A program made the translations under genes and the position numbers. From positions 565 through 64,564 of the forward strand of contig DZAZ01000003.1 in NCBI GenBank assembly GCA_022729755.1: a DNA stretch of 64,000 nt. The letters run 5' to 3'. Each line of letters opens with the position of its first letter. The first letter of the stretch is position 1. The notes under the pieces are model-generated. The model worked only from the letters and a program-made list of their open reading frames with translations. It ran no database searches and had not been told where the DNA came from. The stretch comes from Helicobacter cetorum. Its GTDB lineage: Bacteria; Campylobacterota; Campylobacteria; Campylobacterales; BB28. Below, piece by piece: positions 1-64,000 of this stretch.

Positions 1-824
1 GCTTTACTTAAGATAATCTCCTTATCTCGCCTTCTTTTTTCAAGTTCACTTTGAGTAATATCATATCTTATACTTATAAATTCATCAATTTTATCTTTTG
101 AATTTAAAATGGGTGTAATAGTTGTATCAGTATAATAAACCTCTCCATCTTTAGCACGGTTTTTAATTACACCTCGCCAAATTTTTTTAGCTAAAATTGT
201 TTCCCATAAATTTTTAAAAAATTCAGCTTTAATATCAGGTGAACGAAGAATATTGTGAGATTTACCTATTAATTCATCTTTTGAGTATTTAGAAATTTTA
301 CAAAATTCATCATTTACATAAGTAATAATCCCTTTTATATTGGTTTTTGAAACAATTGCACTTGCATCAATTGCTAATTTATATTCGTGTAAAAGTTGGG
401 TTTGATTTTTTAAAGTTTCACTTTGCAAACTTAATTTTTTTCTTAAATTTATATTTTCAGCAAACTTTTTTAAAGTGTTCTCAAGTGTAATCAAATCTAT
501 TGGTTTTGTGATATATTTATCAACTCCTATCTCTATTGCTTCAACCATTATTTCAAAATCTGTGTGTGCAGTTGTAAAAATTATCGGTATCTCTTTATCT
601 ATCTCTTTAATCTCTCTTGCTAAATCTAAACCATTCATTTTTGGCATTCTTATATCACTAAGCACAATATCTGGAGTGTGAATTTTAAAAATTTCTATTG
701 CTTCTTCGCCATCTTTTGCGATGTAAACCTCTTTTACTTTTCGTTTTAAAAACTTCTCTATTGAATTTCTAATTATCTCTTCATCTTCAACATAAATTAA
801 ACTTATATCTATCTCTTTTTTCAT
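1..824 (-). CDS. REC + PAS domain signalling protein (response-regulator type); C-terminus lies beyond the window edge
   Basis: Absent from the ORF track because it is open to nt 1. Minus-strand ATG at 822-824 gives MKKEIDISLIYVEDEEIIRNSIEKFL...IVLSDIRMPKMNGLDLAREIK...IIIFTTAH...GVDKYITKP, a receiver with acidic pair, D in SDIRMP, T and K-P. A PAS core follows: IITYVNDEFCKISKYSKDELIGKSHNILRSPD...WRGVIKNRAKDGEVYYTDTTITPI...FISIRYDIT. The output domain is not visible. Confidence 0.8.
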   Translation of the reverse strand, partial: MKKEIDISLIYVEDEEIIRNSIEKFLKRKVKEVYIAKDGEEAIEIFKIHTPDIVLSDIRMPKMNGLDLAREIKEIDKEIPIIFTTAHTDFEIMVEAIEIGVDKYITKPIDLITLENTLKKFAENINLRKKLSLQSETLKNQTQLLHEYKLAIDASAIVSKTNIKGIITYVNDEFCKISKYSKDELIGKSHNILRSPDIKAEFFKNLWETILAKKIWRGVIKNRAKDGEVYYTDTTITPILNSKDKIDEFISIRYDITQSELEKRRRDKEIILSK

Positions 825-910
825 TAATCAACTTATTTTTATTATTTTTTTTTATATTATAGTTTCTTTTCTCATAGAAAAAAATAAAAAATTTTTTTGA
901 ATAATAAATT

Positions 911-919
911 TGTTATAAT
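911..919 (+). promoter_or_regulatory. Candidate extended -10 element (TGTTATAAT) for the STAS/partner-switch operon
   Basis: TGTTATAAT at 911-919 lies in the 124-nt divergent intergenic region, about 30 nt upstream of an AGGAAAG Shine-Dalgarno (941-947) and the ATG at 952. This is a motif match only, in an AT-rich background. Confidence 0.35.
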
Positions 920-951
920 TCACACTATTTAAGACAAAAAAGGAAAGAGTG

Positions 952-1254
952 ATGAAAATTGATATTATAAAAAATACTAGCGAGAATATTCTTAATGTTG
1001 AGGGGATTATAAAAAGTAGTGAAAATACACAAAGTTTTATAAATGCAATTGATTCGACACTTAGAGATAATAAAAATTTAACTATAAATATTAAAGATTC
1101 GTTTTCAGTTACCTCAACTGTAATTGGTTTTTTGCTTCAAAAAGTAAATGTAGATAAGATAAATTTAACTATTAATGTTGGAAATGATAGATTATATGAA
1201 CTTTTTGATATGCTTGAACTCATAAGTATTTTAAATATTAAAAAGAGTATTTAA
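952..1254 (+). CDS. STAS-domain protein (SpoIIAA/RsbV-like anti-sigma-factor antagonist family)
   Basis: About 100 aa. The track starts at GTG 949; ATG 952 is better placed behind the SD. INIKDSFSVTSTVIGFLL aligns with the SpoIIAA phospho-serine loop (LNLEDLSFMDSSGLGVIL). DRLYELFDMLELISILNI aligns with the C-terminal KRLFDMSGLFKII helix. The stop TAA abuts the next ATG (1252-1257). Confidence 0.6.
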   Translation: MKIDIIKNTSENILNVEGIIKSSENTQSFINAIDSTLRDNKNLTINIKDSFSVTSTVIGFLLQKVNVDKINLTINVGNDRLYELFDMLELISILNIKKSI

Positions 1255-3465
1255 ATGGATTGCAATTACTTTTATTCGGATAATTTTTTTTTAGAAAGTT
1301 TTGACTCAGGTGAGAGAAATACATCAATTTTAAATATTGCAAATGAAAAGAGTATTTTATTTGTGCTTTCGCTTGATTATACGATATTACAATTTATCTC
1401 TGATTTAAATTTAAATTTAGAGTTTTTGCAAATTTTAAAAGAGATAAAAAATCATTTTCAAGAGATAGAAAAACCACTTTTTATCGCAAAAATAGATTAT
1501 TTAAAAAAAAAATTAAGTTATATTAATTTCAATTCAAACTTTTTATTTATAAAAAAAGTAAATGAAAAATTAAAATTAATAGAAAATTCTAACAATTTTT
1601 TGAATATTACAACTATTTTTTTAGATGAACTTGAATTACTTTATATTTTAAATAATGAAGCTTGTGCGAAATATTTTGAGCAAAATTGCGAAAATTTATT
1701 TTTTGTAAAAGATATTATAAAAAATTTTTACACTAAAAAAGAGAATGTAAACTTTTCGTTTATATTTTTAAATGCACTTTTGCCAAAAACTTCAAATACA
1801 ACTTATCACTACTCAATCAAAGCTAAAAAAGAGAATATTCATAAATTAGAAGATGAAATTGAAGAAGTACTAAATTCACAATTTAGTAATATTGAAAAAG
1901 TAAGCGATGCAGTTACTATTTTAAATGAGTTGCTTTTAAACTCATACGAACACGGTGCTTTAAAAATCGATAGTGAAAAAAAACAAAAATTAATTGAAGA
2001 GTATATGTTTGAAGATTATACAAATGAGTTGGAAGAGAATTTAAATGAAGAGTTAGAAGTGGAATTATCGCTTTATGATAATTTTATTTTAAAAGTTTCA
2101 ATTAAAGATAACGGAAATGGATTTGATTACTCAAAACTTCATAATACTAATCATAATGAGTATCGAGGTAGGGGACTTTTAATATCAAAAAAATTAAGTG
2201 AAGCTCTATTTTTTAGCGAAAATGGCAAGGTAAGTACTTTTTTTGTTAGATTAGCTAAAATCATCGAAGATATCGACATAAATGACCCTTATTTTTACAC
2301 AAAAAAGATGAGTATTTTATATGTTGAAGATGATAAACTTATTAGAGAAGTTTTTAGCCGAATTTTAAAAAAGTATACTCAAACTCTATTTGTAGCAGAG
2401 AATGGGCTTAATGGATTGAATATTTATGAACAATTTGAACCTGATATTATTATTACTGATATTGAAATGCCTATAATGAATGGCTTAGAGATGAGTGCAA
2501 AAATCAGAGAAAGTGATAACGATATCCCAATAATATTAACAACTGCTTATAATGATGAAAAAATATTTTTAGAAGCGATTGATATTGGAGTTGATAAATT
2601 TTTGATTAAACCAATTGAAATGCCCAAATTACAAAAAAGTGTTTTTAAAATTGCTAAAGATGTTTATTTAAAAAATGAAGCGAAAAAACGATTTGCGATT
2701 GAAAAGCGATTAAAAGCAAAAGAGTTGCGGGAACTTCAAATTAAAAATAAATATATAACTCTAGCCCAACAAGCTGCATTTGAAAAAGAGAAATTAATTA
2801 TAAAAGATGATAGCAAAGAGTTAAATATTGAGTGCAAAATTTATTATAAACCACTTGAAATTTTAAGTGGAGATATTTATGGAGTTTGTAAAATCAATGA
2901 TAAATGCACACTTTTTTATATAATCGATAGTATGGGAAAAGGTTTAAGTGCGGCTGTAACTGCAACACTTTCAGCTGCTTTTATAAATCGAGCTATTGTA
3001 ATTTCAACTGGAAAAAATAGTTTTGCTTTGGATAAATTAATTTATGATTATAGTGAATATATTAAAAGTTATCTACTAGAGTATGAGTCTGTTTCACTTA
3101 GTTTTATTTTATTAAACGAATTAGACTATAATATAAAACATACTACTTTTGGAATGTATCCAATTTTAATTAAAGATATTGAAAGTGCAAAATTGGTTAA
3201 AATTAAATCAAACAACCCCCCACTTACAAAACATTTAGATGTGTATAATATTGAAAAGGTTACACTTCCAAAAAGTTTTAGCCTAATGTTTTATTCAGAT
3301 GGAATAATAGAACACGAAGAGTTTTCGCTTTCAGATTTGAAAGAGTCGTTTTTAAAACGAGAAAGTTTTGAAGAGATTAGAATAGACTTTGAAAGCTCTT
3401 TTAAAGATGAAAATTTCGCTTATGAAGACGATGTTAGTGCGATTTTTATAACTAACAATCATTAA
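1255..3465 (+). CDS. Multidomain fusion: unassigned N-terminal ~200 aa + RsbW/SpoIIAB-type ATPase (serine-kinase-like) + receiver + PP2C/SpoIIE phosphatase
   Basis: GHKL ATPase motifs with no preceding H-box: N-box LNELLLNSYEHG, G1 IKDNGNGFD, G2 RGRGLLISKKL. Receiver: ILYVEDDKLIREVF...IIITDIEMPIMNGLEM...ILTTAY...FLIKP. Coiled coil, then SpoIIE-type motifs LSGDIYGV, YIIDSMGKGLSAAVTA, FYSDGIIEH, EDDVSAIFI. Confidence 0.7.
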   Translation: MDCNYFYSDNFFLESFDSGERNTSILNIANEKSILFVLSLDYTILQFISDLNLNLEFLQILKEIKNHFQEIEKPLFIAKIDYLKKKLSYINFNSNFLFIKKVNEKLKLIENSNNFLNITTIFLDELELLYILNNEACAKYFEQNCENLFFVKDIIKNFYTKKENVNFSFIFLNALLPKTSNTTYHYSIKAKKENIHKLEDEIEEVLNSQFSNIEKVSDAVTILNELLLNSYEHGALKIDSEKKQKLIEEYMFEDYTNELEENLNEELEVELSLYDNFILKVSIKDNGNGFDYSKLHNTNHNEYRGRGLLISKKLSEALFFSENGKVSTFFVRLAKIIEDIDINDPYFYTKKMSILYVEDDKLIREVFSRILKKYTQTLFVAENGLNGLNIYEQFEPDIIITDIEMPIMNGLEMSAKIRESDNDIPIILTTAYNDEKIFLEAIDIGVDKFLIKPIEMPKLQKSVFKIAKDVYLKNEAKKRFAIEKRLKAKELRELQIKNKYITLAQQAAFEKEKLIIKDDSKELNIECKIYYKPLEILSGDIYGVCKINDKCTLFYIIDSMGKGLSAAVTATLSAAFINRAIVISTGKNSFALDKLIYDYSEYIKSYLLEYESVSLSFILLNELDYNIKHTTFGMYPILIKDIESAKLVKIKSNNPPLTKHLDVYNIEKVTLPKSFSLMFYSDGIIEHEEFSLSDLKESFLKRESFEEIRIDFESSFKDENFAYEDDVSAIFITNNH

Positions 3466-3491
3466 AATAAAAATAATTTAGAGGTGAGGAA

Positions 3492-4025
3492 GTGTTTAAG
3501 AGATTTTTTTTATTAGTGTTAGGATTTATGTTATTTACTCCTAACTTAGCATTAGCCCTAAATTCGGAAATGGATTTAAAAGCTGTATTTATGGGTAGAT
3601 TTTCAAGTTTTATTACTTGGCCAGAAAAGAAAAAAGAAAACTTTGTTATTACTATTATAGATAATAATCCGTTTGAGAGTAGATTAGATGAGCTTTATAA
3701 AAATAAAGAACTTCAAAAAAAATCGGTTGAAATAAGATATTTAACTCCTAACGATAACATTGAAAAGATAAAAGATAGTGATATTGTCTTTATCACTATT
3801 AAAAATCCACAAAAAGTTAAAGAAGTTGTAGATTTTGCTACAAAAAATTCTATTTTAACAGTTAGTGATAATGATGGTTTTGCCGAAAGAGGTGGAATAA
3901 TTCAAATCGATTTTGTTATGCAAAAAGTGAAATTAAAAATAAATAACACTGCTTCAAAAGATGCAAATATTAAAATAAGTTCATCGCTACTAAATATTTC
4001 AGAAGTGATAGGAGAAAAGAGATGA
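3492..4025 (+). CDS. Periplasmic YfiR/HmsC-like (DUF4154) protein
   Basis: GTG start behind GAGGTGAGGA. Signal peptide MFKRFFLLVLGFMLFTPNLALA. Family-like pattern LKAVFMGRFSSFITWP ... ILTVSDNDGFAERGGIIQIDFVMQKVKLKINNTASKDANIKISSSLLNISEVI. Its stop overlaps the next start (ATGA at 4022-4025). Confidence 0.65.
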   Translation: MFKRFFLLVLGFMLFTPNLALALNSEMDLKAVFMGRFSSFITWPEKKKENFVITIIDNNPFESRLDELYKNKELQKKSVEIRYLTPNDNIEKIKDSDIVFITIKNPQKVKEVVDFATKNSILTVSDNDGFAERGGIIQIDFVMQKVKLKINNTASKDANIKISSSLLNISEVIGEKR

Positions 4026-6409
4026 AAAGGCTTAATTTTGCACTAATTTCTATTGCAACTCTCTCAAATATGGCGATTGCTGAAGATTTATATGATAAAA
4101 GTTTAGATGAACTTTTAAATTTAGAAATGGAACCTAGAGTTGAGATTGGCTCAAGAGAAGGTGCTAGAGATTTGAGTGATAGCGAAGTTCCAATCGATGT
4201 TATAACAGCTAAAGAGATTGAAAAAAGTGGTTATAAAGATTTAAGTAAAATATTACAAAAATATATCCCAAGCTTTAACTATCCAATGCCTTCAATCGTC
4301 GATGGAACCGACCATATTAAACCTTTTACTTTACGAGGTTTAAGTCCTGACCAAGTTTTGGTTTTAATAAATGGTAAACGACTTCATATTAGCTCACTTT
4401 TACACGTAAATGCAACAATCGGTCGAGGTTCTGGAAGTGTTGATTTAAATACAATCCCACTCAACTCAATTGAAAGAATTGAAATATTAAGAGATGGAGC
4501 AGCAGCTCAATATGGTTCAGATGCAATTGCAGGAGTTATAAATATTATTTTAAAAGGTTATGGATATAAAAGCGAATTTTCTGGCACAACTGGAGAAACA
4601 ATAGAAAAAGATGGGAAATTATATCAAAGTGATTTATTCTACTCTGTACCATTAAAATATGATGGATTTATAAATGTTACACTTGAAGCTAGAGATAAAA
4701 ACCCAACAAATAGGGCTGGAGTTGATGCTAGGCAAATGTATCCTGAAGGAGATATTAAAAATGAAGCAACTCCAAAAGTTAGAATGATTGTTGGCGAATC
4801 TGATACTCAAGATTTACTTATGAGCTTAAACATTAAAGCCCCAAATGAGAGTGGAGATATTCACTATTTAAGAGGGATTTTAAGCAAAAGAGAGAGCAAA
4901 GCTGCGGCATATTTTAGAAGGCCAGTAGATGAACGAAATAATCCTGAAATTTATCCTGATGGATTTTTACCTTTTATTTTAGGAAATGTTTTTGATTACT
5001 CGCTAACGGTTGGTATGAGTGGATTTACTTATAATAATATTGAATGGGATTTGAGTAATACGATTGGTTATAATGAATTAAAATATTATGTAGAAAACTC
5101 GCTAAATCAATCATTAGGTATCAATTCGCCAAAATCATTTTATAGTGGTGAATTGAACTTTTTGCAAAATAGTTTAAATTTAGATTTATCAAAAAGAGTT
5201 GATAAATTAAATATAGCGGGTGGATTTGAAGTTCGATATGAAAATTTTGGAATTGAAAAAGGTGAAAATGCTTCATTTATCAAAGGAGACTATGGAAACA
5301 TCGCAGGAGCTCAAAGTTTTCCAGGTTTTAGAGATGAGAATGAAGTTAGTAAAAGTAGACAAAATTATGCTTCATATATCGATTTAAAATATCCATTAAG
5401 CGAAAAATTACTCTTAAATGGTGCAACTAGATATGAGTATTACACCGATTTTGGCTCAACTCTTAATGGAAAAGTTGCACTTTCACACAAAACAACAGAT
5501 AATTTACTTCTTAGAGGTTCGATTAGCACGGGCTTTAGAGCTCCTTCACTTTCTCAAATTCACTATAGTGCAACTGTGACAAATTTCATCGCAGATAGTT
5601 TTTTTGAAACTGGCTCATTCAGTGTTGAACATCCATTAGCCAAATTACTTGGTGCAAAAGATTTAAAACCTGAAAAATCTGAACACTTTACAACAGGCTT
5701 TGTCTATCGACCTTTGCCTAATTTATCGCTTACACTTGATTATTTTTATGCAAAAATTGATGATAGAATAATTTATTCAGAAAATATTGATAGTAGTGTT
5801 TCTGATAAAGCAAAAGAAATTTTCCAAACTAATAGCATTGGAAAGACTAGATTTTTTACAAATGCAATTTCAACGAAGTTAAATGGAGTTGATTTACGGG
5901 CTGATTATAATTATGTTTTTAAAGATTATTCAAAATTAAGCCTTGGAGTTTGGTTTAATTATGCTAAAAATGATATTTTAAGTGTGAATACTCCACCCGA
6001 AGTTTTGGGAGTTAATGGAAAAGATATAATAATTGGGAATTATACAAGACAAACTATTGAAAATGGACAACCAAAAGATAACTTAAAAATTTTAACAAAT
6101 TATGAAATTGATAAGTTAAATATTGCTTTAAATTTTAGTAGATATGGCACATTTCAAGATAGTTTTGAAACGAACAAAAATGTTAAATTTGGTGCAAAAT
6201 GGGTTAGTGATTTAGATGTTTCATATCAAATAAATAAAAATTTAAATGTAGCAATTGGAGCTGAAAATTTATTTGATGTTTATCCCGATAAATGGGGAGA
6301 TAGAAATAGTTTAATTTATGGCTCAAATGCAATTGTGCCATACTCATTTTATTCACCATTTGGATTTTCTGGAGCATTTTATTATCTTAGAGTAAAGATG
6401 CCATTTTAA
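4022..6409 (+). CDS. TonB-dependent outer-membrane receptor
   Basis: Signal peptide. Plug motifs PFTLRGLSPDQVLVLINGKR and IERIEILRDGAAAQYGSDAIAGVINIILK. Long beta-barrel region with FRAPSL, and a terminal aromatic residue (YYLRVKMPF). There is no FecA-type N-terminal signalling extension. Confidence 0.85.
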   Translation: MKRLNFALISIATLSNMAIAEDLYDKSLDELLNLEMEPRVEIGSREGARDLSDSEVPIDVITAKEIEKSGYKDLSKILQKYIPSFNYPMPSIVDGTDHIKPFTLRGLSPDQVLVLINGKRLHISSLLHVNATIGRGSGSVDLNTIPLNSIERIEILRDGAAAQYGSDAIAGVINIILKGYGYKSEFSGTTGETIEKDGKLYQSDLFYSVPLKYDGFINVTLEARDKNPTNRAGVDARQMYPEGDIKNEATPKVRMIVGESDTQDLLMSLNIKAPNESGDIHYLRGILSKRESKAAAYFRRPVDERNNPEIYPDGFLPFILGNVFDYSLTVGMSGFTYNNIEWDLSNTIGYNELKYYVENSLNQSLGINSPKSFYSGELNFLQNSLNLDLSKRVDKLNIAGGFEVRYENFGIEKGENASFIKGDYGNIAGAQSFPGFRDENEVSKSRQNYASYIDLKYPLSEKLLLNGATRYEYYTDFGSTLNGKVALSHKTTDNLLLRGSISTGFRAPSLSQIHYSATVTNFIADSFFETGSFSVEHPLAKLLGAKDLKPEKSEHFTTGFVYRPLPNLSLTLDYFYAKIDDRIIYSENIDSSVSDKAKEIFQTNSIGKTRFFTNAISTKLNGVDLRADYNYVFKDYSKLSLGVWFNYAKNDILSVNTPPEVLGVNGKDIIIGNYTRQTIENGQPKDNLKILTNYEIDKLNIALNFSRYGTFQDSFETNKNVKFGAKWVSDLDVSYQINKNLNVAIGAENLFDVYPDKWGDRNSLIYGSNAIVPYSFYSPFGFSGAFYYLRVKMPF

Positions 6410-8016
6410 TGAGGTTTAATATGAAATTCAACTTTTTTTCTATTCGTTTAAAATTAATTTTATTATTAAGTTTGACTGCTGCAATCGCACTTTTAATTTC
6501 ATCTCTTATCTTTTCTTACTATATTTACAGTTCTGAAAAAGAGAGTTATGTAAAATCGTTAACTCAACTTTCAATGATAAGTAGTGAAAATATTAAACCT
6601 GCGATTGTATTTTTAGACGATACAAGTGCAAATAATATCATCGCTCCATTTAAGTTAAATGAAAATATTTTATCAACCACTGTTTATGATGAGAGTATTT
6701 TGCCGTTTGCTACATATAATTCAAAAGATTTAAACGGTCATCAAATAGAAGAAATCAAAGACGAATCGATTAAAATAATAAAAGAGTTTGAAGATAGAAT
6801 AATTCAAAATAGAGAAATCATAAATATAGTTAAATGGAATAAAATTTTCGTACTAGTTCCAATTATTTTAGAAGAAGAAGATAAAGTAGTTGGAATATTT
6901 CAAATTATTTCAAATACACAAGAGATAAAAGAGAAGTTAATTAATTTAACCATCATTCAAATTGTGATTATTATTTTAACTTTAATTTTAATAACTTACT
7001 TATCTACAAAAGTACAACAAATATTTACAAGTCCTATATTTAAATTAGTTGATGTTATGAATTATATTTCAAAAAGTAAAAAATATGATGTTGAAATAGA
7101 TTTAAATCGACTTGATGAGTTTAAAAACTTAAATGATGGCTTTAACTCTATGATTAAAGAGATTAATAATAGAGACCATAATTTGAGCAATTTAATCGAA
7201 AAATTAGAAATTGCAAAAAAAGAGATAGAAGAGATTCACACTCAATTAAAAGATTCAATCAATTATGCATCTTTAATTCAACAAACACTTATGCCAAAAA
7301 ATGAGAGTTTTGAAAAATATTTCAAAGATTTCTTCGTTTTATGGCAACCACGAGATGTTGTTGGAGGTGATATTTATCTATTTGAAGAGTTGCCAAAAGA
7401 TAAAGGGTGTTTATTAATGGTAATTGATTGCACAGGTCACGGAGTTGGCGGTGCTTTTGTGACAATGCTAACAAAAGCGATAGAGAGAGAAATTGTATCT
7501 AATATTATTGCTGATGATAGAGATATTTCACCATCAGAAATTTTATCTATTTTTAATAAAACGATAAAGCAACTCTTAAAACAAGATAGTAAAGATGCAC
7601 CATCAAATGCTGGATTTGACGGTGGAATTGTATATTTTAATAAAAGAGAAAAATTTATTAAATATGCTGGAGCTAATACTCCTTTATTCATTCTTCAAAA
7701 TGACAAAATAGAAATCATAAAAGGCTCTAAACACTCGATTGGATATAAAACTTCAAATGTAGATTATGTATTTGAAGAGTACAGTATTGATGTTTCAAGC
7801 GAAACTTATTTATATCTTACAACTGATGGATATTTAGACCAAACAAGTGAAGAGAATAATTTTATGTTTGGTAAAAAAAGGTTTCAAAAATTAATCAAAG
7901 ATAATCACGAAAAAACATTTGAAATTCAAAAAAGAATTTTTGAAGATACTCTAACCACTTACCGAGGAAAAAATTCAAAATTAGATGATGTTACAGTTGT
8001 TGGAGTAAAAATATAG
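6409..8016 (+). CDS. Membrane-bound HAMP-domain PP2C/SpoIIE (RsbU-like) serine phosphatase
   Basis: TAATG start/stop overlap at 6407-6411. TM1 (LKLILLLSLTAAIALLISSLIFSYYIY), a ~135-aa extracytoplasmic loop, TM2 (IIQIVIIILTLILITYL), and HAMP (SPIFKLVDVMNYIS...LDEFKNLNDGFNSMIKEIN). Coiled coil, then SpoIIE motifs VVGGDIYLF, MVIDCTGHGVGGAFVTM, LTTDGYLDQ, LDDVTVVGVKI. Confidence 0.75.
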   Translation: MRFNMKFNFFSIRLKLILLLSLTAAIALLISSLIFSYYIYSSEKESYVKSLTQLSMISSENIKPAIVFLDDTSANNIIAPFKLNENILSTTVYDESILPFATYNSKDLNGHQIEEIKDESIKIIKEFEDRIIQNREIINIVKWNKIFVLVPIILEEEDKVVGIFQIISNTQEIKEKLINLTIIQIVIIILTLILITYLSTKVQQIFTSPIFKLVDVMNYISKSKKYDVEIDLNRLDEFKNLNDGFNSMIKEINNRDHNLSNLIEKLEIAKKEIEEIHTQLKDSINYASLIQQTLMPKNESFEKYFKDFFVLWQPRDVVGGDIYLFEELPKDKGCLLMVIDCTGHGVGGAFVTMLTKAIEREIVSNIIADDRDISPSEILSIFNKTIKQLLKQDSKDAPSNAGFDGGIVYFNKREKFIKYAGANTPLFILQNDKIEIIKGSKHSIGYKTSNVDYVFEEYSIDVSSETYLYLTTDGYLDQTSEENNFMFGKKRFQKLIKDNHEKTFEIQKRIFEDTLTTYRGKNSKLDDVTVVGVKI

Positions 8017-8038
8017 TCACGAAAAAAGAGAGTTAAAA

Positions 8039-8536
8039 TTAATTTGGAGTATCCCAAGTTCTTTTTAAAAGTCCAGCAACTTTTAAAATTGTAAAAATCC
8101 TATCATCTTTTTTTCCAACTCCATAAATCAAATCTCCCTCTTCGTGAGTTTCAGGAATTGGGTCTATTAAGTTTTCTTTAATTCTAATTGCTTCAGTTAA
8201 TTTATCAATTACAAATCCAGCTACTTCATTATTATTTTTTATAACAATATATCTAGTATCCTCATTTTGTCTTGCTTCTTGTAATCCAAATTTAAGCCTC
8301 AAATCAATAAGTGGAATTACACTACCCCTTAAATTAAAAACTCCTAAAACATAATCTGGAGTACTTGGAACTCTTGTAAATTCAACAGGTTTAATAATCT
8401 CTTGAATACTTAAAATTGGAACTGCAAACTCTTCTTCACCCACAAAAAAACCAACTAATTGAACAATATTTTCATTTTCTATAACTTCAGAGTTTTGGTT
8501 TTGCTGTCTCTTTACTACCTCTTTTAACCTATCCAT
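8039..8536 (-). CDS. cheW: Chemotaxis coupling protein CheW
   Basis: 165 aa CheW-like domain: QLVGFFVGEEEFAVPILSIQEIIKPVEFTRVPSTPDYVLGVFNLRGSVIPLIDLRLKFGL. Lies 9 nt downstream of cheA. Confidence 0.9.
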   Translation of the reverse strand: MDRLKEVVKRQQNQNSEVIENENIVQLVGFFVGEEEFAVPILSIQEIIKPVEFTRVPSTPDYVLGVFNLRGSVIPLIDLRLKFGLQEARQNEDTRYIVIKNNNEVAGFVIDKLTEAIRIKENLIDPIPETHEEGDLIYGVGKKDDRIFTILKVAGLLKRTWDTPN

Positions 8537-8545
8537 CTTTTACCT

Positions 8546-10939
8546 TTATGATAAATTTAAGTTTCTTTTTACAACATTTGCTAAATATTCAGGTGAATAT
8601 GGTTTTGTGATATATTCAGTCATTCCAACTTCAACACCTCGCATTCTATCGGCTTTACTTGTTCTACTTGTAACTGCAATTAATGGAATATTTTTGAATT
8701 TATTATATTTTCTAATTTCACTTGCCAAAGTATAACCATCCATTCGAGGCATTTCTATATCAATTAACATTAAATCAATATCAGCTGAATCATCTTTCAT
8801 AATATTTAATGCATCAACCCCATTTGATGCCTCTTGCATACTAACTCCAACTGGTTCAAGCGATTTTCTCATAATTGTTCTATCAGTTTTTGAGTCATCA
8901 ACCATTAAAACTTTATAATCTTTTGCTGAACTTTTTGTTTTTTTAGAACTTTTAACAGCCATTTTTTCAACTAAATTTACTTTCACATTTTTAGCTAAAT
9001 CCATTAAAGCAGCAATATCAACAATTAAAGTAACTTTTCCATCACCTCTAATTGTAGCCCCTGCAATTCCTGCAATTCCTTTTAAATAATCACCCAGTGA
9101 TTTAATAACTATCTCTTCTTGACCAACTAAAGTATCAACTATAACTCCAAGTTTTTTCTCTGCAAGTCCTATTACAACAACATAAACGTGTTCACTATTA
9201 TCAAAAACTTCTTTCACTCCAAAAATATCAGCAAGTTTCACAAGTGGCAACACTTCATTTCTAAGTCTAAGTACACTTCTACCCTCAACTGTAGAAATAT
9301 CATCAAAATTAATTCTAACAGTTTCTAAAACTGAAGCAATTGGAATTGCATAATACTCTTCTTGAGCTCCAACAAGTAGAGCTTGAATGATTGCTAGTGT
9401 TAGAGGAATTTTAAGCTTCATTACTGAACCTTTTCCTATTTCACTATCAACATCAATAATACCATTTAATTTTTCAATATTTGTCTTAACAACATCCATT
9501 CCAACACCACGACCAGAAACATTCGTAACTTGTGCTGCTGTTGATAACCCTGCTTTAAAAATAAGAGAAAATGCTTCTTTATCACTCATAGAATCAGCTT
9601 CTCTCTCATTTATCATACCACTTTCCAGTGCTTTTTGCTTAATTTTTTCTGGGTCAATTCCTTTTCCATCGTCATTAATTTCAATAACAATGTGATTTCC
9701 CTCATTGTAAGCTTTAAGCTCAACCGTACCCACTTCATTTTTTCCAGCTGCAGTTCTAACATTTGGTTGTTCTATTCCGTGGTCGCACGAATTTCTAATA
9801 ATGTGTACAAGTGGGTCACCAATCTCTTCAACGATTGATTTATCAAGCTCTGTCTCTTCCCCACTTACTATAAGTTCGATTTTTTTATCAAGGTCTCTTG
9901 CTAAATCTCTTACCATTCTTGGGAATTTATTAAACACTTTTCCAATAGGAAGCATTCTTGTTTTCATAACTGCGATTTGAAGGTCAGTTGTCACAAGTGA
10001 AATAGAAGAAACAACTTGATTTAACTCTTCTAAAAATTGCTCACCCTCGTATCGCTCTTCAACATCGTTATAAATTTTTAAAAGCCTATTTTTACCTAAA
10101 ACAAGCTCACCAATTAAATTCATTAAATTATCAAGTCTTTTTACATCAACCCTAATAGTTTGCTCAACGGCTGAAACAGAAGAAGCTTTTGCAGCGGCAG
10201 CTTTTGCATCATCAACTTTTTCAGCTCTTGCTACTGGTTTTGGTGGTGGCGGAGGTGCTTTTTGTACTTCAACTTCTTGTTTTACAACTGGTGCAGGAGC
10301 ACTCTCTTTAACTGGCTCTGGAGTTGACTCTTCAGCTGAAGATGTACCTTTTTTTGTTTCTCTTCGCCTTTTATCCTCTTCTTGTCGTACTCTTAAAAGC
10401 CGTTCTATCTCATTTTCTATCTCTTCAGGTGACATATTTGAATAATCGAGCTCTTCACCAATTTCTAACGAAACTTCAGGAGCTTTTGTTTCCACTTCTT
10501 CTACTTTTGTTGGCTCTTGTGTAGCCCCTTGTCTTGGAGGTGGAACATTACCACTTGAGATTGCATCAAGTCTTGGGATAACATGATTAATATCAATTCC
10601 ACTGTTTTTATCGCTTCCGGTATCTCTAATTCTCTCAAGCAACGATTTCATCATATCGATTGACTCTAAAACTACATCCATAATTTCAGGTCTTATTTTT
10701 AAATCACCGTGTCTTGCTTTATTTAAAACATCTTCCATATGATGAGTAAGTTTTGTTAAAACATCAAAATTTAAAAACGAACTTGAACCCTTGATAGTAT
10801 GAGCCACCCTAAATATTCTATTTAACAAATCAAGGTCATCAGGATTACTCTCAAGCTCAACCAAATCTTGGTCAAGCTGTTCTATCATTTCAAATGCTTC
10901 GACGAGAAAATCTTCTAATATATCTTGAATATCTTCCAT
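8546..10939 (-). CDS. cheA: Chemotaxis histidine kinase CheA with C-terminal CheY-like receiver (CheAY fusion)
   Basis: HPt His in RVAHTIKGSSSF. Pro/Ala-rich linker. HATPase N-box IRNSCDHGIE, G1 NDDGKGID, G2 SGRGVGMDVV. P5 CheW-like region. C-terminal receiver VLMVDDS...MLIDIEMPRMDG...AVTSR...ITKP, the fusion typical of Campylobacter/Helicobacter. Confidence 0.95.
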   Translation of the reverse strand: MEDIQDILEDFLVEAFEMIEQLDQDLVELESNPDDLDLLNRIFRVAHTIKGSSSFLNFDVLTKLTHHMEDVLNKARHGDLKIRPEIMDVVLESIDMMKSLLERIRDTGSDKNSGIDINHVIPRLDAISSGNVPPPRQGATQEPTKVEEVETKAPEVSLEIGEELDYSNMSPEEIENEIERLLRVRQEEDKRRRETKKGTSSAEESTPEPVKESAPAPVVKQEVEVQKAPPPPPKPVARAEKVDDAKAAAAKASSVSAVEQTIRVDVKRLDNLMNLIGELVLGKNRLLKIYNDVEERYEGEQFLEELNQVVSSISLVTTDLQIAVMKTRMLPIGKVFNKFPRMVRDLARDLDKKIELIVSGEETELDKSIVEEIGDPLVHIIRNSCDHGIEQPNVRTAAGKNEVGTVELKAYNEGNHIVIEINDDGKGIDPEKIKQKALESGMINEREADSMSDKEAFSLIFKAGLSTAAQVTNVSGRGVGMDVVKTNIEKLNGIIDVDSEIGKGSVMKLKIPLTLAIIQALLVGAQEEYYAIPIASVLETVRINFDDISTVEGRSVLRLRNEVLPLVKLADIFGVKEVFDNSEHVYVVVIGLAEKKLGVIVDTLVGQEEIVIKSLGDYLKGIAGIAGATIRGDGKVTLIVDIAALMDLAKNVKVNLVEKMAVKSSKKTKSSAKDYKVLMVDDSKTDRTIMRKSLEPVGVSMQEASNGVDALNIMKDDSADIDLMLIDIEMPRMDGYTLASEIRKYNKFKNIPLIAVTSRTSKADRMRGVEVGMTEYITKPYSPEYLANVVKRNLNLS

Positions 10940-10966
10940 ATCAATTTCCTTATATATAATTAAAAC

Positions 10967-11911
10967 TTATTTTTTTAATAAATTAGAAACTTCTTCATAA
11001 AACTTTGTTGCATCAAATTTAACCAAATATGCATCTCCACCCGCTTCAATTCCTCTTGAAGTACTAAATTGGTCACTTATTGAAGAATTAAAAATTACAG
11101 GAATTCCCGCATACCTCGAGTCATCTTTTACATTTTTTGTAAAATGAAAACCGTCCATCTTTGGCATTTCAACATCACTTACTATAATCTTTAAATGTTT
11201 ATTTAAATCTTTTCCATAAGTTTTATAGAGGTCTTCAAGTTTATTTAATCCCTCTTCCCCATCTTTTGCTTCAACAACTTTTAATCCCGTCCTCTCAAGT
11301 GCATCTTTTACAAGTTTTCTAGCAATCATCGAATCATCAAGTGCTAATGCCAAACCATCAAATTTTTCAATCTTTTTTCCATCTTCTAAATTCACTTCAG
11401 ATTGATAAAATCCAAGTTCTTGCACAACACTCTCAAGGTCTAAAATTAATAAAACTTCATTGTTTTCAATTCTAGTAACACCTGTTATTTTAGATTTATC
11501 TAAAAGCCCTCCACCACTGCTAAATGATGCTGGTTCGATGCTATTCCAATTAATTCTTCTAATTCTCTTAGCTTCGTGAACTATAAAACCAACTAGTACA
11601 TTATTGAATTCAGCAATAATAATTCTAGGTTTTATTTTAACTCTCTCTGGAACCGTTACACCCATCCATTTTGCTAAATCAATAACAGGAATTACAACTC
11701 CTCTTAAATCAAAAATTCCCTCTACAAAGTCGGGAACACCTGGAAGTTCAGTTAATTTTGGTAAAGATATGATTTCTCTCACTTTTGAGACATTTACACC
11801 ATAAATCCCCTCATAAACCTTACCTCTTTCTTCTTTGAATATCCTAAAATCCACCAACTCAAGCTCATTTGAACCCACTTTTAATATACTATCTTTTTTA
11901 AGAGACATCAA
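10967..11911 (-). CDS. cheV: Chemotaxis protein CheV (CheW-like domain + receiver)
   Basis: N-terminal CheW-like domain (ELVDFRIF...GVNVSKVREII...LPGVPDFVEGIFDLRGVVIPVIDL). C-terminal receiver (ALALDDSMIARKL...IIVSDVEMPKMDG...FNSS...LVKF). Confidence 0.9.
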   Translation of the reverse strand: MMSLKKDSILKVGSNELELVDFRIFKEERGKVYEGIYGVNVSKVREIISLPKLTELPGVPDFVEGIFDLRGVVIPVIDLAKWMGVTVPERVKIKPRIIIAEFNNVLVGFIVHEAKRIRRINWNSIEPASFSSGGGLLDKSKITGVTRIENNEVLLILDLESVVQELGFYQSEVNLEDGKKIEKFDGLALALDDSMIARKLVKDALERTGLKVVEAKDGEEGLNKLEDLYKTYGKDLNKHLKIIVSDVEMPKMDGFHFTKNVKDDSRYAGIPVIFNSSISDQFSTSRGIEAGGDAYLVKFDATKFYEEVSNLLKK

Positions 11912-12647
11912 AGCTCCTTAGATTTGCTTTAAAAAATGAAAAACTCTCTAATGTTGATTTTATAATAAAAAAACTTTTTTCACAAGCAAAAGAGGGCATG
12001 TTTATATAAACTAAGTTTTTATATTTAAACTCTATTCCTTGATGAAAATGAGCTTCTACCAAAAAATCAATATTAGACAAATTCTCAAAACTACTTAATC
12101 GCTTAAAAATAAATTGTTCAAAATTAAAAAACTTTTTACAAATCGACTTTTTTTCAAGCCAATTAAAAATATTTTTTGAAATTTTATCTTTCAAAAGTTT
12201 ACCATTCACAAAATTTAATACAACTAAAATATATCTGTTTCTTATTATTTTTGAGAAAACTTTATAATTAAAACCTATATTTATATCTCCGTGAGAAAAT
12301 ATAAGCTTAAATTTTTTAAATTTAAAAAGTGTAGGTTGATTTTTTAGAGAAATAATTTTAATATTCTTAAAGATTTCTTTCAAATTAAAATCGTGATTTC
12401 CCTCAAAATAAATAATTTCCATCTCATATGAAAGTTTATTTAATTTTTCAATGATGTTTTTATTTATCTTTAAAGTGTAATCAATTTGACCAACTAATAA
12501 ATCAAAAATATCACCTAAAAGTAAAAGTTGGGGAGGTTTTTTAATTTCGATTAAATTTAAAAACTCTTCAAACTCCTTTCTATTTTGATTAAAGTGAATA
12601 TCGCTGATTAAAATTGCACCCTCTTTTAGTTCTAAATTATGGTACAT
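11898..12647 (-). CDS. Calcineurin-like metallophosphoesterase, LpxH-like (possible UDP-2,3-diacylglucosamine hydrolase)
   Basis: Metallophosphoesterase motif series ISDIHF, LLLGDIFDLL, FEGNHDF, FSHGD, AHFHQ. The specific LpxH assignment is inferred only from motif spacing. Confidence 0.5.
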   Translation of the reverse strand: MYHNLELKEGAILISDIHFNQNRKEFEEFLNLIEIKKPPQLLLLGDIFDLLVGQIDYTLKINKNIIEKLNKLSYEMEIIYFEGNHDFNLKEIFKNIKIISLKNQPTLFKFKKFKLIFSHGDINIGFNYKVFSKIIRNRYILVVLNFVNGKLLKDKISKNIFNWLEKKSICKKFFNFEQFIFKRLSSFENLSNIDFLVEAHFHQGIEFKYKNLVYINMPSFACEKSFFIIKSTLESFSFFKANLRSFDVS

Positions 12648-13644
12648 AAGAGATTATTGGAATTCCTAAATTTTCTTCATAGCCACAAACTATATTTGCA
12701 TTTACAACAGCTTGAGATGAAGCTCCCCTTAATAAATTATCAATTGAAGCATTTATAAAAAGTGCTTTTTTATTGACTTTTGCAAAAATATCACAAAAAT
12801 TTGTTCCTGCAGTTGATTTTAAGTCTACGGGAGAATTTTTAATTCTTATGAATTTTTCATTTTTATAAGTTTCTTTTAAAATCTCTATTGGATTAATCTC
12901 TTCTTTTAAATTAACATAAGAGTTAACTAACATTCCCCTTGTAACTGGAATTAATTGAGGAATAAAATTTATATCAAACTCAATACCTTTTAAAAATTGA
13001 AGTTTTTCTTTGATTTCAGGTGAATGACGATGTGCAAAAGGATTGTAAGCAAACATATTATCATTTATGCTCACAAAATGGGTATTATCCAGACATTTTT
13101 TACCAGCTCCACTTACTCCACTTTTTGCATCTATAAAAATTGAACTTTTTTCATCAATATATTTAGCAAACGGCAAAAGTGATAAGAGAGTTGCAGTTGG
13201 ATAACAACCTGGATTTGCAATTAAATTTGATTTTTTTATCTCATCTCTAAAATATTCTGGAAGCCCATAAACAGCACTTTTTAAATTCTCTTTATCTATA
13301 TGAGGACAATAAAACTCTTCATAAGTTTCTAACTTTAATCTATAATCAGCCGAAAGGTCAATAACTTTAACACCTAAATTGATTAACTCTTTTGCAAATC
13401 CCATAGAAGCTTTATGTGGAAGTGCTAAAAAAGCTAATTTTGCATTTTGTGCCACATCTTTTGCACTTGCCTTCTTTACTTCAATTTCAAAAACCCCATC
13501 TAAACAAGGATGAAGTTCACTAAGCTTTATTTCACCCTCACTATTTGCAACATAAGTAATATTAAATTTTGGATGATTTAAAATTATCTTAATAAGCTCA
13601 AGTCCCGTGTATCCACTAGCTCCAATAATTGCCACATTAACCAT
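12637..13644 (-). CDS. argC: N-acetyl-gamma-glutamyl-phosphate reductase
   Basis: VAIIGASGYTGLELIKIILNHP NAD-binding N-terminus. Catalytic Cys context ANPGCYPTA. 335 aa. Confidence 0.9.
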   Translation of the reverse strand: MVNVAIIGASGYTGLELIKIILNHPKFNITYVANSEGEIKLSELHPCLDGVFEIEVKKASAKDVAQNAKLAFLALPHKASMGFAKELINLGVKVIDLSADYRLKLETYEEFYCPHIDKENLKSAVYGLPEYFRDEIKKSNLIANPGCYPTATLLSLLPFAKYIDEKSSIFIDAKSGVSGAGKKCLDNTHFVSINDNMFAYNPFAHRHSPEIKEKLQFLKGIEFDINFIPQLIPVTRGMLVNSYVNLKEEINPIEILKETYKNEKFIRIKNSPVDLKSTAGTNFCDIFAKVNKKALFINASIDNLLRGASSQAVVNANIVCGYEENLGIPIISYVP

Positions 13645-13757
13645 TATTTTCCCCTCTCTTTAACTTCACAAACTCCATCTTCACAAATGACTTGTGTACC
13701 TAAATTTGTACAGCCAATTAATAAAAAAGCTAAAAGTATAAATTCCAAAATTCTCAC
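13644..13757 (-). CDS. Small (37-codon) putative lipoprotein ORF, below the ORF-track length cutoff
   Basis: GTG at 13755-13757 follows the dut stop directly (TGAGTG) and sits 5 nt after an AGGAG. Translation (M)RILEFILLAFLLIGCTNLGTQVICEDGVCEVKERGK has a charged n-region, hydrophobic core and lipobox LIGC. Its TAA overlaps the argC ATG (TAATG at 13642-13646). It fills the whole dut-argC gap. Confidence 0.5.
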   Translation of the reverse strand: MRILEFILLAFLLIGCTNLGTQVICEDGVCEVKERGK

Positions 13758-14201
13758 TCAAACTCCTGTACTTCCAAATCCACCAACACCTCTATTTGTC
13801 GTGCTAAGCTCATCAACCTCATCAAATTCAGCCTTGATAATAGGAATAATACTAGCTTGTGCAACTCTATCATTTGCATTAAATTCAGGAGGCATTTTAT
13901 CGTGAATTGCTATTAATTTTATCTTTACTTCACCTCTGTAATCGCTATCTATTAAACCAGTGCCATTTGCTAAATGCACATTATATTTAAATCCACTTCC
14001 ACTTCTTGGAAATATAAACATTCCATAATTCAGTGGAATTTCAAAAGCAAGTCCAGTTTCGATAATTGTTTCATATAAATTTGGTTCTATAAATTTCCAT
14101 TTAACTTCATCCATCGTATGTAAATCAAATGCAATAGCACCATCAGTTGCATATTTTGGAATTATTGCATTAATATTTAATTTTTTTATTTTAATTCTCA
14201 A
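13758..14201 (-). CDS. dut: dUTP diphosphatase
   Basis: [10 protein letters not shown] and C-terminal [10 protein letters not shown] motifs. 147 aa. Confidence 0.9.
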
Positions 14202-14682
14202 AATTTATCTCCTTATAATATACTTTCAATATTTCAAAATCTATTATCCCTTTTGGTAAATTTACACTAAATTCATCGCCTTCAGCTTTTGTCAAAAGTG
14301 CTTTTGCAAGTGGCGAATTATAAGAGATTAAGTGCTTATCAGGATTACTTTCAGCCATTCCTACAATTGTATAAGTAAACTCTTCTTCAGTATCTGTATC
14401 CATAAGTTTTACGGTTGAACCAAAACTCACCTTTTTATGTGGAAGAGTTGAGGGGTCGATTATTTGAATTCTACTTACAAGGTCGCTAAGTTCAGCAATT
14501 TTAGCTTCAATAAAAGCTTGTTTCTCTTTTGCTGCGTGATATTCAGCATTCTCTTTCAAATCTCCATGACTTCTCGCTACATCTATTTCAATCGCTATTT
14601 CAGGTCTTACAACCTCTTTTAAATGCTTTAACTCTTTTGTAATTTTTTCATATCCATATTTTGTCATTGGTTCATTTTGCAC
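14191..14682 (-). CDS. greA: Transcription elongation factor GreA
   Basis: [16 protein letters not shown] coiled-coil finger motif. 163 aa with a C-terminal globular domain. Confidence 0.9.
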
Positions 14683-14701
14683 AAAAAACTCCTTTTTTAA
14701 A

Positions 14702-15895
14702 TTAATTTAAACTTATAACAGTAAGTGGGTCAATATGATAATCTCTTTTTGTAACTTCAAATAATAAATCATCATACACTCTACCTATCACATAGCCTTG
14801 TTGTAATTTTTTACCAACTTGAATAGTTGGTGCCGTTTGCGATAAATAGCCATAAACACTATGAATACCATTATTATGTTTTATAATAACAACAGTTTTA
14901 AGCATTGGAGTATCTCCAACAAATACAACTTCTCCATCTAAAATAGATTTAACTCTTGCATTTTGATATTTTGATTGAAAAGTTACCGATTCATTAAAAA
15001 TTTTAATTTTATAAATTGGGTCAAAAAATGTACCAAACTTTTTTGTTATTAAAAAATCATCCAATGGTGCCATACCCTTTTCGCCACTATAACTTGTAGT
15101 TTTAGTTTTAAGATATGATGTCCCAATTTGTCTTACATCTAAATCTACACTCTCTTTAAAACTTTTTTTACTAACTTCAACTCTTGAACTACTTTCAGAT
15201 TGTTGATATGCTAAACTCTCCAACACAGTTCTAATATTTTCTTGTTGTGCTAAAATATCTGATAATTTCTTTTTATAACTTATCTCTTCTTCGCTTAATC
15301 TTAAAAGTAAATCTGCTTTTTTATTCTTTAAACTAACTTGTCGCAATCTGTTATCATCAAGTTCATCAATATAAGATTTTATCTTAAGTGCTACATCTCT
15401 TTTTGTTTCGAGTTCACTTTGAGTTTCACTAAGTTCTTTTTTTAACTCTTTAATACTTTCTCTTGTGATTTTTCCAACAGCATAAAAAACTTCTTCTTTA
15501 ATTAAATCTGTAATATTAGCGGGAGAACTAGTATTTATAACAACAGAAATAGATAAATCTTTTGCAATTAAAAGTATAATATTTTTCTCTATCTCTTGTT
15601 TATTTTCAACTAATTCAACTTCTCTTTTTTGCAAATGTGTCAATTCTTCTTTTTGCAAATCGTAATTTTTTTTATTCTTTTCTAAAATTTCATCAATTTC
15701 TTTTATTTTTTTATCAAATTCTGCCAATTCTCGATTTATACTCAAAATATCTTTTGCAATCTCTTCTATTTTTTTAGAAACATCTTTTTTCTCTTTTGAT
15801 TTTTGACTTAACTCTTTTTTTTTGGTTTCGATGTCTAATTCACTATCTGCAAAAATAAAAGAGATAAAAATAAAAAGATTAAAAATTAACTTCAT
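14702..15895 (-). CDS. Coiled-coil M23/LytM-domain protein (EnvC-like murein hydrolase activator)
   Basis: Signal peptide, about 230 aa of E/K-rich coiled coil, and a C-terminal LytM-like region ([17 protein letters not shown]...GYVIGRV). Lies directly downstream of ftsE/ftsX-like genes. Confidence 0.7.
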
Positions 15896-16703
15896 TATTA
15901 TCTCTATGTTTTATTATTACCAAAAATACTGAAATTAGAGAAAGTCCAATACCAAGCACAATAAGAACTAAAAAGTCACTATAAGCATCAAAATTTAAAC
16001 TTTGAATATCAATTTCATATAAAAATTGTTGCAAGATTCCATCTTTTATAATCCAAGAAAAAATCCAAGCAACTAATAGTGCTGAAAAAATTGAGTCAAT
16101 AATTGCTAATCTAAATAAAACTGCACTTCTCATCCAAAGTGGTGCTCCAAAAAGCTCCATTACACTCATTCTCTCTAAATGCTCAAATGTCCAAACTTCC
16201 ACCTGTTTTATAATAAGTAAAACACTAATTATAAAAATAACAATTCCGAAAAATTTAGCAACTGAATTTAATATTAAAAGTAATCGATAAATTTGATTAT
16301 GAGTTTTCACAAAAGTTTCAACTCTTTTAATAGATGGAATTTCATAAAGTTTCGTCTCTATCTCTTTAATTCTTGAATCAGATGGAAAAGACTCAAGATT
16401 TAATTTATAAAAACTTGGCAATGTTACTTTTAACAGTGCATAATTTGCTGAAGAGAATTGATTTTCAAATTTACTCAAAACACTATCAGGTGTAACTTCT
16501 TCTAAAGATTTAAAATTTTTAACTTTTTCTGAAATATCGGCTTCAGTTAATTTCGAAATTGAAACTATGATAATTGAATACTCATTACCTAATTTCTTTT
16601 CATATCCCATAACCAACCTATCAATAACCACATAGAATTGGTATGCCGAAAGTAGTGCAATAAGTGGTATTATAATTGATAAGTGATTTTTAAGTGATTT
16701 CAT
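15879..16703 (-). CDS. ftsX: FtsX-like cell-division permease
   Basis: TM1, a large extracytoplasmic loop, then three C-terminal TMs. ERMSVMELFGAPLWMRSAVLF matches the FtsX signature region. Overlaps the ftsE stop. Confidence 0.7.
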   Translation of the reverse strand: MKSLKNHLSIIIPLIALLSAYQFYVVIDRLVMGYEKKLGNEYSIIIVSISKLTEADISEKVKNFKSLEEVTPDSVLSKFENQFSSANYALLKVTLPSFYKLNLESFPSDSRIKEIETKLYEIPSIKRVETFVKTHNQIYRLLLILNSVAKFFGIVIFIISVLLIIKQVEVWTFEHLERMSVMELFGAPLWMRSAVLFRLAIIDSIFSALLVAWIFSWIIKDGILQQFLYEIDIQSLNFDAYSDFLVLIVLGIGLSLISVFLVIIKHRDNNEVNF

Positions 16704-17382
16704 AAATTAATCCATCCTCTATATTAAGATGTTTATGAGGTATGCCTAAAGCTGTTGGAACTCTGTGAGTTACGACAACAACACTCATTCCAAGTTGTTC
16801 ATTTGCACTTCTAAGTAAATTCCAAATAACTTCACTCGAATAATCATCTAAGTTTCCAGTTGGCTCATCGGCTAAAATTAACATTGGATTATGAGCTAAA
16901 GCCCTTGCCATAGCAATTCTTTGTTGTTCTCCTCCACTTAATTCTAATGGAAATTTTGTAGCTTTGTGTGAAAGTTTAACGTGAGCTAATAATCTTTCAG
17001 TTTGAGAAGCACAAACTTCATTAGAATAACCATTAATTATAAGAGGCAAAATTATATTTTTTTCTACATTCCACTCTTTGATTAATTTATAATCTTGAAA
17101 AACTATTCCTATATTTCTTCTTAAGAGATTGAGTTGTGATTTTCTCATTGTTTTTTTTAACTCAATCCCACAAACATTAAGTTCACCACTTTTCACAAAA
17201 AGCCCACCATACAAAGAGCGAAGAAGTGTTGTTTTTCCACTTCCTGAAGCACCCGTAATAAACACAAAATCCTTTGTTTTTATCGTAAAATTACTATCTC
17301 TAATAATTGGTTCACTATTTTTATATGATAAAACGATATGTTTTGCAGTTATTATATTTTCAGTTTTTATTAAGTTATCCAT
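16690..17382 (-). CDS. ftsE: FtsE-like ABC ATPase
   Basis: Walker A GASGSGKTTLL, signature LSGGEQQR, Walker B LILADEPTGNLD. Confidence 0.8.
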   Translation of the reverse strand: MDNLIKTENIITAKHIVLSYKNSEPIIRDSNFTIKTKDFVFITGASGSGKTTLLRSLYGGLFVKSGELNVCGIELKKTMRKSQLNLLRRNIGIVFQDYKLIKEWNVEKNIILPLIINGYSNEVCASQTERLLAHVKLSHKATKFPLELSGGEQQRIAMARALAHNPMLILADEPTGNLDDYSSEVIWNLLRSANEQLGMSVVVVTHRVPTALGIPHKHLNIEDGLIYEIT

Positions 17383-18526
17383 TCAACCACTCTTTTATTT
17401 TTTGATGTGATTTTAAATTTGCATTTGAAGGAATTGGAACTCCTTGAAAATATCTAACTCTATTATTTTCAATTAAAATATATTTTCGTTCAGGTTTATC
17501 AAAAGCTCCAAAACTAAGGCGAATTAAACCACTATTTTCATCAATTTTATAAATATTTTCAAAATGAAGTAAAAAATCTTCAAATTTAAAAACTTTTTTT
17601 TCAAAATTATTATATAAATTTAAAAAATTCACTTCTTTATCAAATTCAAAATTAGCATTTAAAACTTTTTTTAGCGAATTTTCAATATTTTCTAAGTGCA
17701 AATCATAAATATCTTTTTGTTGTTTTTTCCATCTATCCTCATATTTACTTGAAATTTCTAAATCTATATTTTTTTTAACTTGAAAATCAACTCTATTTAA
17801 CTCCAAAAAAAGTTTCAACGAATAATTAAAATACTCTTCGCTATCACTTCTAAGCTCAAGCTTTCCACCAACTTTTAAAACTCTAATAGCTTCATCTATA
17901 AAAAGTTTTGAAAAAACTCGACGATGAGGCTTTTTATCCCAAGGAACTGGAAAATGCACAAAAATTTTACTAATAGAGTTTGACTTAACCAACTCCAAAA
18001 AAACTCTTGCATCATAATCTATTAAATAGATATTATCTATATTTTGCAACTCCATTTGTTTTAGTACTTTATCAATCGAAGGCTTATAAATTTCAATTCC
18101 AATAAATAAAATATTTGGATTTTTCTTCGCTTGATAGAGTAAATGCCGACCACTTCCAAAACCTACCTCTATGCAAACCTCTTGATTTGGATTAAACTCA
18201 TTTGCAAAAAATTTTATCTCTTTTACAAAGCTATCTCTTTTTTTTGTCGTAATAGATTTTGCTTGTGTATTAATATTTATAGCTTTCGCTTTTGAAAGCT
18301 CCATAAATTCAACTAAAGAACCCTTAATTAACTCTAAATCTGCTACTCTTGTGACTTTATCATATTTTATTAAAATATTTTCGTTTTTTTCTCTTTTTGA
18401 AAGTAAAAATTCAACCCCATCTTTTCGCACTCCGATTAAACTTAAATCCTTACCTTCAGCTATAAAAGTAAAAGAAGAGTTTTTTAAATCAAAGTTACTT
18501 AAATCTTTTATTAAAATATGAGGCAT
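17375..18526 (-). CDS. trmB: tRNA (guanine-N7)-methyltransferase, long epsilonproteobacterial form
   Basis: SAM-binding IEVGFGSGRHLL and the FPVPWDKKPHRRV TrmB signature. Has N- and C-terminal extensions. Synteny with ftsE and the FN3 lipoprotein. Confidence 0.7.
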   Translation of the reverse strand: MPHILIKDLSNFDLKNSSFTFIAEGKDLSLIGVRKDGVEFLLSKREKNENILIKYDKVTRVADLELIKGSLVEFMELSKAKAININTQAKSITTKKRDSFVKEIKFFANEFNPNQEVCIEVGFGSGRHLLYQAKKNPNILFIGIEIYKPSIDKVLKQMELQNIDNIYLIDYDARVFLELVKSNSISKIFVHFPVPWDKKPHRRVFSKLFIDEAIRVLKVGGKLELRSDSEEYFNYSLKLFLELNRVDFQVKKNIDLEISSKYEDRWKKQQKDIYDLHLENIENSLKKVLNANFEFDKEVNFLNLYNNFEKKVFKFEDFLLHFENIYKIDENSGLIRLSFGAFDKPERKYILIENNRVRYFQGVPIPSNANLKSHQKIKEWLNG

Positions 18527-19758
18527 TATCTATCTTTTGACATAAATAGTTTTATCTCTTCGCTCTCTTTAGAAATTATTCCATTAGAATCTATTGAACT
18601 AACAGTATAAATATACTCAACATTTGGCAAAATATCCCTATCTTTAAACATTGTATCTTCAATATTTACAAATTTATAAGTTTTAAAAGATGCCCAACCA
18701 TCTTTTACTTTTTTATAAACTATAAAGCTTTTAACTCTATCATCTTTTGAATCCCAACTTATAACAGCTTCGTTATTTTTAATAGTAGCCACTTTTACGG
18801 CTGGTGTTTTTGGAGCTTCCAAAGTAGAACCCATTACAGCTGGAGTTGTAGTACTTTCTAATCCATCTTTATCAACTACACTTATCTTATAAAATTTAAC
18901 AACTCCTGATTGTTTTATTTTATCTTCAAAAGTTGTAGTTCTTTGTTTTTTATATATTTTAAAATCTCCATCAACCGAATCGCTTATGTAAATATTATAG
19001 TAATCAAAATCTTTTGAACTTTCAGCTTCCCAATTTAAGACAATTTTAAATGGCTCACTCGTAGTTGCACTTAAACCTCTAACTTCGGCTAAAAGTGGCT
19101 TTGTAACAGCTTTTACAACTATACTTGGAAGTGAAATAATATCATCAAAAGTTTTAATTTTAATTCTATAATAGTAAGTGTAATCATCTTTTAAATCTGC
19201 ATCGATATACTCAACTTGCAATCTATTTGAAACTTCTACAATCTGTTTCCACTCTGCATTTGAAAAATCATTTCTCTCTATCAAATAACTTTTTACTCTT
19301 GGGCTTTCGTGAGGTCTCCAAATTAACTTCACCTTTCTAGGCAAATTACTAATTGCTTGAATATAACTAACAGATTGAAGTGGTTTTAATGTTCTTGTTT
19401 GAATAGTTTGACTTGGTGGCGATTCAAAACCATCTTTATCAAAAGATGCTATTCTATAAAAATATGTAGTATCTGGCTCTAGCGACTTATCAACATAGTG
19501 CGAACTAAATCTATCATCGATTTTACTAACTCTTTTAAGTGCATTAATATCAACACCTCTGTATAAATAATAACCTACAACTTTTGCCTCTTTTGCAATT
19601 TGCCACTCAAATGCAACTGAATTTACATCAACTATATTTTTAATTTGACCAACAACACTTAATGTTTCATCAATTTTTTGTTTTGCCTGTTCTTTTGTAG
19701 CACAACCATTAAAAATTATTAAAAGAGTTAATAATACCAATTGGCTTAATAATTTCAT
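18526..19758 (-). CDS. flpA: Fibronectin type III repeat lipoprotein (FlpA-like)
   Basis: Start moved to ATG 19756-19758 (GGAG 7 nt upstream), giving MKLLSQLVLLTLLIIFNGC (signal peptide plus Cys). Four FN3-like repeats end in YFYRIASFDKDGFES, YYYRIKIKTFD, FYKISVVDKDGLES, YIYTVSSIDSNGIIS. Sits between rluD and trmB, as I recall for C. jejuni flpA. Confidence 0.55.
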   Translation of the reverse strand: MKLLSQLVLLTLLIIFNGCATKEQAKQKIDETLSVVGQIKNIVDVNSVAFEWQIAKEAKVVGYYLYRGVDINALKRVSKIDDRFSSHYVDKSLEPDTTYFYRIASFDKDGFESPPSQTIQTRTLKPLQSVSYIQAISNLPRKVKLIWRPHESPRVKSYLIERNDFSNAEWKQIVEVSNRLQVEYIDADLKDDYTYYYRIKIKTFDDIISLPSIVVKAVTKPLLAEVRGLSATTSEPFKIVLNWEAESSKDFDYYNIYISDSVDGDFKIYKKQRTTTFEDKIKQSGVVKFYKISVVDKDGLESTTTPAVMGSTLEAPKTPAVKVATIKNNEAVISWDSKDDRVKSFIVYKKVKDGWASFKTYKFVNIEDTMFKDRDILPNVEYIYTVSSIDSNGIISKESEEIKLFMSKDR

Positions 19759-20674
19759 TTTCCATCTCCATATTAAAATTGTCATCTAAAAAATTTTTCA
19801 TATCCGTTGGAATAGGTGCAATAAATTTCATCTCTTCTTTAGTCTTTGGATGAAGTAGATACAAAATGTAAGAGTGTAAAAAAACTCTTTTTATTTTATC
19901 ACTCTCGCTCTTAAATCCATATAAACTATCCCCTAAAATGTGCCTTGAAATAGATGAAAGATGAACCCTTATTTGATGAGTTCTTCCACTAAAAAGTTTC
20001 GCACTTATCAATTCAAATTTAGCATTTTTACTTAAAGCTAATTTTATAAATTGACTTTTCGCATCCCTTCCACCATTTACAATTCCCATCTTTAGCCTAT
20101 TACTTGGATTTCTAGCTATTGGTTTTATAATTTCAATATTTTCTTTTAATGCTAAATCAATCAATGCTAAATAGTATCTTCCCATCGATTTATCTTGAAG
20201 TTGATTTGATAAAAATTCGTGCGATTTATTATTTTTAGCTACGACCATAACTCCCGTTGTTTCTTTATCTAATCGATGAACTATGCCATATCTATGCTCA
20301 CCACTAATAGTTGAAAGTGAAAAACCTTTTGATTTTAACCAATCAACTAAAGTTGGCTCTTTAACTGATGGAGCTGAATGAATTACTAAATTTAGCGGTT
20401 TATTTATAACTAAAATTTCGTCATCTTCATATAAAATTTCCACATCAAAATTTATATTTTCACTAAAATCAATTTTTTCTATTTTTGGAAAATAAACCTC
20501 CACTTCGTCATTAAACTTTAATTTTAAGCCCTGCTTTGATATAATTTTTTTATTTACATGTACAAATTTATTTTTTATTAAATTAATAATTTGATTTCTT
20601 GAAACATTCAAAAAATCACTTAAAAATTTGTCGACTCTAGTGTTTTCACTCACGATAATTATCTGTTTTTCCAT
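19709..20674 (-). CDS. rluD: 23S rRNA pseudouridine synthase, RluA/RluD family
   Basis: N-terminal S4-like region (RVDKFLSDFLNVSRNQI). Catalytic HRLDKETTGVMVVAKN. Confidence 0.8.
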   Translation of the reverse strand: MEKQIIIVSENTRVDKFLSDFLNVSRNQIINLIKNKFVHVNKKIISKQGLKLKFNDEVEVYFPKIEKIDFSENINFDVEILYEDDEILVINKPLNLVIHSAPSVKEPTLVDWLKSKGFSLSTISGEHRYGIVHRLDKETTGVMVVAKNNKSHEFLSNQLQDKSMGRYYLALIDLALKENIEIIKPIARNPSNRLKMGIVNGGRDAKSQFIKLALSKNAKFELISAKLFSGRTHQIRVHLSSISRHILGDSLYGFKSESDKIKRVFLHSYILYLLHPKTKEEMKFIAPIPTDMKNFLDDNFNMEMENEIIKPIGIINSFNNF

Positions 20675-20702
20675 TTAACCTACTTTAATATTTGGAGTTT
20701 TT

Positions 20703-21818
20703 TTGTTTGAAATTGATAGAAGGATTTTAACACATTTTGACTATGTAACAGTTTTTTTAATAATCCCAATAATTACCATTTCAATTTTTTTAGTTGCAGA
20801 GATAAATGAAATGTTGGCGACCAAACAGTTAATTTATATGTTTATTGGATTTATTTTATTTTTTATCTTTTTTATATTTCCTATTAGAAGATTTGCATGG
20901 CTTATTCCTATAATATACTGGCTAAATATAATTTTACTAATATCAGTTGAATTTTTTGGAGTTTCAAAACTCGGTGCTACAAGATGGCTAGAAATTCCTT
21001 TCGTTCACTTCACACTTCAACCCAGTGAAATTTTCAAACCATCATTTATTTTAATGTTAGCTTATTTAATTCATACAAATCCACCTCCAAAAGATGGATA
21101 TAATTTAAAAGAGTTTTTAAAAATTAGTTTTTATATTGTACTTCCATTTTTACTAATTGCAAAAGAGCCTGATTTAGGGACAGCTTTAGTTATTTTATTG
21201 GTTGGAATGGGAGTTTTAATTATAGTTGGAGTTAATTGGAGAATATGGGCGACAATAGGTATAACATTTTTAATTTCAAGTCCATTTTTATACTCAAGTT
21301 TACACGATTACCAAAAAAAAAGAATTCAAGATTTTTTAAGTGAAGAGTCAAATTATCATGTACAACAATCTATTATTGCAATTGGAAGTGGTGGACTTTA
21401 TGGAAAAGATAAAGAAGATGCAACTCAAGCTCAATTAAAATTTTTACCAATTTCTACAAGCGATTTTATTTTTGCATATTTTGTTGAAAGGTTCGGTTTT
21501 TGGGGAGCTTGTTTATTAATTGGAATTTATGCAGCTTTAATTTTACACTTAATGAGTATAAATTATTTAGTCAAAGATGAGTATTTTATAAGAGTTTTTG
21601 CCACAAGTTTATCCTTAATGATTTTTATTTATATGAGTGTAAATATAGCAATGACATTAGGATTTGCTCCAGTTGTTGGAATTCCATTACCAATGTTTAG
21701 CTATGGTGGAAGTTCTTTTGTAAATTTTATGATTCTTTTGGGAATTTTGCAAAATTTACTTGCATTTAGATTTATTTTTGAGTATAATTCCACTTGCAGT
21801 TTTAAAGAGCAACTTTAA
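20703..21818 (+). CDS. rodA: SEDS-family peptidoglycan polymerase (RodA/FtsW family)
   Basis: TTG start, about 9-10 TM segments. Family motifs QPSEIFKPSFIL, EPDLGTALV, LPISTSDFIFA, PLPMFSYGGSS. Confidence 0.75.
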   Translation: MFEIDRRILTHFDYVTVFLIIPIITISIFLVAEINEMLATKQLIYMFIGFILFFIFFIFPIRRFAWLIPIIYWLNIILLISVEFFGVSKLGATRWLEIPFVHFTLQPSEIFKPSFILMLAYLIHTNPPPKDGYNLKEFLKISFYIVLPFLLIAKEPDLGTALVILLVGMGVLIIVGVNWRIWATIGITFLISSPFLYSSLHDYQKKRIQDFLSEESNYHVQQSIIAIGSGGLYGKDKEDATQAQLKFLPISTSDFIFAYFVERFGFWGACLLIGIYAALILHLMSINYLVKDEYFIRVFATSLSLMIFIYMSVNIAMTLGFAPVVGIPLPMFSYGGSSFVNFMILLGILQNLLAFRFIFEYNSTCSFKEQL

Positions 21819-21832
21819 AGCTTACTTCAATT

Positions 21833-21909
21833 GGGTTCTTAGCTCAGTTGGTTAGAGCAATCGGCTCATAACCGATTGGTCCGGAGTTCGAGTCTCCGAG
21901 AACCCACCA
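21833..21909 (+). tRNA. tRNA with CAU anticodon (elongator Met; lysidine-modified Ile2 not excluded)
   Basis: Cloverleaf by hand: acceptor GGGTTCT/AGAACCC, D arm GCTC-AGTTGGTTA-GAGC, anticodon arm ATCGG-CTCATAA-CCGAT, variable TGGTC, T arm CGGAG-TTCGAGT-CTCCG, discriminator A, encoded CCA. The G1-C72 pair and the lack of three G-C pairs in the anticodon stem argue against an initiator. Confidence 0.9.
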
Positions 21910-21915
21910 CTTTTT

Positions 21916-24216
21916 TTATTTTATATCAAAATCAAAATATTCAGATTTAAAGTTTTTATCTTCAATCTTGCTATATTGAATGATGGCACCTTTAAAATTT
22001 TTAATTTCGTGATATAAAAGTCCAAGTGCATATCTAGCCTCTAAATTTGTAGGGTCAATTAATTTTGAGAGCTCAAGTAGTGCAATTGCATTTGGGTGAT
22101 GTTTTGCCGCAATTGAGGCAACAGCAGATAAGAAAACAGTTTGAGAATCGTTCTCTTTTAACTCATCAATCAAAGTATTATATGTAACAAAAGCTTCTTC
22201 AAAATCTTGCATATAAATATTTGCCAAAGCTAGGGCTTGTAAAATTCCTCTTTTATCGCCAATTTTAGTTGCAATATGCTCTTTTAACTTTTCTCTAAAA
22301 AGATAAAGTTTTCCAGTTATTCTAAGTAAATTTATATAAACATATCTAGCAATTTCAGGACCATTATTAATTACTTCTAAATCAATTTCAGCAATATTTA
22401 GTGAATCTTGTGCTTTTTTTGCAAACTCTTTTATAGGTAAATGTTGATATTTTCCATAAATTTCTAAAACATTTACTACTGCATCTTTTGGTAATAAATT
22501 TTTAAATTCACTTGAAGATTGAGCAATTTTATCTGAATTATTTAACTTTAAAGCTAATACTAAATTAAGTAAAATCTCTAATGGTTTTGCCTCATTTTCG
22601 CTTTTTTGAACATCTAACCATTGTGCTGCTCCTGCTATATTATCTGTAGCAAATGAGATTAAATTTGCAAAAAATTGATTATTTTTATCATTTGAATTAT
22701 CTAATTCATCTTGAAGTTCCCTTAAAGTTCTTGAAGAATCTTTTGCAATTAAATTTCCACACATTACAGAAAAAATTCCAGATAAATAGTTAACTCCATT
22801 TAAATGATAACTCTTAATAAAATGAGTATAAGCATCTTTATAATTACCCATTTGTGCATAAGTTAGGGCTAAATTATAGTGCAAAATTGAATGATTTGGA
22901 TATTTATCAATTACTGATTTAAAAAGTTTATTAGCTTCTCTAATATCATATTTTAATGCTGCATCAATTGCTTTTGCAATAGTTAAATTAACTTGTGCAA
23001 GAGTTGAGCTTTTTTGAAAAATATCCTTAGCTTCCGCAATCTCATCAATAAAAATATTCACATTTCCTTTATTTATATAGTGAAGTGTCTGTTTTGCATT
23101 AAAAACTTTAAATGGTGCAAAATAAAAAAACAAATCATAAACTCGCCTATTATTCGTTTTTAACTCTTTTATAAATTTTTCTTGTGCTTTATTTATATCA
23201 AAAATATCATCTTTTAATTTAACTTCTATCGGATAAATATTTGTAGCATTCTCTTCATATTTAGAATAAACTCTATTAAAAGTTCTTCCAGCTTCAACTC
23301 CTCGCCCCTCTTTTAAATCAATCAAACCCAAAGCTAAGAGTGCATTTAACTCATCTGTTGGGCTTTTTAAATACTCATTTATATTTTTAATTGCTAAATC
23401 ATACTCCCCAATTCTTGCATATAAAAGCCCAAGAGAAAGCCTATCTGAATGAAATGTCTCTTTTTCTAATGCAGTTATAGTATTTACTGTATCATTTAAA
23501 CTTAAATATAACTTTGCTTTTAAATGTTCATATTCAGATTGATAAAAATCACTCGTTGGATAATTTAATGCTGAAACACCCTCTAAATATAAATTTTTAT
23601 AATACATTATTAATCCATAATAGTATGAATAAAGTGGAGCTGAACTCTCTTGAGGCAAATAATCATAAGCTAAATCAAGATATTTTTCAAATTCACTAAC
23701 ATTTCCTAAATTATAAGAACAAACAGCCGCATTTATCGCACTAACACATCTATTTTCAGCATTTTGTATCGCCTTTTGAAATGACTGAAGTGCTGAAGAG
23801 TAATTTTGTTCTTTCATTTTTGCAACACCTAAATTATAATTAGATATCGCTTCACTATAAGAAGAAATTTTTTCAAAAAGTTTCAATGCTTCAAGCTTAT
23901 TTCCCTCTTCATAAAGCAAATTAGCCTTTTTTATCATAGCTTCAAGTTCTGATTGTTTAACTACTGCACTATCTCTTTGTTTTAATTTTTGACTGATTTC
24001 ACTCGCATTAAAATCAGCCATACTCGCACTTTCACTCTCACCACTTGAGAGTAAAAAATATAAAATAATTGAAATAATAATTAAAGCAAAAATCGTAGAA
24101 ATTAAAATAATTAATTTTTTATTAGAGCCATCTTCTTCACCAGATTTTTTCTTATCTTTTTTATCTTTCTCGTCCTCTTCATCCCCTTCAATTATTACTA
24201 TCTCTTCATCAGCCAT
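21916..24216 (-). CDS. Membrane-anchored TPR-repeat protein (PflB-like flagellar motor scaffold candidate)
   Basis: Acidic N-terminus, one TM (LIILISTIFALIIISIILYFLL), then many TPR-like repeats (A..YNLG.A....Y..A...F). Lies adjacent to serS, as I recall for C. jejuni pflB. The assignment rests on architecture and synteny only. Confidence 0.5.
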   Translation of the reverse strand: MADEEIVIIEGDEEDEKDKKDKKKSGEEDGSNKKLIILISTIFALIIISIILYFLLSSGESESASMADFNASEISQKLKQRDSAVVKQSELEAMIKKANLLYEEGNKLEALKLFEKISSYSEAISNYNLGVAKMKEQNYSSALQSFQKAIQNAENRCVSAINAAVCSYNLGNVSEFEKYLDLAYDYLPQESSAPLYSYYYGLIMYYKNLYLEGVSALNYPTSDFYQSEYEHLKAKLYLSLNDTVNTITALEKETFHSDRLSLGLLYARIGEYDLAIKNINEYLKSPTDELNALLALGLIDLKEGRGVEAGRTFNRVYSKYEENATNIYPIEVKLKDDIFDINKAQEKFIKELKTNNRRVYDLFFYFAPFKVFNAKQTLHYINKGNVNIFIDEIAEAKDIFQKSSTLAQVNLTIAKAIDAALKYDIREANKLFKSVIDKYPNHSILHYNLALTYAQMGNYKDAYTHFIKSYHLNGVNYLSGIFSVMCGNLIAKDSSRTLRELQDELDNSNDKNNQFFANLISFATDNIAGAAQWLDVQKSENEAKPLEILLNLVLALKLNNSDKIAQSSSEFKNLLPKDAVVNVLEIYGKYQHLPIKEFAKKAQDSLNIAEIDLEVINNGPEIARYVYINLLRITGKLYLFREKLKEHIATKIGDKRGILQALALANIYMQDFEEAFVTYNTLIDELKENDSQTVFLSAVASIAAKHHPNAIALLELSKLIDPTNLEARYALGLLYHEIKNFKGAIIQYSKIEDKNFKSEYFDFDIK

Positions 24217-24225
24217 TACTCAACC

Positions 24226-25467
24226 TTAGCTTAAATACTTTTTCAAAACAGTTGGAATTTCAATACTTCCATCAGCTTTTTGATAATTTTCCATAATTGC
24301 AATCAAAGTCCTACCAACCGCTAAACTTGAACCATTTAAAGTATGAACTAGAGTATTTTTTTTATCATCTTTAAATCTAATTTTTGCTCTTCTAGCTTGA
24401 AAATCTCTTGTGTTTGAAACTGAACTTATCTCACGATAGCGATTTTGTCCAGCAAACCAAACTTCAAGGTCAATTGTTTTAGCCGCTCCAAATCCAATAT
24501 CACCAGCACAAAGTTTCATTAATCTATGAGGCAAATCTAAACTTGCAAGTAAATCTGAAGCACAACTTAGCATCTCTTCAAAAACTCTATCGCTATCTTG
24601 TGGAGTTGTGATTGAAACAAGCTCAACTTTTCCAAATTGATGTTGTCTTATCATTCCTCTCACATCTCGCCCAGCACTTCCAGCCTCTTTTCTAAAACAT
24701 TCAGTATATGAAGTTAATTTTAGCGGAAGTTCATCTTTGCTCAAAATTTCATCTCTAAATAGATTAACTAATGCTACTTCAGAAGTTGGGATTAGATAAA
24801 GCCCCTCATCTTCGATTTTAAATAAATCATCTTTAAATTTTGGAAGTTGCCCAGTGCCTAAAAGTGTCTCTTCATTTGCAAGATATGGCAAAGTTACCTC
24901 TTTAAAGCCTCTACTTGCATTAAAATCAAGCATATAATTAATCAAAGCTCTATAAATTTTGGAAGCATCATTGATTAAAACTGAAAATCTACTTTTTGAA
25001 AGTTTTACACCTCGCTCAAAATCTATCCAATCTTGGCTAAGTTCCCAATGCTCTTTTGGAGTAAAATCAAAACTTTTTGGCTCAAGCACTTTTTTAATTT
25101 CAATATTTCCATCTTCATCAACCCCATCTGGCACATCTTCATCAATCAAATTTGGAATATTTAATGCAATTTTAAAAAGTTCATCTTCAGTAATTCTAAG
25201 CTCTTCAGTTAATCTTACAATCTCATCTTTACTTTGAGCCACTTTTACTTTTAACTCATTTACATCTTTTTTTTCTCTTAAATAATCCCCAAAAAGTTTG
25301 CTGTTTTTATTTTGCTCGGCTTGATGAGTTTCTAATTCTTGTTTTTTTGATTTTAAAATTTCGCTAATCTCTCTTAAATTTTTTATTAAATCTTTATCTA
25401 AACCTCTTCTTTGAAGATTACTACTAACACTTTCAAAATTTTTTTGCAACTCTCTTAAATCAATCAT
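24226..25467 (-). CDS. serS: Seryl-tRNA synthetase
   Basis: N-terminal coiled-coil arm. Class II motifs ([42 protein letters not shown]). Confidence 0.95.
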
Positions 25468-25513
25468 AACTCCCCTTTAATTAATAAATAAATTTTTTAG
25501 TATTTTATTCAAT

Positions 25514-26428
25514 TCAAACTTCTATATCTATAAACATATAATCAATTTTTTCAGTATCTAAGTTATTAATTTTATTTTGATTTTTATCAAAAAAATAAAC
25601 TTTTTGATTTTGATTAACACTATTTGGATATATCAATTTATATTTTAAGTTTTTAAAAAAGTGACCCTTTCTTATTAAATTTGAATCTGATAATTGTTGT
25701 GAAACAATAACAACCTTATCATTCCCCATCCAATTTTGAATATGGGATGTATTATTACTTTTATTTATTGAATAGTTTAAAAAATCTTTATGAGCTAAAC
25801 TTAAATAAATATCAGTATTTCTTAATCCCTTTTTACCTTGATGACACTTTCCTAATATATCCCCACAACTTAATAGTGTTATGCTTTTACTCTTTATTTT
25901 TATCACTATTTTTTGTTTTGTAAAATTATTTAATGTAGTTTGATTTTTTTTGCAACCTTGAGATTGACATACTTCCCAAATAGATTTTTTTCGAGTGTAA
26001 TTATTATTATTAATAACTTTAAAATAAAAAACCCTTGCCGAAATACCCCCATATGGATTTTCAATATTTGAATAATCTACACCAATAATCAAATCTTTTT
26101 TTAATTTTATTTTATTCAATAAACTTTTTAATCTAAAAAAATTCTTATCTTTTTTAAATTCAAAAAAATTATTACTTGTCACTATTAAATCAATATTATC
26201 ACTTTCAAATCTCATAGAGTTTTGTAATATTTTCATTCTTTTATATTTATTATTTAAAGAATCACAACAATACCACTTGTTCAAATTATTAGACTTCTTG
26301 CAAAACTCATTTAAATGATATTGATAGTCTAACAAGTTTAAGTGTATTTTATTTGTAAACCACTTTAATTTTTTTAGTTTTGCAAGAAGTCTATTATGAT
26401 AAATTGGCAAAATCATTCTAATTCTCAT
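25514..26428 (-). CDS. Hypothetical Asn/Lys-rich 304-aa protein, no family recognised
   Basis: Long uninterrupted ORF in a visibly more AT-rich stretch than its neighbours. Seven Cys (EFC, WYCC, EVCQSQGC, LLSCGDILGKC). Starts 4 nt downstream of the DUF2442 gene. No motif I can assign. Confidence 0.45.
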   Translation of the reverse strand: MRIRMILPIYHNRLLAKLKKLKWFTNKIHLNLLDYQYHLNEFCKKSNNLNKWYCCDSLNNKYKRMKILQNSMRFESDNIDLIVTSNNFFEFKKDKNFFRLKSLLNKIKLKKDLIIGVDYSNIENPYGGISARVFYFKVINNNNYTRKKSIWEVCQSQGCKKNQTTLNNFTKQKIVIKIKSKSITLLSCGDILGKCHQGKKGLRNTDIYLSLAHKDFLNYSINKSNNTSHIQNWMGNDKVVIVSQQLSDSNLIRKGHFFKNLKYKLIYPNSVNQNQKVYFFDKNQNKINNLDTEKIDYMFIDIEV

Positions 26429-26432
26429 AATA

Positions 26433-26693
26433 TTACTTTATACTAGCAAAAAAACTATTTTTACTACAAAATTCATAAATTGGAAAACATAACTCATAAT
26501 CACTCCACTCAATATCACCATACTCTATGTTGAATTGCTTAAATTTTTCAATATCTTTATATTTTTTAATTTCAGGATGTTGTGAATTTAAAATAAAATC
26601 TTTAAAATCTACGATATTTTCTTTCCCATCTTCAAATTTAAAATAAATTTTATAACTATCTAAGTGTTTCGCTTCTTTGATTGAAATTGGCAT
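26433..26693 (-). CDS. DUF2442-family small protein
   Basis: 86 aa. SIKEAKHLDSYKIYFKFEDGKENIVDFKDFI...FNIEYGDIEWSDYELCFP matches the DUF2442 pattern (beta-rich N-terminus, F.DG....vD, G.i.W.d.dl..e). The start abuts the trpS stop. Confidence 0.6.
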   Translation of the reverse strand: MPISIKEAKHLDSYKIYFKFEDGKENIVDFKDFILNSQHPEIKKYKDIEKFKQFNIEYGDIEWSDYELCFPIYEFCSKNSFFASIK

Positions 26694-27659
26694 TTAATAT
26701 TTTATCCCCACAACTTCCCTAATTTGCTTCATCTTATTTTGTGCAATGGTTCTAGCTTTTTTTGCACCATCATTTAAAATATCTCTTACAACATCAATAT
26801 TATTTAAATAATACTCTCGTTTTTCTCGATATGGCTCAAAGTGTTTCCAAATCACATCTTTTAAATACATTTTAAAATGTCCATACCCCTCTTTACCCGA
26901 GCTGTATCGCTCTTTTAACTCTTCTTGTTCAGCTTCATTTAAAAATAGTTTTGAAATTTTAAAAATATTGCAATTCTCCCACTCTTTTGGCTCTTCTAAT
27001 GGAGTTGAGTCAGTTACGATTTTGCCGACAGCTTTTTTTAACTCTTTTTCACTACAAAAAATTTCAATTGTATTTTTATATGATTTACTCATTTTCGCCC
27101 CATCAATTCCTGGAACTGTTGCGACATTTTCTTCAACTCTAAATTCTGGAAGTGTTAAAATTTCACCATAAGTATTATTAAATTTAATCGCAATATCTCT
27201 CGTCATTTCCACATGCTGAATTTGGTCTTTTCCAACTGGCACAATATTGCTATCATATATCAAAATATCACTTGCCATCAAAACTGGATATGAAAAAAGC
27301 CCGTGATTTGCTTGAATACCTTTTGATGTTTTATCTTTGTAGCTGTGTGCTCTCTCAAGAAGTCCCATTGGAGTGAAGTTTGAGAGTATCCAATAAAGCT
27401 CTAACACTTCTTTGACGTCAGATTGCACCCAAAAAGTTGATTTTTGCGGGTCAAGTCCAAGAGATAAAAAATTAATTGCAGCATCAAATGTACTTTTTTT
27501 TAAAAACTCTCCATCACTCACTGAAGTTAGGGCATGATAATTTGCGATAAAAGCGAAAAGCTCACCCTCTTTTTGCAAATTTATCATCTGTTGCATCATT
27601 CCAAAATAGTTACCTAAGTGCATATCACCTGATGGTTGAATTCCTGATAAAAATCTCAT
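26694..27659 (-). CDS. trpS: Tryptophanyl-tRNA synthetase
   Basis: Class I HIGH-type SGDMHLGNYFG and KMSKS. 321 aa. Confidence 0.95.
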   Translation of the reverse strand: MRFLSGIQPSGDMHLGNYFGMMQQMINLQKEGELFAFIANYHALTSVSDGEFLKKSTFDAAINFLSLGLDPQKSTFWVQSDVKEVLELYWILSNFTPMGLLERAHSYKDKTSKGIQANHGLFSYPVLMASDILIYDSNIVPVGKDQIQHVEMTRDIAIKFNNTYGEILTLPEFRVEENVATVPGIDGAKMSKSYKNTIEIFCSEKELKKAVGKIVTDSTPLEEPKEWENCNIFKISKLFLNEAEQEELKERYSSGKEGYGHFKMYLKDVIWKHFEPYREKREYYLNNIDVVRDILNDGAKKARTIAQNKMKQIREVVGIKY

Positions 27660-27668
27660 TTAATTCCT

Positions 27669-28658
27669 TTAATCTACATTAAATTTAACTAATGCACTTC
27701 CCCAAGTAAGCCCTCCACCAAAAGCATCAAGTAACATCAAATCACCTTTTTTAAGTCGCCCACTCTCATACATATCATTTATCGCCATTGGAATTGAGGC
27801 TGAACTTGTATTGCCGTATTTATCAACTGTAATTACAACTTTAGCTTCATCAAAATTTAAACTATCACCAACTGCTTTGATTATTCGGTAATTTGCTTGA
27901 TGAGGAATAAAAAAATCAATTTCATCTTTAGTTATTGAATTTTTTTCTAAAATATCTTTTACATCTTGAGTTAGGGTTTTAACGGCCACTTTAAAAGTTT
28001 CATTACCTCGCATTTTCATAAAAGCCAAATGCTCATCTAACACTTTTTGGCTACAAGGATTTCTACTTCCACATCCAGGAGTTATCAAAAAATCTTGATA
28101 CTCTCCATCTGAAGAGATATGAGTATCGATGATTGCTTCATCTTTATTCTCTGTTGCACTAATTATGGCTGCCCCAGCTCCATCGCCAAAAAGCACACAG
28201 GTATTTCTATCACTCCAGTCCACAATTGAACTAAGTTTTTCAGCCCCGACGATTAAAATATTTTTGTAAAGATTTGATTCGATAAAAGATTTTGCAATAG
28301 TAATTAAGTAGATAAATCCCGTACAAGCGGCACTTATATCAAAAGCTGGAATATTTTTTATTTGAAGTTTATCGGCAATCACACAAGCGGTTGAAGGCAT
28401 ACATAAAAAATCTGGCGAAATTGTAGCACAAATGATTGCATCAATCTCATTTTTTTTTAATCCACTTCGTTCAATTGCCATCTCACAAGCTTTTAGAGCT
28501 AAATCACTTGTAGATTCCTCTTTTGCGATGTGGCGAGTTTTGATACCAGTTCGCTTTTGTATCCACTCATCAGTCGTATCAACTATCTTTTCTAAGTCAA
28601 AATTACTCAATTTATACTCTGGAACATAAGCTCCAATAGATTTAAAAGATGCAAACAA
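27669..28658 (-). CDS. fabH: 3-oxoacyl-ACP synthase III
   Basis: Catalytic Cys in [23 protein letters not shown]. Confidence 0.95.
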
Positions 28659-28677
28659 AATTTTTCCTTTAGGAGAA

Positions 28678-29658
28678 TTAAATTGAAATTAATTTTTCTT
28701 TTATATCTCTATTTACATCAGAATTCACAAAATTTATAGCTTGAAAAATAGCATTTTTAATGGCTTTTGAGTTACTTTTGCCATGACTTATAATAACACA
28801 ACCATCTACCCCAAGTAAAGGCGCTCCACCGTATTCAGCATAATCAACTTTCTTTTTTAAGAGTTTAAAAACTTTTCTCATTAAAATTGCACCTAATATT
28901 GCTACAAAAGATTTTTTAATATTTGCTTTAATAAAATGATTAATTGACTCAGCAACTCCCTCACCCGCTTTTAAAACAATATTCCCTATAAATCCATCAC
29001 AAACTATAACATCACAACTACCATCAAAAATATTATTTCCCTCAACATTACCTATAAAATTAGGCATATCTTTTAATAAATTAAAAACATCTTTTGTAAC
29101 TTCATTACCTTTACTCTCCTCTTCACCATTAGAAAGCAATCCAACTCTAGGAGTTTGTATTTTCATTACATCTTTAGCATAAGCTTCGCCCATAATTGCG
29201 AATTGAAACAAATGTTCAGATTTGCAATCTACATTTGCACCAACATCTAAAACTAAGCTAAAACCATCTTTTGATGTCGGCATTAAAGTAGCAATAGCAG
29301 GACGACTTATCCCATTTATCCTACCTATTCTAAGAGTTGCTAAACTCATCGAAGCTCCACTATGACCAGCTGAAACAACCGCAGCCGCCTCTTTATTTTT
29401 CACAAGCTCAATCGCTTTATAAATCGAGCTTTCTTTTCGCTTTAGTGAGTCACTAGCTTTATCGTGCATACTAATTACATCATTAGCTTCTAAAATAGAG
29501 ACTTTATCTTTAAATCCAGCTGGAATTAAAGGTAAAATCTCTTCTTTTTTCCCAACTAAGACAGGTTCAAAACTTCTCTCTTTTAGTGCTAAAATCACAC
29601 CTTCTATAATAGGGGCAGAACCGAAGTCCCCACCCATCGCATCAATTGCAATTTTCAA
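28678..29658 (-). CDS. plsX: Phosphate acyltransferase PlsX
   Basis: TTG start. [14 protein letters not shown]-terminus and VVSAGHSGA. Lies between rpmF and fabH. Confidence 0.95.
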
Positions 29659-29667
29659 CTGTTTGCC

Positions 29668-29817
29668 TTATTTATATTCACCACTAACTGGGTTTATGTG
29701 ATGAGACAATTTGTATGTACCATCTTTATCTTTGATTGGTTTCACCAACTTAATTTTATAATGTGTTCTTCTTTTTGCACCTCTTGAATGAGAGACTCTT
29801 CTCTTTGGAACTGCCAT
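29668..29817 (-). CDS. rpmF: 50S ribosomal protein L32
   Basis: Below the ORF-track cutoff. Hand translation: [49 protein letters not shown]. Canonical MAVPKRR..S..R N-terminus and the DUF177-rpmF-plsX order. Confidence 0.9.
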
Positions 29818-29833
29818 TTATTCTCCTTTTTTT

Positions 29834-30202
29834 TTAAAATTCTACTTCAAAATTTTCTATATTTTCACATTTAGAACATATATGATAATCGCTCTTAATA
29901 AGCTCAATTTCACCTATTAAAATCTCTTCAAAATTTATAACTTCCTCTACTTCTAAGACATCGTCTTCGCCTTTGTAAATGCCATTATAAACTTTTAAAT
30001 TTAACTTTTCATCTATGTTTAAGTTAAACTCTTCGCCACATCTGTCGCAATTAGTTTCAATTTCACCTTTTAAAGTCGCATTAACTTCAACTAAATTAGA
30101 ATCATTTAAACTTTTTTTAAATTCACCAAAAAACTTTACATTTTTTAAGTTTAATTCAAACTCTTTTGGTATTTTTGTAATTTTTTTAAATTCAACTTGC
30201 AT
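29834..30202 (-). CDS. DUF177 (YceD-like) large-subunit accumulation protein
   Basis: 122 aa with CDRCGEEF and CSKC pairs. Conserved position upstream of rpmF. Confidence 0.75.
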   Translation of the reverse strand: MQVEFKKITKIPKEFELNLKNVKFFGEFKKSLNDSNLVEVNATLKGEIETNCDRCGEEFNLNIDEKLNLKVYNGIYKGEDDVLEVEEVINFEEILIGEIELIKSDYHICSKCENIENFEVEF

Positions 30203-30219
30203 TAATTACAAAACTTCAA

Positions 30220-30633
30220 TTAAAGAATTTCTCTTTGTGCAAAGAAAAAATCGATTTCAACTTTTGCATTTTCGTGCGAATCACTTCCGTGAACCGCATT
30301 TGCATCAATACTATCAGCAAAATCTGCTCTAATTGTACCTTTTGCTGCCTCTTTTGGATTTGTTGCACCCATTAATTCTCTGTTTTTTGCAACTGCATTT
30401 TCACCCTCAAGTACTAATACAACAACAGCACCACTACTCATAAAATCAACTAATTCGCCAAAAAATCCTCTCTCTTTATGAACGGAATAAAAAGCAGATG
30501 CATCATCTTTACTTAATATAATTTTTTTTACCGCTGCAACTCTTAAACCACTACTCTCAAATCTATCTATTATTTTACCAATAACATTTTTTTTAACAGC
30601 ATCTGGCTTAAGAATCGATAATGTTCTTTCCAT
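30220..30633 (-). CDS. ndk: Nucleoside-diphosphate kinase
   Basis: [13 protein letters not shown]-terminus and active-site NAVHGSDS. Confidence 0.95.
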
Positions 30634-30729
30634 TAATTCTCCTAATTAAAATTAAAAATGGATAGGATTGTATCTAAAATAATCTATAAATATAATTAAA
30701 AAAGTTTAAAAAAGAAGTTTCACTAGAAG

Positions 30730-30749
30730 TTAAGGGAAAAAACCCTTAA
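30730..30749 (-). terminator. Weak terminator-like hairpin after the ferredoxin gene
   Basis: TTAAGGG-(6 nt)-CCCTTAA, 10 nt past the fdxA stop. The U-tract on the minus-strand RNA is not immediately adjacent, so support is weak. Confidence 0.25.
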
Positions 30750-30758
30750 AGTAATTTT

Positions 30759-31031
30759 TTACTCAACACAAGGTGTTCCAACATCACCTCTTTTTGATGA
30801 CGAAGGCATTCCAGCAACTACACTATCCCACACGATACAACCCTCAGTTGGACAAGCAGCAGCACAAGCAGGCTCATCGTGATGACCTTCACACTCTACA
30901 CATTTATCAGGATACACATAGTAAATCTCTTCACCAGTTGGATTATCCTCATCATCTACAATTGCTTCAACTGGACACTCATCAATACAAGCACCACAGT
31001 TAATACAAATATCAGTAATTTTTACAGCCAT
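30759..31031 (-). CDS. fdxA: 2x[4Fe-4S] ferredoxin
   Basis: CINCGACIDECP and CVECEGHHDEPACAAACP cluster motifs. Lies next to ndk, as recalled for C. jejuni fdxA. Confidence 0.75.
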   Translation of the reverse strand: MAVKITDICINCGACIDECPVEAIVDDEDNPTGEEIYYVYPDKCVECEGHHDEPACAAACPTEGCIVWDSVVAGMPSSSKRGDVGTPCVE

Positions 31032-31095
31032 TATTACTCCTTTATTTTTAATAAATTGAACTATATCAAAAAGAAAATAAAATGAGACTTAACCA

Positions 31096-32256
31096 TTACT
31101 TAATATTTAAGTAATCTTTTATAGCCTCTACTTTATCTCTTCGCTCCCAACTAAATTCAGGTAATTCCCTTCCAAAATGTCCATAACTTGCCGTTTTTCT
31201 ATAAATAGGTTTTAATAAATCAAGACTTTCTATTATCCCTTTTGGAGTTAATTTAAAAATTTCTCTTACACATTTTTCAAGTTTAGCCTCTTCAAATTTA
31301 GAGCTTCCGTGAGTATCAACCATAACAGAAATTGGCTCAACAACTCCAATTGCATAGGAGATTTGAACAGTAACTCGCTCAGCCACACCAGCTGCAACTA
31401 AATTCTTAGCTACATATCTAGCAGCATAAGCTCCACTTCTATCAACTTTTGTTGGGTCTTTTCCACTAAAAGCGCCACCACCGTGAGGACAACTTCCGCC
31501 ATAACTATCAACTATAATTTTTCTTCCCGTTAATCCCGCATCACCTTGTGGTCCACCAATAATAAACTGTCCAGTTGGATTAATGTGGTAAATTATATCA
31601 TCACTCAAAAGCTCTTTAGGTATTTCTTTGTAAATTAACTCTTGAATTAGTGCTTCGTGAATTTGCTTTTGAGTAACTTCGGGTGAGTGTTGAGTTGAAA
31701 TTACAATTGTTTCAACTTTTGTTGGCTTTCCATCAACATATTTAACACTCACTTGTGACTTTCCATCTGGTCTTAAAAATGGTAATGTTCCATCTTTTCT
31801 AAGCTTTGCTAAAGCTTGAGTTAATTTATGTGATAGATAAATCGGAAGCGGCATTAAAACATCAGTCTCTTTACAAGCATAACCAAACATTAAGCCTTGA
31901 TCACCAGCTCCAATTTCACCATCAGCTCTATCAACTCCTTGATTAATGTCAGGAGATTGTTCGCCTACTCCATTTAAAACTCCAGCACTTCTATAATCAA
32001 AACCATATCTAGCATCGGTATAACCTATCTCTTTTATAACTTCTCTAGCAATATTTTGAAGTGGTGCATAAGTGTGAGTTTTTAACTCCCCTGCAATAAT
32101 ACAATATCCATTTGAAAGCATAGTTTCACAAGCAACCCTTGCCATTGGGTCTCTTTCAATTATGTAATCTAGCACAGCATCACTAATTTGGTCAGCCATT
32201 TTATCTGGATGTCCTTCAGTTACAGATTCTGAAGTAAAAATAAATTCTTTTGTCAT
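31096..32256 (-). CDS. metK: S-adenosylmethionine synthase
   Basis: [46 protein letters not shown]. Confidence 0.95.
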
Positions 32257-32342
32257 TTAACCTATCCTTTTTAAATTTTATCGCGATTATAACAAAAAAA
32301 TTATATATATTTAATCTTTATAATAAAAATTTTATATTTTTA

Positions 32343-32351
32343 TGTTAAAAT
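32343..32351 (+). promoter_or_regulatory. Candidate extended -10 (TGTTAAAAT) for ahpC
   Basis: TGTTAAAAT lies about 40 nt upstream of the ahpC ATG (32392), with AAGGAA SD at 32381-32386. Motif match only. Confidence 0.3.
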
Positions 32352-32391
32352 CATATCGTTAAATAATAAAAATTATCCATAAGGAATATAA

Positions 32392-32988
32392 ATGTTAGTT
32401 ACAAATAAAGCACCTGATTTCACGGCTACGGCAGTTTTAGGAGATAATCAAATAGTAGATAATTTCAATTTATATGAAAATTTTGGAAAAAATGGAGCAG
32501 TTTTATTTTTCTATCCACTAGATTTTACATTTGTATGTCCATCTGAAATTATTGCCTTCGATAAAAGATTAGAGGAGTTTAGCTCAAGAGGAGTTAATGT
32601 AATTGGAGTTTCAATTGACTCGCAATTTAGCCATTTTGCTTGGAAAAATACCGCAGTTAATCAAGGTGGAATTGGTCAAGTTAGATTTCCATTAGTTGCA
32701 GATTTAACAAAACAAATTTCAAGAGATTATGATGTGCTTTTCAATAATGCAGTAGCACTAAGAGGTTCATTCTTAATCGATAAAGATGGCACAGTTAGAC
32801 ATGCTGTTATCAATGATTTACCACTTGGAAGAAATATCGATGAGATGATTAGAATGGTTGATACAATGATTTTTACAAATGAACACGGCGAGGTTTGTCC
32901 TGCTGGTTGGGAAAAAGGTAAAGAGGGTATGAAGGCTTCAACTTCTGGTGTGGCTGAATATTTGGCTAAACATCAAGGTGATTTATAA
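32392..32988 (+). CDS. ahpC: Typical 2-Cys peroxiredoxin (AhpC/TsaA)
   Basis: Peroxidatic Cys in DFTFVCPSEI. Resolving Cys in GEVCPAGW. Confidence 0.9.
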   Translation: MLVTNKAPDFTATAVLGDNQIVDNFNLYENFGKNGAVLFFYPLDFTFVCPSEIIAFDKRLEEFSSRGVNVIGVSIDSQFSHFAWKNTAVNQGGIGQVRFPLVADLTKQISRDYDVLFNNAVALRGSFLIDKDGTVRHAVINDLPLGRNIDEMIRMVDTMIFTNEHGEVCPAGWEKGKEGMKASTSGVAEYLAKHQGDL

Positions 32989-33005
32989 GAGTTTTTTTCT
33001 CTTAT
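32985..33005. terminator. Hairpin spanning the convergent ahpC and perR stop codons
   Basis: ATAAGAG-TTTTTTT-CTCTTAT (7-bp stem) overlaps both stops and is followed by TTATTA on the plus strand. AT-rich stem, so modest support. Confidence 0.3.
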
Positions 33006-33412
33006 TTATTACACTTTTGACAATTTGATGTAATTAAAATGTCAATTTTAATTGAATTTAAATTTAAAAGTTTTGAAAATTTAACATTGCACTCACTCAA
33101 AACATCTTGCAAAAAAATATCATTTAAACTTTTACAAATTGGGCAATATGTGTGAATATGAGGCTTTAAGTTCAAGTCGTATCTAATTTTTCCATCTTGT
33201 GGATTTAACTCAAAAACTATCTCTTCATCTTTTAAAATATTCAAATTTTTATAAATCGTAGCAAGTGAAATAGAAGCAAACTCCATTTTAACATCATAAT
33301 AAATCTCCTCAACACTAGGATGAACTTTTTGATTTAAAAATTTCAATATTGCCACTCTTTGAGGTGTTATTTTTAAATTTTTCTCTTTTAATTTATTTAA
33401 AATCATTTGCAT
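33002..33412 (-). CDS. perR: Fur-family peroxide regulator (PerR-like)
   Basis: 136 aa. Winged-helix KITPQRVAILKFL, HIHTYCPIC and CQKC (two CxxC pairs). Lies directly downstream of dxs, as recalled for C. jejuni perR, and convergent with ahpC. Confidence 0.7.
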   Translation of the reverse strand: MQMILNKLKEKNLKITPQRVAILKFLNQKVHPSVEEIYYDVKMEFASISLATIYKNLNILKDEEIVFELNPQDGKIRYDLNLKPHIHTYCPICKSLNDIFLQDVLSECNVKFSKLLNLNSIKIDILITSNCQKCNK

Positions 33413-35229
33413 ATCAAACTCTTCACTCTATTTGCTAAATTAATATCGCTTATATTTAAATACTCTTCAATATCGATGGTTTTTCCGTGAGGAATAAAAT
33501 TATCTTCAAACTCAAAAGAAAAAATTTCTATATTATAAATAAATTCACTTGATAAAAACTCTAAAATAGATGAAGCAACCCCACCTATCTTAATGCTATC
33601 ACTAAAAATAAACCATTTTTTATGTTTTTTTGCTAAAGTTTTTAACATTTCACTATCTAATGGTTTGACAAATCTTAAATCTAAAATAGAGACTTTAAAA
33701 TCAAGCAATTTTGCTGTATTTATAGCTCGATTAACTCCATTTCCAAAGCCAATAAATAAAATTTCACTTTCTGTCTCTTTTAATAATTCAGCTTTTCCTA
33801 AAATAAACTCTTTAGCTTCTATTTGTAAAATACTTTCTATAAAACTTCCTCTAGGATATCTAAAAGCACATGGAGTAGTTAATTTATATGCAAACTCCAT
33901 TGCTAACTCTAAAGTTTTATTGTCCCTTGGTGCAAAAATAGTTAAATTTGGTATCATTCTAAGATAACTTATATCAAAAACACCCTGATGAGTTTCACCA
34001 TCTTCTCCTACAATTCCACCTCTATCTATTGCAAAAACAACTGGTAAATTCATAATAGCCACATCGTGAATTATTTGATCAAATGCTCGTTGTAAAAATG
34101 TAGAATAAATCGCAATAAAAGGCTTAAAACCTTCTTTTGCTAAACTTGCCATTGAAGTTATAGCGTGTTCTTCTGCAATTGCAACATCCCAAAATCGCTC
34201 TGGAAAATGCTCTATCAATTTATCAAGCCCAGTTCCACTAGGCATTGCTGCCGTAACTCCAACTACTTTGTCATCTTTTATTGCAAGTTCTAATAGTTTA
34301 TCGCTAAAAACAGCTGTCGGAGATTTTTTGCTACTTTTATTAATTGTTTTTCCACTCTCTAAATCAAATGGAGCAACTCCGTGCCAATGTTCTAATTGTC
34401 CTTCAGCCTTGCTATAACCTTTGCCCTTTAGAGTTTGAGTATGAACAATCACTGGCTTATTTAAATCTTTAGCTTGATTTAGTGTTTCAATTAAATCTAC
34501 CAAATTATGCCCATTTATTGGTCCAATATACTCAAGTCCAAGCTCTTCAAATAAAATGCCTGGAGTTATAAGACGAAAACTCTCTTCAAATTTTTTAGCT
34601 AAATATGTAGCACTTTCTGGTAGATGAGTAAGTAATTTTTCAGTTTTATTTTTTAATTTTTGATAAAATCTCCCAGCCATTGCTTGAGATAAATATTTAC
34701 TAATTGCCCCAATTGCTGGACCTATACTCATCTCATTATCATTTAAAATGATAACTATTGGATATTTTCTGTGACCTAACTCATTTAGAGCTTCATAAAC
34801 CATTCCCGCACTCATAGAACCATCGCCAATTAGTACAACTGGAACTCTATTTTCATTTTTTAATTTTATCGCTTTAGCACTACCAACCGCCAAAGATATA
34901 GAAGTTGAGCTATGTCCTGCTATAAAGTAATCATATTGCGACTCACTTGGTTTTGTAAAGCCACTTATACCTTTAAATTGTCTAAGAGTAGCGAAACTAT
35001 CCCATCTATCAGTTAAAAGTTTGTGTGCATAAGCTTGATGACTTACATCAAAAATAAATGGGTCACTTTTTGCATCAAACACATAATGCATCGCTACAAT
35101 TAATTCAACAGCACCTAAAGTTGAGCTTAAATGTCCTCCATTTTTACTTACAACTCCCAAAATTCGTTCTCTTATCTCTTGGCATAAAACATTTAACTCA
35201 TCTATACTTTTACTTTTAATATTTAGCAT
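33403..35229 (-). CDS. dxs: 1-deoxy-D-xylulose-5-phosphate synthase
   Basis: GGHLSSTLGAVEL and the TPP motif IGDGSMSAGMVYEALN. 608 aa. Confidence 0.95.
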   Translation of the reverse strand: MLNIKSKSIDELNVLCQEIRERILGVVSKNGGHLSSTLGAVELIVAMHYVFDAKSDPFIFDVSHQAYAHKLLTDRWDSFATLRQFKGISGFTKPSESQYDYFIAGHSSTSISLAVGSAKAIKLKNENRVPVVLIGDGSMSAGMVYEALNELGHRKYPIVIILNDNEMSIGPAIGAISKYLSQAMAGRFYQKLKNKTEKLLTHLPESATYLAKKFEESFRLITPGILFEELGLEYIGPINGHNLVDLIETLNQAKDLNKPVIVHTQTLKGKGYSKAEGQLEHWHGVAPFDLESGKTINKSSKKSPTAVFSDKLLELAIKDDKVVGVTAAMPSGTGLDKLIEHFPERFWDVAIAEEHAITSMASLAKEGFKPFIAIYSTFLQRAFDQIIHDVAIMNLPVVFAIDRGGIVGEDGETHQGVFDISYLRMIPNLTIFAPRDNKTLELAMEFAYKLTTPCAFRYPRGSFIESILQIEAKEFILGKAELLKETESEILFIGFGNGVNRAINTAKLLDFKVSILDLRFVKPLDSEMLKTLAKKHKKWFIFSDSIKIGGVASSILEFLSSEFIYNIEIFSFEFEDNFIPHGKTIDIEEYLNISDINLANRVKSLICK

Positions 35230-35231
35230 TT

Positions 35232-36053
35232 CTAAACCTCTTGCGAAGTTTGAGCTTCTTGAATTGATGCTTTAATATTTGAAAATCTTGTCATCACACT
35301 TCCATCAATATTTCCAATATCACTTACAATTACAACTCCACCTTTTGCAATAGCTGAATTTGGTTCAATTTTAACCTTTAAATCCTCATTTAAATTCTCT
35401 TTTAAATATTCAGCATCACTAGGATTAACTTTTAATGTAATTTTTGTAGCTTCTTTTACATTTTTTATAAGTGCATTCGCTAACTCTTTTGCTATATCTT
35501 TAGAGTTTTTAGAAACTTCTACTAAAATTACCTCTTTTGCAATTTCCAGTGCAATTGATGAAAGTTCTTTTTCTAAAGCTTCCATTGTATGGTGTGTTTC
35601 GCCAATAGAAAGCTCAAGCGAATTAATCCCATCTACAAATCTCTTTTTAATCTCATTTGTTTCATCTTCAAATTTCATTTTTACTTCATTAAAACCAGCA
35701 CTATACCCATCTTGATAACTTCTCTCTTTTGTCTCTTTTAATTGAGTTTCAAATTGAACTTTTTGCATCTTCAATTCTGCTTCAACATTTTTTAAATTAG
35801 TAGAAAGCTCTTCAGCCTTTTTTAAAACTGCTTCAGTTACTTCAAGTAATTTTTTGTGGTCTAAAACATTATGTTGATAAATACTACTCATATCATCGTT
35901 ATTAACACTCTGGCTTTTTGGCTCTTTGGTAGAATTAACACTACTGCTAGATTGCAAAATTTCATTAATTCCTCTAAAATTATATTTATTTATAGTATGT
36001 TTTTGTACTTCTTTTGGAGTTATAACCGTTTTACTAACATCATCTTGTTTCAT
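35232..36053 (-). CDS. fliH: Flagellar assembly protein FliH
   Basis: Coiled-coil centre and FliH-like C-terminus. Position immediately after fliG in the fliF-fliG-fliH order. Confidence 0.65.
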   Translation of the reverse strand: MKQDDVSKTVITPKEVQKHTINKYNFRGINEILQSSSSVNSTKEPKSQSVNNDDMSSIYQHNVLDHKKLLEVTEAVLKKAEELSTNLKNVEAELKMQKVQFETQLKETKERSYQDGYSAGFNEVKMKFEDETNEIKKRFVDGINSLELSIGETHHTMEALEKELSSIALEIAKEVILVEVSKNSKDIAKELANALIKNVKEATKITLKVNPSDAEYLKENLNEDLKVKIEPNSAIAKGGVVIVSDIGNIDGSVMTRFSNIKASIQEAQTSQEV

Positions 36054-36054
36054 T

Positions 36055-37080
36055 TTATTCTACTATCTCCTCTGCTTCACCAAGTTGAATAACTCCCTCA
36101 TCAATTAATCTTTGAACTGACTCAACTACCTTTCTTTGTGAAGCTTCAACATCTTTTACTTTTACTGCTCCCAAAAATTGCATCTCTTCGATGAACGTTT
36201 CAGCTGCTCTTTGAGACATATTTCCTAAAAATTTCTGCTTTAACTCTTCGTTTGAGCTTTTAAGTGCTAAAGTTAAATCTTTTTTATCAGCAACTTTTAA
36301 TACTTCTCTAATTGCATTATTATCAAGTTTAACTATATCTTCAAATGTAAACATCATATCTTTTATCTCATTTGCCAGTTTATCGTCAATTTGTTCGATA
36401 TAAGTTAAAGTCGCTTTCGCTGCTTTTTGACCAAGTCTATTAAATATTTCAGCAACCGCACGAGGTCCACCAACTTCAGTTTTGTAGCTAGTTAAAGCTT
36501 CAAGTTTATTTTCAAGTGTTTTAGAAACTTTATTAATAATCGTTGGTGAAATATCGCTTAAATTTGCCATTCTAATCGAAACTTCAGCCCTAAGGTCACC
36601 TGAAAAATGACTTAGTGTTTCAGCCGCATTTGTTGCATCCATATGTGCCAAAATAAGTGCGATAGTTTGCGGATGTTCATTCACAATAAAATCAGCTAAT
36701 TGTTGAGGCTTAACTTTTGAAATATAACTAAAATTATCATCTTGTTGAAGTGCTTTTGAAAGTCTATCTAAAACTTTTTTAGCCTCTTCTGGACCTAATA
36801 CTTTATATAAAATCTCTTTTGCTTGTTCAAATCCACCTGCAACAATAAATTGATTTGATTGAAAAATCGCATAAAACTCTTCAAGTATTGCAGCGCCTAT
36901 AGCTCTATCAATACCTCTAGCTCCTGCTATATATTTTGAAACTTCCGTAATTGTATCTACATCCATATAAGCAAAAACAGTAGCAGTTATATCTTCACCT
37001 AGTTGCATTAAAAAAACGGCTACCTTTTCAGCCATTTTCATTTCATCATAAGCTTGTTGTTGAGATGGACTTAAATTCAT
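36055..37080 (-). CDS. fliG: Flagellar motor switch protein FliG
   Basis: MFTFEDI motif, armadillo-like repeats, 341 aa. Its start overlaps the fliF stop. Confidence 0.9.
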   Translation of the reverse strand: MNLSPSQQQAYDEMKMAEKVAVFLMQLGEDITATVFAYMDVDTITEVSKYIAGARGIDRAIGAAILEEFYAIFQSNQFIVAGGFEQAKEILYKVLGPEEAKKVLDRLSKALQQDDNFSYISKVKPQQLADFIVNEHPQTIALILAHMDATNAAETLSHFSGDLRAEVSIRMANLSDISPTIINKVSKTLENKLEALTSYKTEVGGPRAVAEIFNRLGQKAAKATLTYIEQIDDKLANEIKDMMFTFEDIVKLDNNAIREVLKVADKKDLTLALKSSNEELKQKFLGNMSQRAAETFIEEMQFLGAVKVKDVEASQRKVVESVQRLIDEGVIQLGEAEEIVE

Positions 37081-38789
37081 TTTTTACCCCTTCCACCTCT
37101 TGAGAAAGAATCACCATCCATATCCATTTCATCATTGATTAAAGATTTTAAAAGAATTGCTGCATCTTCAGGTTTTTCTTCAATCATTGTTCGTAATTTC
37201 TCTTGAAGGATTTCTAATTTAATATCATTTTCACTTGAACCACCTGCAATTCCAAGTTGTTTTTCAACTTTTTTCTTCATATCGTTATACTTCTCAAGTG
37301 CATCTTCTTGGTCATCTTTAAGCCCATCAAGTGAAGGCATTTGAATCTCTTCTTCATCAGTTTTAATTTCAAGCATTTTTTGTGCAAATGGCAGAATAAT
37401 TTTTTTATAAAAAATAAATAAGAGTAGTGCAGCTAAGCCATATTTGATAAATGGTAAAAACGGCTCAAGTGCTTTTACAAATTTTTGCCACTCTGTTAAG
37501 TTTTGAACTTTAATAGCCTCAGGATTAAACTCAAAATTATTAACAGCCACCTCATCGCCTCGTGTTTCAGTATAACCAATTGCTTTTTTTACAATATCAG
37601 TTATTTTATTTAACTCATCTTCGCTCAAAGGAATAAAAGTAGCCGTATTTCCAAGTGGTGTCTCTTCTCTTTTATATTTTCCATCAACTACAACAGCAGC
37701 AGTTACTCTTTTTATGATTGCAAATTCACCTTTGATATTTGAAGTTTGTTTTGAAATTTCAAAGTTTGTAGTAGTTGCACTTTTTTGGTACTTTTCTTTT
37801 AATCCATCATCTAAGCCTTGAACTGGCCCAATATTACTAACAGCTCCTGGAACTCCCCCAACTTGTTGCTCTTTAAAACCTTCTCTTTTTTCTTCAGTTA
37901 CTTGTTCACTTCTAACAACACTTTCAGGGTCAAAAGTTTCCTTAGTTGAATCTTTTTGAGAAAAATCAAAATCTATTGTAACTTTTGCTACAACTTTTTG
38001 TTCTCCTCCTAAAAGTGGAGATAAGAGATTAACAATTTTATCTTCATAAGCTTTTTCTGTGTTTTTTCTATATTTTAGCTGAGTTTTTGCTAACTCATTT
38101 GATTTTGTAATATCATCATTTTCACCTAGCGACTCCCCATCAGCACTAATAACTTTAACATTTTCCACACTCATTTTAGCAACAGCTGAAGCAACTAAGT
38201 TTTTAATACCTTGAATTTGAATTGGAGTAAGTATCATATTTGGTTGAAGTTCAAGTACAACTGAAGCTGAAGGTGCAATTTGTTTTGATACAAAAACACT
38301 CTCTTTTGGGATTGCAATGTGGACATTTGCCTTCACAATTGGTTTTAAACTCTCAATTGTTCTAGCAAGTTCACCCTCTAATGCTCTTAAAAACTTTATA
38401 TTTTGGTCAAAATCTGTCGCTCCAAACTCTTGTTTATCAAAAAGCTCAAACCCAACTCTACTATCAGCAGGAAGCCCAAGTGAAGCCACTTTTATCCGCT
38501 CTTGATAAACACTCTCTTTTGGCACTAAAATAGTATTTTCGCTTTTTAATTTATATGGGATTTTATCTTTTTCTAACTGTTGCACAATCAATGCCGCATC
38601 TTTCGAGCTTACACCATCAAAAAGAACTCCATACCCATCATCACCCTCTTTAGCAGTTGTAGAAAAAACAACCAAAAATGCAATAAAAGCTATTACGGCA
38701 ATTAAAGTTGCCACCATTACTATTTTTTGTCTTTGATTTAAATTTTGAAGTAAAGTTAATATCTGATGAAAGAGAGCTTTAAAGTCCAT
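37077..38789 (-). CDS. fliF: Flagellar MS-ring protein FliF
   Basis: N-terminal TM (IVMVATLIAVIAFIAFLVVF), a large periplasmic region, a second TM (YGLAALLLFIFYKKII), and an acidic FliG-binding C-terminus. Confidence 0.85.
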   Translation of the reverse strand: MDFKALFHQILTLLQNLNQRQKIVMVATLIAVIAFIAFLVVFSTTAKEGDDGYGVLFDGVSSKDAALIVQQLEKDKIPYKLKSENTILVPKESVYQERIKVASLGLPADSRVGFELFDKQEFGATDFDQNIKFLRALEGELARTIESLKPIVKANVHIAIPKESVFVSKQIAPSASVVLELQPNMILTPIQIQGIKNLVASAVAKMSVENVKVISADGESLGENDDITKSNELAKTQLKYRKNTEKAYEDKIVNLLSPLLGGEQKVVAKVTIDFDFSQKDSTKETFDPESVVRSEQVTEEKREGFKEQQVGGVPGAVSNIGPVQGLDDGLKEKYQKSATTTNFEISKQTSNIKGEFAIIKRVTAAVVVDGKYKREETPLGNTATFIPLSEDELNKITDIVKKAIGYTETRGDEVAVNNFEFNPEAIKVQNLTEWQKFVKALEPFLPFIKYGLAALLLFIFYKKIILPFAQKMLEIKTDEEEIQMPSLDGLKDDQEDALEKYNDMKKKVEKQLGIAGGSSENDIKLEILQEKLRTMIEEKPEDAAILLKSLINDEMDMDGDSFSRGGRGKK

Positions 38790-38803
38790 TATTCAACCCC
38801 ACC

Positions 38804-39898
38804 CTATAACTGTTCATTTAAAATTTTTAAAACTCTATCATTTTGAGATTTTGTGCCTATTGTAATTCTGATTGCATTTAATCCATAAGATGCTAAATTT
38901 CTGACTATTATACCTTGTTTTAATAAATTTTGTGAAAATTCACTAGAAGAAATATTTTCACTTAATAACAAAGTAATAAAATTTGTATAACTATTTATAT
39001 AATAAATATTTTTATTTTTTGCAAACTCTTCATATCTAGCCATCTCTAAAAAATTTTGCTCTATTGCTTTTGCTACAAACTCTTCATCTTTAAGTGCTTC
39101 AATACTAGCTTTTAGTGATAAAGTTGTAATGTTAAATGGTGGTCTTAACTTATGAAATGTAGTTATTATCTCTTTATTTGCAAGTCCATACCCAACTCTC
39201 ATACCACCAAGTGAATAAGCCTTTGAAAATGTCCCTAGATAAATCGCATTAGGAAATTTTGAAATTAAATTTTGAGGTTCAATTTTTTTAGATTCATCTT
39301 TAGCACTTGCATACTCTTGATAAGCCCCATCAACTACAACAAGTGTATTAGCATCTACTTCAGAGATAAATTTATAAACTTCGTCTTTATCTAAACACTC
39401 ACCTAGTGGATTATTTGGAAGACATAAAAATATAATATCAGCACCTTTATTTTTATAAATTTCTCTAAATTCATCTAAATTATGAGTATCGCTATTAGTT
39501 TTTAAAATATTGGCACCAACTTGTTTTGAGTAAATTTCATACATTGCAAAAGTTGTTTTTGCCATCAAAACGTTTGAATTTTTATCAGCTTTTGCTCTTA
39601 CACAAAATTCGATTACTTGGTCACTTCCTGCACCTATTATTACATTTTTACTCTCTAAATTAAACTTTTTAGCTAAAGCTTCTTTTAACTCATAAAAACT
39701 ATCATCAGGATAAATTGACATTGCATTCACATAATTTTTAATAACTTCAGCAACTTTTGGCGAAACTCCGTAAGGGTTCTCATTACTTGCAAGTTTTATT
39801 ACATTTTTTGGCTCAATTCCATACTCTCTGACAACTAACTCTATTGGCTTTCCTGCCTCATAAATTTTTAAACTATCTAAAACATCGTTAAATTTCAC
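38804..39898 (-). CDS. hisC: Histidinol-phosphate aminotransferase
   Basis: LASNENPYG and PLP-lysine context [14 protein letters not shown]. Confidence 0.85.
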
Positions 39899-39910
39899 CT
39901 AAAATCCTTT

Positions 39911-40981
39911 TTATTTACTATCAGCTTTTACATAACTACCAAGCCACTTAATTTCATCTATATGTTTATTTAATATTTTTTGAATTTTTTCTTCTAAATA
40001 ATGCCCCTCAAAATCGATAAAAAACCAATATTTAAAATTACCCTCTCTTATTGGTCTTGATTCAATTTTCGTTAAATTTAACCCCTCATCATAAAAATCT
40101 TGTAAAAATTTAACTAAACTCCCTGGTTTATCGCTATTCTTAAGTTGTGCTAAAATTGAAGTTTTATCGTTAGAACTTATCTCATTTGTAAAATCACTTA
40201 TTATTATAAATCTAGTTTTATTTGAATGATTATCTTCAATATTATCAAATAAAATTGGAACACTATAAAGCTTTGCAGCAATATGAGAGCAAATACTTGC
40301 TGAATTTGGCTCATTTTGAGCAAGTTTAGCTGATTTTGCGGTTGAATCAACAGGAATTAACTCTACATCTTTTAAATTATAATCGTTTAAAAAATTTCTA
40401 CACTGCCCAAAAGCTACATCTTTTGAATATATTTTTTTAACTTCGCTTAAATGTTCACATTTTGTAGCAAAAGAGTGATGAATTGGCAAATAAAGTTCAG
40501 CTACAATTTTTAAGTTTGACATAGCTAATAAATCAAGTGTTTCGCCAACAATTCCTTCAGTATTATTTTCAATTGGCACAACTCCATATTTTGCCCGTTT
40601 ACTCTCAACACTTTTAAAAACCGCACTAATTGAACTCATAGACAAATACTCACTCATCGCTCCAAAGCGACTTTCAGCTGCTTGATGAGTAAAAGTACCT
40701 TCTGGCCCTAAATATGCAATTCTTTCAGGTAACTCTAAATTTCTACTAACTGCAAAAATTTCAAAATAAATAGCTTCAATTGCACTTTTATTTAAAAGTC
40801 CTTTACTTTTACTACTTAATCGTTCAATTATTGATTTTTCTCGTTCAGGTCTATAAATTGGAGATTTTTGACTTTTTTTAAGTTCACCAACCCCTTTTAC
40901 TAACTCCATTCTCTTGTTTAATAGCTCTAAAACTGCATCATCAATTTTATCAATCTCACCTCTGTACCAATTTAAATCCAT
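39911..40981 (-). CDS. pheA: Bifunctional chorismate mutase / prephenate dehydratase
   Basis: CM domain (IDKIDDAVLELLNKRMELV), PDT (IAYLGPEGTFTHQAA), ACT with LTKIESRP. Confidence 0.85.
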   Translation of the reverse strand: MDLNWYRGEIDKIDDAVLELLNKRMELVKGVGELKKSQKSPIYRPEREKSIIERLSSKSKGLLNKSAIEAIYFEIFAVSRNLELPERIAYLGPEGTFTHQAAESRFGAMSEYLSMSSISAVFKSVESKRAKYGVVPIENNTEGIVGETLDLLAMSNLKIVAELYLPIHHSFATKCEHLSEVKKIYSKDVAFGQCRNFLNDYNLKDVELIPVDSTAKSAKLAQNEPNSASICSHIAAKLYSVPILFDNIEDNHSNKTRFIIISDFTNEISSNDKTSILAQLKNSDKPGSLVKFLQDFYDEGLNLTKIESRPIREGNFKYWFFIDFEGHYLEEKIQKILNKHIDEIKWLGSYVKADSK

Positions 40982-41742
40982 AAACTTTCCTTATACCCTT
41001 TTATACTCTCAAAAATTAAATCAGGCTTATCTTTTTCGTCTAGTAGAGGAATAATTTCATCTGCATTTGAATATTTTCCACTTAAAACAAAAACCGTTTT
41101 CAAACCTAACTCTTTTGCTCCAACTAAATCACCTTTCACATCATCGCTTATAATTGTAATATTACTAAAATTTTTAGCTTTTAGTTTCTCTTTAGCTTTT
41201 TGGTAAAATTGAGTGCTAGGTTTTCCTACAATTTCATACTCTTTATTTGTAGCAAATTTAAGCATTTCAAGTATCGCTCCAACACCTGGGTAGCGTTTAT
41301 TATCTTTTGCATAAAGTGTAGTTTTGTGCATTCCTATTAATTTTGCACCATTTAACAGTGCTTCTATCATCAAGGCAAACTCTTCATTATTAAAATCTTT
41401 TTTAATGCTAACTATTAATGCTTTTGGATTTTTAGAGTTTAAATTAAATCCATTTTCAGCTAAAATTTTCAAAAATTCTTCTGTTCCAAAAGCTAAAATA
41501 TCTTTTTCATTAACCACTTCATTTAATACCATTAATGGGTCAAGATACGAGTTTTTATTAATGTTAAATCCAACCTCATTTAAATAAGCCAAAAACTCAT
41601 CGCTTTTATGTTTAGTATTATTTGTAACCACAACATAAGGAGTATTTGATTTATTTAATTTATCAATAAACTCTATCGCACCATCAATTGGTTTTCTATT
41701 CATATCATCAATTAAAGTACCCTGTACATCTATAAAAAACAA
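40972..41742 (-). CDS. HAD-superfamily (subfamily IIA-like) hydrolase
   Basis: Motif I FFIDVQGTL (D-x-Q instead of D-x-D), VVVTNNT, KPS, SDDVKGDL. Lies between lysA and pheA. Confidence 0.6.
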   Translation of the reverse strand: MFFIDVQGTLIDDMNRKPIDGAIEFIDKLNKSNTPYVVVTNNTKHKSDEFLAYLNEVGFNINKNSYLDPLMVLNEVVNEKDILAFGTEEFLKILAENGFNLNSKNPKALIVSIKKDFNNEEFALMIEALLNGAKLIGMHKTTLYAKDNKRYPGVGAILEMLKFATNKEYEIVGKPSTQFYQKAKEKLKAKNFSNITIISDDVKGDLVGAKELGLKTVFVLSGKYSNADEIIPLLDEKDKPDLIFESIKGYKESLWI

Positions 41743-42996
41743 TTAATTATCCTTTAAAAACTCTATTTCATTTTGAATTAAATCTTCAAAACTCTCTCTT
41801 TTTCTAATTAAATAATCAACTTCATCAATTATTGCAACTTCAGCTACACGAGAACGAGAGTTATAGTTTGAACTCATTGTAAATCCATAAGCACCCGCTG
41901 AATGAATTAGTATTAAATCATTATGTTCAGTTTTTGGTAATAATCTATCTTTTGCAAAAAAATCTCCACTCTCACAAACTGGTCCTACAACATTGCATTT
42001 GCTCTCATTTTCGCTTTTATTTAAGACTTCGATTTTATGATAAGCATTGTATAAACTAGGTCTAATTAAATCATTCATCGCACCATCAACTATTACAAAT
42101 CTATTTTCATTATTTTCACCATTTACTTTTTCATATAAAACTTTAGTTAAAAAATAACCACTATTTCCAACTATAAATCTACCAAGTTCACTTATAATAG
42201 TTACATCAAGTCCATTTAAAGTTGATAGTATTGCTTGTGCATAATCATAAGGTTTTATGGTGCTCTCATCTTTATATTTAATTCCAAGTCCACCACCAAC
42301 ATCAAAAAATTTAATATCTATATCAATTGCTTTTAAATTCCTAACTAAATCAGCTACTATCAAACTTGCTTCTCTTATTGGCTCAAGTTCAGTTAATTGA
42401 CTTCCAATGTGAAAATGAATTCCAACTGGATTTAAATATTTAGAATTTTTTGCTTTTATAAACATTTTTTTTGCTACATCAATTTCAACTCCAAATTTAC
42501 TTGAATGAAGTCCTGTTGAAATATATGGATGAGTTTTTGCATCAATATTTGGATTTACTCTTATACTAATTCTTGCCTCTTTATCAAACTCTTGTGCAAT
42601 TAATTCAACTCTTTCAAGTTCAGCTTCACTCTCCACATTTATCATTAAAATATTTAATAAAATTGCTTCTTTTATCTCAAAATCACTTTTACCAACACCA
42701 CTAAAAATTATATTATAATTCTTTACTCCAGCTTTTAGTGCTCTTCTTACCTCATTTATGCTCACACAATCAGCTCCAGCTCCAAAACTAGCTAAATGCT
42801 TAATTAAACTTAAATTTGAATTTGCTTTTATAGCATAAGAAATTAAAGATTTTCTAGCTTTAAAAACATCTTTTATTTGTATAAACTGCTCTTTTATGTG
42901 ATTGAAATCATAAATATATAAAGGAGTTGAATATTTATTTGCTAAATATTTAAAATCTATCAAGTTATACCTTTTGTTTTTGCCCGATTTTAACAA
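41743..42996 (-). CDS. lysA: Diaminopimelate decarboxylase
   Basis: PLP-Lys in SYAIKANSN, DVGGGLGI, CESGD. The track start is TTG; a downstream TTG (giving MIDFKYLANKYSTPLYIYD) is an alternative. Confidence 0.9.
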   Translation of the reverse strand: MLKSGKNKRYNLIDFKYLANKYSTPLYIYDFNHIKEQFIQIKDVFKARKSLISYAIKANSNLSLIKHLASFGAGADCVSINEVRRALKAGVKNYNIIFSGVGKSDFEIKEAILLNILMINVESEAELERVELIAQEFDKEARISIRVNPNIDAKTHPYISTGLHSSKFGVEIDVAKKMFIKAKNSKYLNPVGIHFHIGSQLTELEPIREASLIVADLVRNLKAIDIDIKFFDVGGGLGIKYKDESTIKPYDYAQAILSTLNGLDVTIISELGRFIVGNSGYFLTKVLYEKVNGENNENRFVIVDGAMNDLIRPSLYNAYHKIEVLNKSENESKCNVVGPVCESGDFFAKDRLLPKTEHNDLILIHSAGAYGFTMSSNYNSRSRVAEVAIIDEVDYLIRKRESFEDLIQNEIEFLKDN

Positions 42997-43052
42997 AAAT
43001 TGCCAAAAATAAATATAAAGAAAAGTGCTAAAAAATAATAATTCTTAAATTA

Positions 43053-43874
43053 TTATTTAAATTTCATAGAAAAATCCAGCCAAGTTGCCTGATGAATTAA
43101 ACTTCCAGAGCTTATTGCATCAACCCCTGTTTTTGCATACTCGATTATTGTTTGCAAATTTATATTTCCACTTGCTTCAAGTAAAATCGATGGGTAATTT
43201 TTATTTCTATATTCAACTATTTTACTTATTTCATTTGTAGTTAAATTATCGCACATTACAATATCAACCCCAGCTTCAAAAGCTTCTTTTGCCATTTCAA
43301 AACTTTCACACTCAACCTCTATCTTTGAAGTGAAAGGAATAGAAGCTCTTGCACGATTTATAAACTCTTTTAAATTTGAAATAGTCCTAAGATGAGTATC
43401 TTTTAACATTAAACAATCATCTAAACCTAATCTATGGTTAATTCCACCACCATTTTTAACTGAATATTTTTCAAACTCTCTTAGCAATGGTCTTGTTTTT
43501 CTAGTGTCAAGTAGTTTTGTTTTATAACCTCTTAACTTTTCAACATATTTATGAGTATTTGTCGCAATTGCACTTGAGTGTTGAAGTATATTTAAAAAAC
43601 TCCTCTCACTACTAAGTAATACACTAGCTTTTCCCTCTAAAAATGCAATTTCATCGCCATTTTTCAGCTCTTGTGCATCAAATTTCAAAAACTCTACTTT
43701 AAATTGCATAATTTTTGCTACTTCTTTTGCATACTCTACACCTGAAAGAATTCCATCACTTTTACTAATAACTTTAGCTTGAAAATCCTCTTTTTTGGCT
43801 AATGGAGTGAATAAATCGCCTCTTCCTATATCTTCAAGTAATACATTTTTTACAAATTCAGTTTTTTTTAACAT
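43053..43874 (-). CDS. nadC: Nicotinate-nucleotide diphosphorylase (quinolinate phosphoribosyltransferase)
   Basis: EDIGRGDLFT, ERSFLNILQHSSAIAT, LLDTRKTRPLLREFEKYSVKNGGGINHRLGLDD. Confidence 0.85.
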   Translation of the reverse strand: MLKKTEFVKNVLLEDIGRGDLFTPLAKKEDFQAKVISKSDGILSGVEYAKEVAKIMQFKVEFLKFDAQELKNGDEIAFLEGKASVLLSSERSFLNILQHSSAIATNTHKYVEKLRGYKTKLLDTRKTRPLLREFEKYSVKNGGGINHRLGLDDCLMLKDTHLRTISNLKEFINRARASIPFTSKIEVECESFEMAKEAFEAGVDIVMCDNLTTNEISKIVEYRNKNYPSILLEASGNINLQTIIEYAKTGVDAISSGSLIHQATWLDFSMKFK

Positions 43875-44851
43875 ATTTCAAACATCCTCTCAAGCGCAAC
43901 TTGAGCCCATTTTATCGTTTTTTCATCCACAAAAATTTCGTTAATTGGCTCTTTATTTTCAATCGATTTTAAAACATTATAAACATCTTGCAAAGTCGTC
44001 TCATTCATAGTTGGACATTCTGGTTTTGTTGAACTTAATACAAAAGTGTTTTTATCCCTTAATCTATGAACTAAATTATATTCAGTTGCCACTGCTATTT
44101 TTTGCTCAATCGAAAGTGAAGAGACATATTTTATAATTTGGCTTGTTGAACCTACAAAATCGGATTTTTGCACAACTTCAGGAGTACACTCTGGATGAGA
44201 AATAATTAAAATATCAGGATATTTTTTTTTATAAAATTCAATATCTTCTACACAAAAAAGTTGATGAACCGAACAAAAGCCATCAAAACAGATAATATCA
44301 CTCTCTTTTAAATTACTTTCATCTCCTATTACCGAAGATTTTAAATTCATCATATTTGCCATATTTTGCCCTAAACATCTATCTGGTACAAAAAGGATTT
44401 TTTTATTAGTTTTTAGTGCATTTTCAATTATAACTTTTGCATTTGAACTTGTACAAACAATTCCACCCATTTCACCAACTTTTGCTTTTATCAAAGCACT
44501 TGAATTAATATATGTAATTGGTAAGATATCATCTTTTTTAATATTATTTTGAATTAAAAAATTAATTGAATTTTCATAATATTTTTCATCAATCATTTTT
44601 GCCATAGAACAACAAGCAATTTTAGGCATTAAAACTCTTTTATTTGGACTTAAAATTTTAACACTCTCACCCATAAAACCAACACCACAAAAAATTAAAA
44701 ATTCATTTCCATCATCTTTTGCTTTTTTAGCAAGTTCAAGAGAATCTCCTACAATATCAGCTATTTCAAAAACTTCATCTCGTTGATAAAAGTGAGCTAG
44801 AATCGTTACATTTAACCTCTTTTTTAGCTCTAGTACTTTATCTTTTAACAA
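43868..44851 (-). CDS. nadA: Quinolinate synthase A
   Basis: ILAHFYQ N-terminal motif and conserved Cys contexts (IACCSM, GFCSVH, PECPTM). Overlaps the nadC start. Confidence 0.85.
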   Translation of the reverse strand: MLKDKVLELKKRLNVTILAHFYQRDEVFEIADIVGDSLELAKKAKDDGNEFLIFCGVGFMGESVKILSPNKRVLMPKIACCSMAKMIDEKYYENSINFLIQNNIKKDDILPITYINSSALIKAKVGEMGGIVCTSSNAKVIIENALKTNKKILFVPDRCLGQNMANMMNLKSSVIGDESNLKESDIICFDGFCSVHQLFCVEDIEFYKKKYPDILIISHPECTPEVVQKSDFVGSTSQIIKYVSSLSIEQKIAVATEYNLVHRLRDKNTFVLSSTKPECPTMNETTLQDVYNVLKSIENKEPINEIFVDEKTIKWAQVALERMFEIC

Positions 44852-44949
44852 ATCAAAATCCTTAATTGTTTAAATTTTAATATTAATCACATTATAACAA
44901 ATTTTTAGTTAGAATGAAAAAGCAAATAATCAATTACAAAAGGTAACAA

Positions 44950-45576
44950 ATGGAGTTTTTATCAAATATAAATGTGATATTTTATTTACTGGCTTACTTT
45001 ATTGGTGGTGTGCCATTTGGTTTAATTTTGGCAAAATTCAAAGCTGGTATTAATATAACGGAGGCTGGAAGTGGGAGCATTGGTGCTACAAATGTTTTAA
45101 GAGTAGTAAAAGAGAGCGACCCAATTTTGGCTAAAAAATTGGCGATTGCAACGGCAGTATTAGATATTTTAAAAGGTGTTGCAGTTTTACTCGTTGCAAA
45201 ATTTATGGGAGTTGCAGTTGAAACTCAATGGGCAATAGCAGTTTTAGCAGTTCTTGGACATACTTATAGTCCTTTTTTAATGTTTGAAGGTGGAAAAGGA
45301 GTTGCAACAGGATTTGGAGTTTTATTTATAATGTTACCAATTGAAGCACTTATAGGATTAGTTGCTTGGTTTGTAGCTGGTAAGGTTTTAAAAATTTCTT
45401 CAATTTCATCTTTAATTGGACTTTTAGCATTAATACTTTCAAGTTTTATAATTCATCCTCAAATAGAAATTACAAATACTCACGCACCAATTATTTTAAT
45501 AGGATTTATAATAACTTATAAACACATTCCAAATATCATAAGATTAATCAAAAGACAAGAACAAAAAGTAATATGA
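44950..45576 (+). CDS. plsY: Glycerol-3-phosphate acyltransferase PlsY
   Basis: GSGSIGATNVLR motif and a multi-TM profile. 208 aa. Confidence 0.9.
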   Translation: MEFLSNINVIFYLLAYFIGGVPFGLILAKFKAGINITEAGSGSIGATNVLRVVKESDPILAKKLAIATAVLDILKGVAVLLVAKFMGVAVETQWAIAVLAVLGHTYSPFLMFEGGKGVATGFGVLFIMLPIEALIGLVAWFVAGKVLKISSISSLIGLLALILSSFIIHPQIEITNTHAPIILIGFIITYKHIPNIIRLIKRQEQKVI

Positions 45577-45893
45577 AAATTTATATTAGTGAATTAACAT
45601 TTGAAACAATAGTTGGAGTATTAGACTTTGAGAGGTTAAAACCTCAAAAAGTTATTATAGATTTTGAATGTAATTATGAATACGATACTAACAACTATTT
45701 AGATTATGTAAAAATTATAAATTTTATAAAAGATGAAATGAATTTAAATAAATATGAACTTTTAGAAGAAGCTTGTATTGATTTATCAAAAAAAATAAAA
45801 AATAAATTTAAAGAGATAAAAAATTTAAAAATAAAAATTACAAAACCTGAAATTATTTTAAATGTTAAAGTTTCGCTAGAATGGAGTTTGTAA
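45573..45893 (+). CDS. folB: Dihydroneopterin aldolase-like protein
   Basis: 106 aa. FETIVGVLDFERLKPQKVIIDF resembles the FolB N-terminal signature. ATGA overlap with plsY. Confidence 0.65.
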   Translation: MKIYISELTFETIVGVLDFERLKPQKVIIDFECNYEYDTNNYLDYVKIINFIKDEMNLNKYELLEEACIDLSKKIKNKFKEIKNLKIKITKPEIILNVKVSLEWSL

Positions 45894-45943
45894 AATCAAA
45901 ATTTAAATTTTTCTAAAAGTTTTTTTAAATTTAGCTAAAAATA

Positions 45944-45952
45944 TGCTATAAT
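45944..45952 (+). promoter_or_regulatory. Candidate extended -10 (TGCTATAAT) for the cosR-like gene
   Basis: TGCTATAAT lies 37 nt upstream of ATG 45989, with GGAG SD at 45981-45984. Confidence 0.4.
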
Positions 45953-45988
45953 TTTCCTTAAACAATAAATTAAAATAAAGGGAGAATT

Positions 45989-46660
45989 ATGAGAATTTTA
46001 GTGATTGAAGATGAAGTTACAGTACATAAAACACTTGCCGAAGGCTTAAATGAGTTTGGTTATCAGACTGATATAGCCGAAAATTTAAAAGATGCAGAGT
46101 ATTATATAAGTATTAGAAATTATGATTTAGTGTTAACTGATTGGATGTTACCTGATGGAAGTGGAGTTGATTTAATTTCAACTGTAAAACAAAAATCTCC
46201 AAGAACTGCTGTTCTTGTGCTTTCAGCTAAAGATGATAAACAAAGTGAAATTGAAGCTTTAAATTCTGGAGCTGATGATTATGTTAAAAAGCCTTTTGAC
46301 TTTGATGTATTAATTGCAAGAATTGAAGCTAGACTTAGATTTGGTGGTACCAGTGTAATTGAAATAGGTGAACTTATAATTAATCCTGATGAAGAGAAAA
46401 TTACTTATAAAGGAACTGAAATTGAACTTAAAGGTAAACCTTTTGAAGTATTAACACATTTAGCAAGACATCGCGACCAAATTGTTTCAAAAGAGCAATT
46501 ACTTGATGCTATTTGGGAAGAACCTGAACTAGTTACTCCAAATGTAATTGAAGTAGCTATTAATCAAATTAGACAAAAAATGGACAAACCACTTAATATT
46601 TCAACTGTTGAAACAATCAGAAGAAGAGGTTATAGATTTTGTTACCCTAAGGGTGCATAA
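45989..46660 (+). CDS. cosR: OmpR-family response regulator, CosR/HP1043-like orphan
   Basis: Receiver MRILVIEDE...LVLTDWMLPDGSG...VLSAK...VKKP plus a winged-helix C-terminus (ETIRRRGYRF). Followed by fdxB and a Ppx/GppA gene, the order I recall for C. jejuni cosR. Confidence 0.65.
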   Translation: MRILVIEDEVTVHKTLAEGLNEFGYQTDIAENLKDAEYYISIRNYDLVLTDWMLPDGSGVDLISTVKQKSPRTAVLVLSAKDDKQSEIEALNSGADDYVKKPFDFDVLIARIEARLRFGGTSVIEIGELIINPDEEKITYKGTEIELKGKPFEVLTHLARHRDQIVSKEQLLDAIWEEPELVTPNVIEVAINQIRQKMDKPLNISTVETIRRRGYRFCYPKGA

Positions 46661-46747
46661 TTCTAATCTTTCTCTTCAATTAAATTTAAGTTTAATTAGT
46701 ATATAAGGTCATTTTTAATTTTTATTAAATGAAATAGGGAGAGCGTT

Positions 46748-46999
46748 ATGTCATTAATAATAACTGATGAGTGTATTGCTTGTGATGCTTGTAGGGAAGA
46801 GTGTCCAAATGAGGCTATTGAAGAAGAAGACCCAATTTACATAATTGACCCAGATAGATGTACTGAATGTGTTGGGCATTATGATGAACCAGCTTGTGTT
46901 GCAGTATGTCCTGTTGATTGTATCATACCTGATGCTGACAATGTCGAAACAGTTGAAGAGTTAAAATTAAAATTTGAACACTTACAAGATGAAAAATAG
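46748..46999 (+). CDS. fdxB: 2x[4Fe-4S] ferredoxin (YfhL-like)
   Basis: CIACDACREECP and CTECVGHYDEPACVAVCP. Confidence 0.7.
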   Translation: MSLIITDECIACDACREECPNEAIEEEDPIYIIDPDRCTECVGHYDEPACVAVCPVDCIIPDADNVETVEELKLKFEHLQDEK

Positions 47000-47002
47000 T
47001 TT

Positions 47003-48478
47003 ATGGCTAAAATTACAGCAGTAATTGATATTGGTTCAAACTCGGCTAGAATGGTCGTGTTTGAATTAACTAGTAGATTTGGATTTCACTTATTAAAAGA
47101 GATAAAAAGTAAAGTTAGAATAAGTGAAGGAACTTACGAAAATGGTGGTTTACTTCAAGAAGTACCACTACAAAGAGCTTTTAATGCATTGAGTGAATTT
47201 TTAACTATTGCAAGAAAATTAAAAGCTAAAAAAATCCTCTGTGTTGCTACAAGTGCAGTTAGAGATGCTCCAAATAAAGCCTTATTCGTAAATAGAGTAA
47301 GAAAAGAGTTAGGTTTAAATATTAAAGTTATTGATGGTGAAAAAGAGGCTTTCTTGGGTGGATTATCAGCTATGAATTTACTTCCAATTCAAAATGCAAT
47401 TACTATCGATATAGGTGGTGGCTCAAGTGAGTGTGCATTGATTGAAAATGGAAAAATAGTGAATTTAATTTCACTTAATTTAGGAACAATTAGATTAAAA
47501 GAGCTTTTTTTTGATAAAGAAGAGAAAATTGAAAATATAAAAAAATTTATCCAAAAAGAGCTTGATAAAATTCCAAAAAATTATAAAACTGAAGCAGTTA
47601 TCGGAATTGGTGGAACTATTAGAGCTATTTCAAAATCTCTTATGAGAACTTATAAATACCCTATAAATAGTATTCACGGATTTGAGTATTTGACAATTAA
47701 TGAAATTGATAGAATAGAAAATATTATGAATTCTCCTATTTCAAAGCTAAAAAACTTTAATATTAAAAGTGATAGATTTGACACAATTAGAGAGGGAAGT
47801 ATAATATTTTATATGCTAATTAAACTTTTTGAAGCTAGAAAAGTTATTACAAGTGGAGCTGGAGTTAGAGAGGGAGTTTTTTTAAATGATTTGCTTAGAA
47901 ATACAAATGCAAAATTTCCTGTTAATTTCAGTGTAAGTGTCAAGAGTTTAATCGATAGATTTATGCAAAAAGAGTTAGTTAAAGTCTCAAGTCACAATCA
48001 AAATTTAGCTTTAAAACTTTTTGATGAGTTAAAACCACTTCATAATATTTCTGATAGTTTTAAAATGCCACTTAAATATGCAACAAAACTTTCAAAAATT
48101 GGTAATAAACTTAGTTTTTATAATGAATTAAAGGCAAGTAGTTATTTTGTACTTAGTAATTTAAGTTACGGTTTTTCTCATCAAGATAGAGTTATTATTT
48201 CAAAACTTATTGAATTTAGCGAAAATAAACTCCCATCTGAAGAGGATTTAATAGAGTTTAAAAATTTACTTCCAAATATCGAAACTTTAAAATGGCTTAG
48301 TTTTATACTTACATTAGCTCAAAATATAAATATTAATTTATCAAATCCTAAAGTTGAATTTGAAGTTAATAAAAACAGTTTAACTATAAAATCAAATGAA
48401 AAGTTATATTTAGCCATAGAATCTATCAGAAACATTGAAAAACCAATGGCTTTAGAAATTATTTTTAAAAGAATATGA
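47003..48478 (+). CDS. Ppx/GppA-family phosphatase
   Basis: ASKHA-fold motifs IDIGSNSARMVV and IDIGGGSSE, with a helical C-terminal domain. Confidence 0.8.
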   Translation: MAKITAVIDIGSNSARMVVFELTSRFGFHLLKEIKSKVRISEGTYENGGLLQEVPLQRAFNALSEFLTIARKLKAKKILCVATSAVRDAPNKALFVNRVRKELGLNIKVIDGEKEAFLGGLSAMNLLPIQNAITIDIGGGSSECALIENGKIVNLISLNLGTIRLKELFFDKEEKIENIKKFIQKELDKIPKNYKTEAVIGIGGTIRAISKSLMRTYKYPINSIHGFEYLTINEIDRIENIMNSPISKLKNFNIKSDRFDTIREGSIIFYMLIKLFEARKVITSGAGVREGVFLNDLLRNTNAKFPVNFSVSVKSLIDRFMQKELVKVSSHNQNLALKLFDELKPLHNISDSFKMPLKYATKLSKIGNKLSFYNELKASSYFVLSNLSYGFSHQDRVIISKLIEFSENKLPSEEDLIEFKNLLPNIETLKWLSFILTLAQNININLSNPKVEFEVNKNSLTIKSNEKLYLAIESIRNIEKPMALEIIFKRI

Positions 48479-49365
48479 GAGAAAGATTAGAATTTTTATT
48501 CGTTAAATTTTTAATACTTTTAGCAAAAAATTTACCTAAAAGTTTTATTTACAAACTTTTTAAACTCTTAGCAATCACATTTTTTTATTTTGATAGCAAA
48601 AGACGAAAATTGACAATCAATAATTTAAAATATTTATATGCTGGAAAATGCGAAGTTAAATTAAAAGCTATGGCAAAAGAGATTTATATAAATATTTCCA
48701 AAACTTTGGTTGAATCGCTTTTAATTTATATAGATAAAATTTCAAAAGATGATATTTTAAAAATAGTTATAAATAAAGATGAAGTTTTAAAACTTATCGA
48801 GTATAAAAAAGAAGATAGAGGAGTTATTTTTATAACTGCACATATCGGAAATTGGGAACTTTTATCGCAATTCTTAGCTATTAATGATATTAAATTGAAT
48901 GGAGTTTCAAGAGAGGGAAATAATAAATTAATAGAAAAAAATATAACAACTCCACTTCGAGAAAAGTTTGGAAACAAAAATATTTATAAAAAGAGAGCTG
49001 GAATTTCTCTAATGAGAGCTATCAAAAATAATGAAAATATAGGGCTTTTAATAGACCAAAAAACTGGACTTAAAAATGGAGTTATCACAAAATTTTTTAA
49101 AGCAAATGTTACTACTACAAATTTAATTGCAAATTTAAAATTAAAATTTAATCCTTTAATTATTCCTGTTTTTTTGCTTAGAATTGAAGATGAAAAATTT
49201 AAATTAATCATAAATGAGCCAGTTGAGTATATTGCAGATGAAATCGAAGATAAAGAAGCAAAAATTATAAAAATCACTCAAAAATATAATGATATTTTAG
49301 AGAGTATTATAAAAGAGTATCCACTTCAATGGTTTTGGATGCACAATCGTTGGAAAATTTTCTAA
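48475..49365 (+). CDS. Lipid A biosynthesis (LpxL/HtrB-family) lysophospholipid acyltransferase
   Basis: N-terminal hydrophobic anchor. HX4E-type active-site motif ITAHIGNWEL. C-terminal PLQWFWMHNRWK is typical of the family. Confidence 0.65.
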   Translation: MRERLEFLFVKFLILLAKNLPKSFIYKLFKLLAITFFYFDSKRRKLTINNLKYLYAGKCEVKLKAMAKEIYINISKTLVESLLIYIDKISKDDILKIVINKDEVLKLIEYKKEDRGVIFITAHIGNWELLSQFLAINDIKLNGVSREGNNKLIEKNITTPLREKFGNKNIYKKRAGISLMRAIKNNENIGLLIDQKTGLKNGVITKFFKANVTTTNLIANLKLKFNPLIIPVFLLRIEDEKFKLIINEPVEYIADEIEDKEAKIIKITQKYNDILESIIKEYPLQWFWMHNRWKIF

Positions 49366-49434
49366 TATCGTATTTTATATTAAAATTAAGTTAAAGGTTA
49401 TATAATTTTGAAATTTAGTTATTAAAGGCTTAAA

Positions 49435-50058
49435 ATGACAATCTTTAAAATGATAGCTGATATGATGTTTAGCGATGATTTGACAAGCAATGAAGTAAAA
49501 GAGAGACTTGACCAAGAGTTCAACGGATATGGTTATATGAAAAGGGTTTATGGGGTTGAGCATATGCCTGAAATGGCGACAATTGTAAAGCTATCAATTA
49601 CTGACACTCTTACAAAAGCTTATAATAGATTAGCATTTGAGAGTTTTTTAGAAGAAGAAGTTAATAAAACAAAAAGATATAAAACACCTTTAACACTTGT
49701 CATTTTTGGGATTGATTATTTTAGAAAAATAAATAATGAACACGGTAGTTTAATAGGAAACTTTGTCTTAATAGAGTTGGCTGATTTGGTTAAAAAAGAG
49801 ATAAGAACTACGGATATGTTATTTCGTTGGAATGGAGATGAATTTTTAGTAATTGTTCCACATACTGATGTTGAAGGTGCTGAAATTATGATAGGAAAAT
49901 TAAAAGATAAAATTAAAAATTTCGATTTTAATACAATTGGAAATACTCTAAATTGCAGTTTTGCAAATGTTGAATATCAGCCAGAATTCACTACTCACGA
50001 CTTTGTTCAAAGTGCTGAAGCAGCTCTTCAAAAAGTAAAATTAATTAGAGGTAATTAA
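49435..50058 (+). CDS. Stand-alone cytoplasmic GGDEF-domain protein with degenerate active site (NGDEF)
   Basis: TDTLTKAYNRLAF, VIFGIDYFRKINNEHGSLIGNFVL, IRTTDMLFRWNGDEFLVIV. No TM and no recognisable N-terminal sensor domain (about 55 aa precede the domain). Confidence 0.75.
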   Translation: MTIFKMIADMMFSDDLTSNEVKERLDQEFNGYGYMKRVYGVEHMPEMATIVKLSITDTLTKAYNRLAFESFLEEEVNKTKRYKTPLTLVIFGIDYFRKINNEHGSLIGNFVLIELADLVKKEIRTTDMLFRWNGDEFLVIVPHTDVEGAEIMIGKLKDKIKNFDFNTIGNTLNCSFANVEYQPEFTTHDFVQSAEAALQKVKLIRGN

Positions 50059-50127
50059 AAAAACTTTTCTACTTATTTTTTCTACCTATTTAAAATTTTA
50101 AAATTTATTAAAACAAGGATTTTTAAT

Positions 50128-52122
50128 ATGAAAAGAAGTTTTATAGTTTCTATCTTATTATTAACTCATTTAATTGCAGAAGATGAAGCTTTATTTGATG
50201 CACTTGAAGAGGTAACAGAAATTGCTACAAAAACAAAGTTAAATTTAGATTATGTTCCTGGAACCGTAAGTGTAATTTATGGCAAAGATTTAAAAGCAAA
50301 AGGAATTACAAATTTAAATCAATTGAATGCCTATGATATGGTCATTGGGATGGAGTCAAGTGCATTAAGCTTACGAGGAGTAGGTGCAATGTATGGGGCT
50401 AATGGAAATAAAATAAAATGGCTCATTAATGGCAGAGTAATTGAGAGTGAACTTAGTTCTTGGGGTGTTGGTAGGCTTTTTATTCCAATTCCCATAGATT
50501 ATATAGAAAAAATAGAGTTTATAAGAGGAGCTGGTTCGGCTATTTATGGTGGAAATGCAATATTTGGAGTTATAAATATTATCACAAAAAAAGATACAAA
50601 TGCTTTTTTTGGAGGATATGAGTATTTAGGTGGAAGCAATAAAGCTAGAGAAATAGGAACTTATGGATATATCAAAGAGGGAGATTTATCGTTAAACTTA
50701 AATTTATCAAAATATTTAAGTGATGGATATGATTTATATGTTGGAACAAAAGGTCATTTTTATAATGATATTGACGGACAACAACATCCTGAATATAAAG
50801 ATGGAATGCTTGGTGCAAACTCAAAAGCACACAATATAATGCTTGATGCAAATTATAAAAATTATAACTTATGGATATATCATTTTGCAACAAAAATAGG
50901 GCAAGGTTATGTTGATTGGTATCCAACTGATTATCTTGCTCCAAATAATGGTAGCTATCACAAGGCTTCAATCTCTACATTATTGGGAGTAGAAAAAAAG
51001 TTTTATATAAATGATGATTTAACAATTAGCCCACAAATAGGAATGATTAAATATAAAAATCCTGTAAATAATTATGTTAAATTTCCCATTGGCTTTTGGG
51101 ATTTTGATGAGAATAAATATATTGATATGGATTATGAAGATGAGAAGAGTTATGGACAAATTGATTTAGATTATAAATTAAACTCTCATAGATTAAGCTC
51201 TGGAGTATTTTTTCAAAAAACAAAAGCTTTTAATGATAAACTTACAAGAAATTATCATATTGATAATCCAACCTCAAAAGAGTGGTATGAACGAACAATC
51301 TTAAAAACCCATAGAACACGAATACAAAAAGCTATTTATGTACAAGATATTTTTGATATAAATGATAAAATGACACTTACAACTGGCTTAAGATATGATA
51401 ATTTTAGTGATGTTGATAAAGCTTATTCACCAAGAATTGCGGGAGTTTATGCAATGAACGACTCAAATATTTTAAAAGCACAATTTTCAAAATCATTTAG
51501 ACCGCCATCTTTTTTTGAACTATATGGATATATGACTCCAAAACCATTAAAACCTGAAATTGTAGATACAATCGAACTTGCTTATATTTTTAAATCTGAT
51601 TATGGAACTTATAAAAGTACGATTTTTGACTCAAAAATGAATAATATGATTATTCAACACTACTACTCTTACTATTTTGAAAATTTAAAAAAAGATGCAA
51701 ATGTTAGAGGAGTTGAGCTTGAGTATGATTGGAAAAGTAAAAATTTTGAAATTGGTTTAAATGGTGCATTTTATGACACTCATAACAAAGAAACTTTTAA
51801 TAACTTTTCATTGAGTTCAAAATTTATGGGAAATGCTAATTTAAAATATATTCTCAAACAAGGTGAATATTTAAATCTTTGGTATCACTATATTTCAAAA
51901 AAACCTTTAATAGAAAATAGTTCTAATGGCTATTTGTCAGCTCAAGATTATGTAAATGCGACATATACTACAACTTTTAAAGATGTCGAATTAAACATTG
52001 GAGTAAAAAATTTATTTGATAAAGTTCAAGAGACTTTATATATGCCACTAAATCCAAAAAATAGCGAAGGTATCCCATATATTGGGCAAAGCTTTTGGGT
52101 AAATTTTAATTATAGCTTTTAG
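50128..52122 (+). CDS. TonB-dependent outer-membrane receptor (second copy)
   Basis: Signal peptide. Plug motifs LSLRGVG, INGRV, IEKIEFIRGAGSAIYGGNAIFGVINIITKKD. Barrel with FRPPSF and terminal NFNYSF. Confidence 0.8.
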   Translation: MKRSFIVSILLLTHLIAEDEALFDALEEVTEIATKTKLNLDYVPGTVSVIYGKDLKAKGITNLNQLNAYDMVIGMESSALSLRGVGAMYGANGNKIKWLINGRVIESELSSWGVGRLFIPIPIDYIEKIEFIRGAGSAIYGGNAIFGVINIITKKDTNAFFGGYEYLGGSNKAREIGTYGYIKEGDLSLNLNLSKYLSDGYDLYVGTKGHFYNDIDGQQHPEYKDGMLGANSKAHNIMLDANYKNYNLWIYHFATKIGQGYVDWYPTDYLAPNNGSYHKASISTLLGVEKKFYINDDLTISPQIGMIKYKNPVNNYVKFPIGFWDFDENKYIDMDYEDEKSYGQIDLDYKLNSHRLSSGVFFQKTKAFNDKLTRNYHIDNPTSKEWYERTILKTHRTRIQKAIYVQDIFDINDKMTLTTGLRYDNFSDVDKAYSPRIAGVYAMNDSNILKAQFSKSFRPPSFFELYGYMTPKPLKPEIVDTIELAYIFKSDYGTYKSTIFDSKMNNMIIQHYYSYYFENLKKDANVRGVELEYDWKSKNFEIGLNGAFYDTHNKETFNNFSLSSKFMGNANLKYILKQGEYLNLWYHYISKKPLIENSSNGYLSAQDYVNATYTTTFKDVELNIGVKNLFDKVQETLYMPLNPKNSEGIPYIGQSFWVNFNYSF

Positions 52123-52127
52123 CCAAA

Positions 52128-52667
52128 ATGAATATAAAAAAAATATTTATACTCAAGATATTAACCATAAATATGGCATTTAGTATGGTATTTGCAAATG
52201 AGTTAGTATCTCAAAGTAAAATATTTCCTCACTTTTTAACTTACGATAAAGATATAAAAGATAAAGTATTTGATAATTGTATAAATTTTGTAATAATTTA
52301 TGATAAATTTTCGCAAAATAGTGCAGAAAAATTAAAAGATTTGATACTAACAGAACACTCTAATAAATTAAATGATTATAATTTAAATGTGATTTTAAGC
52401 GATACACTAGAGAGTGAAGTATTAAAAAAAGCAAGTGCCGTATATCTATTTGATATAGATGATAATCTTATAAATGAAATCACAAACTTTACTATAAAAA
52501 ACCATATTATCACTTTTGCACTAAATTCAAATATGTTAAAAAAGAATATTACAATTTCACTTTTAATTGCAAAAAAAGTTCAACCAATTATAAATCTCAA
52601 AGTTTTAAAAGATTCAAACATCACACTTTCACACAAAATTTTTAAAGTTTGCAAAGTTTATGAATAA
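52128..52667 (+). CDS. Secreted protein, divergent YfiR/DUF4154-like candidate
   Basis: Signal-peptide-like N-terminus, and size and position equivalent to 3492-4025. Only a loose family-like pattern (IFPHFLTY..., HIITFALNSNMLKKNITISLLI...IINLKVLKDSNITLSHKIFKV). Starts 5 nt after the receptor stop. Confidence 0.4.
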   Translation: MNIKKIFILKILTINMAFSMVFANELVSQSKIFPHFLTYDKDIKDKVFDNCINFVIIYDKFSQNSAEKLKDLILTEHSNKLNDYNLNVILSDTLESEVLKKASAVYLFDIDDNLINEITNFTIKNHIITFALNSNMLKKNITISLLIAKKVQPIINLKVLKDSNITLSHKIFKVCKVYE

Positions 52668-52670
52668 AAC

Positions 52671-54359
52671 TTAAAGCAACATATTCAATTTATCTTCTAA
52701 CTTCTTTTGATTTAAATGTTCAGGCTTAATTAAAAAATTTTTATATTTCATATTCAAAACTCCAAGCTCAATTGCTTGTACTAAAATATCTTTTTTTGGT
52801 GCAGAAAATAGGAGTAAAAAATTAACCTCATCATCTTTTATTTTATACATTTTTTTGTATTTTTTAAAAAAATCTTTCACATCAAGTGTTCTCATCTCAT
52901 AATCAAGTATTACCAAATCTTGTTTTTTTATAGATTTATCCAAAAGTTTCAAAGGTGTCGTAAATCCACTCACTCTATAACCAGTCGTAATACTTTCAAT
53001 AATAGCTTTCATTTTTAGCATTTCATCCATATCGCTATGAATAATCGTAATTGTCTTATTATTTATGATTTTTAAATACTCCAAAAGTTCAAAAAGTTTT
53101 GCATTCTCTTCACTAATTTTATCTTTATCAACCGATTTTAAGTGATACTCTAAAAATGTTTGAGTACTAAAACCTCCCGTAATTCTTGATTTTTCAAAAA
53201 AGTTTCTAATAGGTTTTGAGTGTTTTGCCTTTTCCCACATTATCGTATCTAATTGATGACACTTTATATTTAATAAACTTAATAATTTTTTATCATAATC
53301 AACATAAACATTTTCAAATTTACCAACAAATTCATCATAATAAGCATCTCTAAAAGTTTTCAATCCATCATTTAATCCCAAAAGTTCTTCTTTGAAAATC
53401 GCTAAATTATGCATCAAATCGGCATAAATTTTATTATCACTTTTGTATTCATTAACTGTCGCTTCATAATCAGGTGCATTTTTTCTAAGTTCAGAAATAT
53501 ACTTTTTTTGAGATTGTAATTTTTCGTGCAAAAGTCTAATTTTTTTATTCGCAACATCAATAGTATATTTCAATTTTTCAGCTTTATCATAATAAAACAT
53601 ATAATCTTCTTGAAGATGTAAAAATATCTCTTCATAAGCTACACTCTTTGGACTTCCCATACTTTTGCTAAAGCCATCATAAATACTCTCAACTTTCAAA
53701 AGATTCTCTTTAGCATCGTTAAGATTTGATAGCCTAAGTGTATGGTCTATATCTATCAAATTATTATAAGCCGTCATCATAAATCGTTTCATTCGTTTGT
53801 AATCAAGCTGTTTTTTACCTTTTATCTCTTGTTCAGTATTTTTTAACTCTTTTGTATAAATATCCACATACTCTTCAATACAATCCTCAATCGATTTTTT
53901 CAAAACTATTTCGATTTTTTCAATCTCTTCAATCTCTTCTTCTTTTTCTAAATCTTCACTATTTATTTTTTCCATCTTTTCTTCTTTTTCTTTTATTTTT
54001 ACAAGTGAACTTAAAATATTTTTTAATTCACTTATTTTAAATGGTTTTGAAATTGCTCCAACAACTCCAAGATTTTTTAACTCATCTTCATCCATTGCTG
54101 AAACTTCAGTAGATATTAAAATAATATTTAATCTTTTATCTAAATTTTCCTTTTTTAATTCTATAATTAATTCTCTTCCATTCATAATAGGCATATTTAC
54201 ATCTAAAAACAGATAATTTATCTCTTCATTTTCTTTTATTAATTCTAAAGCTTCTTTGCCATTTTGAGCCTCTTTAATAGAAAAATCATCAATCTCTTGC
54301 AAAGTTTTTTGAAAGATTTTTCTCATTGTAGCACTATCATCTACAATTAATATACTCAT
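52671..54359 (-). CDS. REC - Glu/Lys-rich linker - unrecognised helical domain - second receiver-like domain protein
   Basis: N-terminal receiver ILIVDDSATMRK...LFLDVNMPIMNG...LISTE...ISKP. Linker EKEEKMEKINSEDLEKEEEIEEIEKIE. A central ~290 aa is paralogous to ORF 55367-56284. C-terminal receiver-like domain ITIIHSDMD...LVILDYEM...LLFSA...FLIKP. Confidence 0.7.
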   Translation of the reverse strand: MSILIVDDSATMRKIFQKTLQEIDDFSIKEAQNGKEALELIKENEEINYLFLDVNMPIMNGRELIIELKKENLDKRLNIILISTEVSAMDEDELKNLGVVGAISKPFKISELKNILSSLVKIKEKEEKMEKINSEDLEKEEEIEEIEKIEIVLKKSIEDCIEEYVDIYTKELKNTEQEIKGKKQLDYKRMKRFMMTAYNNLIDIDHTLRLSNLNDAKENLLKVESIYDGFSKSMGSPKSVAYEEIFLHLQEDYMFYYDKAEKLKYTIDVANKKIRLLHEKLQSQKKYISELRKNAPDYEATVNEYKSDNKIYADLMHNLAIFKEELLGLNDGLKTFRDAYYDEFVGKFENVYVDYDKKLLSLLNIKCHQLDTIMWEKAKHSKPIRNFFEKSRITGGFSTQTFLEYHLKSVDKDKISEENAKLFELLEYLKIINNKTITIIHSDMDEMLKMKAIIESITTGYRVSGFTTPLKLLDKSIKKQDLVILDYEMRTLDVKDFFKKYKKMYKIKDDEVNFLLLFSAPKKDILVQAIELGVLNMKYKNFLIKPEHLNQKKLEDKLNMLL

Positions 54360-54439
54360 TATATTTTCCTATAAATTTATTTTATAAGAAAAATTTTATC
54401 ATTTAAATTATTTATATCTTATAAAAATATAAATTTTAA

Positions 54440-54808
54440 TCATTTTAATAATTTATATCCAACTCCAGCAAATAAAATAGAGCCAAACACATTTAATAAA
54501 ATATTTAAAATTCCTAAAAAATAATTTGTTTTAAGTAGCAAAAAACTTTCAATTGCAAATGTTGAAAATGTAGTTAAACCACCAAGAATACCAGTGGTTA
54601 AAAATGATTTAATATTAGGAGCAATTTCAATTGTAGAAAAAAAAACAAATAAAACACCTATCAAAAAACTACCAATAAGATTAACCGATAAAGTGCCAAA
54701 TGGCAGTTCGTGTAAAAAAGTTTTATTTATAAGTATAGTTAAATAAGCCCTAAGCACAGCACCAATAAAACCGCCAATTCCTATTGCTAAAATTGTTTGT
54801 AAACTCAA
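54440..54808 (-). CDS. crcB: Fluoride ion channel CrcB (Fluc)
   Basis: TTG start. GIGGFIGAVLRAY, FGTLSVNLIGSFLIG, GILGGLTTFSTF. 122 aa, 4 TM. Confidence 0.9.
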   Translation of the reverse strand: MSLQTILAIGIGGFIGAVLRAYLTILINKTFLHELPFGTLSVNLIGSFLIGVLFVFFSTIEIAPNIKSFLTTGILGGLTTFSTFAIESFLLLKTNYFLGILNILLNVFGSILFAGVGYKLLK

Positions 54809-54810
54809 AA

Positions 54811-55374
54811 TTAACTTTTACCTTTGTTCTTTGCATCTAATTTTATAGTTAACTCTTTTGCAATATTTTTATATAACTCCATAAATGCAAGTGGATATTG
54901 TTTTGAAGTTTCGTGATTTAATTTAAATGAAATTGTCGTTGTACTATTTTTAGATGAAATAACTGAAGCAGTTCGTGGAGTTTGAAAAATAGCAGCAATT
55001 TCTCCAAAAACTTGCCCAGCTTTTAAATATCCAACAGTATTATTATTTACAACTATTTCACACTCTCCCATCAAAATAAAAAACATTTCTAAACAAGTGC
55101 TACCCTGTTCTACAATAACTTGACCTTGAGAATATTTTTGAAATTCCACATCATTTATAATGCTAATTAAACTCTTTTCAGAAATATTATCAAATATAGA
55201 AATTCTACTTTTTATTTGCAAAAGCTTTTTAAGTGCAACTGGTAAATTACCTGTTTCTTGTTGTATTTTTTCAACTTGAAGCCTCTTTTGAAATGCCTCC
55301 ATCTCTTTTAATAAAGAGATATCTTTTTCACTATACTCTATACAATATTTTGCATAAACATCTTTACTACTCAT
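54811..55374 (-). CDS. Stand-alone cyclic-nucleotide-binding (CAP/CNB-type) domain protein
   Basis: N-terminal ~60-aa helical region, then a CNB beta-barrel with a phosphate-binding cassette GQVFGEIAAIFQTPRTASVIS. No recognisable output domain. Confidence 0.75.
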   Translation of the reverse strand: MSSKDVYAKYCIEYSEKDISLLKEMEAFQKRLQVEKIQQETGNLPVALKKLLQIKSRISIFDNISEKSLISIINDVEFQKYSQGQVIVEQGSTCLEMFFILMGECEIVVNNNTVGYLKAGQVFGEIAAIFQTPRTASVISSKNSTTTISFKLNHETSKQYPLAFMELYKNIAKELTIKLDAKNKGKS

Positions 55375-56284
55375 TTAATTTACTCCATTCATCTAAACAC
55401 TCTTTTAGATATGCGTGCCAACCATCAGATTTTGATTGTCCAATATTTATATTTCGCAAATAGTACTCTATAAATGTTTTTGTACTATATTCACCCCTAA
55501 TTTGCGAACGGTCAAAAAAGTTTTTGATAGCTTGAGATTGTTTTGCTTTAAACCATAAAGTTTTATCAAGATAGTAAATTTTTACATTTATAACTTTTTC
55601 AAGGGAATTTATAAAATAATCCCTAACATGCTCAAATTGTGAATAAAACTCTTCAGCCGCATCTTCTTCTAATTTTATTAAAGCTCTATTTAATTTAACT
55701 AAAAGTTCTTTTGCATCAGCATAATTTGAAACCGCATCCACATATCTTTTTTTGAGTATTTTATGCTTTTTAAGTTGATTTTCATCTTTTGGTTGACCCA
55801 TTGCATTTATCTCATTTTCAGTAGCTTTTACTATCGTAAAATAACCGTTTTTTTGAGCCTCAACTCTTGTAACATCACTTACTAAATCCCTATAAGGTTT
55901 AATTTGTTCTAAAAAATCTCTTTTATAAATAATTTTCCCAATCTTTGTCTTTTTCACAAATTCAGTATAATATTCATATAAATTATTCATATCATTATAA
56001 ACTTTAATTAAAAAATCATCCAAAATTTCAGGGTCAAGAGATTTTAAATTATTTAGTGAAGTTGTAATAAATCGCATAAGTTTTACATAATTTATCTTTG
56101 GTTCACTCAAAGAGTGAGTTTCAATCATATTTAAATTAAAATCATTTATATAATCAACCTCTTTAAAATACTCTTTCATAAATTCTGCAACTAAAGCTTT
56201 AATTTCTTCTTTTTCTAATGTTTTAACCTCTTCGCTTTTTCTTTGTGCTAAAGTCTTTTTTACTTCAGGTTGTTTTTGCTCCAA
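55367..56284 (-). CDS. Protein made only of the unrecognised helical domain (paralog of the central region of 52671-54359)
   Basis: TTG start behind AAGGG. Collinear matches to the 562-aa protein: INYVKLMRFITTSLNNL vs LDYKRMKRFMMTAYNNL; YYLDKTLWFKAKQSQAIKNFFDRSQIRGEYSTKTFIEYYLRN vs HQLDTIMWEKAKHSKPIRNFFEKSRITGGFSTQTFLEYHLKS. Confidence 0.6.
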   Translation of the reverse strand: MEQKQPEVKKTLAQRKSEEVKTLEKEEIKALVAEFMKEYFKEVDYINDFNLNMIETHSLSEPKINYVKLMRFITTSLNNLKSLDPEILDDFLIKVYNDMNNLYEYYTEFVKKTKIGKIIYKRDFLEQIKPYRDLVSDVTRVEAQKNGYFTIVKATENEINAMGQPKDENQLKKHKILKKRYVDAVSNYADAKELLVKLNRALIKLEEDAAEEFYSQFEHVRDYFINSLEKVINVKIYYLDKTLWFKAKQSQAIKNFFDRSQIRGEYSTKTFIEYYLRNINIGQSKSDGWHAYLKECLDEWSKLNE

Positions 56285-56356
56285 TTCAAGCCCTTTATCG
56301 CTAAATAAAATAAATTATACATATCTTAAACTTAAATTAACTTATTTAAATTAAGT

Positions 56357-57928
56357 TTAATTGATTTCAATAGAAATATTGAAAATTGCCCCTATTCTCC
56401 TATCATTTTCATCATAATAATTTAGTGCTTCAATATCACCTCTAAAACTTCTTTGAATAATAGTTTTTGACATATAAAGCCCAACACCAGTACCTTTTCC
56501 TTCCTCTTTTGTAGTCACATAAGGTTCAAAAATTTTATTTAAAAGTTCATTATCAACTCCACCAGCCCTATCTTTAATAGAAATAGTTAATAATCTATTA
56601 ATTTTTTGTGTACTAATTTCAACTATTTTTTCAATACCAATCTTATCTTCATAAGCATCTCTTGCATTTGATAGAATATTTAATAAAACTTGTTCTAACT
56701 CATTTTTATAACCATTTATAATATAATTATCTTCAATTTCAATAATAAATTTTATCCCTCTACTTTCAAATTGAGGTTTTATAAGCTTTATAACTTCATC
56801 GATAACAACATTAAAATTAAACTTTTCTCTATCTTTATTTGGTTTAAAAAAATTCATAAAATCATTTATCGTTTCACTCATTTTTTGAGTTCTATAAAGA
56901 ATTGAGTCTATATTTTGCATTAGCGACTCATCATCTAATATTCCAAGTTCTTTTTTGATTTTAATATCACTTGAAGCAGCTGAAATAACTGTTAATGGTT
57001 GTCTCCATTGATGTGCTATCATACTCATCATTTCGCCCATTGCAGCCATTCTTGATTGATAAAATGCTAATTTTTCTTGTTGCATCTGTTTTTTAATACT
57101 TTTTTTAACTCTCTCTTCTAATTCAATATTTATCCTTTTTAACTCTTCATTTTTTTTATTTAATGAATTTTGATAAATATTTAAATTAAGCATAACTTCG
57201 CTTTTTACGATTAGCTCTTCAATTGAAAAAGGTCGTTGAATTAACACATTTACACCGTTTTTTAATATTTCAGCAACTTTATAAGTATCCAAAAAGGCTG
57301 AAGAAATACCGACAATAGGTAAATCTACAAAATCACTATTTTTTCTAATTTCATATAAGATATCTTCAGTTTTTAAATCTGGTAATTTTAAATTCAAAAT
57401 CACTAAATTAATATCAAAATGTCTAAGTTTATATAAACCCTCATTCGCATTTTCAGCATTTAAAACTTTATAATTTCTAAGCAAAAAAACATTTTCTATT
57501 AAATTTTTAATAAGCAAATTTTTTTCTATTAATAAAATTTTATAACTGCTATTTACCTCAAGTTTGCTAATTAAATAGATAATTTGCTTCACAATATAAT
57601 CAAGTGGATTATTCTTAGAAAAATAATCAAGTATTCCAATTTGAAAAAAATGCTCTCTAAGTTTCACATCATCATTTGAAGTTAAAATAATAACTTTTGT
57701 CGTCTTTTTTGGAATTTTAAATAGTAACTCTTTACCATTTCCATCAGGTAAAATTAAATCTAAAATTATAAAATCATAACTATTTTTAGATAATTTCTCT
57801 TTTGCTTGTTGTATATCAAAAGCCGAATCTACATTATAATTGTAATTGTGATTTTTCAGGGATTCACTTATAAAAGAGTTTACAGTTTTTGAATCATCAA
57901 CTACTAAAATAGATTTTTTTTCATTCAT
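56357..57928 (-). CDS. Soluble hybrid sensor: receiver + degenerate receiver + histidine kinase
   Basis: REC1 ILVVDDSKT...IILDLILPDGNG...ILTSN. REC2 lacks the acidic pair and phospho-Asp (ILLIEKN..., VILNLKLPD, IQRP). H-box MIAHQWRQPL, N-box LLNILSNARDA, G-boxes IKDRAGGV and GKGTGVGLYMSK. No TM. Confidence 0.85.
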   Translation of the reverse strand: MNEKKSILVVDDSKTVNSFISESLKNHNYNYNVDSAFDIQQAKEKLSKNSYDFIILDLILPDGNGKELLFKIPKKTTKVIILTSNDDVKLREHFFQIGILDYFSKNNPLDYIVKQIIYLISKLEVNSSYKILLIEKNLLIKNLIENVFLLRNYKVLNAENANEGLYKLRHFDINLVILNLKLPDLKTEDILYEIRKNSDFVDLPIVGISSAFLDTYKVAEILKNGVNVLIQRPFSIEELIVKSEVMLNLNIYQNSLNKKNEELKRINIELEERVKKSIKKQMQQEKLAFYQSRMAAMGEMMSMIAHQWRQPLTVISAASSDIKIKKELGILDDESLMQNIDSILYRTQKMSETINDFMNFFKPNKDREKFNFNVVIDEVIKLIKPQFESRGIKFIIEIEDNYIINGYKNELEQVLLNILSNARDAYEDKIGIEKIVEISTQKINRLLTISIKDRAGGVDNELLNKIFEPYVTTKEEGKGTGVGLYMSKTIIQRSFRGDIEALNYYDENDRRIGAIFNISIEIN

Positions 57929-57934
57929 TATTTT

Positions 57935-59410
57935 TTAAACTTTAATAAAAGAGATAATTTTTTCTTTTATTTCTTCTTTTTTTACTATATCTTTATGAAT
58001 AATTTTTTTATGAAATAACTCTTTTATCATTGTTGGAATTGTGATATTAAACTCTTTTTGAATAAATTCAATCGCTTCCAAATCCCTATACTCATTTTTA
58101 TCGTTTTTTAGTGCATTCATAACAGTTGGTGAAAATTTCGTCCATTCAGCCGTTGAGCAAATTATCGTCTTTAAACTCTCTTGTTTTAAATCCTCATAAG
58201 CTTTAATACAAGTCGCAGTGTGTGGGTCCATCATATAATTTTCATTGATTAAGTAATCTTTAATAGTTTGCATTCCATACTCATCATTTGAAAAAGTCGC
58301 ATCAAAATCTTCTCTTAAAACTTCAAGTTCTTTAGCACTCAATTTATAAACCCCATCTCTTTCAAGTTCTTGCATCAACTCTTTTGTTCGCTCACTTCCA
58401 AACTTATCAAATAAAATCCTCTCCACATTTGAAGATTTCAAAATATCCATCGCAGGAGAAGTCGTTTTTATCAATGTTTTTGAATTTAAATCATAAACTC
58501 CATTTGTCAGCAAATCAGTTAAAATATTATTCTGATTTGAAGTTATCAAAATCTTTTTAATCGGAAGTCCCATTTTTTTGGCATAATAAGCCCCCAAAGC
58601 ATTACCAAAATTTCCACTTGGAACTACTATGTAAATCTTTTCACCATATTTTATTTCAGCCCTTCTTACCAACTCTAAATATGAGTGAATATGATAAATT
58701 ATTTGAAAAATAATTCTTCCAAAATTGACCGAATTAGCAGCAGAAAGCTTAATATTATCTTTTTGCAACTCCTCTTTAAATTCACTTGAGCTTAAAAGAT
58801 TTTTGAGTGCATTTTGAGTATCATCAAAATCCCCAATAACTCCAATAACTTTGATATTTTTACCATCTTCGGTTACCATTTGAAGTCGTTGAACATCACT
58901 TGTACCACCATTTGGATACAAACAAGCTACTTTAATATTCTCTTTATTTTTAAAACTCTCAAGTGTTGCTGGACCCGTATCTCCACTTGTTGCAGCTAAA
59001 ATTAAATATTTTTCATTAAACTTTTTTGCAAGTGCTGATAAAATATATCCAAAAGGTTGAAGTGCCATATCTTTAAAAGCTCTTGTTGGACCGTGATAAA
59101 GCTCATTTACAAATAAATCATCTCTTACTTTAACAATCGTACAAGCTTCCTTATTATCGAACTTATCATATAAATTTAATGCTTCATTTATAACTTCATC
59201 TTCAATATCAATTTTAAACTCTTTTAAAAAATTAAATGCCAACTCTTTATAAGTTGTATTTAAATTCCATTGATAAAATTCACTCAAATCTGGCAACTCT
59301 TTTGGAACATAAAGCCCTCCAAAACTAGCCATCGGACTTAATATCGCTTGTGAAAATTCTATCTCTTTTGGTTTTTGATTATCATTTCCTCTAGTTTCAA
59401 TAAATTGCAT
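57935..59410 (-). CDS. thrC: Threonine synthase (long form)
   Basis: Start moved to ATG 59408-59410 (AAGGA 5 nt upstream), giving MQFIETRG. PLP-Lys context GPTRAFKDMALQ. SGNFGNALGAYYA. Confidence 0.9.
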   Translation of the reverse strand: MQFIETRGNDNQKPKEIEFSQAILSPMASFGGLYVPKELPDLSEFYQWNLNTTYKELAFNFLKEFKIDIEDEVINEALNLYDKFDNKEACTIVKVRDDLFVNELYHGPTRAFKDMALQPFGYILSALAKKFNEKYLILAATSGDTGPATLESFKNKENIKVACLYPNGGTSDVQRLQMVTEDGKNIKVIGVIGDFDDTQNALKNLLSSSEFKEELQKDNIKLSAANSVNFGRIIFQIIYHIHSYLELVRRAEIKYGEKIYIVVPSGNFGNALGAYYAKKMGLPIKKILITSNQNNILTDLLTNGVYDLNSKTLIKTTSPAMDILKSSNVERILFDKFGSERTKELMQELERDGVYKLSAKELEVLREDFDATFSNDEYGMQTIKDYLINENYMMDPHTATCIKAYEDLKQESLKTIICSTAEWTKFSPTVMNALKNDKNEYRDLEAIEFIQKEFNITIPTMIKELFHKKIIHKDIVKKEEIKEKIISFIKV

Positions 59411-59509
59411 AAATATCCTTAAAATTATTTTCAAAATTGTAGCAATTCCGATGTTAAAATAAGTTCAAATTATCTCTAGTAAAAGCATATTTTTGATAAA
59501 ATTTCTTAA

Positions 59510-61921
<2,412 letters not shown>

Positions 61922-62024
61922 AAAACTTCCTTATTTTTTAAATTAAAACACATTTTTTGTTTTTAGTTTAGCAAAAAGTAGTTTAAAAGTTAAACTTCAG
62001 AGAATTTTATAATTTCACATCCCT

Positions 62025-62033
62025 TGCTATAAT
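62025..62033 (+). promoter_or_regulatory. Candidate extended -10 (TGCTATAAT) about 275 nt upstream of the next CDS
   Basis: Same nonamer as upstream of cosR. Sits within the 385-bp non-coding gap 61922-62306. It would give a long leader or an independent small transcript. Confidence 0.35.
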
Positions 62034-62306
62034 ATCACAAATATTTTACCATCTAAAAAAGCAAATTATTATAAAGAATTATTAAAAAAAGGGAGACTTA
62101 CAGATGGTTATTATATAATAATGGCGAATTGAAGCAAAGTATAATGAATTATGTGTATAATGATGACTATCACGTCAAGCATTCTGAAATTGATAGACAT
62201 TTAAAACTGAAGAAAGAGGGGTACATTTAAATGACTATAATAAGGGACTTGATATGAAGGTTTTGTAGTATGATATTCAAAACTCCTCATGTAAAAAAGG
62301 TTTTTT

Positions 62307-63410
62307 ATGCTTAATAAATTTGAAATTTTAATTGTAGATGATACTCCAAAAAATATCCAAGTTGTGGCAAATCTCTTGAAAGATAATGCTTATTCACTCT
62401 CATTTGCAAACAATGGTAAGAAAGCTTTGGAGTTATGTCAAAAGAAACTCTTTGATTTAATATTGCTTGATATTATGATGCCTGAAATGGACGGGTTTGA
62501 AGCTTGTCAAGAGATAAAAAAGATAGATAAGTATATAGATGTGCCTGTTATATTTTTGACGGCAAAAACTGAAGTTGATAATATTGTAAAAGCTTTTGAA
62601 ATAGGCGGAGTTGACTATGTTACAAAGCCTTTTAATTCGCAAGAACTTCTCTCAAGAGTGAAAACTCAACTTAAAATCAGAAAATTATCATATAATTTGA
62701 TACAGTCCGAAAAAATGGCACTTCTTGGTTCATTAGTTGCTGGAGTTGCACACGAGATAAATACTCCTATTGGAATTTGTGTTACAGCCTCTTCTACTTT
62801 AAATAAGCGGGTTGATGAGTTTTTAAATAGTGAAAATATCGAACAATCAAAAGTACACATAAAAGAGTTGAATAGTTTAATTCTTTCAAATCTTTCTCGT
62901 GCTTCTGAACTTATAAAAAGTTTCAAGCAAGTTGCAGTTGACCAATCAAGTGAGAAGAAAAGAGTTATAAATTTGGCTGAATATTTACAAGAGTTGATAA
63001 ATACACTAAAACCTCAATATAAAAAACAAAAACACAACTTAGAATTGATTTGCGATAAAAATATTCAAATAGAGGTGTATGCTGGGGCATTTGGGCAAGT
63101 TATCACAAATTTGGTAATCAACTCTATAAATCACGGATTTAAAGACTTAATTGAAAAAAACATTTCTATTGAAGTAATAGATAAAGAGGATTTTTTGGAA
63201 ATTATATATAAAGATGATGGAGTTGGGATTGCTAAAGAGAATATTTCAAAAATTTTTGAGCCATTTTTTACAACTTCAAAAGAGGGTTCAGGTTTAGGAT
63301 TAAGTATTGTGTATAATATCGTAACTCAAAAATTAAAAGGCACAATCAGTGTTGATAGTGTGTTAAATAACGGAGTTAAATTTAGTATAAAAATTCCTAA
63401 AGAGGATTGA
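62307..63410 (+). CDS. Soluble hybrid receiver-histidine kinase (REC N-terminal to kinase core)
   Basis: REC ILIVDDTPKN...LILLDIMMPEMDG...FLTAK...VTKP. H-box GVAHEINTPIG, N-box VITNLVINSINHG, G-boxes YKDDGVGI and GSGLGLSIV. No TM. Confidence 0.85.
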   Translation: MLNKFEILIVDDTPKNIQVVANLLKDNAYSLSFANNGKKALELCQKKLFDLILLDIMMPEMDGFEACQEIKKIDKYIDVPVIFLTAKTEVDNIVKAFEIGGVDYVTKPFNSQELLSRVKTQLKIRKLSYNLIQSEKMALLGSLVAGVAHEINTPIGICVTASSTLNKRVDEFLNSENIEQSKVHIKELNSLILSNLSRASELIKSFKQVAVDQSSEKKRVINLAEYLQELINTLKPQYKKQKHNLELICDKNIQIEVYAGAFGQVITNLVINSINHGFKDLIEKNISIEVIDKEDFLEIIYKDDGVGIAKENISKIFEPFFTTSKEGSGLGLSIVYNIVTQKLKGTISVDSVLNNGVKFSIKIPKED

Positions 63411-63412
63411 AA

Positions 63413-64000
63413 ATGAGAGAGTGCTGCTATAAAGATAAAACTTGGAAAGTTTTAATAGTTGATGATGAAGTTGATGTTTTGAGTGTTACAAAATTAGCTC
63501 TATTTGATTTTAAACATATGAATAGAGGCTTGGAGTTTATTGAAGCAAAATCAAAAACTGAAGCTATTTTAAAACTACAAGAACATCAAGATATTGCGGT
63601 TGCATTTATAGATATTATAATGGAAGAGAAAGATTCTGGATTAAAACTTGTAAAATATATTAGAGATGATTTAAATAACTATATGACAAGAATTGTAATA
63701 AGAACGGGACAACCTGGGGAATATCCAGAGAGAGAACTTATTCAAAAATATGAGATAAATGATTATAAATCTAAAGATGAATTGACTGAAGATAAACTTT
63801 TTTGCACGATGACTACGGCACTTAGAGCTTTTTGTGATTTGTATATGTTAGATTATTACAAAGACATTGAACAAAGAATGATAGAACATAGCAAACTTTC
63901 AGAAATGGGTGAAATGATTGGAATAATTGCACATCAATGGAAACAACCGTTAAGTTTAATCGCTATATATGTCGATGAGCTTGAGTTTTCAATAGAAGAG
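63413..64000 (+). CDS. Second soluble receiver-histidine kinase, partial (runs off the window end)
   Basis: ATG lies 2 nt after the previous stop. REC VLIVDDEVDVL...AFIDIIMEEKDSG...IRTGQPG...INDYKSK. The H-box IIAHQWKQPL is the same type as in the kinase at 56357-57928. Frame open to nt 64000. Confidence 0.8.
   Translation, partial: MRECCYKDKTWKVLIVDDEVDVLSVTKLALFDFKHMNRGLEFIEAKSKTEAILKLQEHQDIAVAFIDIIMEEKDSGLKLVKYIRDDLNNYMTRIVIRTGQPGEYPERELIQKYEINDYKSKDELTEDKLFCTMTTALRAFCDLYMLDYYKDIEQRMIEHSKLSEMGEMIGIIAHQWKQPLSLIAIYVDELEFSIEE

Follow-up and report, generated by a model that had tools for sequence, protein, structure and literature searches.

A conserved trio of TonB-dependent receptor, YfiR-like protein and CHASE8 sensor as a candidate trans-envelope sensing module

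We analyzed an operon in a 64-kb stretch of Helicobacter cetorum DNA (hereafter the window, 64,000 nucleotides in total), in which the genes of a YfiR-like periplasmic protein, a TonB-dependent receptor (TBDR) and an inner-membrane sensor phosphatase follow one another (Table 1). This trio is a real conserved module, through which signals received at the cell surface probably reach the cytoplasm. By analogy with the YfiBNR system, we give roughly even chances to the reading that it represents a portable trans-envelope sensing module, in which a dedicated receptor, a YfiR-like relay and a CHASE8 sensor would work in YfiBNR fashion. The model is built on the domain identities of the proteins, the packing of the operon, the conservation of the trio, its interchangeable outputs and a receptor-specific motif.

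Table 1 Features of the operon and its upstream region in the window.
Feature	Position (nt)	Strand	Description and basis
Candidate operon promoter, extended -10-like element TTGTTATAAT	910..919	+	Read directly from the sequence
101-aa STAS-like protein (anti-sigma-antagonist type)	949..1254	+	Profile match to RsbV 6M36; candidate phospho-substrate
736-aa fusion of RsbW-type kinase domain (HATPase_c_2), receiver and PP2C (SpoIIE)	1255..3465	+	Pfam
YfiR-like periplasmic protein (DUF4154)	3492..4025	+	177 aa; Pfam and AF2/Foldseek fold
TonB-dependent receptor (TBDR)	4022..6409	+	795 aa; Pfam Plug + barrel; AF2
Remodelled TonB-box region of the receptor	4100..4156	+	SLDELLNLEME (residues 27-37), then RVEIGSR (residues 39-45)
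Inner-membrane sensor phosphatase	6409..8016	+	535 aa; Pfam CHASE8 + SpoIIE

The trio in the window and in other genomes

The three open reading frames span 3492-8016, as in an earlier reading of the window from the sequence alone (the sequence-only reading). They overlap at both junctions (ATGA at 4022, TAATG at 6409), so that the genes of the trio are packed as an operon; according to the alignment with a homologue, Met5 (6421) is an alternative and possibly the true start of the phosphatase. The element TTGTTATAAT sits in a 124-nt AT-rich gap upstream of the first gene, but this promoter call is weak evidence, since a consensus promoter scan in the AT-rich DNA scored no better than shuffled sequences. 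A terminator scan was uninformative in the AT-rich DNA of the window. The Fur box, which had been suggested as a guide to the substrate, did not materialize: the best match in the promoter region or in the gap at 3465-3492 agreed at 12/19 positions and was no better than the window background. When transcript runs were sought, the stretch was present in three metagenomic DNA runs and in 0 RNA runs.

Related loci were gathered by an alignment-based search, as a single-sequence query gave only 2 loci; the gene content of high-GC loci and of L003/L010 was taken from an all-ORF scan. Relatives of the YfiR-like protein were found in the genomes of 49 species, and in 47 of these a TBDR gene directly adjoins the YfiR-like gene; the adjacency on which the sequence-only reading had staked its proposal is thus kept. 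A CHASE8 sensor is present as well in 44/49 of these genomes, with an output domain of the PP2C (11), GGDEF (21) or histidine-kinase (12) type. The trio spans at least five phyla and occurs in three gene orders, and its carriers include Campylobacterota, Pseudomonadota (gamma, beta and zeta), Thermodesulfobacteriota and Acidobacteriota. Even where the sensor is divergently transcribed (L038 and L050), receptor and YfiR-like gene remain neighbors. On the tree of the YfiR-like proteins, at least 7 switches of output (PP2C, GGDEF or kinase) can be counted, which mark the front end as the conserved unit. OmpA/YfiB, ABC transporter, binding-protein and TonB/ExbD families were absent from the 86 flanking genes scanned at the 49 related loci, which places the receptor outside any uptake operon.

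This conservation bears on an alternative in which there is no relay at all. Here, the YfiR-like protein and the CHASE8 sensor would suffice as a pair, and the receptor gene would either be regulated by them or encode a nutrient transporter that is merely co-transcribed. Genes that share an operon need not encode proteins in physical contact, and the canonical YfiR/YfiN pair can signal without any receptor. However, an adjacency kept in 47/49 species, across three gene orders and next to divergent sensors, is difficult to reconcile with mere co-transcription; PP2C, GGDEF and kinase outputs are no transcription factors obviously aimed at one gene, and an N-terminal signature of the receptor (see below) tracks the presence of the YfiR-like gene. 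We regard this alternative as improbable.

As to novelty, a sister trio with kinase output (TOL_0243/TOL_0244) is already named in NCBIfam (NF053590, NF053591 and NF053592). The trio had therefore been catalogued before, and the idea is less new than the sequence-only reading implied, whereas the phosphatase variant is new. The acidobacterial locus L057, found with the window query, meets or nearly meets all three of these models. We found no publication on the NCBIfam TOL_0243/TOL_0244/kinase trio, and no paper linking DUF4154/YfiR/YfiN or CHASE8 with TonB-dependent receptors.

The YfiR-like protein, the sensor phosphatase and the partner-switch genes

The YfiR-like protein belongs to DUF4154 (Pfam, E 1.1e-32), as had been assigned before, a family with 13,893 clusters at E 1e-10 or better. 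With its AF2 model (pLDDT 85.9) as query, the best 15 Foldseek matches in the PDB were all YfiR (TM 0.70–0.80, normalised to target), at a sequence identity of only about 11%. A PDB search with the sequence profile alone reached YfiR at E 0.1–0.6, short of significance, and the assignment consequently rests on Pfam and fold. The hydrophobic N-terminus (residues 4-25) corresponds to the signal peptide described earlier, and the protein contains 0 cysteines. Relatives are Cys-free too, the signal peptide excepted, and the Cys-free state is a property of the whole YfiR-like subfamily. By comparison with Pseudomonas, YfiR-type repression would then need no redox-sensitive disulfides as described there, in line with the earlier view that this protein is not redox-gated like YfiR.

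The sensor phosphatase shows the TM-loop-TM-HAMP layout of YfiN that had been recognized from the sequence. Hydrophobic segments within residues 8-40 and 173-205 (TM1 and TM2) enclose a CHASE8 loop of about 132 aa (about residues 41-172, nt 6529-6924), which is followed by a HAMP-like sequence (about residues 208-252, about nt 7030-7164) and a SiaA-type PP2C domain (about nt 7180-8013). The NCBIfam model DgcN/YfiN matches residues 23-295 with 65 bits. The N-terminal half scores 96.9 bits on NF053592 (cut-off 194), with PP2C and no histidine kinase as output. The PP2C domain matches SiaA (PDB 6K4E) at E 2.9e-45 and keeps RDVVGGD, DCTGHG, TDGYLDQ and DDVT; on the SiaA model NF038263, the phosphatase reaches 263 bits (cut-off 700), with its C-terminal half and profile positions 302-656 alone matching. 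Judged from these matches, the phosphatase seems to be a YfiN-like sensor half joined to a SiaA-like catalytic half. With a YfiR fold, the CHASE8 and HAMP sensor of YfiN and a receptor in the place of YfiB, the earlier comparison to YfiBNR logic with swapped parts holds.

SiaC, a STAS-like protein, is the target of SiaA-type phosphatases (PMC7647112). The usual setting of the phosphatase-type trio in Campylobacterota is a SiaB/SiaC/HD-GYP switch, and the corresponding genes flank the trio in L001, L005, L007, L014, L030, L033, L034, L037 and L045. In this window, the trio is instead accompanied by the STAS-like protein and the RsbW-REC-PP2C protein; no SiaB, SiaC or HD-GYP match was found in the 64-kb window, and its sole GGDEF match lies away from the operon (49435-50058). 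The partner-switch parts of the window comprise HATPase_c_2 and two PP2C domains, with STAS backed only by a weak hit: Pfam gives no family for the 101-aa protein, and an 8-homologue profile matches RsbV 6M36 over its full length at a weak E of 1.3e-3. Its invariant motif DSFSVTSTVIG (nt 1096-1128) aligns with the DSTGLG phospho-site region of RsbV. The protein is not SiaC, which was ruled out at an hhalign probability of 1%.

The sequence-only reading had used this STAS protein as the readout of the phosphatase, but it belongs to a separate module, which in relatives lies behind a chemoreceptor gene. The 736-aa fusion is 69% identical to a protein encoded in a relative behind the genes of a chemoreceptor and a 99-aa STAS-like protein, and STAS-like homologues occur beside chemoreceptor genes and without the trio. 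The 63%-identical trio of L003/L004, in turn, has no partner-switch genes alongside. Given both observations, the substrate of the phosphatase in this organism could be encoded elsewhere in the genome.

The receptor N-terminus and the proposed relay

The receptor consists of Plug and barrel only; Pfam detects no STN/FecA-type N-terminal signalling domain. Its AF2 model (pLDDT 87.4, pTM 0.88) displays a complete plug and a 22-strand barrel ending in a C-terminal F. The Foldseek matches (PirA, PfeA, Cir and BtuB) are generic, at about 16% identity, and give no hint at a substrate. Likewise, no FecR or ECF sigma gene is found among the neighbors at 1-14000, which agrees with the sequence-only reading on both counts.

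A receptor of this kind might simply report on the state of the envelope. It would then be no more than an anchor in the outer membrane, to which the YfiR-like protein is drawn off once the geometry or integrity of the envelope is altered, with no specific ligand involved. The model for YfiB is a direct parallel, since the distance between outer membrane and peptidoglycan gates YfiR capture there (PMC4655355). Neither a ligand nor a regulator box can be inferred for the receptor, given the negative Fur-box search and a fold without substrate clue. On the other hand, a gated barrel of 795 aa, conserved plug included, would be a costly anchor. Both parts show good conservation between phyla (55% mean column identity, with many invariant residues), which argues for a working ligand-gated channel and against an anchor-only role, and we consider an envelope-state sensor of this type to have little probability.

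The short linker between signal peptide and plug (about 30 residues, 21-50) contains the acidic motif to which the sequence-only reading had drawn attention. The window receptor has no canonical hydrophobic TonB box; RVEIGSR (KAEVGSR in the family) stands instead, and the consensus of linked receptors is LY.KSL[DE]ELL..ET..KA[DE][VI]GSRSG.RD. Around the motif, the pLDDT of the receptor model is low, and residues 28-33 form a short helix. The peptide of the N-terminal motif region is EDLYDKSLDELLNLEMEPRVEIGSREGARD. The SLEELL/KAEVGSR signature occurs in 29/29 YfiR-linked receptors and in 0/68 analysable unlinked relatives (34–47% identity), which have [IV][IV]VTG[TS]R-type boxes at that position; as mostly one receptor clade is compared, this contrast is partly a single evolutionary event. 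Only 3 of 80 receptor relatives (34–47% identity) are DUF4154-linked, and the 2 with a readable N-terminus both carry the signature. The peptide KSLEDLMNIEVTSVSK occurs in another YfiR-linked receptor clade, which is unrelated to the first (Acidobacteriota, TOL_0244 type), and DALEEVTEIATKTK in a further, divergent receptor/YfiR-like pair inside the window; going by these peptides, the acidobacterial clade and the second pair appear to be independent cases of the receptor motif. On NF053590, the window receptor scores 54.2 bits (cut-off 645) over its N-terminal 156 residues only, and the alignment begins at the SLDELL motif. A receptor-specific signature that stands in place of the canonical hydrophobic TonB box in YfiR-linked receptors is new here.

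What could such a segment bind? YfiB is bound by YfiR via an added beta strand at the edge of YfiR beta7, and the surface involved is the same one that YfiR uses for YfiN (PMC4655355). On the side of YfiN, it is the periplasmic CHASE8 domain to which YfiR binds. A tentative reading, which we hold to be less likely than not, is that SLEELL...KAEVGSR serves as a docking site for the YfiR-like protein, instead of or besides TonB. Exposed upon ligand binding, it would pair with a beta strand of this protein, tie it to the outer membrane and so free any CHASE8 sensor, be it a phosphatase, cyclase, kinase or chemoreceptor.

By analogy with YfiBNR, we propose the following course for the relay, in which all protein–protein contacts, the direction of signalling, a ligand and the output at the end are inferred. 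In the resting state, the YfiR-like protein would sit on the CHASE8 domain and keep the sensor off. Once the receptor binds its ligand, the altered N-terminus with SLDELL...RVEIGSR, located where a TonB box is expected, would be let out into the periplasm, where it would catch the YfiR-like protein by YfiB-style beta-strand pairing. The released CHASE8-HAMP module would turn on the SiaA-type PP2C domain, which would then dephosphorylate a partner-switch protein of the STAS/SiaC type. For most relatives in Campylobacterota, this target would be SiaC, alongside the SiaB kinase and the HD-GYP enzyme. In this window it would most likely be the product of the first gene in the operon, the 101-aa STAS-like protein, to which the RsbW-like kinase domain encoded by the second gene would restore the phosphate.

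Alternatively, the receptor could be an ordinary TonB-energised importer of a scarce small molecule whose N-terminus touches TonB alone, and the YfiR-like protein, once loaded, would dock on CHASE8 or leave it. Periplasmic ligand-binding proteins act on sensors in this manner in LuxP/LuxQ and TorT/TorS. In the fold matches of the YfiR-like model, substrate-binding proteins (5Z6V, 3LKV and 6HNI) come next after YfiR, and the YfiR fold corresponds to one half of a type I periplasmic binding protein (PMC4655355). The receptor has the full plug and barrel of true transporters, and its modified box retains G-S-R and an alternating, strand-like pattern; it may thus simply be a TonB box adapted to one specific paralogue of TonB. 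The conserved linkage of the three genes is accounted for equally well. Importing and then sensing a molecule, however, gives no reason why at least two unrelated receptor clades share an acidic SLEELL and have lost the hydrophobic TonB-box residues. Moreover, no inner-membrane uptake genes lie beside the trio, although sensing alone would not need them. We rate this explanation as rather unlikely.

To our knowledge, TonB-dependent receptors signal only by way of an N-terminal domain in contact with an anti-sigma factor. The receptors described here, a large and phylogenetically wide set, are without such a signalling domain, yet fixed in cassettes with a YfiR-like protein and a CHASE8 sensor. 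If the relay is real, it would represent a new way for Gram-negative cells to sense their surroundings, provide thousands of unassigned DUF4154 proteins with a partner and a testable mechanism, and connect c-di-GMP, two-component and Ser/Thr partner-switch pathways to sensing at the outer membrane. If the docking reading is true as well, it would add a third general signalling mechanism of TonB-type receptors, beside FecA-type sigma/anti-sigma signalling and import followed by sensing, which would operate in many phyla and possibly independently of TonB energy.

Comparison with known systems

The closest parallels are YfiBNR (TpbB/DgcN-YfiR-YfiB) of P. aeruginosa and E. coli and HmsCDE of Yersinia, which combine the same soluble YfiR-fold protein and TM-CHASE8-TM-HAMP sensor with an outer-membrane partner. 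The logic is likely shared as well, with a soluble protein that represses and is relieved by capture at the outer membrane (PMC4655355). The parts differ at both ends: the outer-membrane partner in YfiBNR is the OmpA-like lipoprotein YfiB and the output a GGDEF cyclase, whereas the trio of the window has a 795-aa TBDR, no OmpA/Pal-like gene in the operon and a SpoIIE/PP2C phosphatase. In addition, YfiR has two conserved cysteine pairs (Cys71-Cys110 and Cys145-Cys152), whose disulfide/DsbA dependence cannot apply to a protein without cysteine.

The same three-part design recurs in the NCBIfam trio of NF053590 (TOL_0244 family TonB-dependent receptor), NF053591 (TOL_0243 family YfiR-like periplasmic protein) and NF053592 (sensor histidine kinase, YfiR-like protein-associated). 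All three window proteins match these models, yet well below the cut-offs (YfiR-like protein 98.2 bits, or about 98 vs 125; receptor 54 vs 645; phosphatase 97 vs 194). The window receptor, FepA/Cir-like and about 790 aa long, is on another branch than NF053590, and the output is a phosphatase rather than a hybrid kinase.

With SiaABCD of P. aeruginosa (PA0172-PA0169), the window phosphatase shares the SiaA-type HAMP and PP2C half, and trios in Campylobacterota are flanked by SiaB-like (DUF6272) and SiaC (DUF1987) genes. Its periplasmic domain, however, is CHASE8, unlike SiaA's own, and relatives have an HD-GYP enzyme where the SiaD cyclase stands. Finally, the FecA/FecR/FecI transducers likewise devote an outer-membrane TonB-type receptor to signalling, outside an uptake operon. 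They do so with an STN domain, an anti-sigma factor and an ECF sigma factor, all three of which are absent from the trio; in its proposed relay, a soluble protein of the periplasm would instead act on a CHASE8 sensor.

Organization of the operon and its three sensory genes

In the AT-rich window (G+C ~27%), five plus-strand genes at 949-8016 follow each other with hardly any spacing. The last three encode a YfiR-like protein, a TonB-dependent receptor and a CHASE8-HAMP-PP2C phosphatase, and everything observed for them in the sequence-only reading was borne out by Pfam and NCBIfam matches, membrane segments, structural models and cysteine content. The YfiR-like protein matches Pfam DUF4154 ('YfiR/HmsC-like', E 1.1e-32), with a marginal match only to crystallised YfiR by sequence (E 0.1-0.6). 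For its AlphaFold2 model (pLDDT 85.9, alignment of 14 relatives), the best 15 PDB fold matches are all YfiR, with target-normalised TM scores of 0.70-0.80 at ~11% identity. The receptor model shows a complete plug and barrel (pLDDT 87.4); its fold likeness to PirA, PfeA, Cir and BtuB is generic only. In the phosphatase, Pfam assigns the loop between the membrane segments to CHASE8, the domain that YfiN has in the periplasm; the NCBIfam DgcN/YfiN model aligns with the N-terminal 295 residues, and the C-terminal half matches the SiaA structure 6K4E (E 2.9e-45) with intact metal-binding motifs. Its start may be Met5 (ATG at 6421) instead of 6409; the 63%-identical homologue from a related locus aligns from Met5. 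A receiver-PAS gene, divergent from the operon, runs off the window end.

The window holds a second receptor/YfiR-like pair preceded by a soluble GGDEF protein. This region (49435-52667) contains no CHASE8 sensor, and the protein database has a single, partial homologue.

Features of the window and of related loci (L handles)
Feature	Position	Strand	Remark
Receiver-PAS gene	3-824	-	
STAS-like + RsbW-REC-PP2C module	949-3465	+	
Same module, L058	2842-7024		
Same module, L059	7389-11528		
Gene 1/gene 2 junction	1254/1255	+	TAA directly abuts ATG
Gap before YfiR-like gene	ends before 3492	+	26 nt; contains ribosome-binding site
YfiR-like protein (gene 3)	3492-4025	+	177 aa, hydrophobic N-terminus, 0 Cys
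YfiR-like/receptor gene junction	4022	+	ATGA overlap
TonB-dependent receptor (gene 4)	4022-6409	+	795 aa; Pfam Plug + barrel, no other domain
Receptor/phosphatase gene junction	6409	+	TAATG overlap
Sensor phosphatase (gene 5)	6409-8016	+	two membrane segments around ~132-aa loop
Soluble GGDEF protein	49435-50058	+	207 aa; precedes second receptor
Second, divergent TonB-dependent receptor	50128-52122	+	664 aa; N-terminus DALEEVTEIATKTK
Weak DUF4154 relative	52128-52667	+	179 aa, signal peptide; Pfam E 3e-4 (below cut-off), hhalign E 0.0023
Tandem receptors, L005	8510-13116		772 + 761 aa
Tandem receptors, L040	442-2732		
Apparent Pkinase gene, L046	7651-10110		Terriglobia
AAA_16-GAF-SpoIIE-DUF6272 fusion, L007/L039	1949-7752	-	1700 aa

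Conservation of the trio

Related loci were retrieved with an alignment of YfiR-like relatives, using one genome per species, and the ORFs of the resulting 49 loci were classified by custom profiles and Pfam tallies. The sequence-only reading had depended on receptor and YfiR-like gene being neighbours in other genomes as well, and this adjacency is kept: a receptor directly adjoins the DUF4154 gene in 47/49 loci (one of the two others is a contig end), and a CHASE8 sensor completes the trio in 44/49. The gene order is YfiR-like, receptor, sensor in Campylobacterota; sensor, YfiR-like, receptor in beta-/gammaproteobacteria and Geobacteraceae; and receptor, YfiR-like, sensor in Acidobacteriota and others. 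As sensor output, 11 loci have PP2C, 21 have GGDEF and 12 have a histidine-kinase type. This output changes at least seven times on a maximum-likelihood tree built from the YfiR-like proteins, which identifies the front end of receptor, YfiR-like protein and CHASE8 domain as the constant unit. A Pfam scan of 86 flanking genes found no OmpA/YfiB, ABC-transporter, periplasmic-binding-protein or TonB/ExbD families. The trio is a real, conserved signalling cassette, in which the receptor takes the place of YfiB and does not belong to an uptake operon.

Many top-scoring DUF4154 relatives (P0030, P0031, P0037 and others) have 340-390 aa and two tandem DUF4154 domains. In L046, the gene after the DUF4154 gene apparently encodes a Ser/Thr protein kinase without CHASE8 match, as judged from the Pfam tally and custom profile scan; it would add another output or architecture variant.

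Receptor N-terminus and a possible capture relay

All 29 receptors of the YfiR-linked clade carry the consensus LY.KSL[DE]ELL..ET..KA[DE][VI]GSRSG.RD between signal peptide and plug, which reads SLDELLNLEME-P-RVEIGSR in the window receptor. As a control set, 80 further receptor relatives (34-47% identity) were used. Only 3/80 have DUF4154 and CHASE8 neighbours, and the signature is present in both of those with a readable N-terminus; among the 77 without such neighbours, it occurs in none of the 68 parsable N-termini. In these 68, a classical hydrophobic TonB box occupies that position: 52 have [IV][IV]VTG[TS]R and 16 a close variant of it (e.g. IEVVGSR). The contrast of 29/29 with 0/68, which is partly one evolutionary event and with which two further cases agree, indicates two changes in the YfiR-linked receptors: K-A-[DE]-[VI] has replaced the hydrophobic residues of the box, and an acidic SLEELL element prone to form a helix has been added ahead of it. 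The receptor model places a short helix at residues 28-33 within an otherwise low-confidence N-terminus. The first of the two further cases is that of the Acidobacterial receptors adjoining YfiR-like genes, which come from another receptor family and have the N-terminus KSLEDLMNIEVTSVSK; the second is the divergent receptor at 50128-52122 of the window, with DALEEVTEIATKTK. In L005 and L040, two tandem receptors follow a single YfiR-like gene, and both carry the signature (SLEDxM...AEVGSR / KADIGSR). Of the new findings, this receptor-specific TonB-box replacement gives experiments the best starting point.

TonB boxes are strand-forming segments, and those of BtuB, FhuA and FecA become exposed on ligand binding. 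In the YfiR-like subfamily, the alignment shows conserved positions (ILTVS, GFA.RGG.IQ, KVKLKIN, LKISSSLL) in the C-terminal half, which is the half holding YfiR's conserved binding face. In YfiBNR, YfiR represses YfiN via the YfiN periplasmic domain until YfiB captures YfiR at the outer membrane; in the crystal structure, capture occurs by beta-strand addition to strand beta7, on a conserved face thought to bind YfiN as well (PMC4655355). This precedent, the conserved C-terminal half and the strand-forming, ligand-exposed TonB boxes together make a capture model the most economical. Ligand binding would expose the remodelled box, enabling the receptor to capture the YfiR-like protein; capture would free the CHASE8-HAMP module, which could then activate the PP2C domain. 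We infer this relay as a whole with about even confidence, and less certainly its specific docking step between remodelled box and YfiR-like protein. As the main rival, the receptor could import a ligand that the YfiR-like protein then binds, which we consider unlikely: it fits the binding-protein-like fold of the YfiR-like protein, but leaves the special receptor N-terminus without reason.

Output of the cassette and comparison with known systems

In most Campylobacterota relatives, including the nearest one (L001/L009, 69% identity), SiaB-like (DUF6272), SiaC (DUF1987) and HD-GYP genes flank the trio, which would there feed a threonine phospho-switch of SiaABC type (PMC7647112) aimed at c-di-GMP breakdown, not synthesis. 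None of these three genes lies within the 64-kb window. In L007/L039, a fusion divergent from the trio unites a phosphatase with a SiaB-like kinase and adjoins a 242-aa Ser/Thr kinase.

The first gene of the window operon encodes a 101-aa protein with an invariant DSFSVTSTVIG motif in its eight homologues. A profile of these homologues matches RsbV, an anti-sigma antagonist, over the full length (6M36, E 1.3e-3), and the motif falls on the RsbV phospho-site. The second gene encodes a fusion protein with three domains: an RsbW-type kinase, a receiver and another PP2C. Together with the STAS-like protein, this fusion makes up a separate module; in relatives, the pair follows a HAMP/MCP chemoreceptor gene with no trio nearby, and in one metagenome pair and trio are on separate scaffolds (L058 and L004). 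Since they are apart elsewhere, the window joins two modules, which modestly supports the STAS-like protein as the substrate of the SiaA-type phosphatase in this organism. Convergent to the operon lie cheW and a cheA-receiver fusion gene, an arrangement of uncertain significance; as a speculation, the receiver domain of the second gene may accept phosphate from CheA.

The analogy to YfiBNR with exchanged parts proved sound, given the YfiR fold, the CHASE8 sensor of YfiN type and the conserved outer-membrane receptor neighbour. The cassette would work alike but is no member of YfiBNR; GGDEF output, YfiB lipoprotein and the YfiR cysteine pairs were each tested for and are absent. It is not a FecA-type transducer either, since the signalling domain, the anti-sigma factor and the ECF sigma factor are all lacking. 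Our literature search found no paper linking YfiR, DUF4154 or CHASE8 to TonB-dependent receptors. The general three-part design is already catalogued by NCBI curators (NF053591, NF053592 and NF053590), and the cassette is a sister of that trio: on these models (cut-offs 125, 194 and 645 in this order), an Acidobacterial locus that our search retrieved scores 159.5, 217.9 and 633, and the window proteins 98, 97 and 54. New here is the SiaA-type phosphatase output in Campylobacterota, fused in the window to a STAS/RsbW module.
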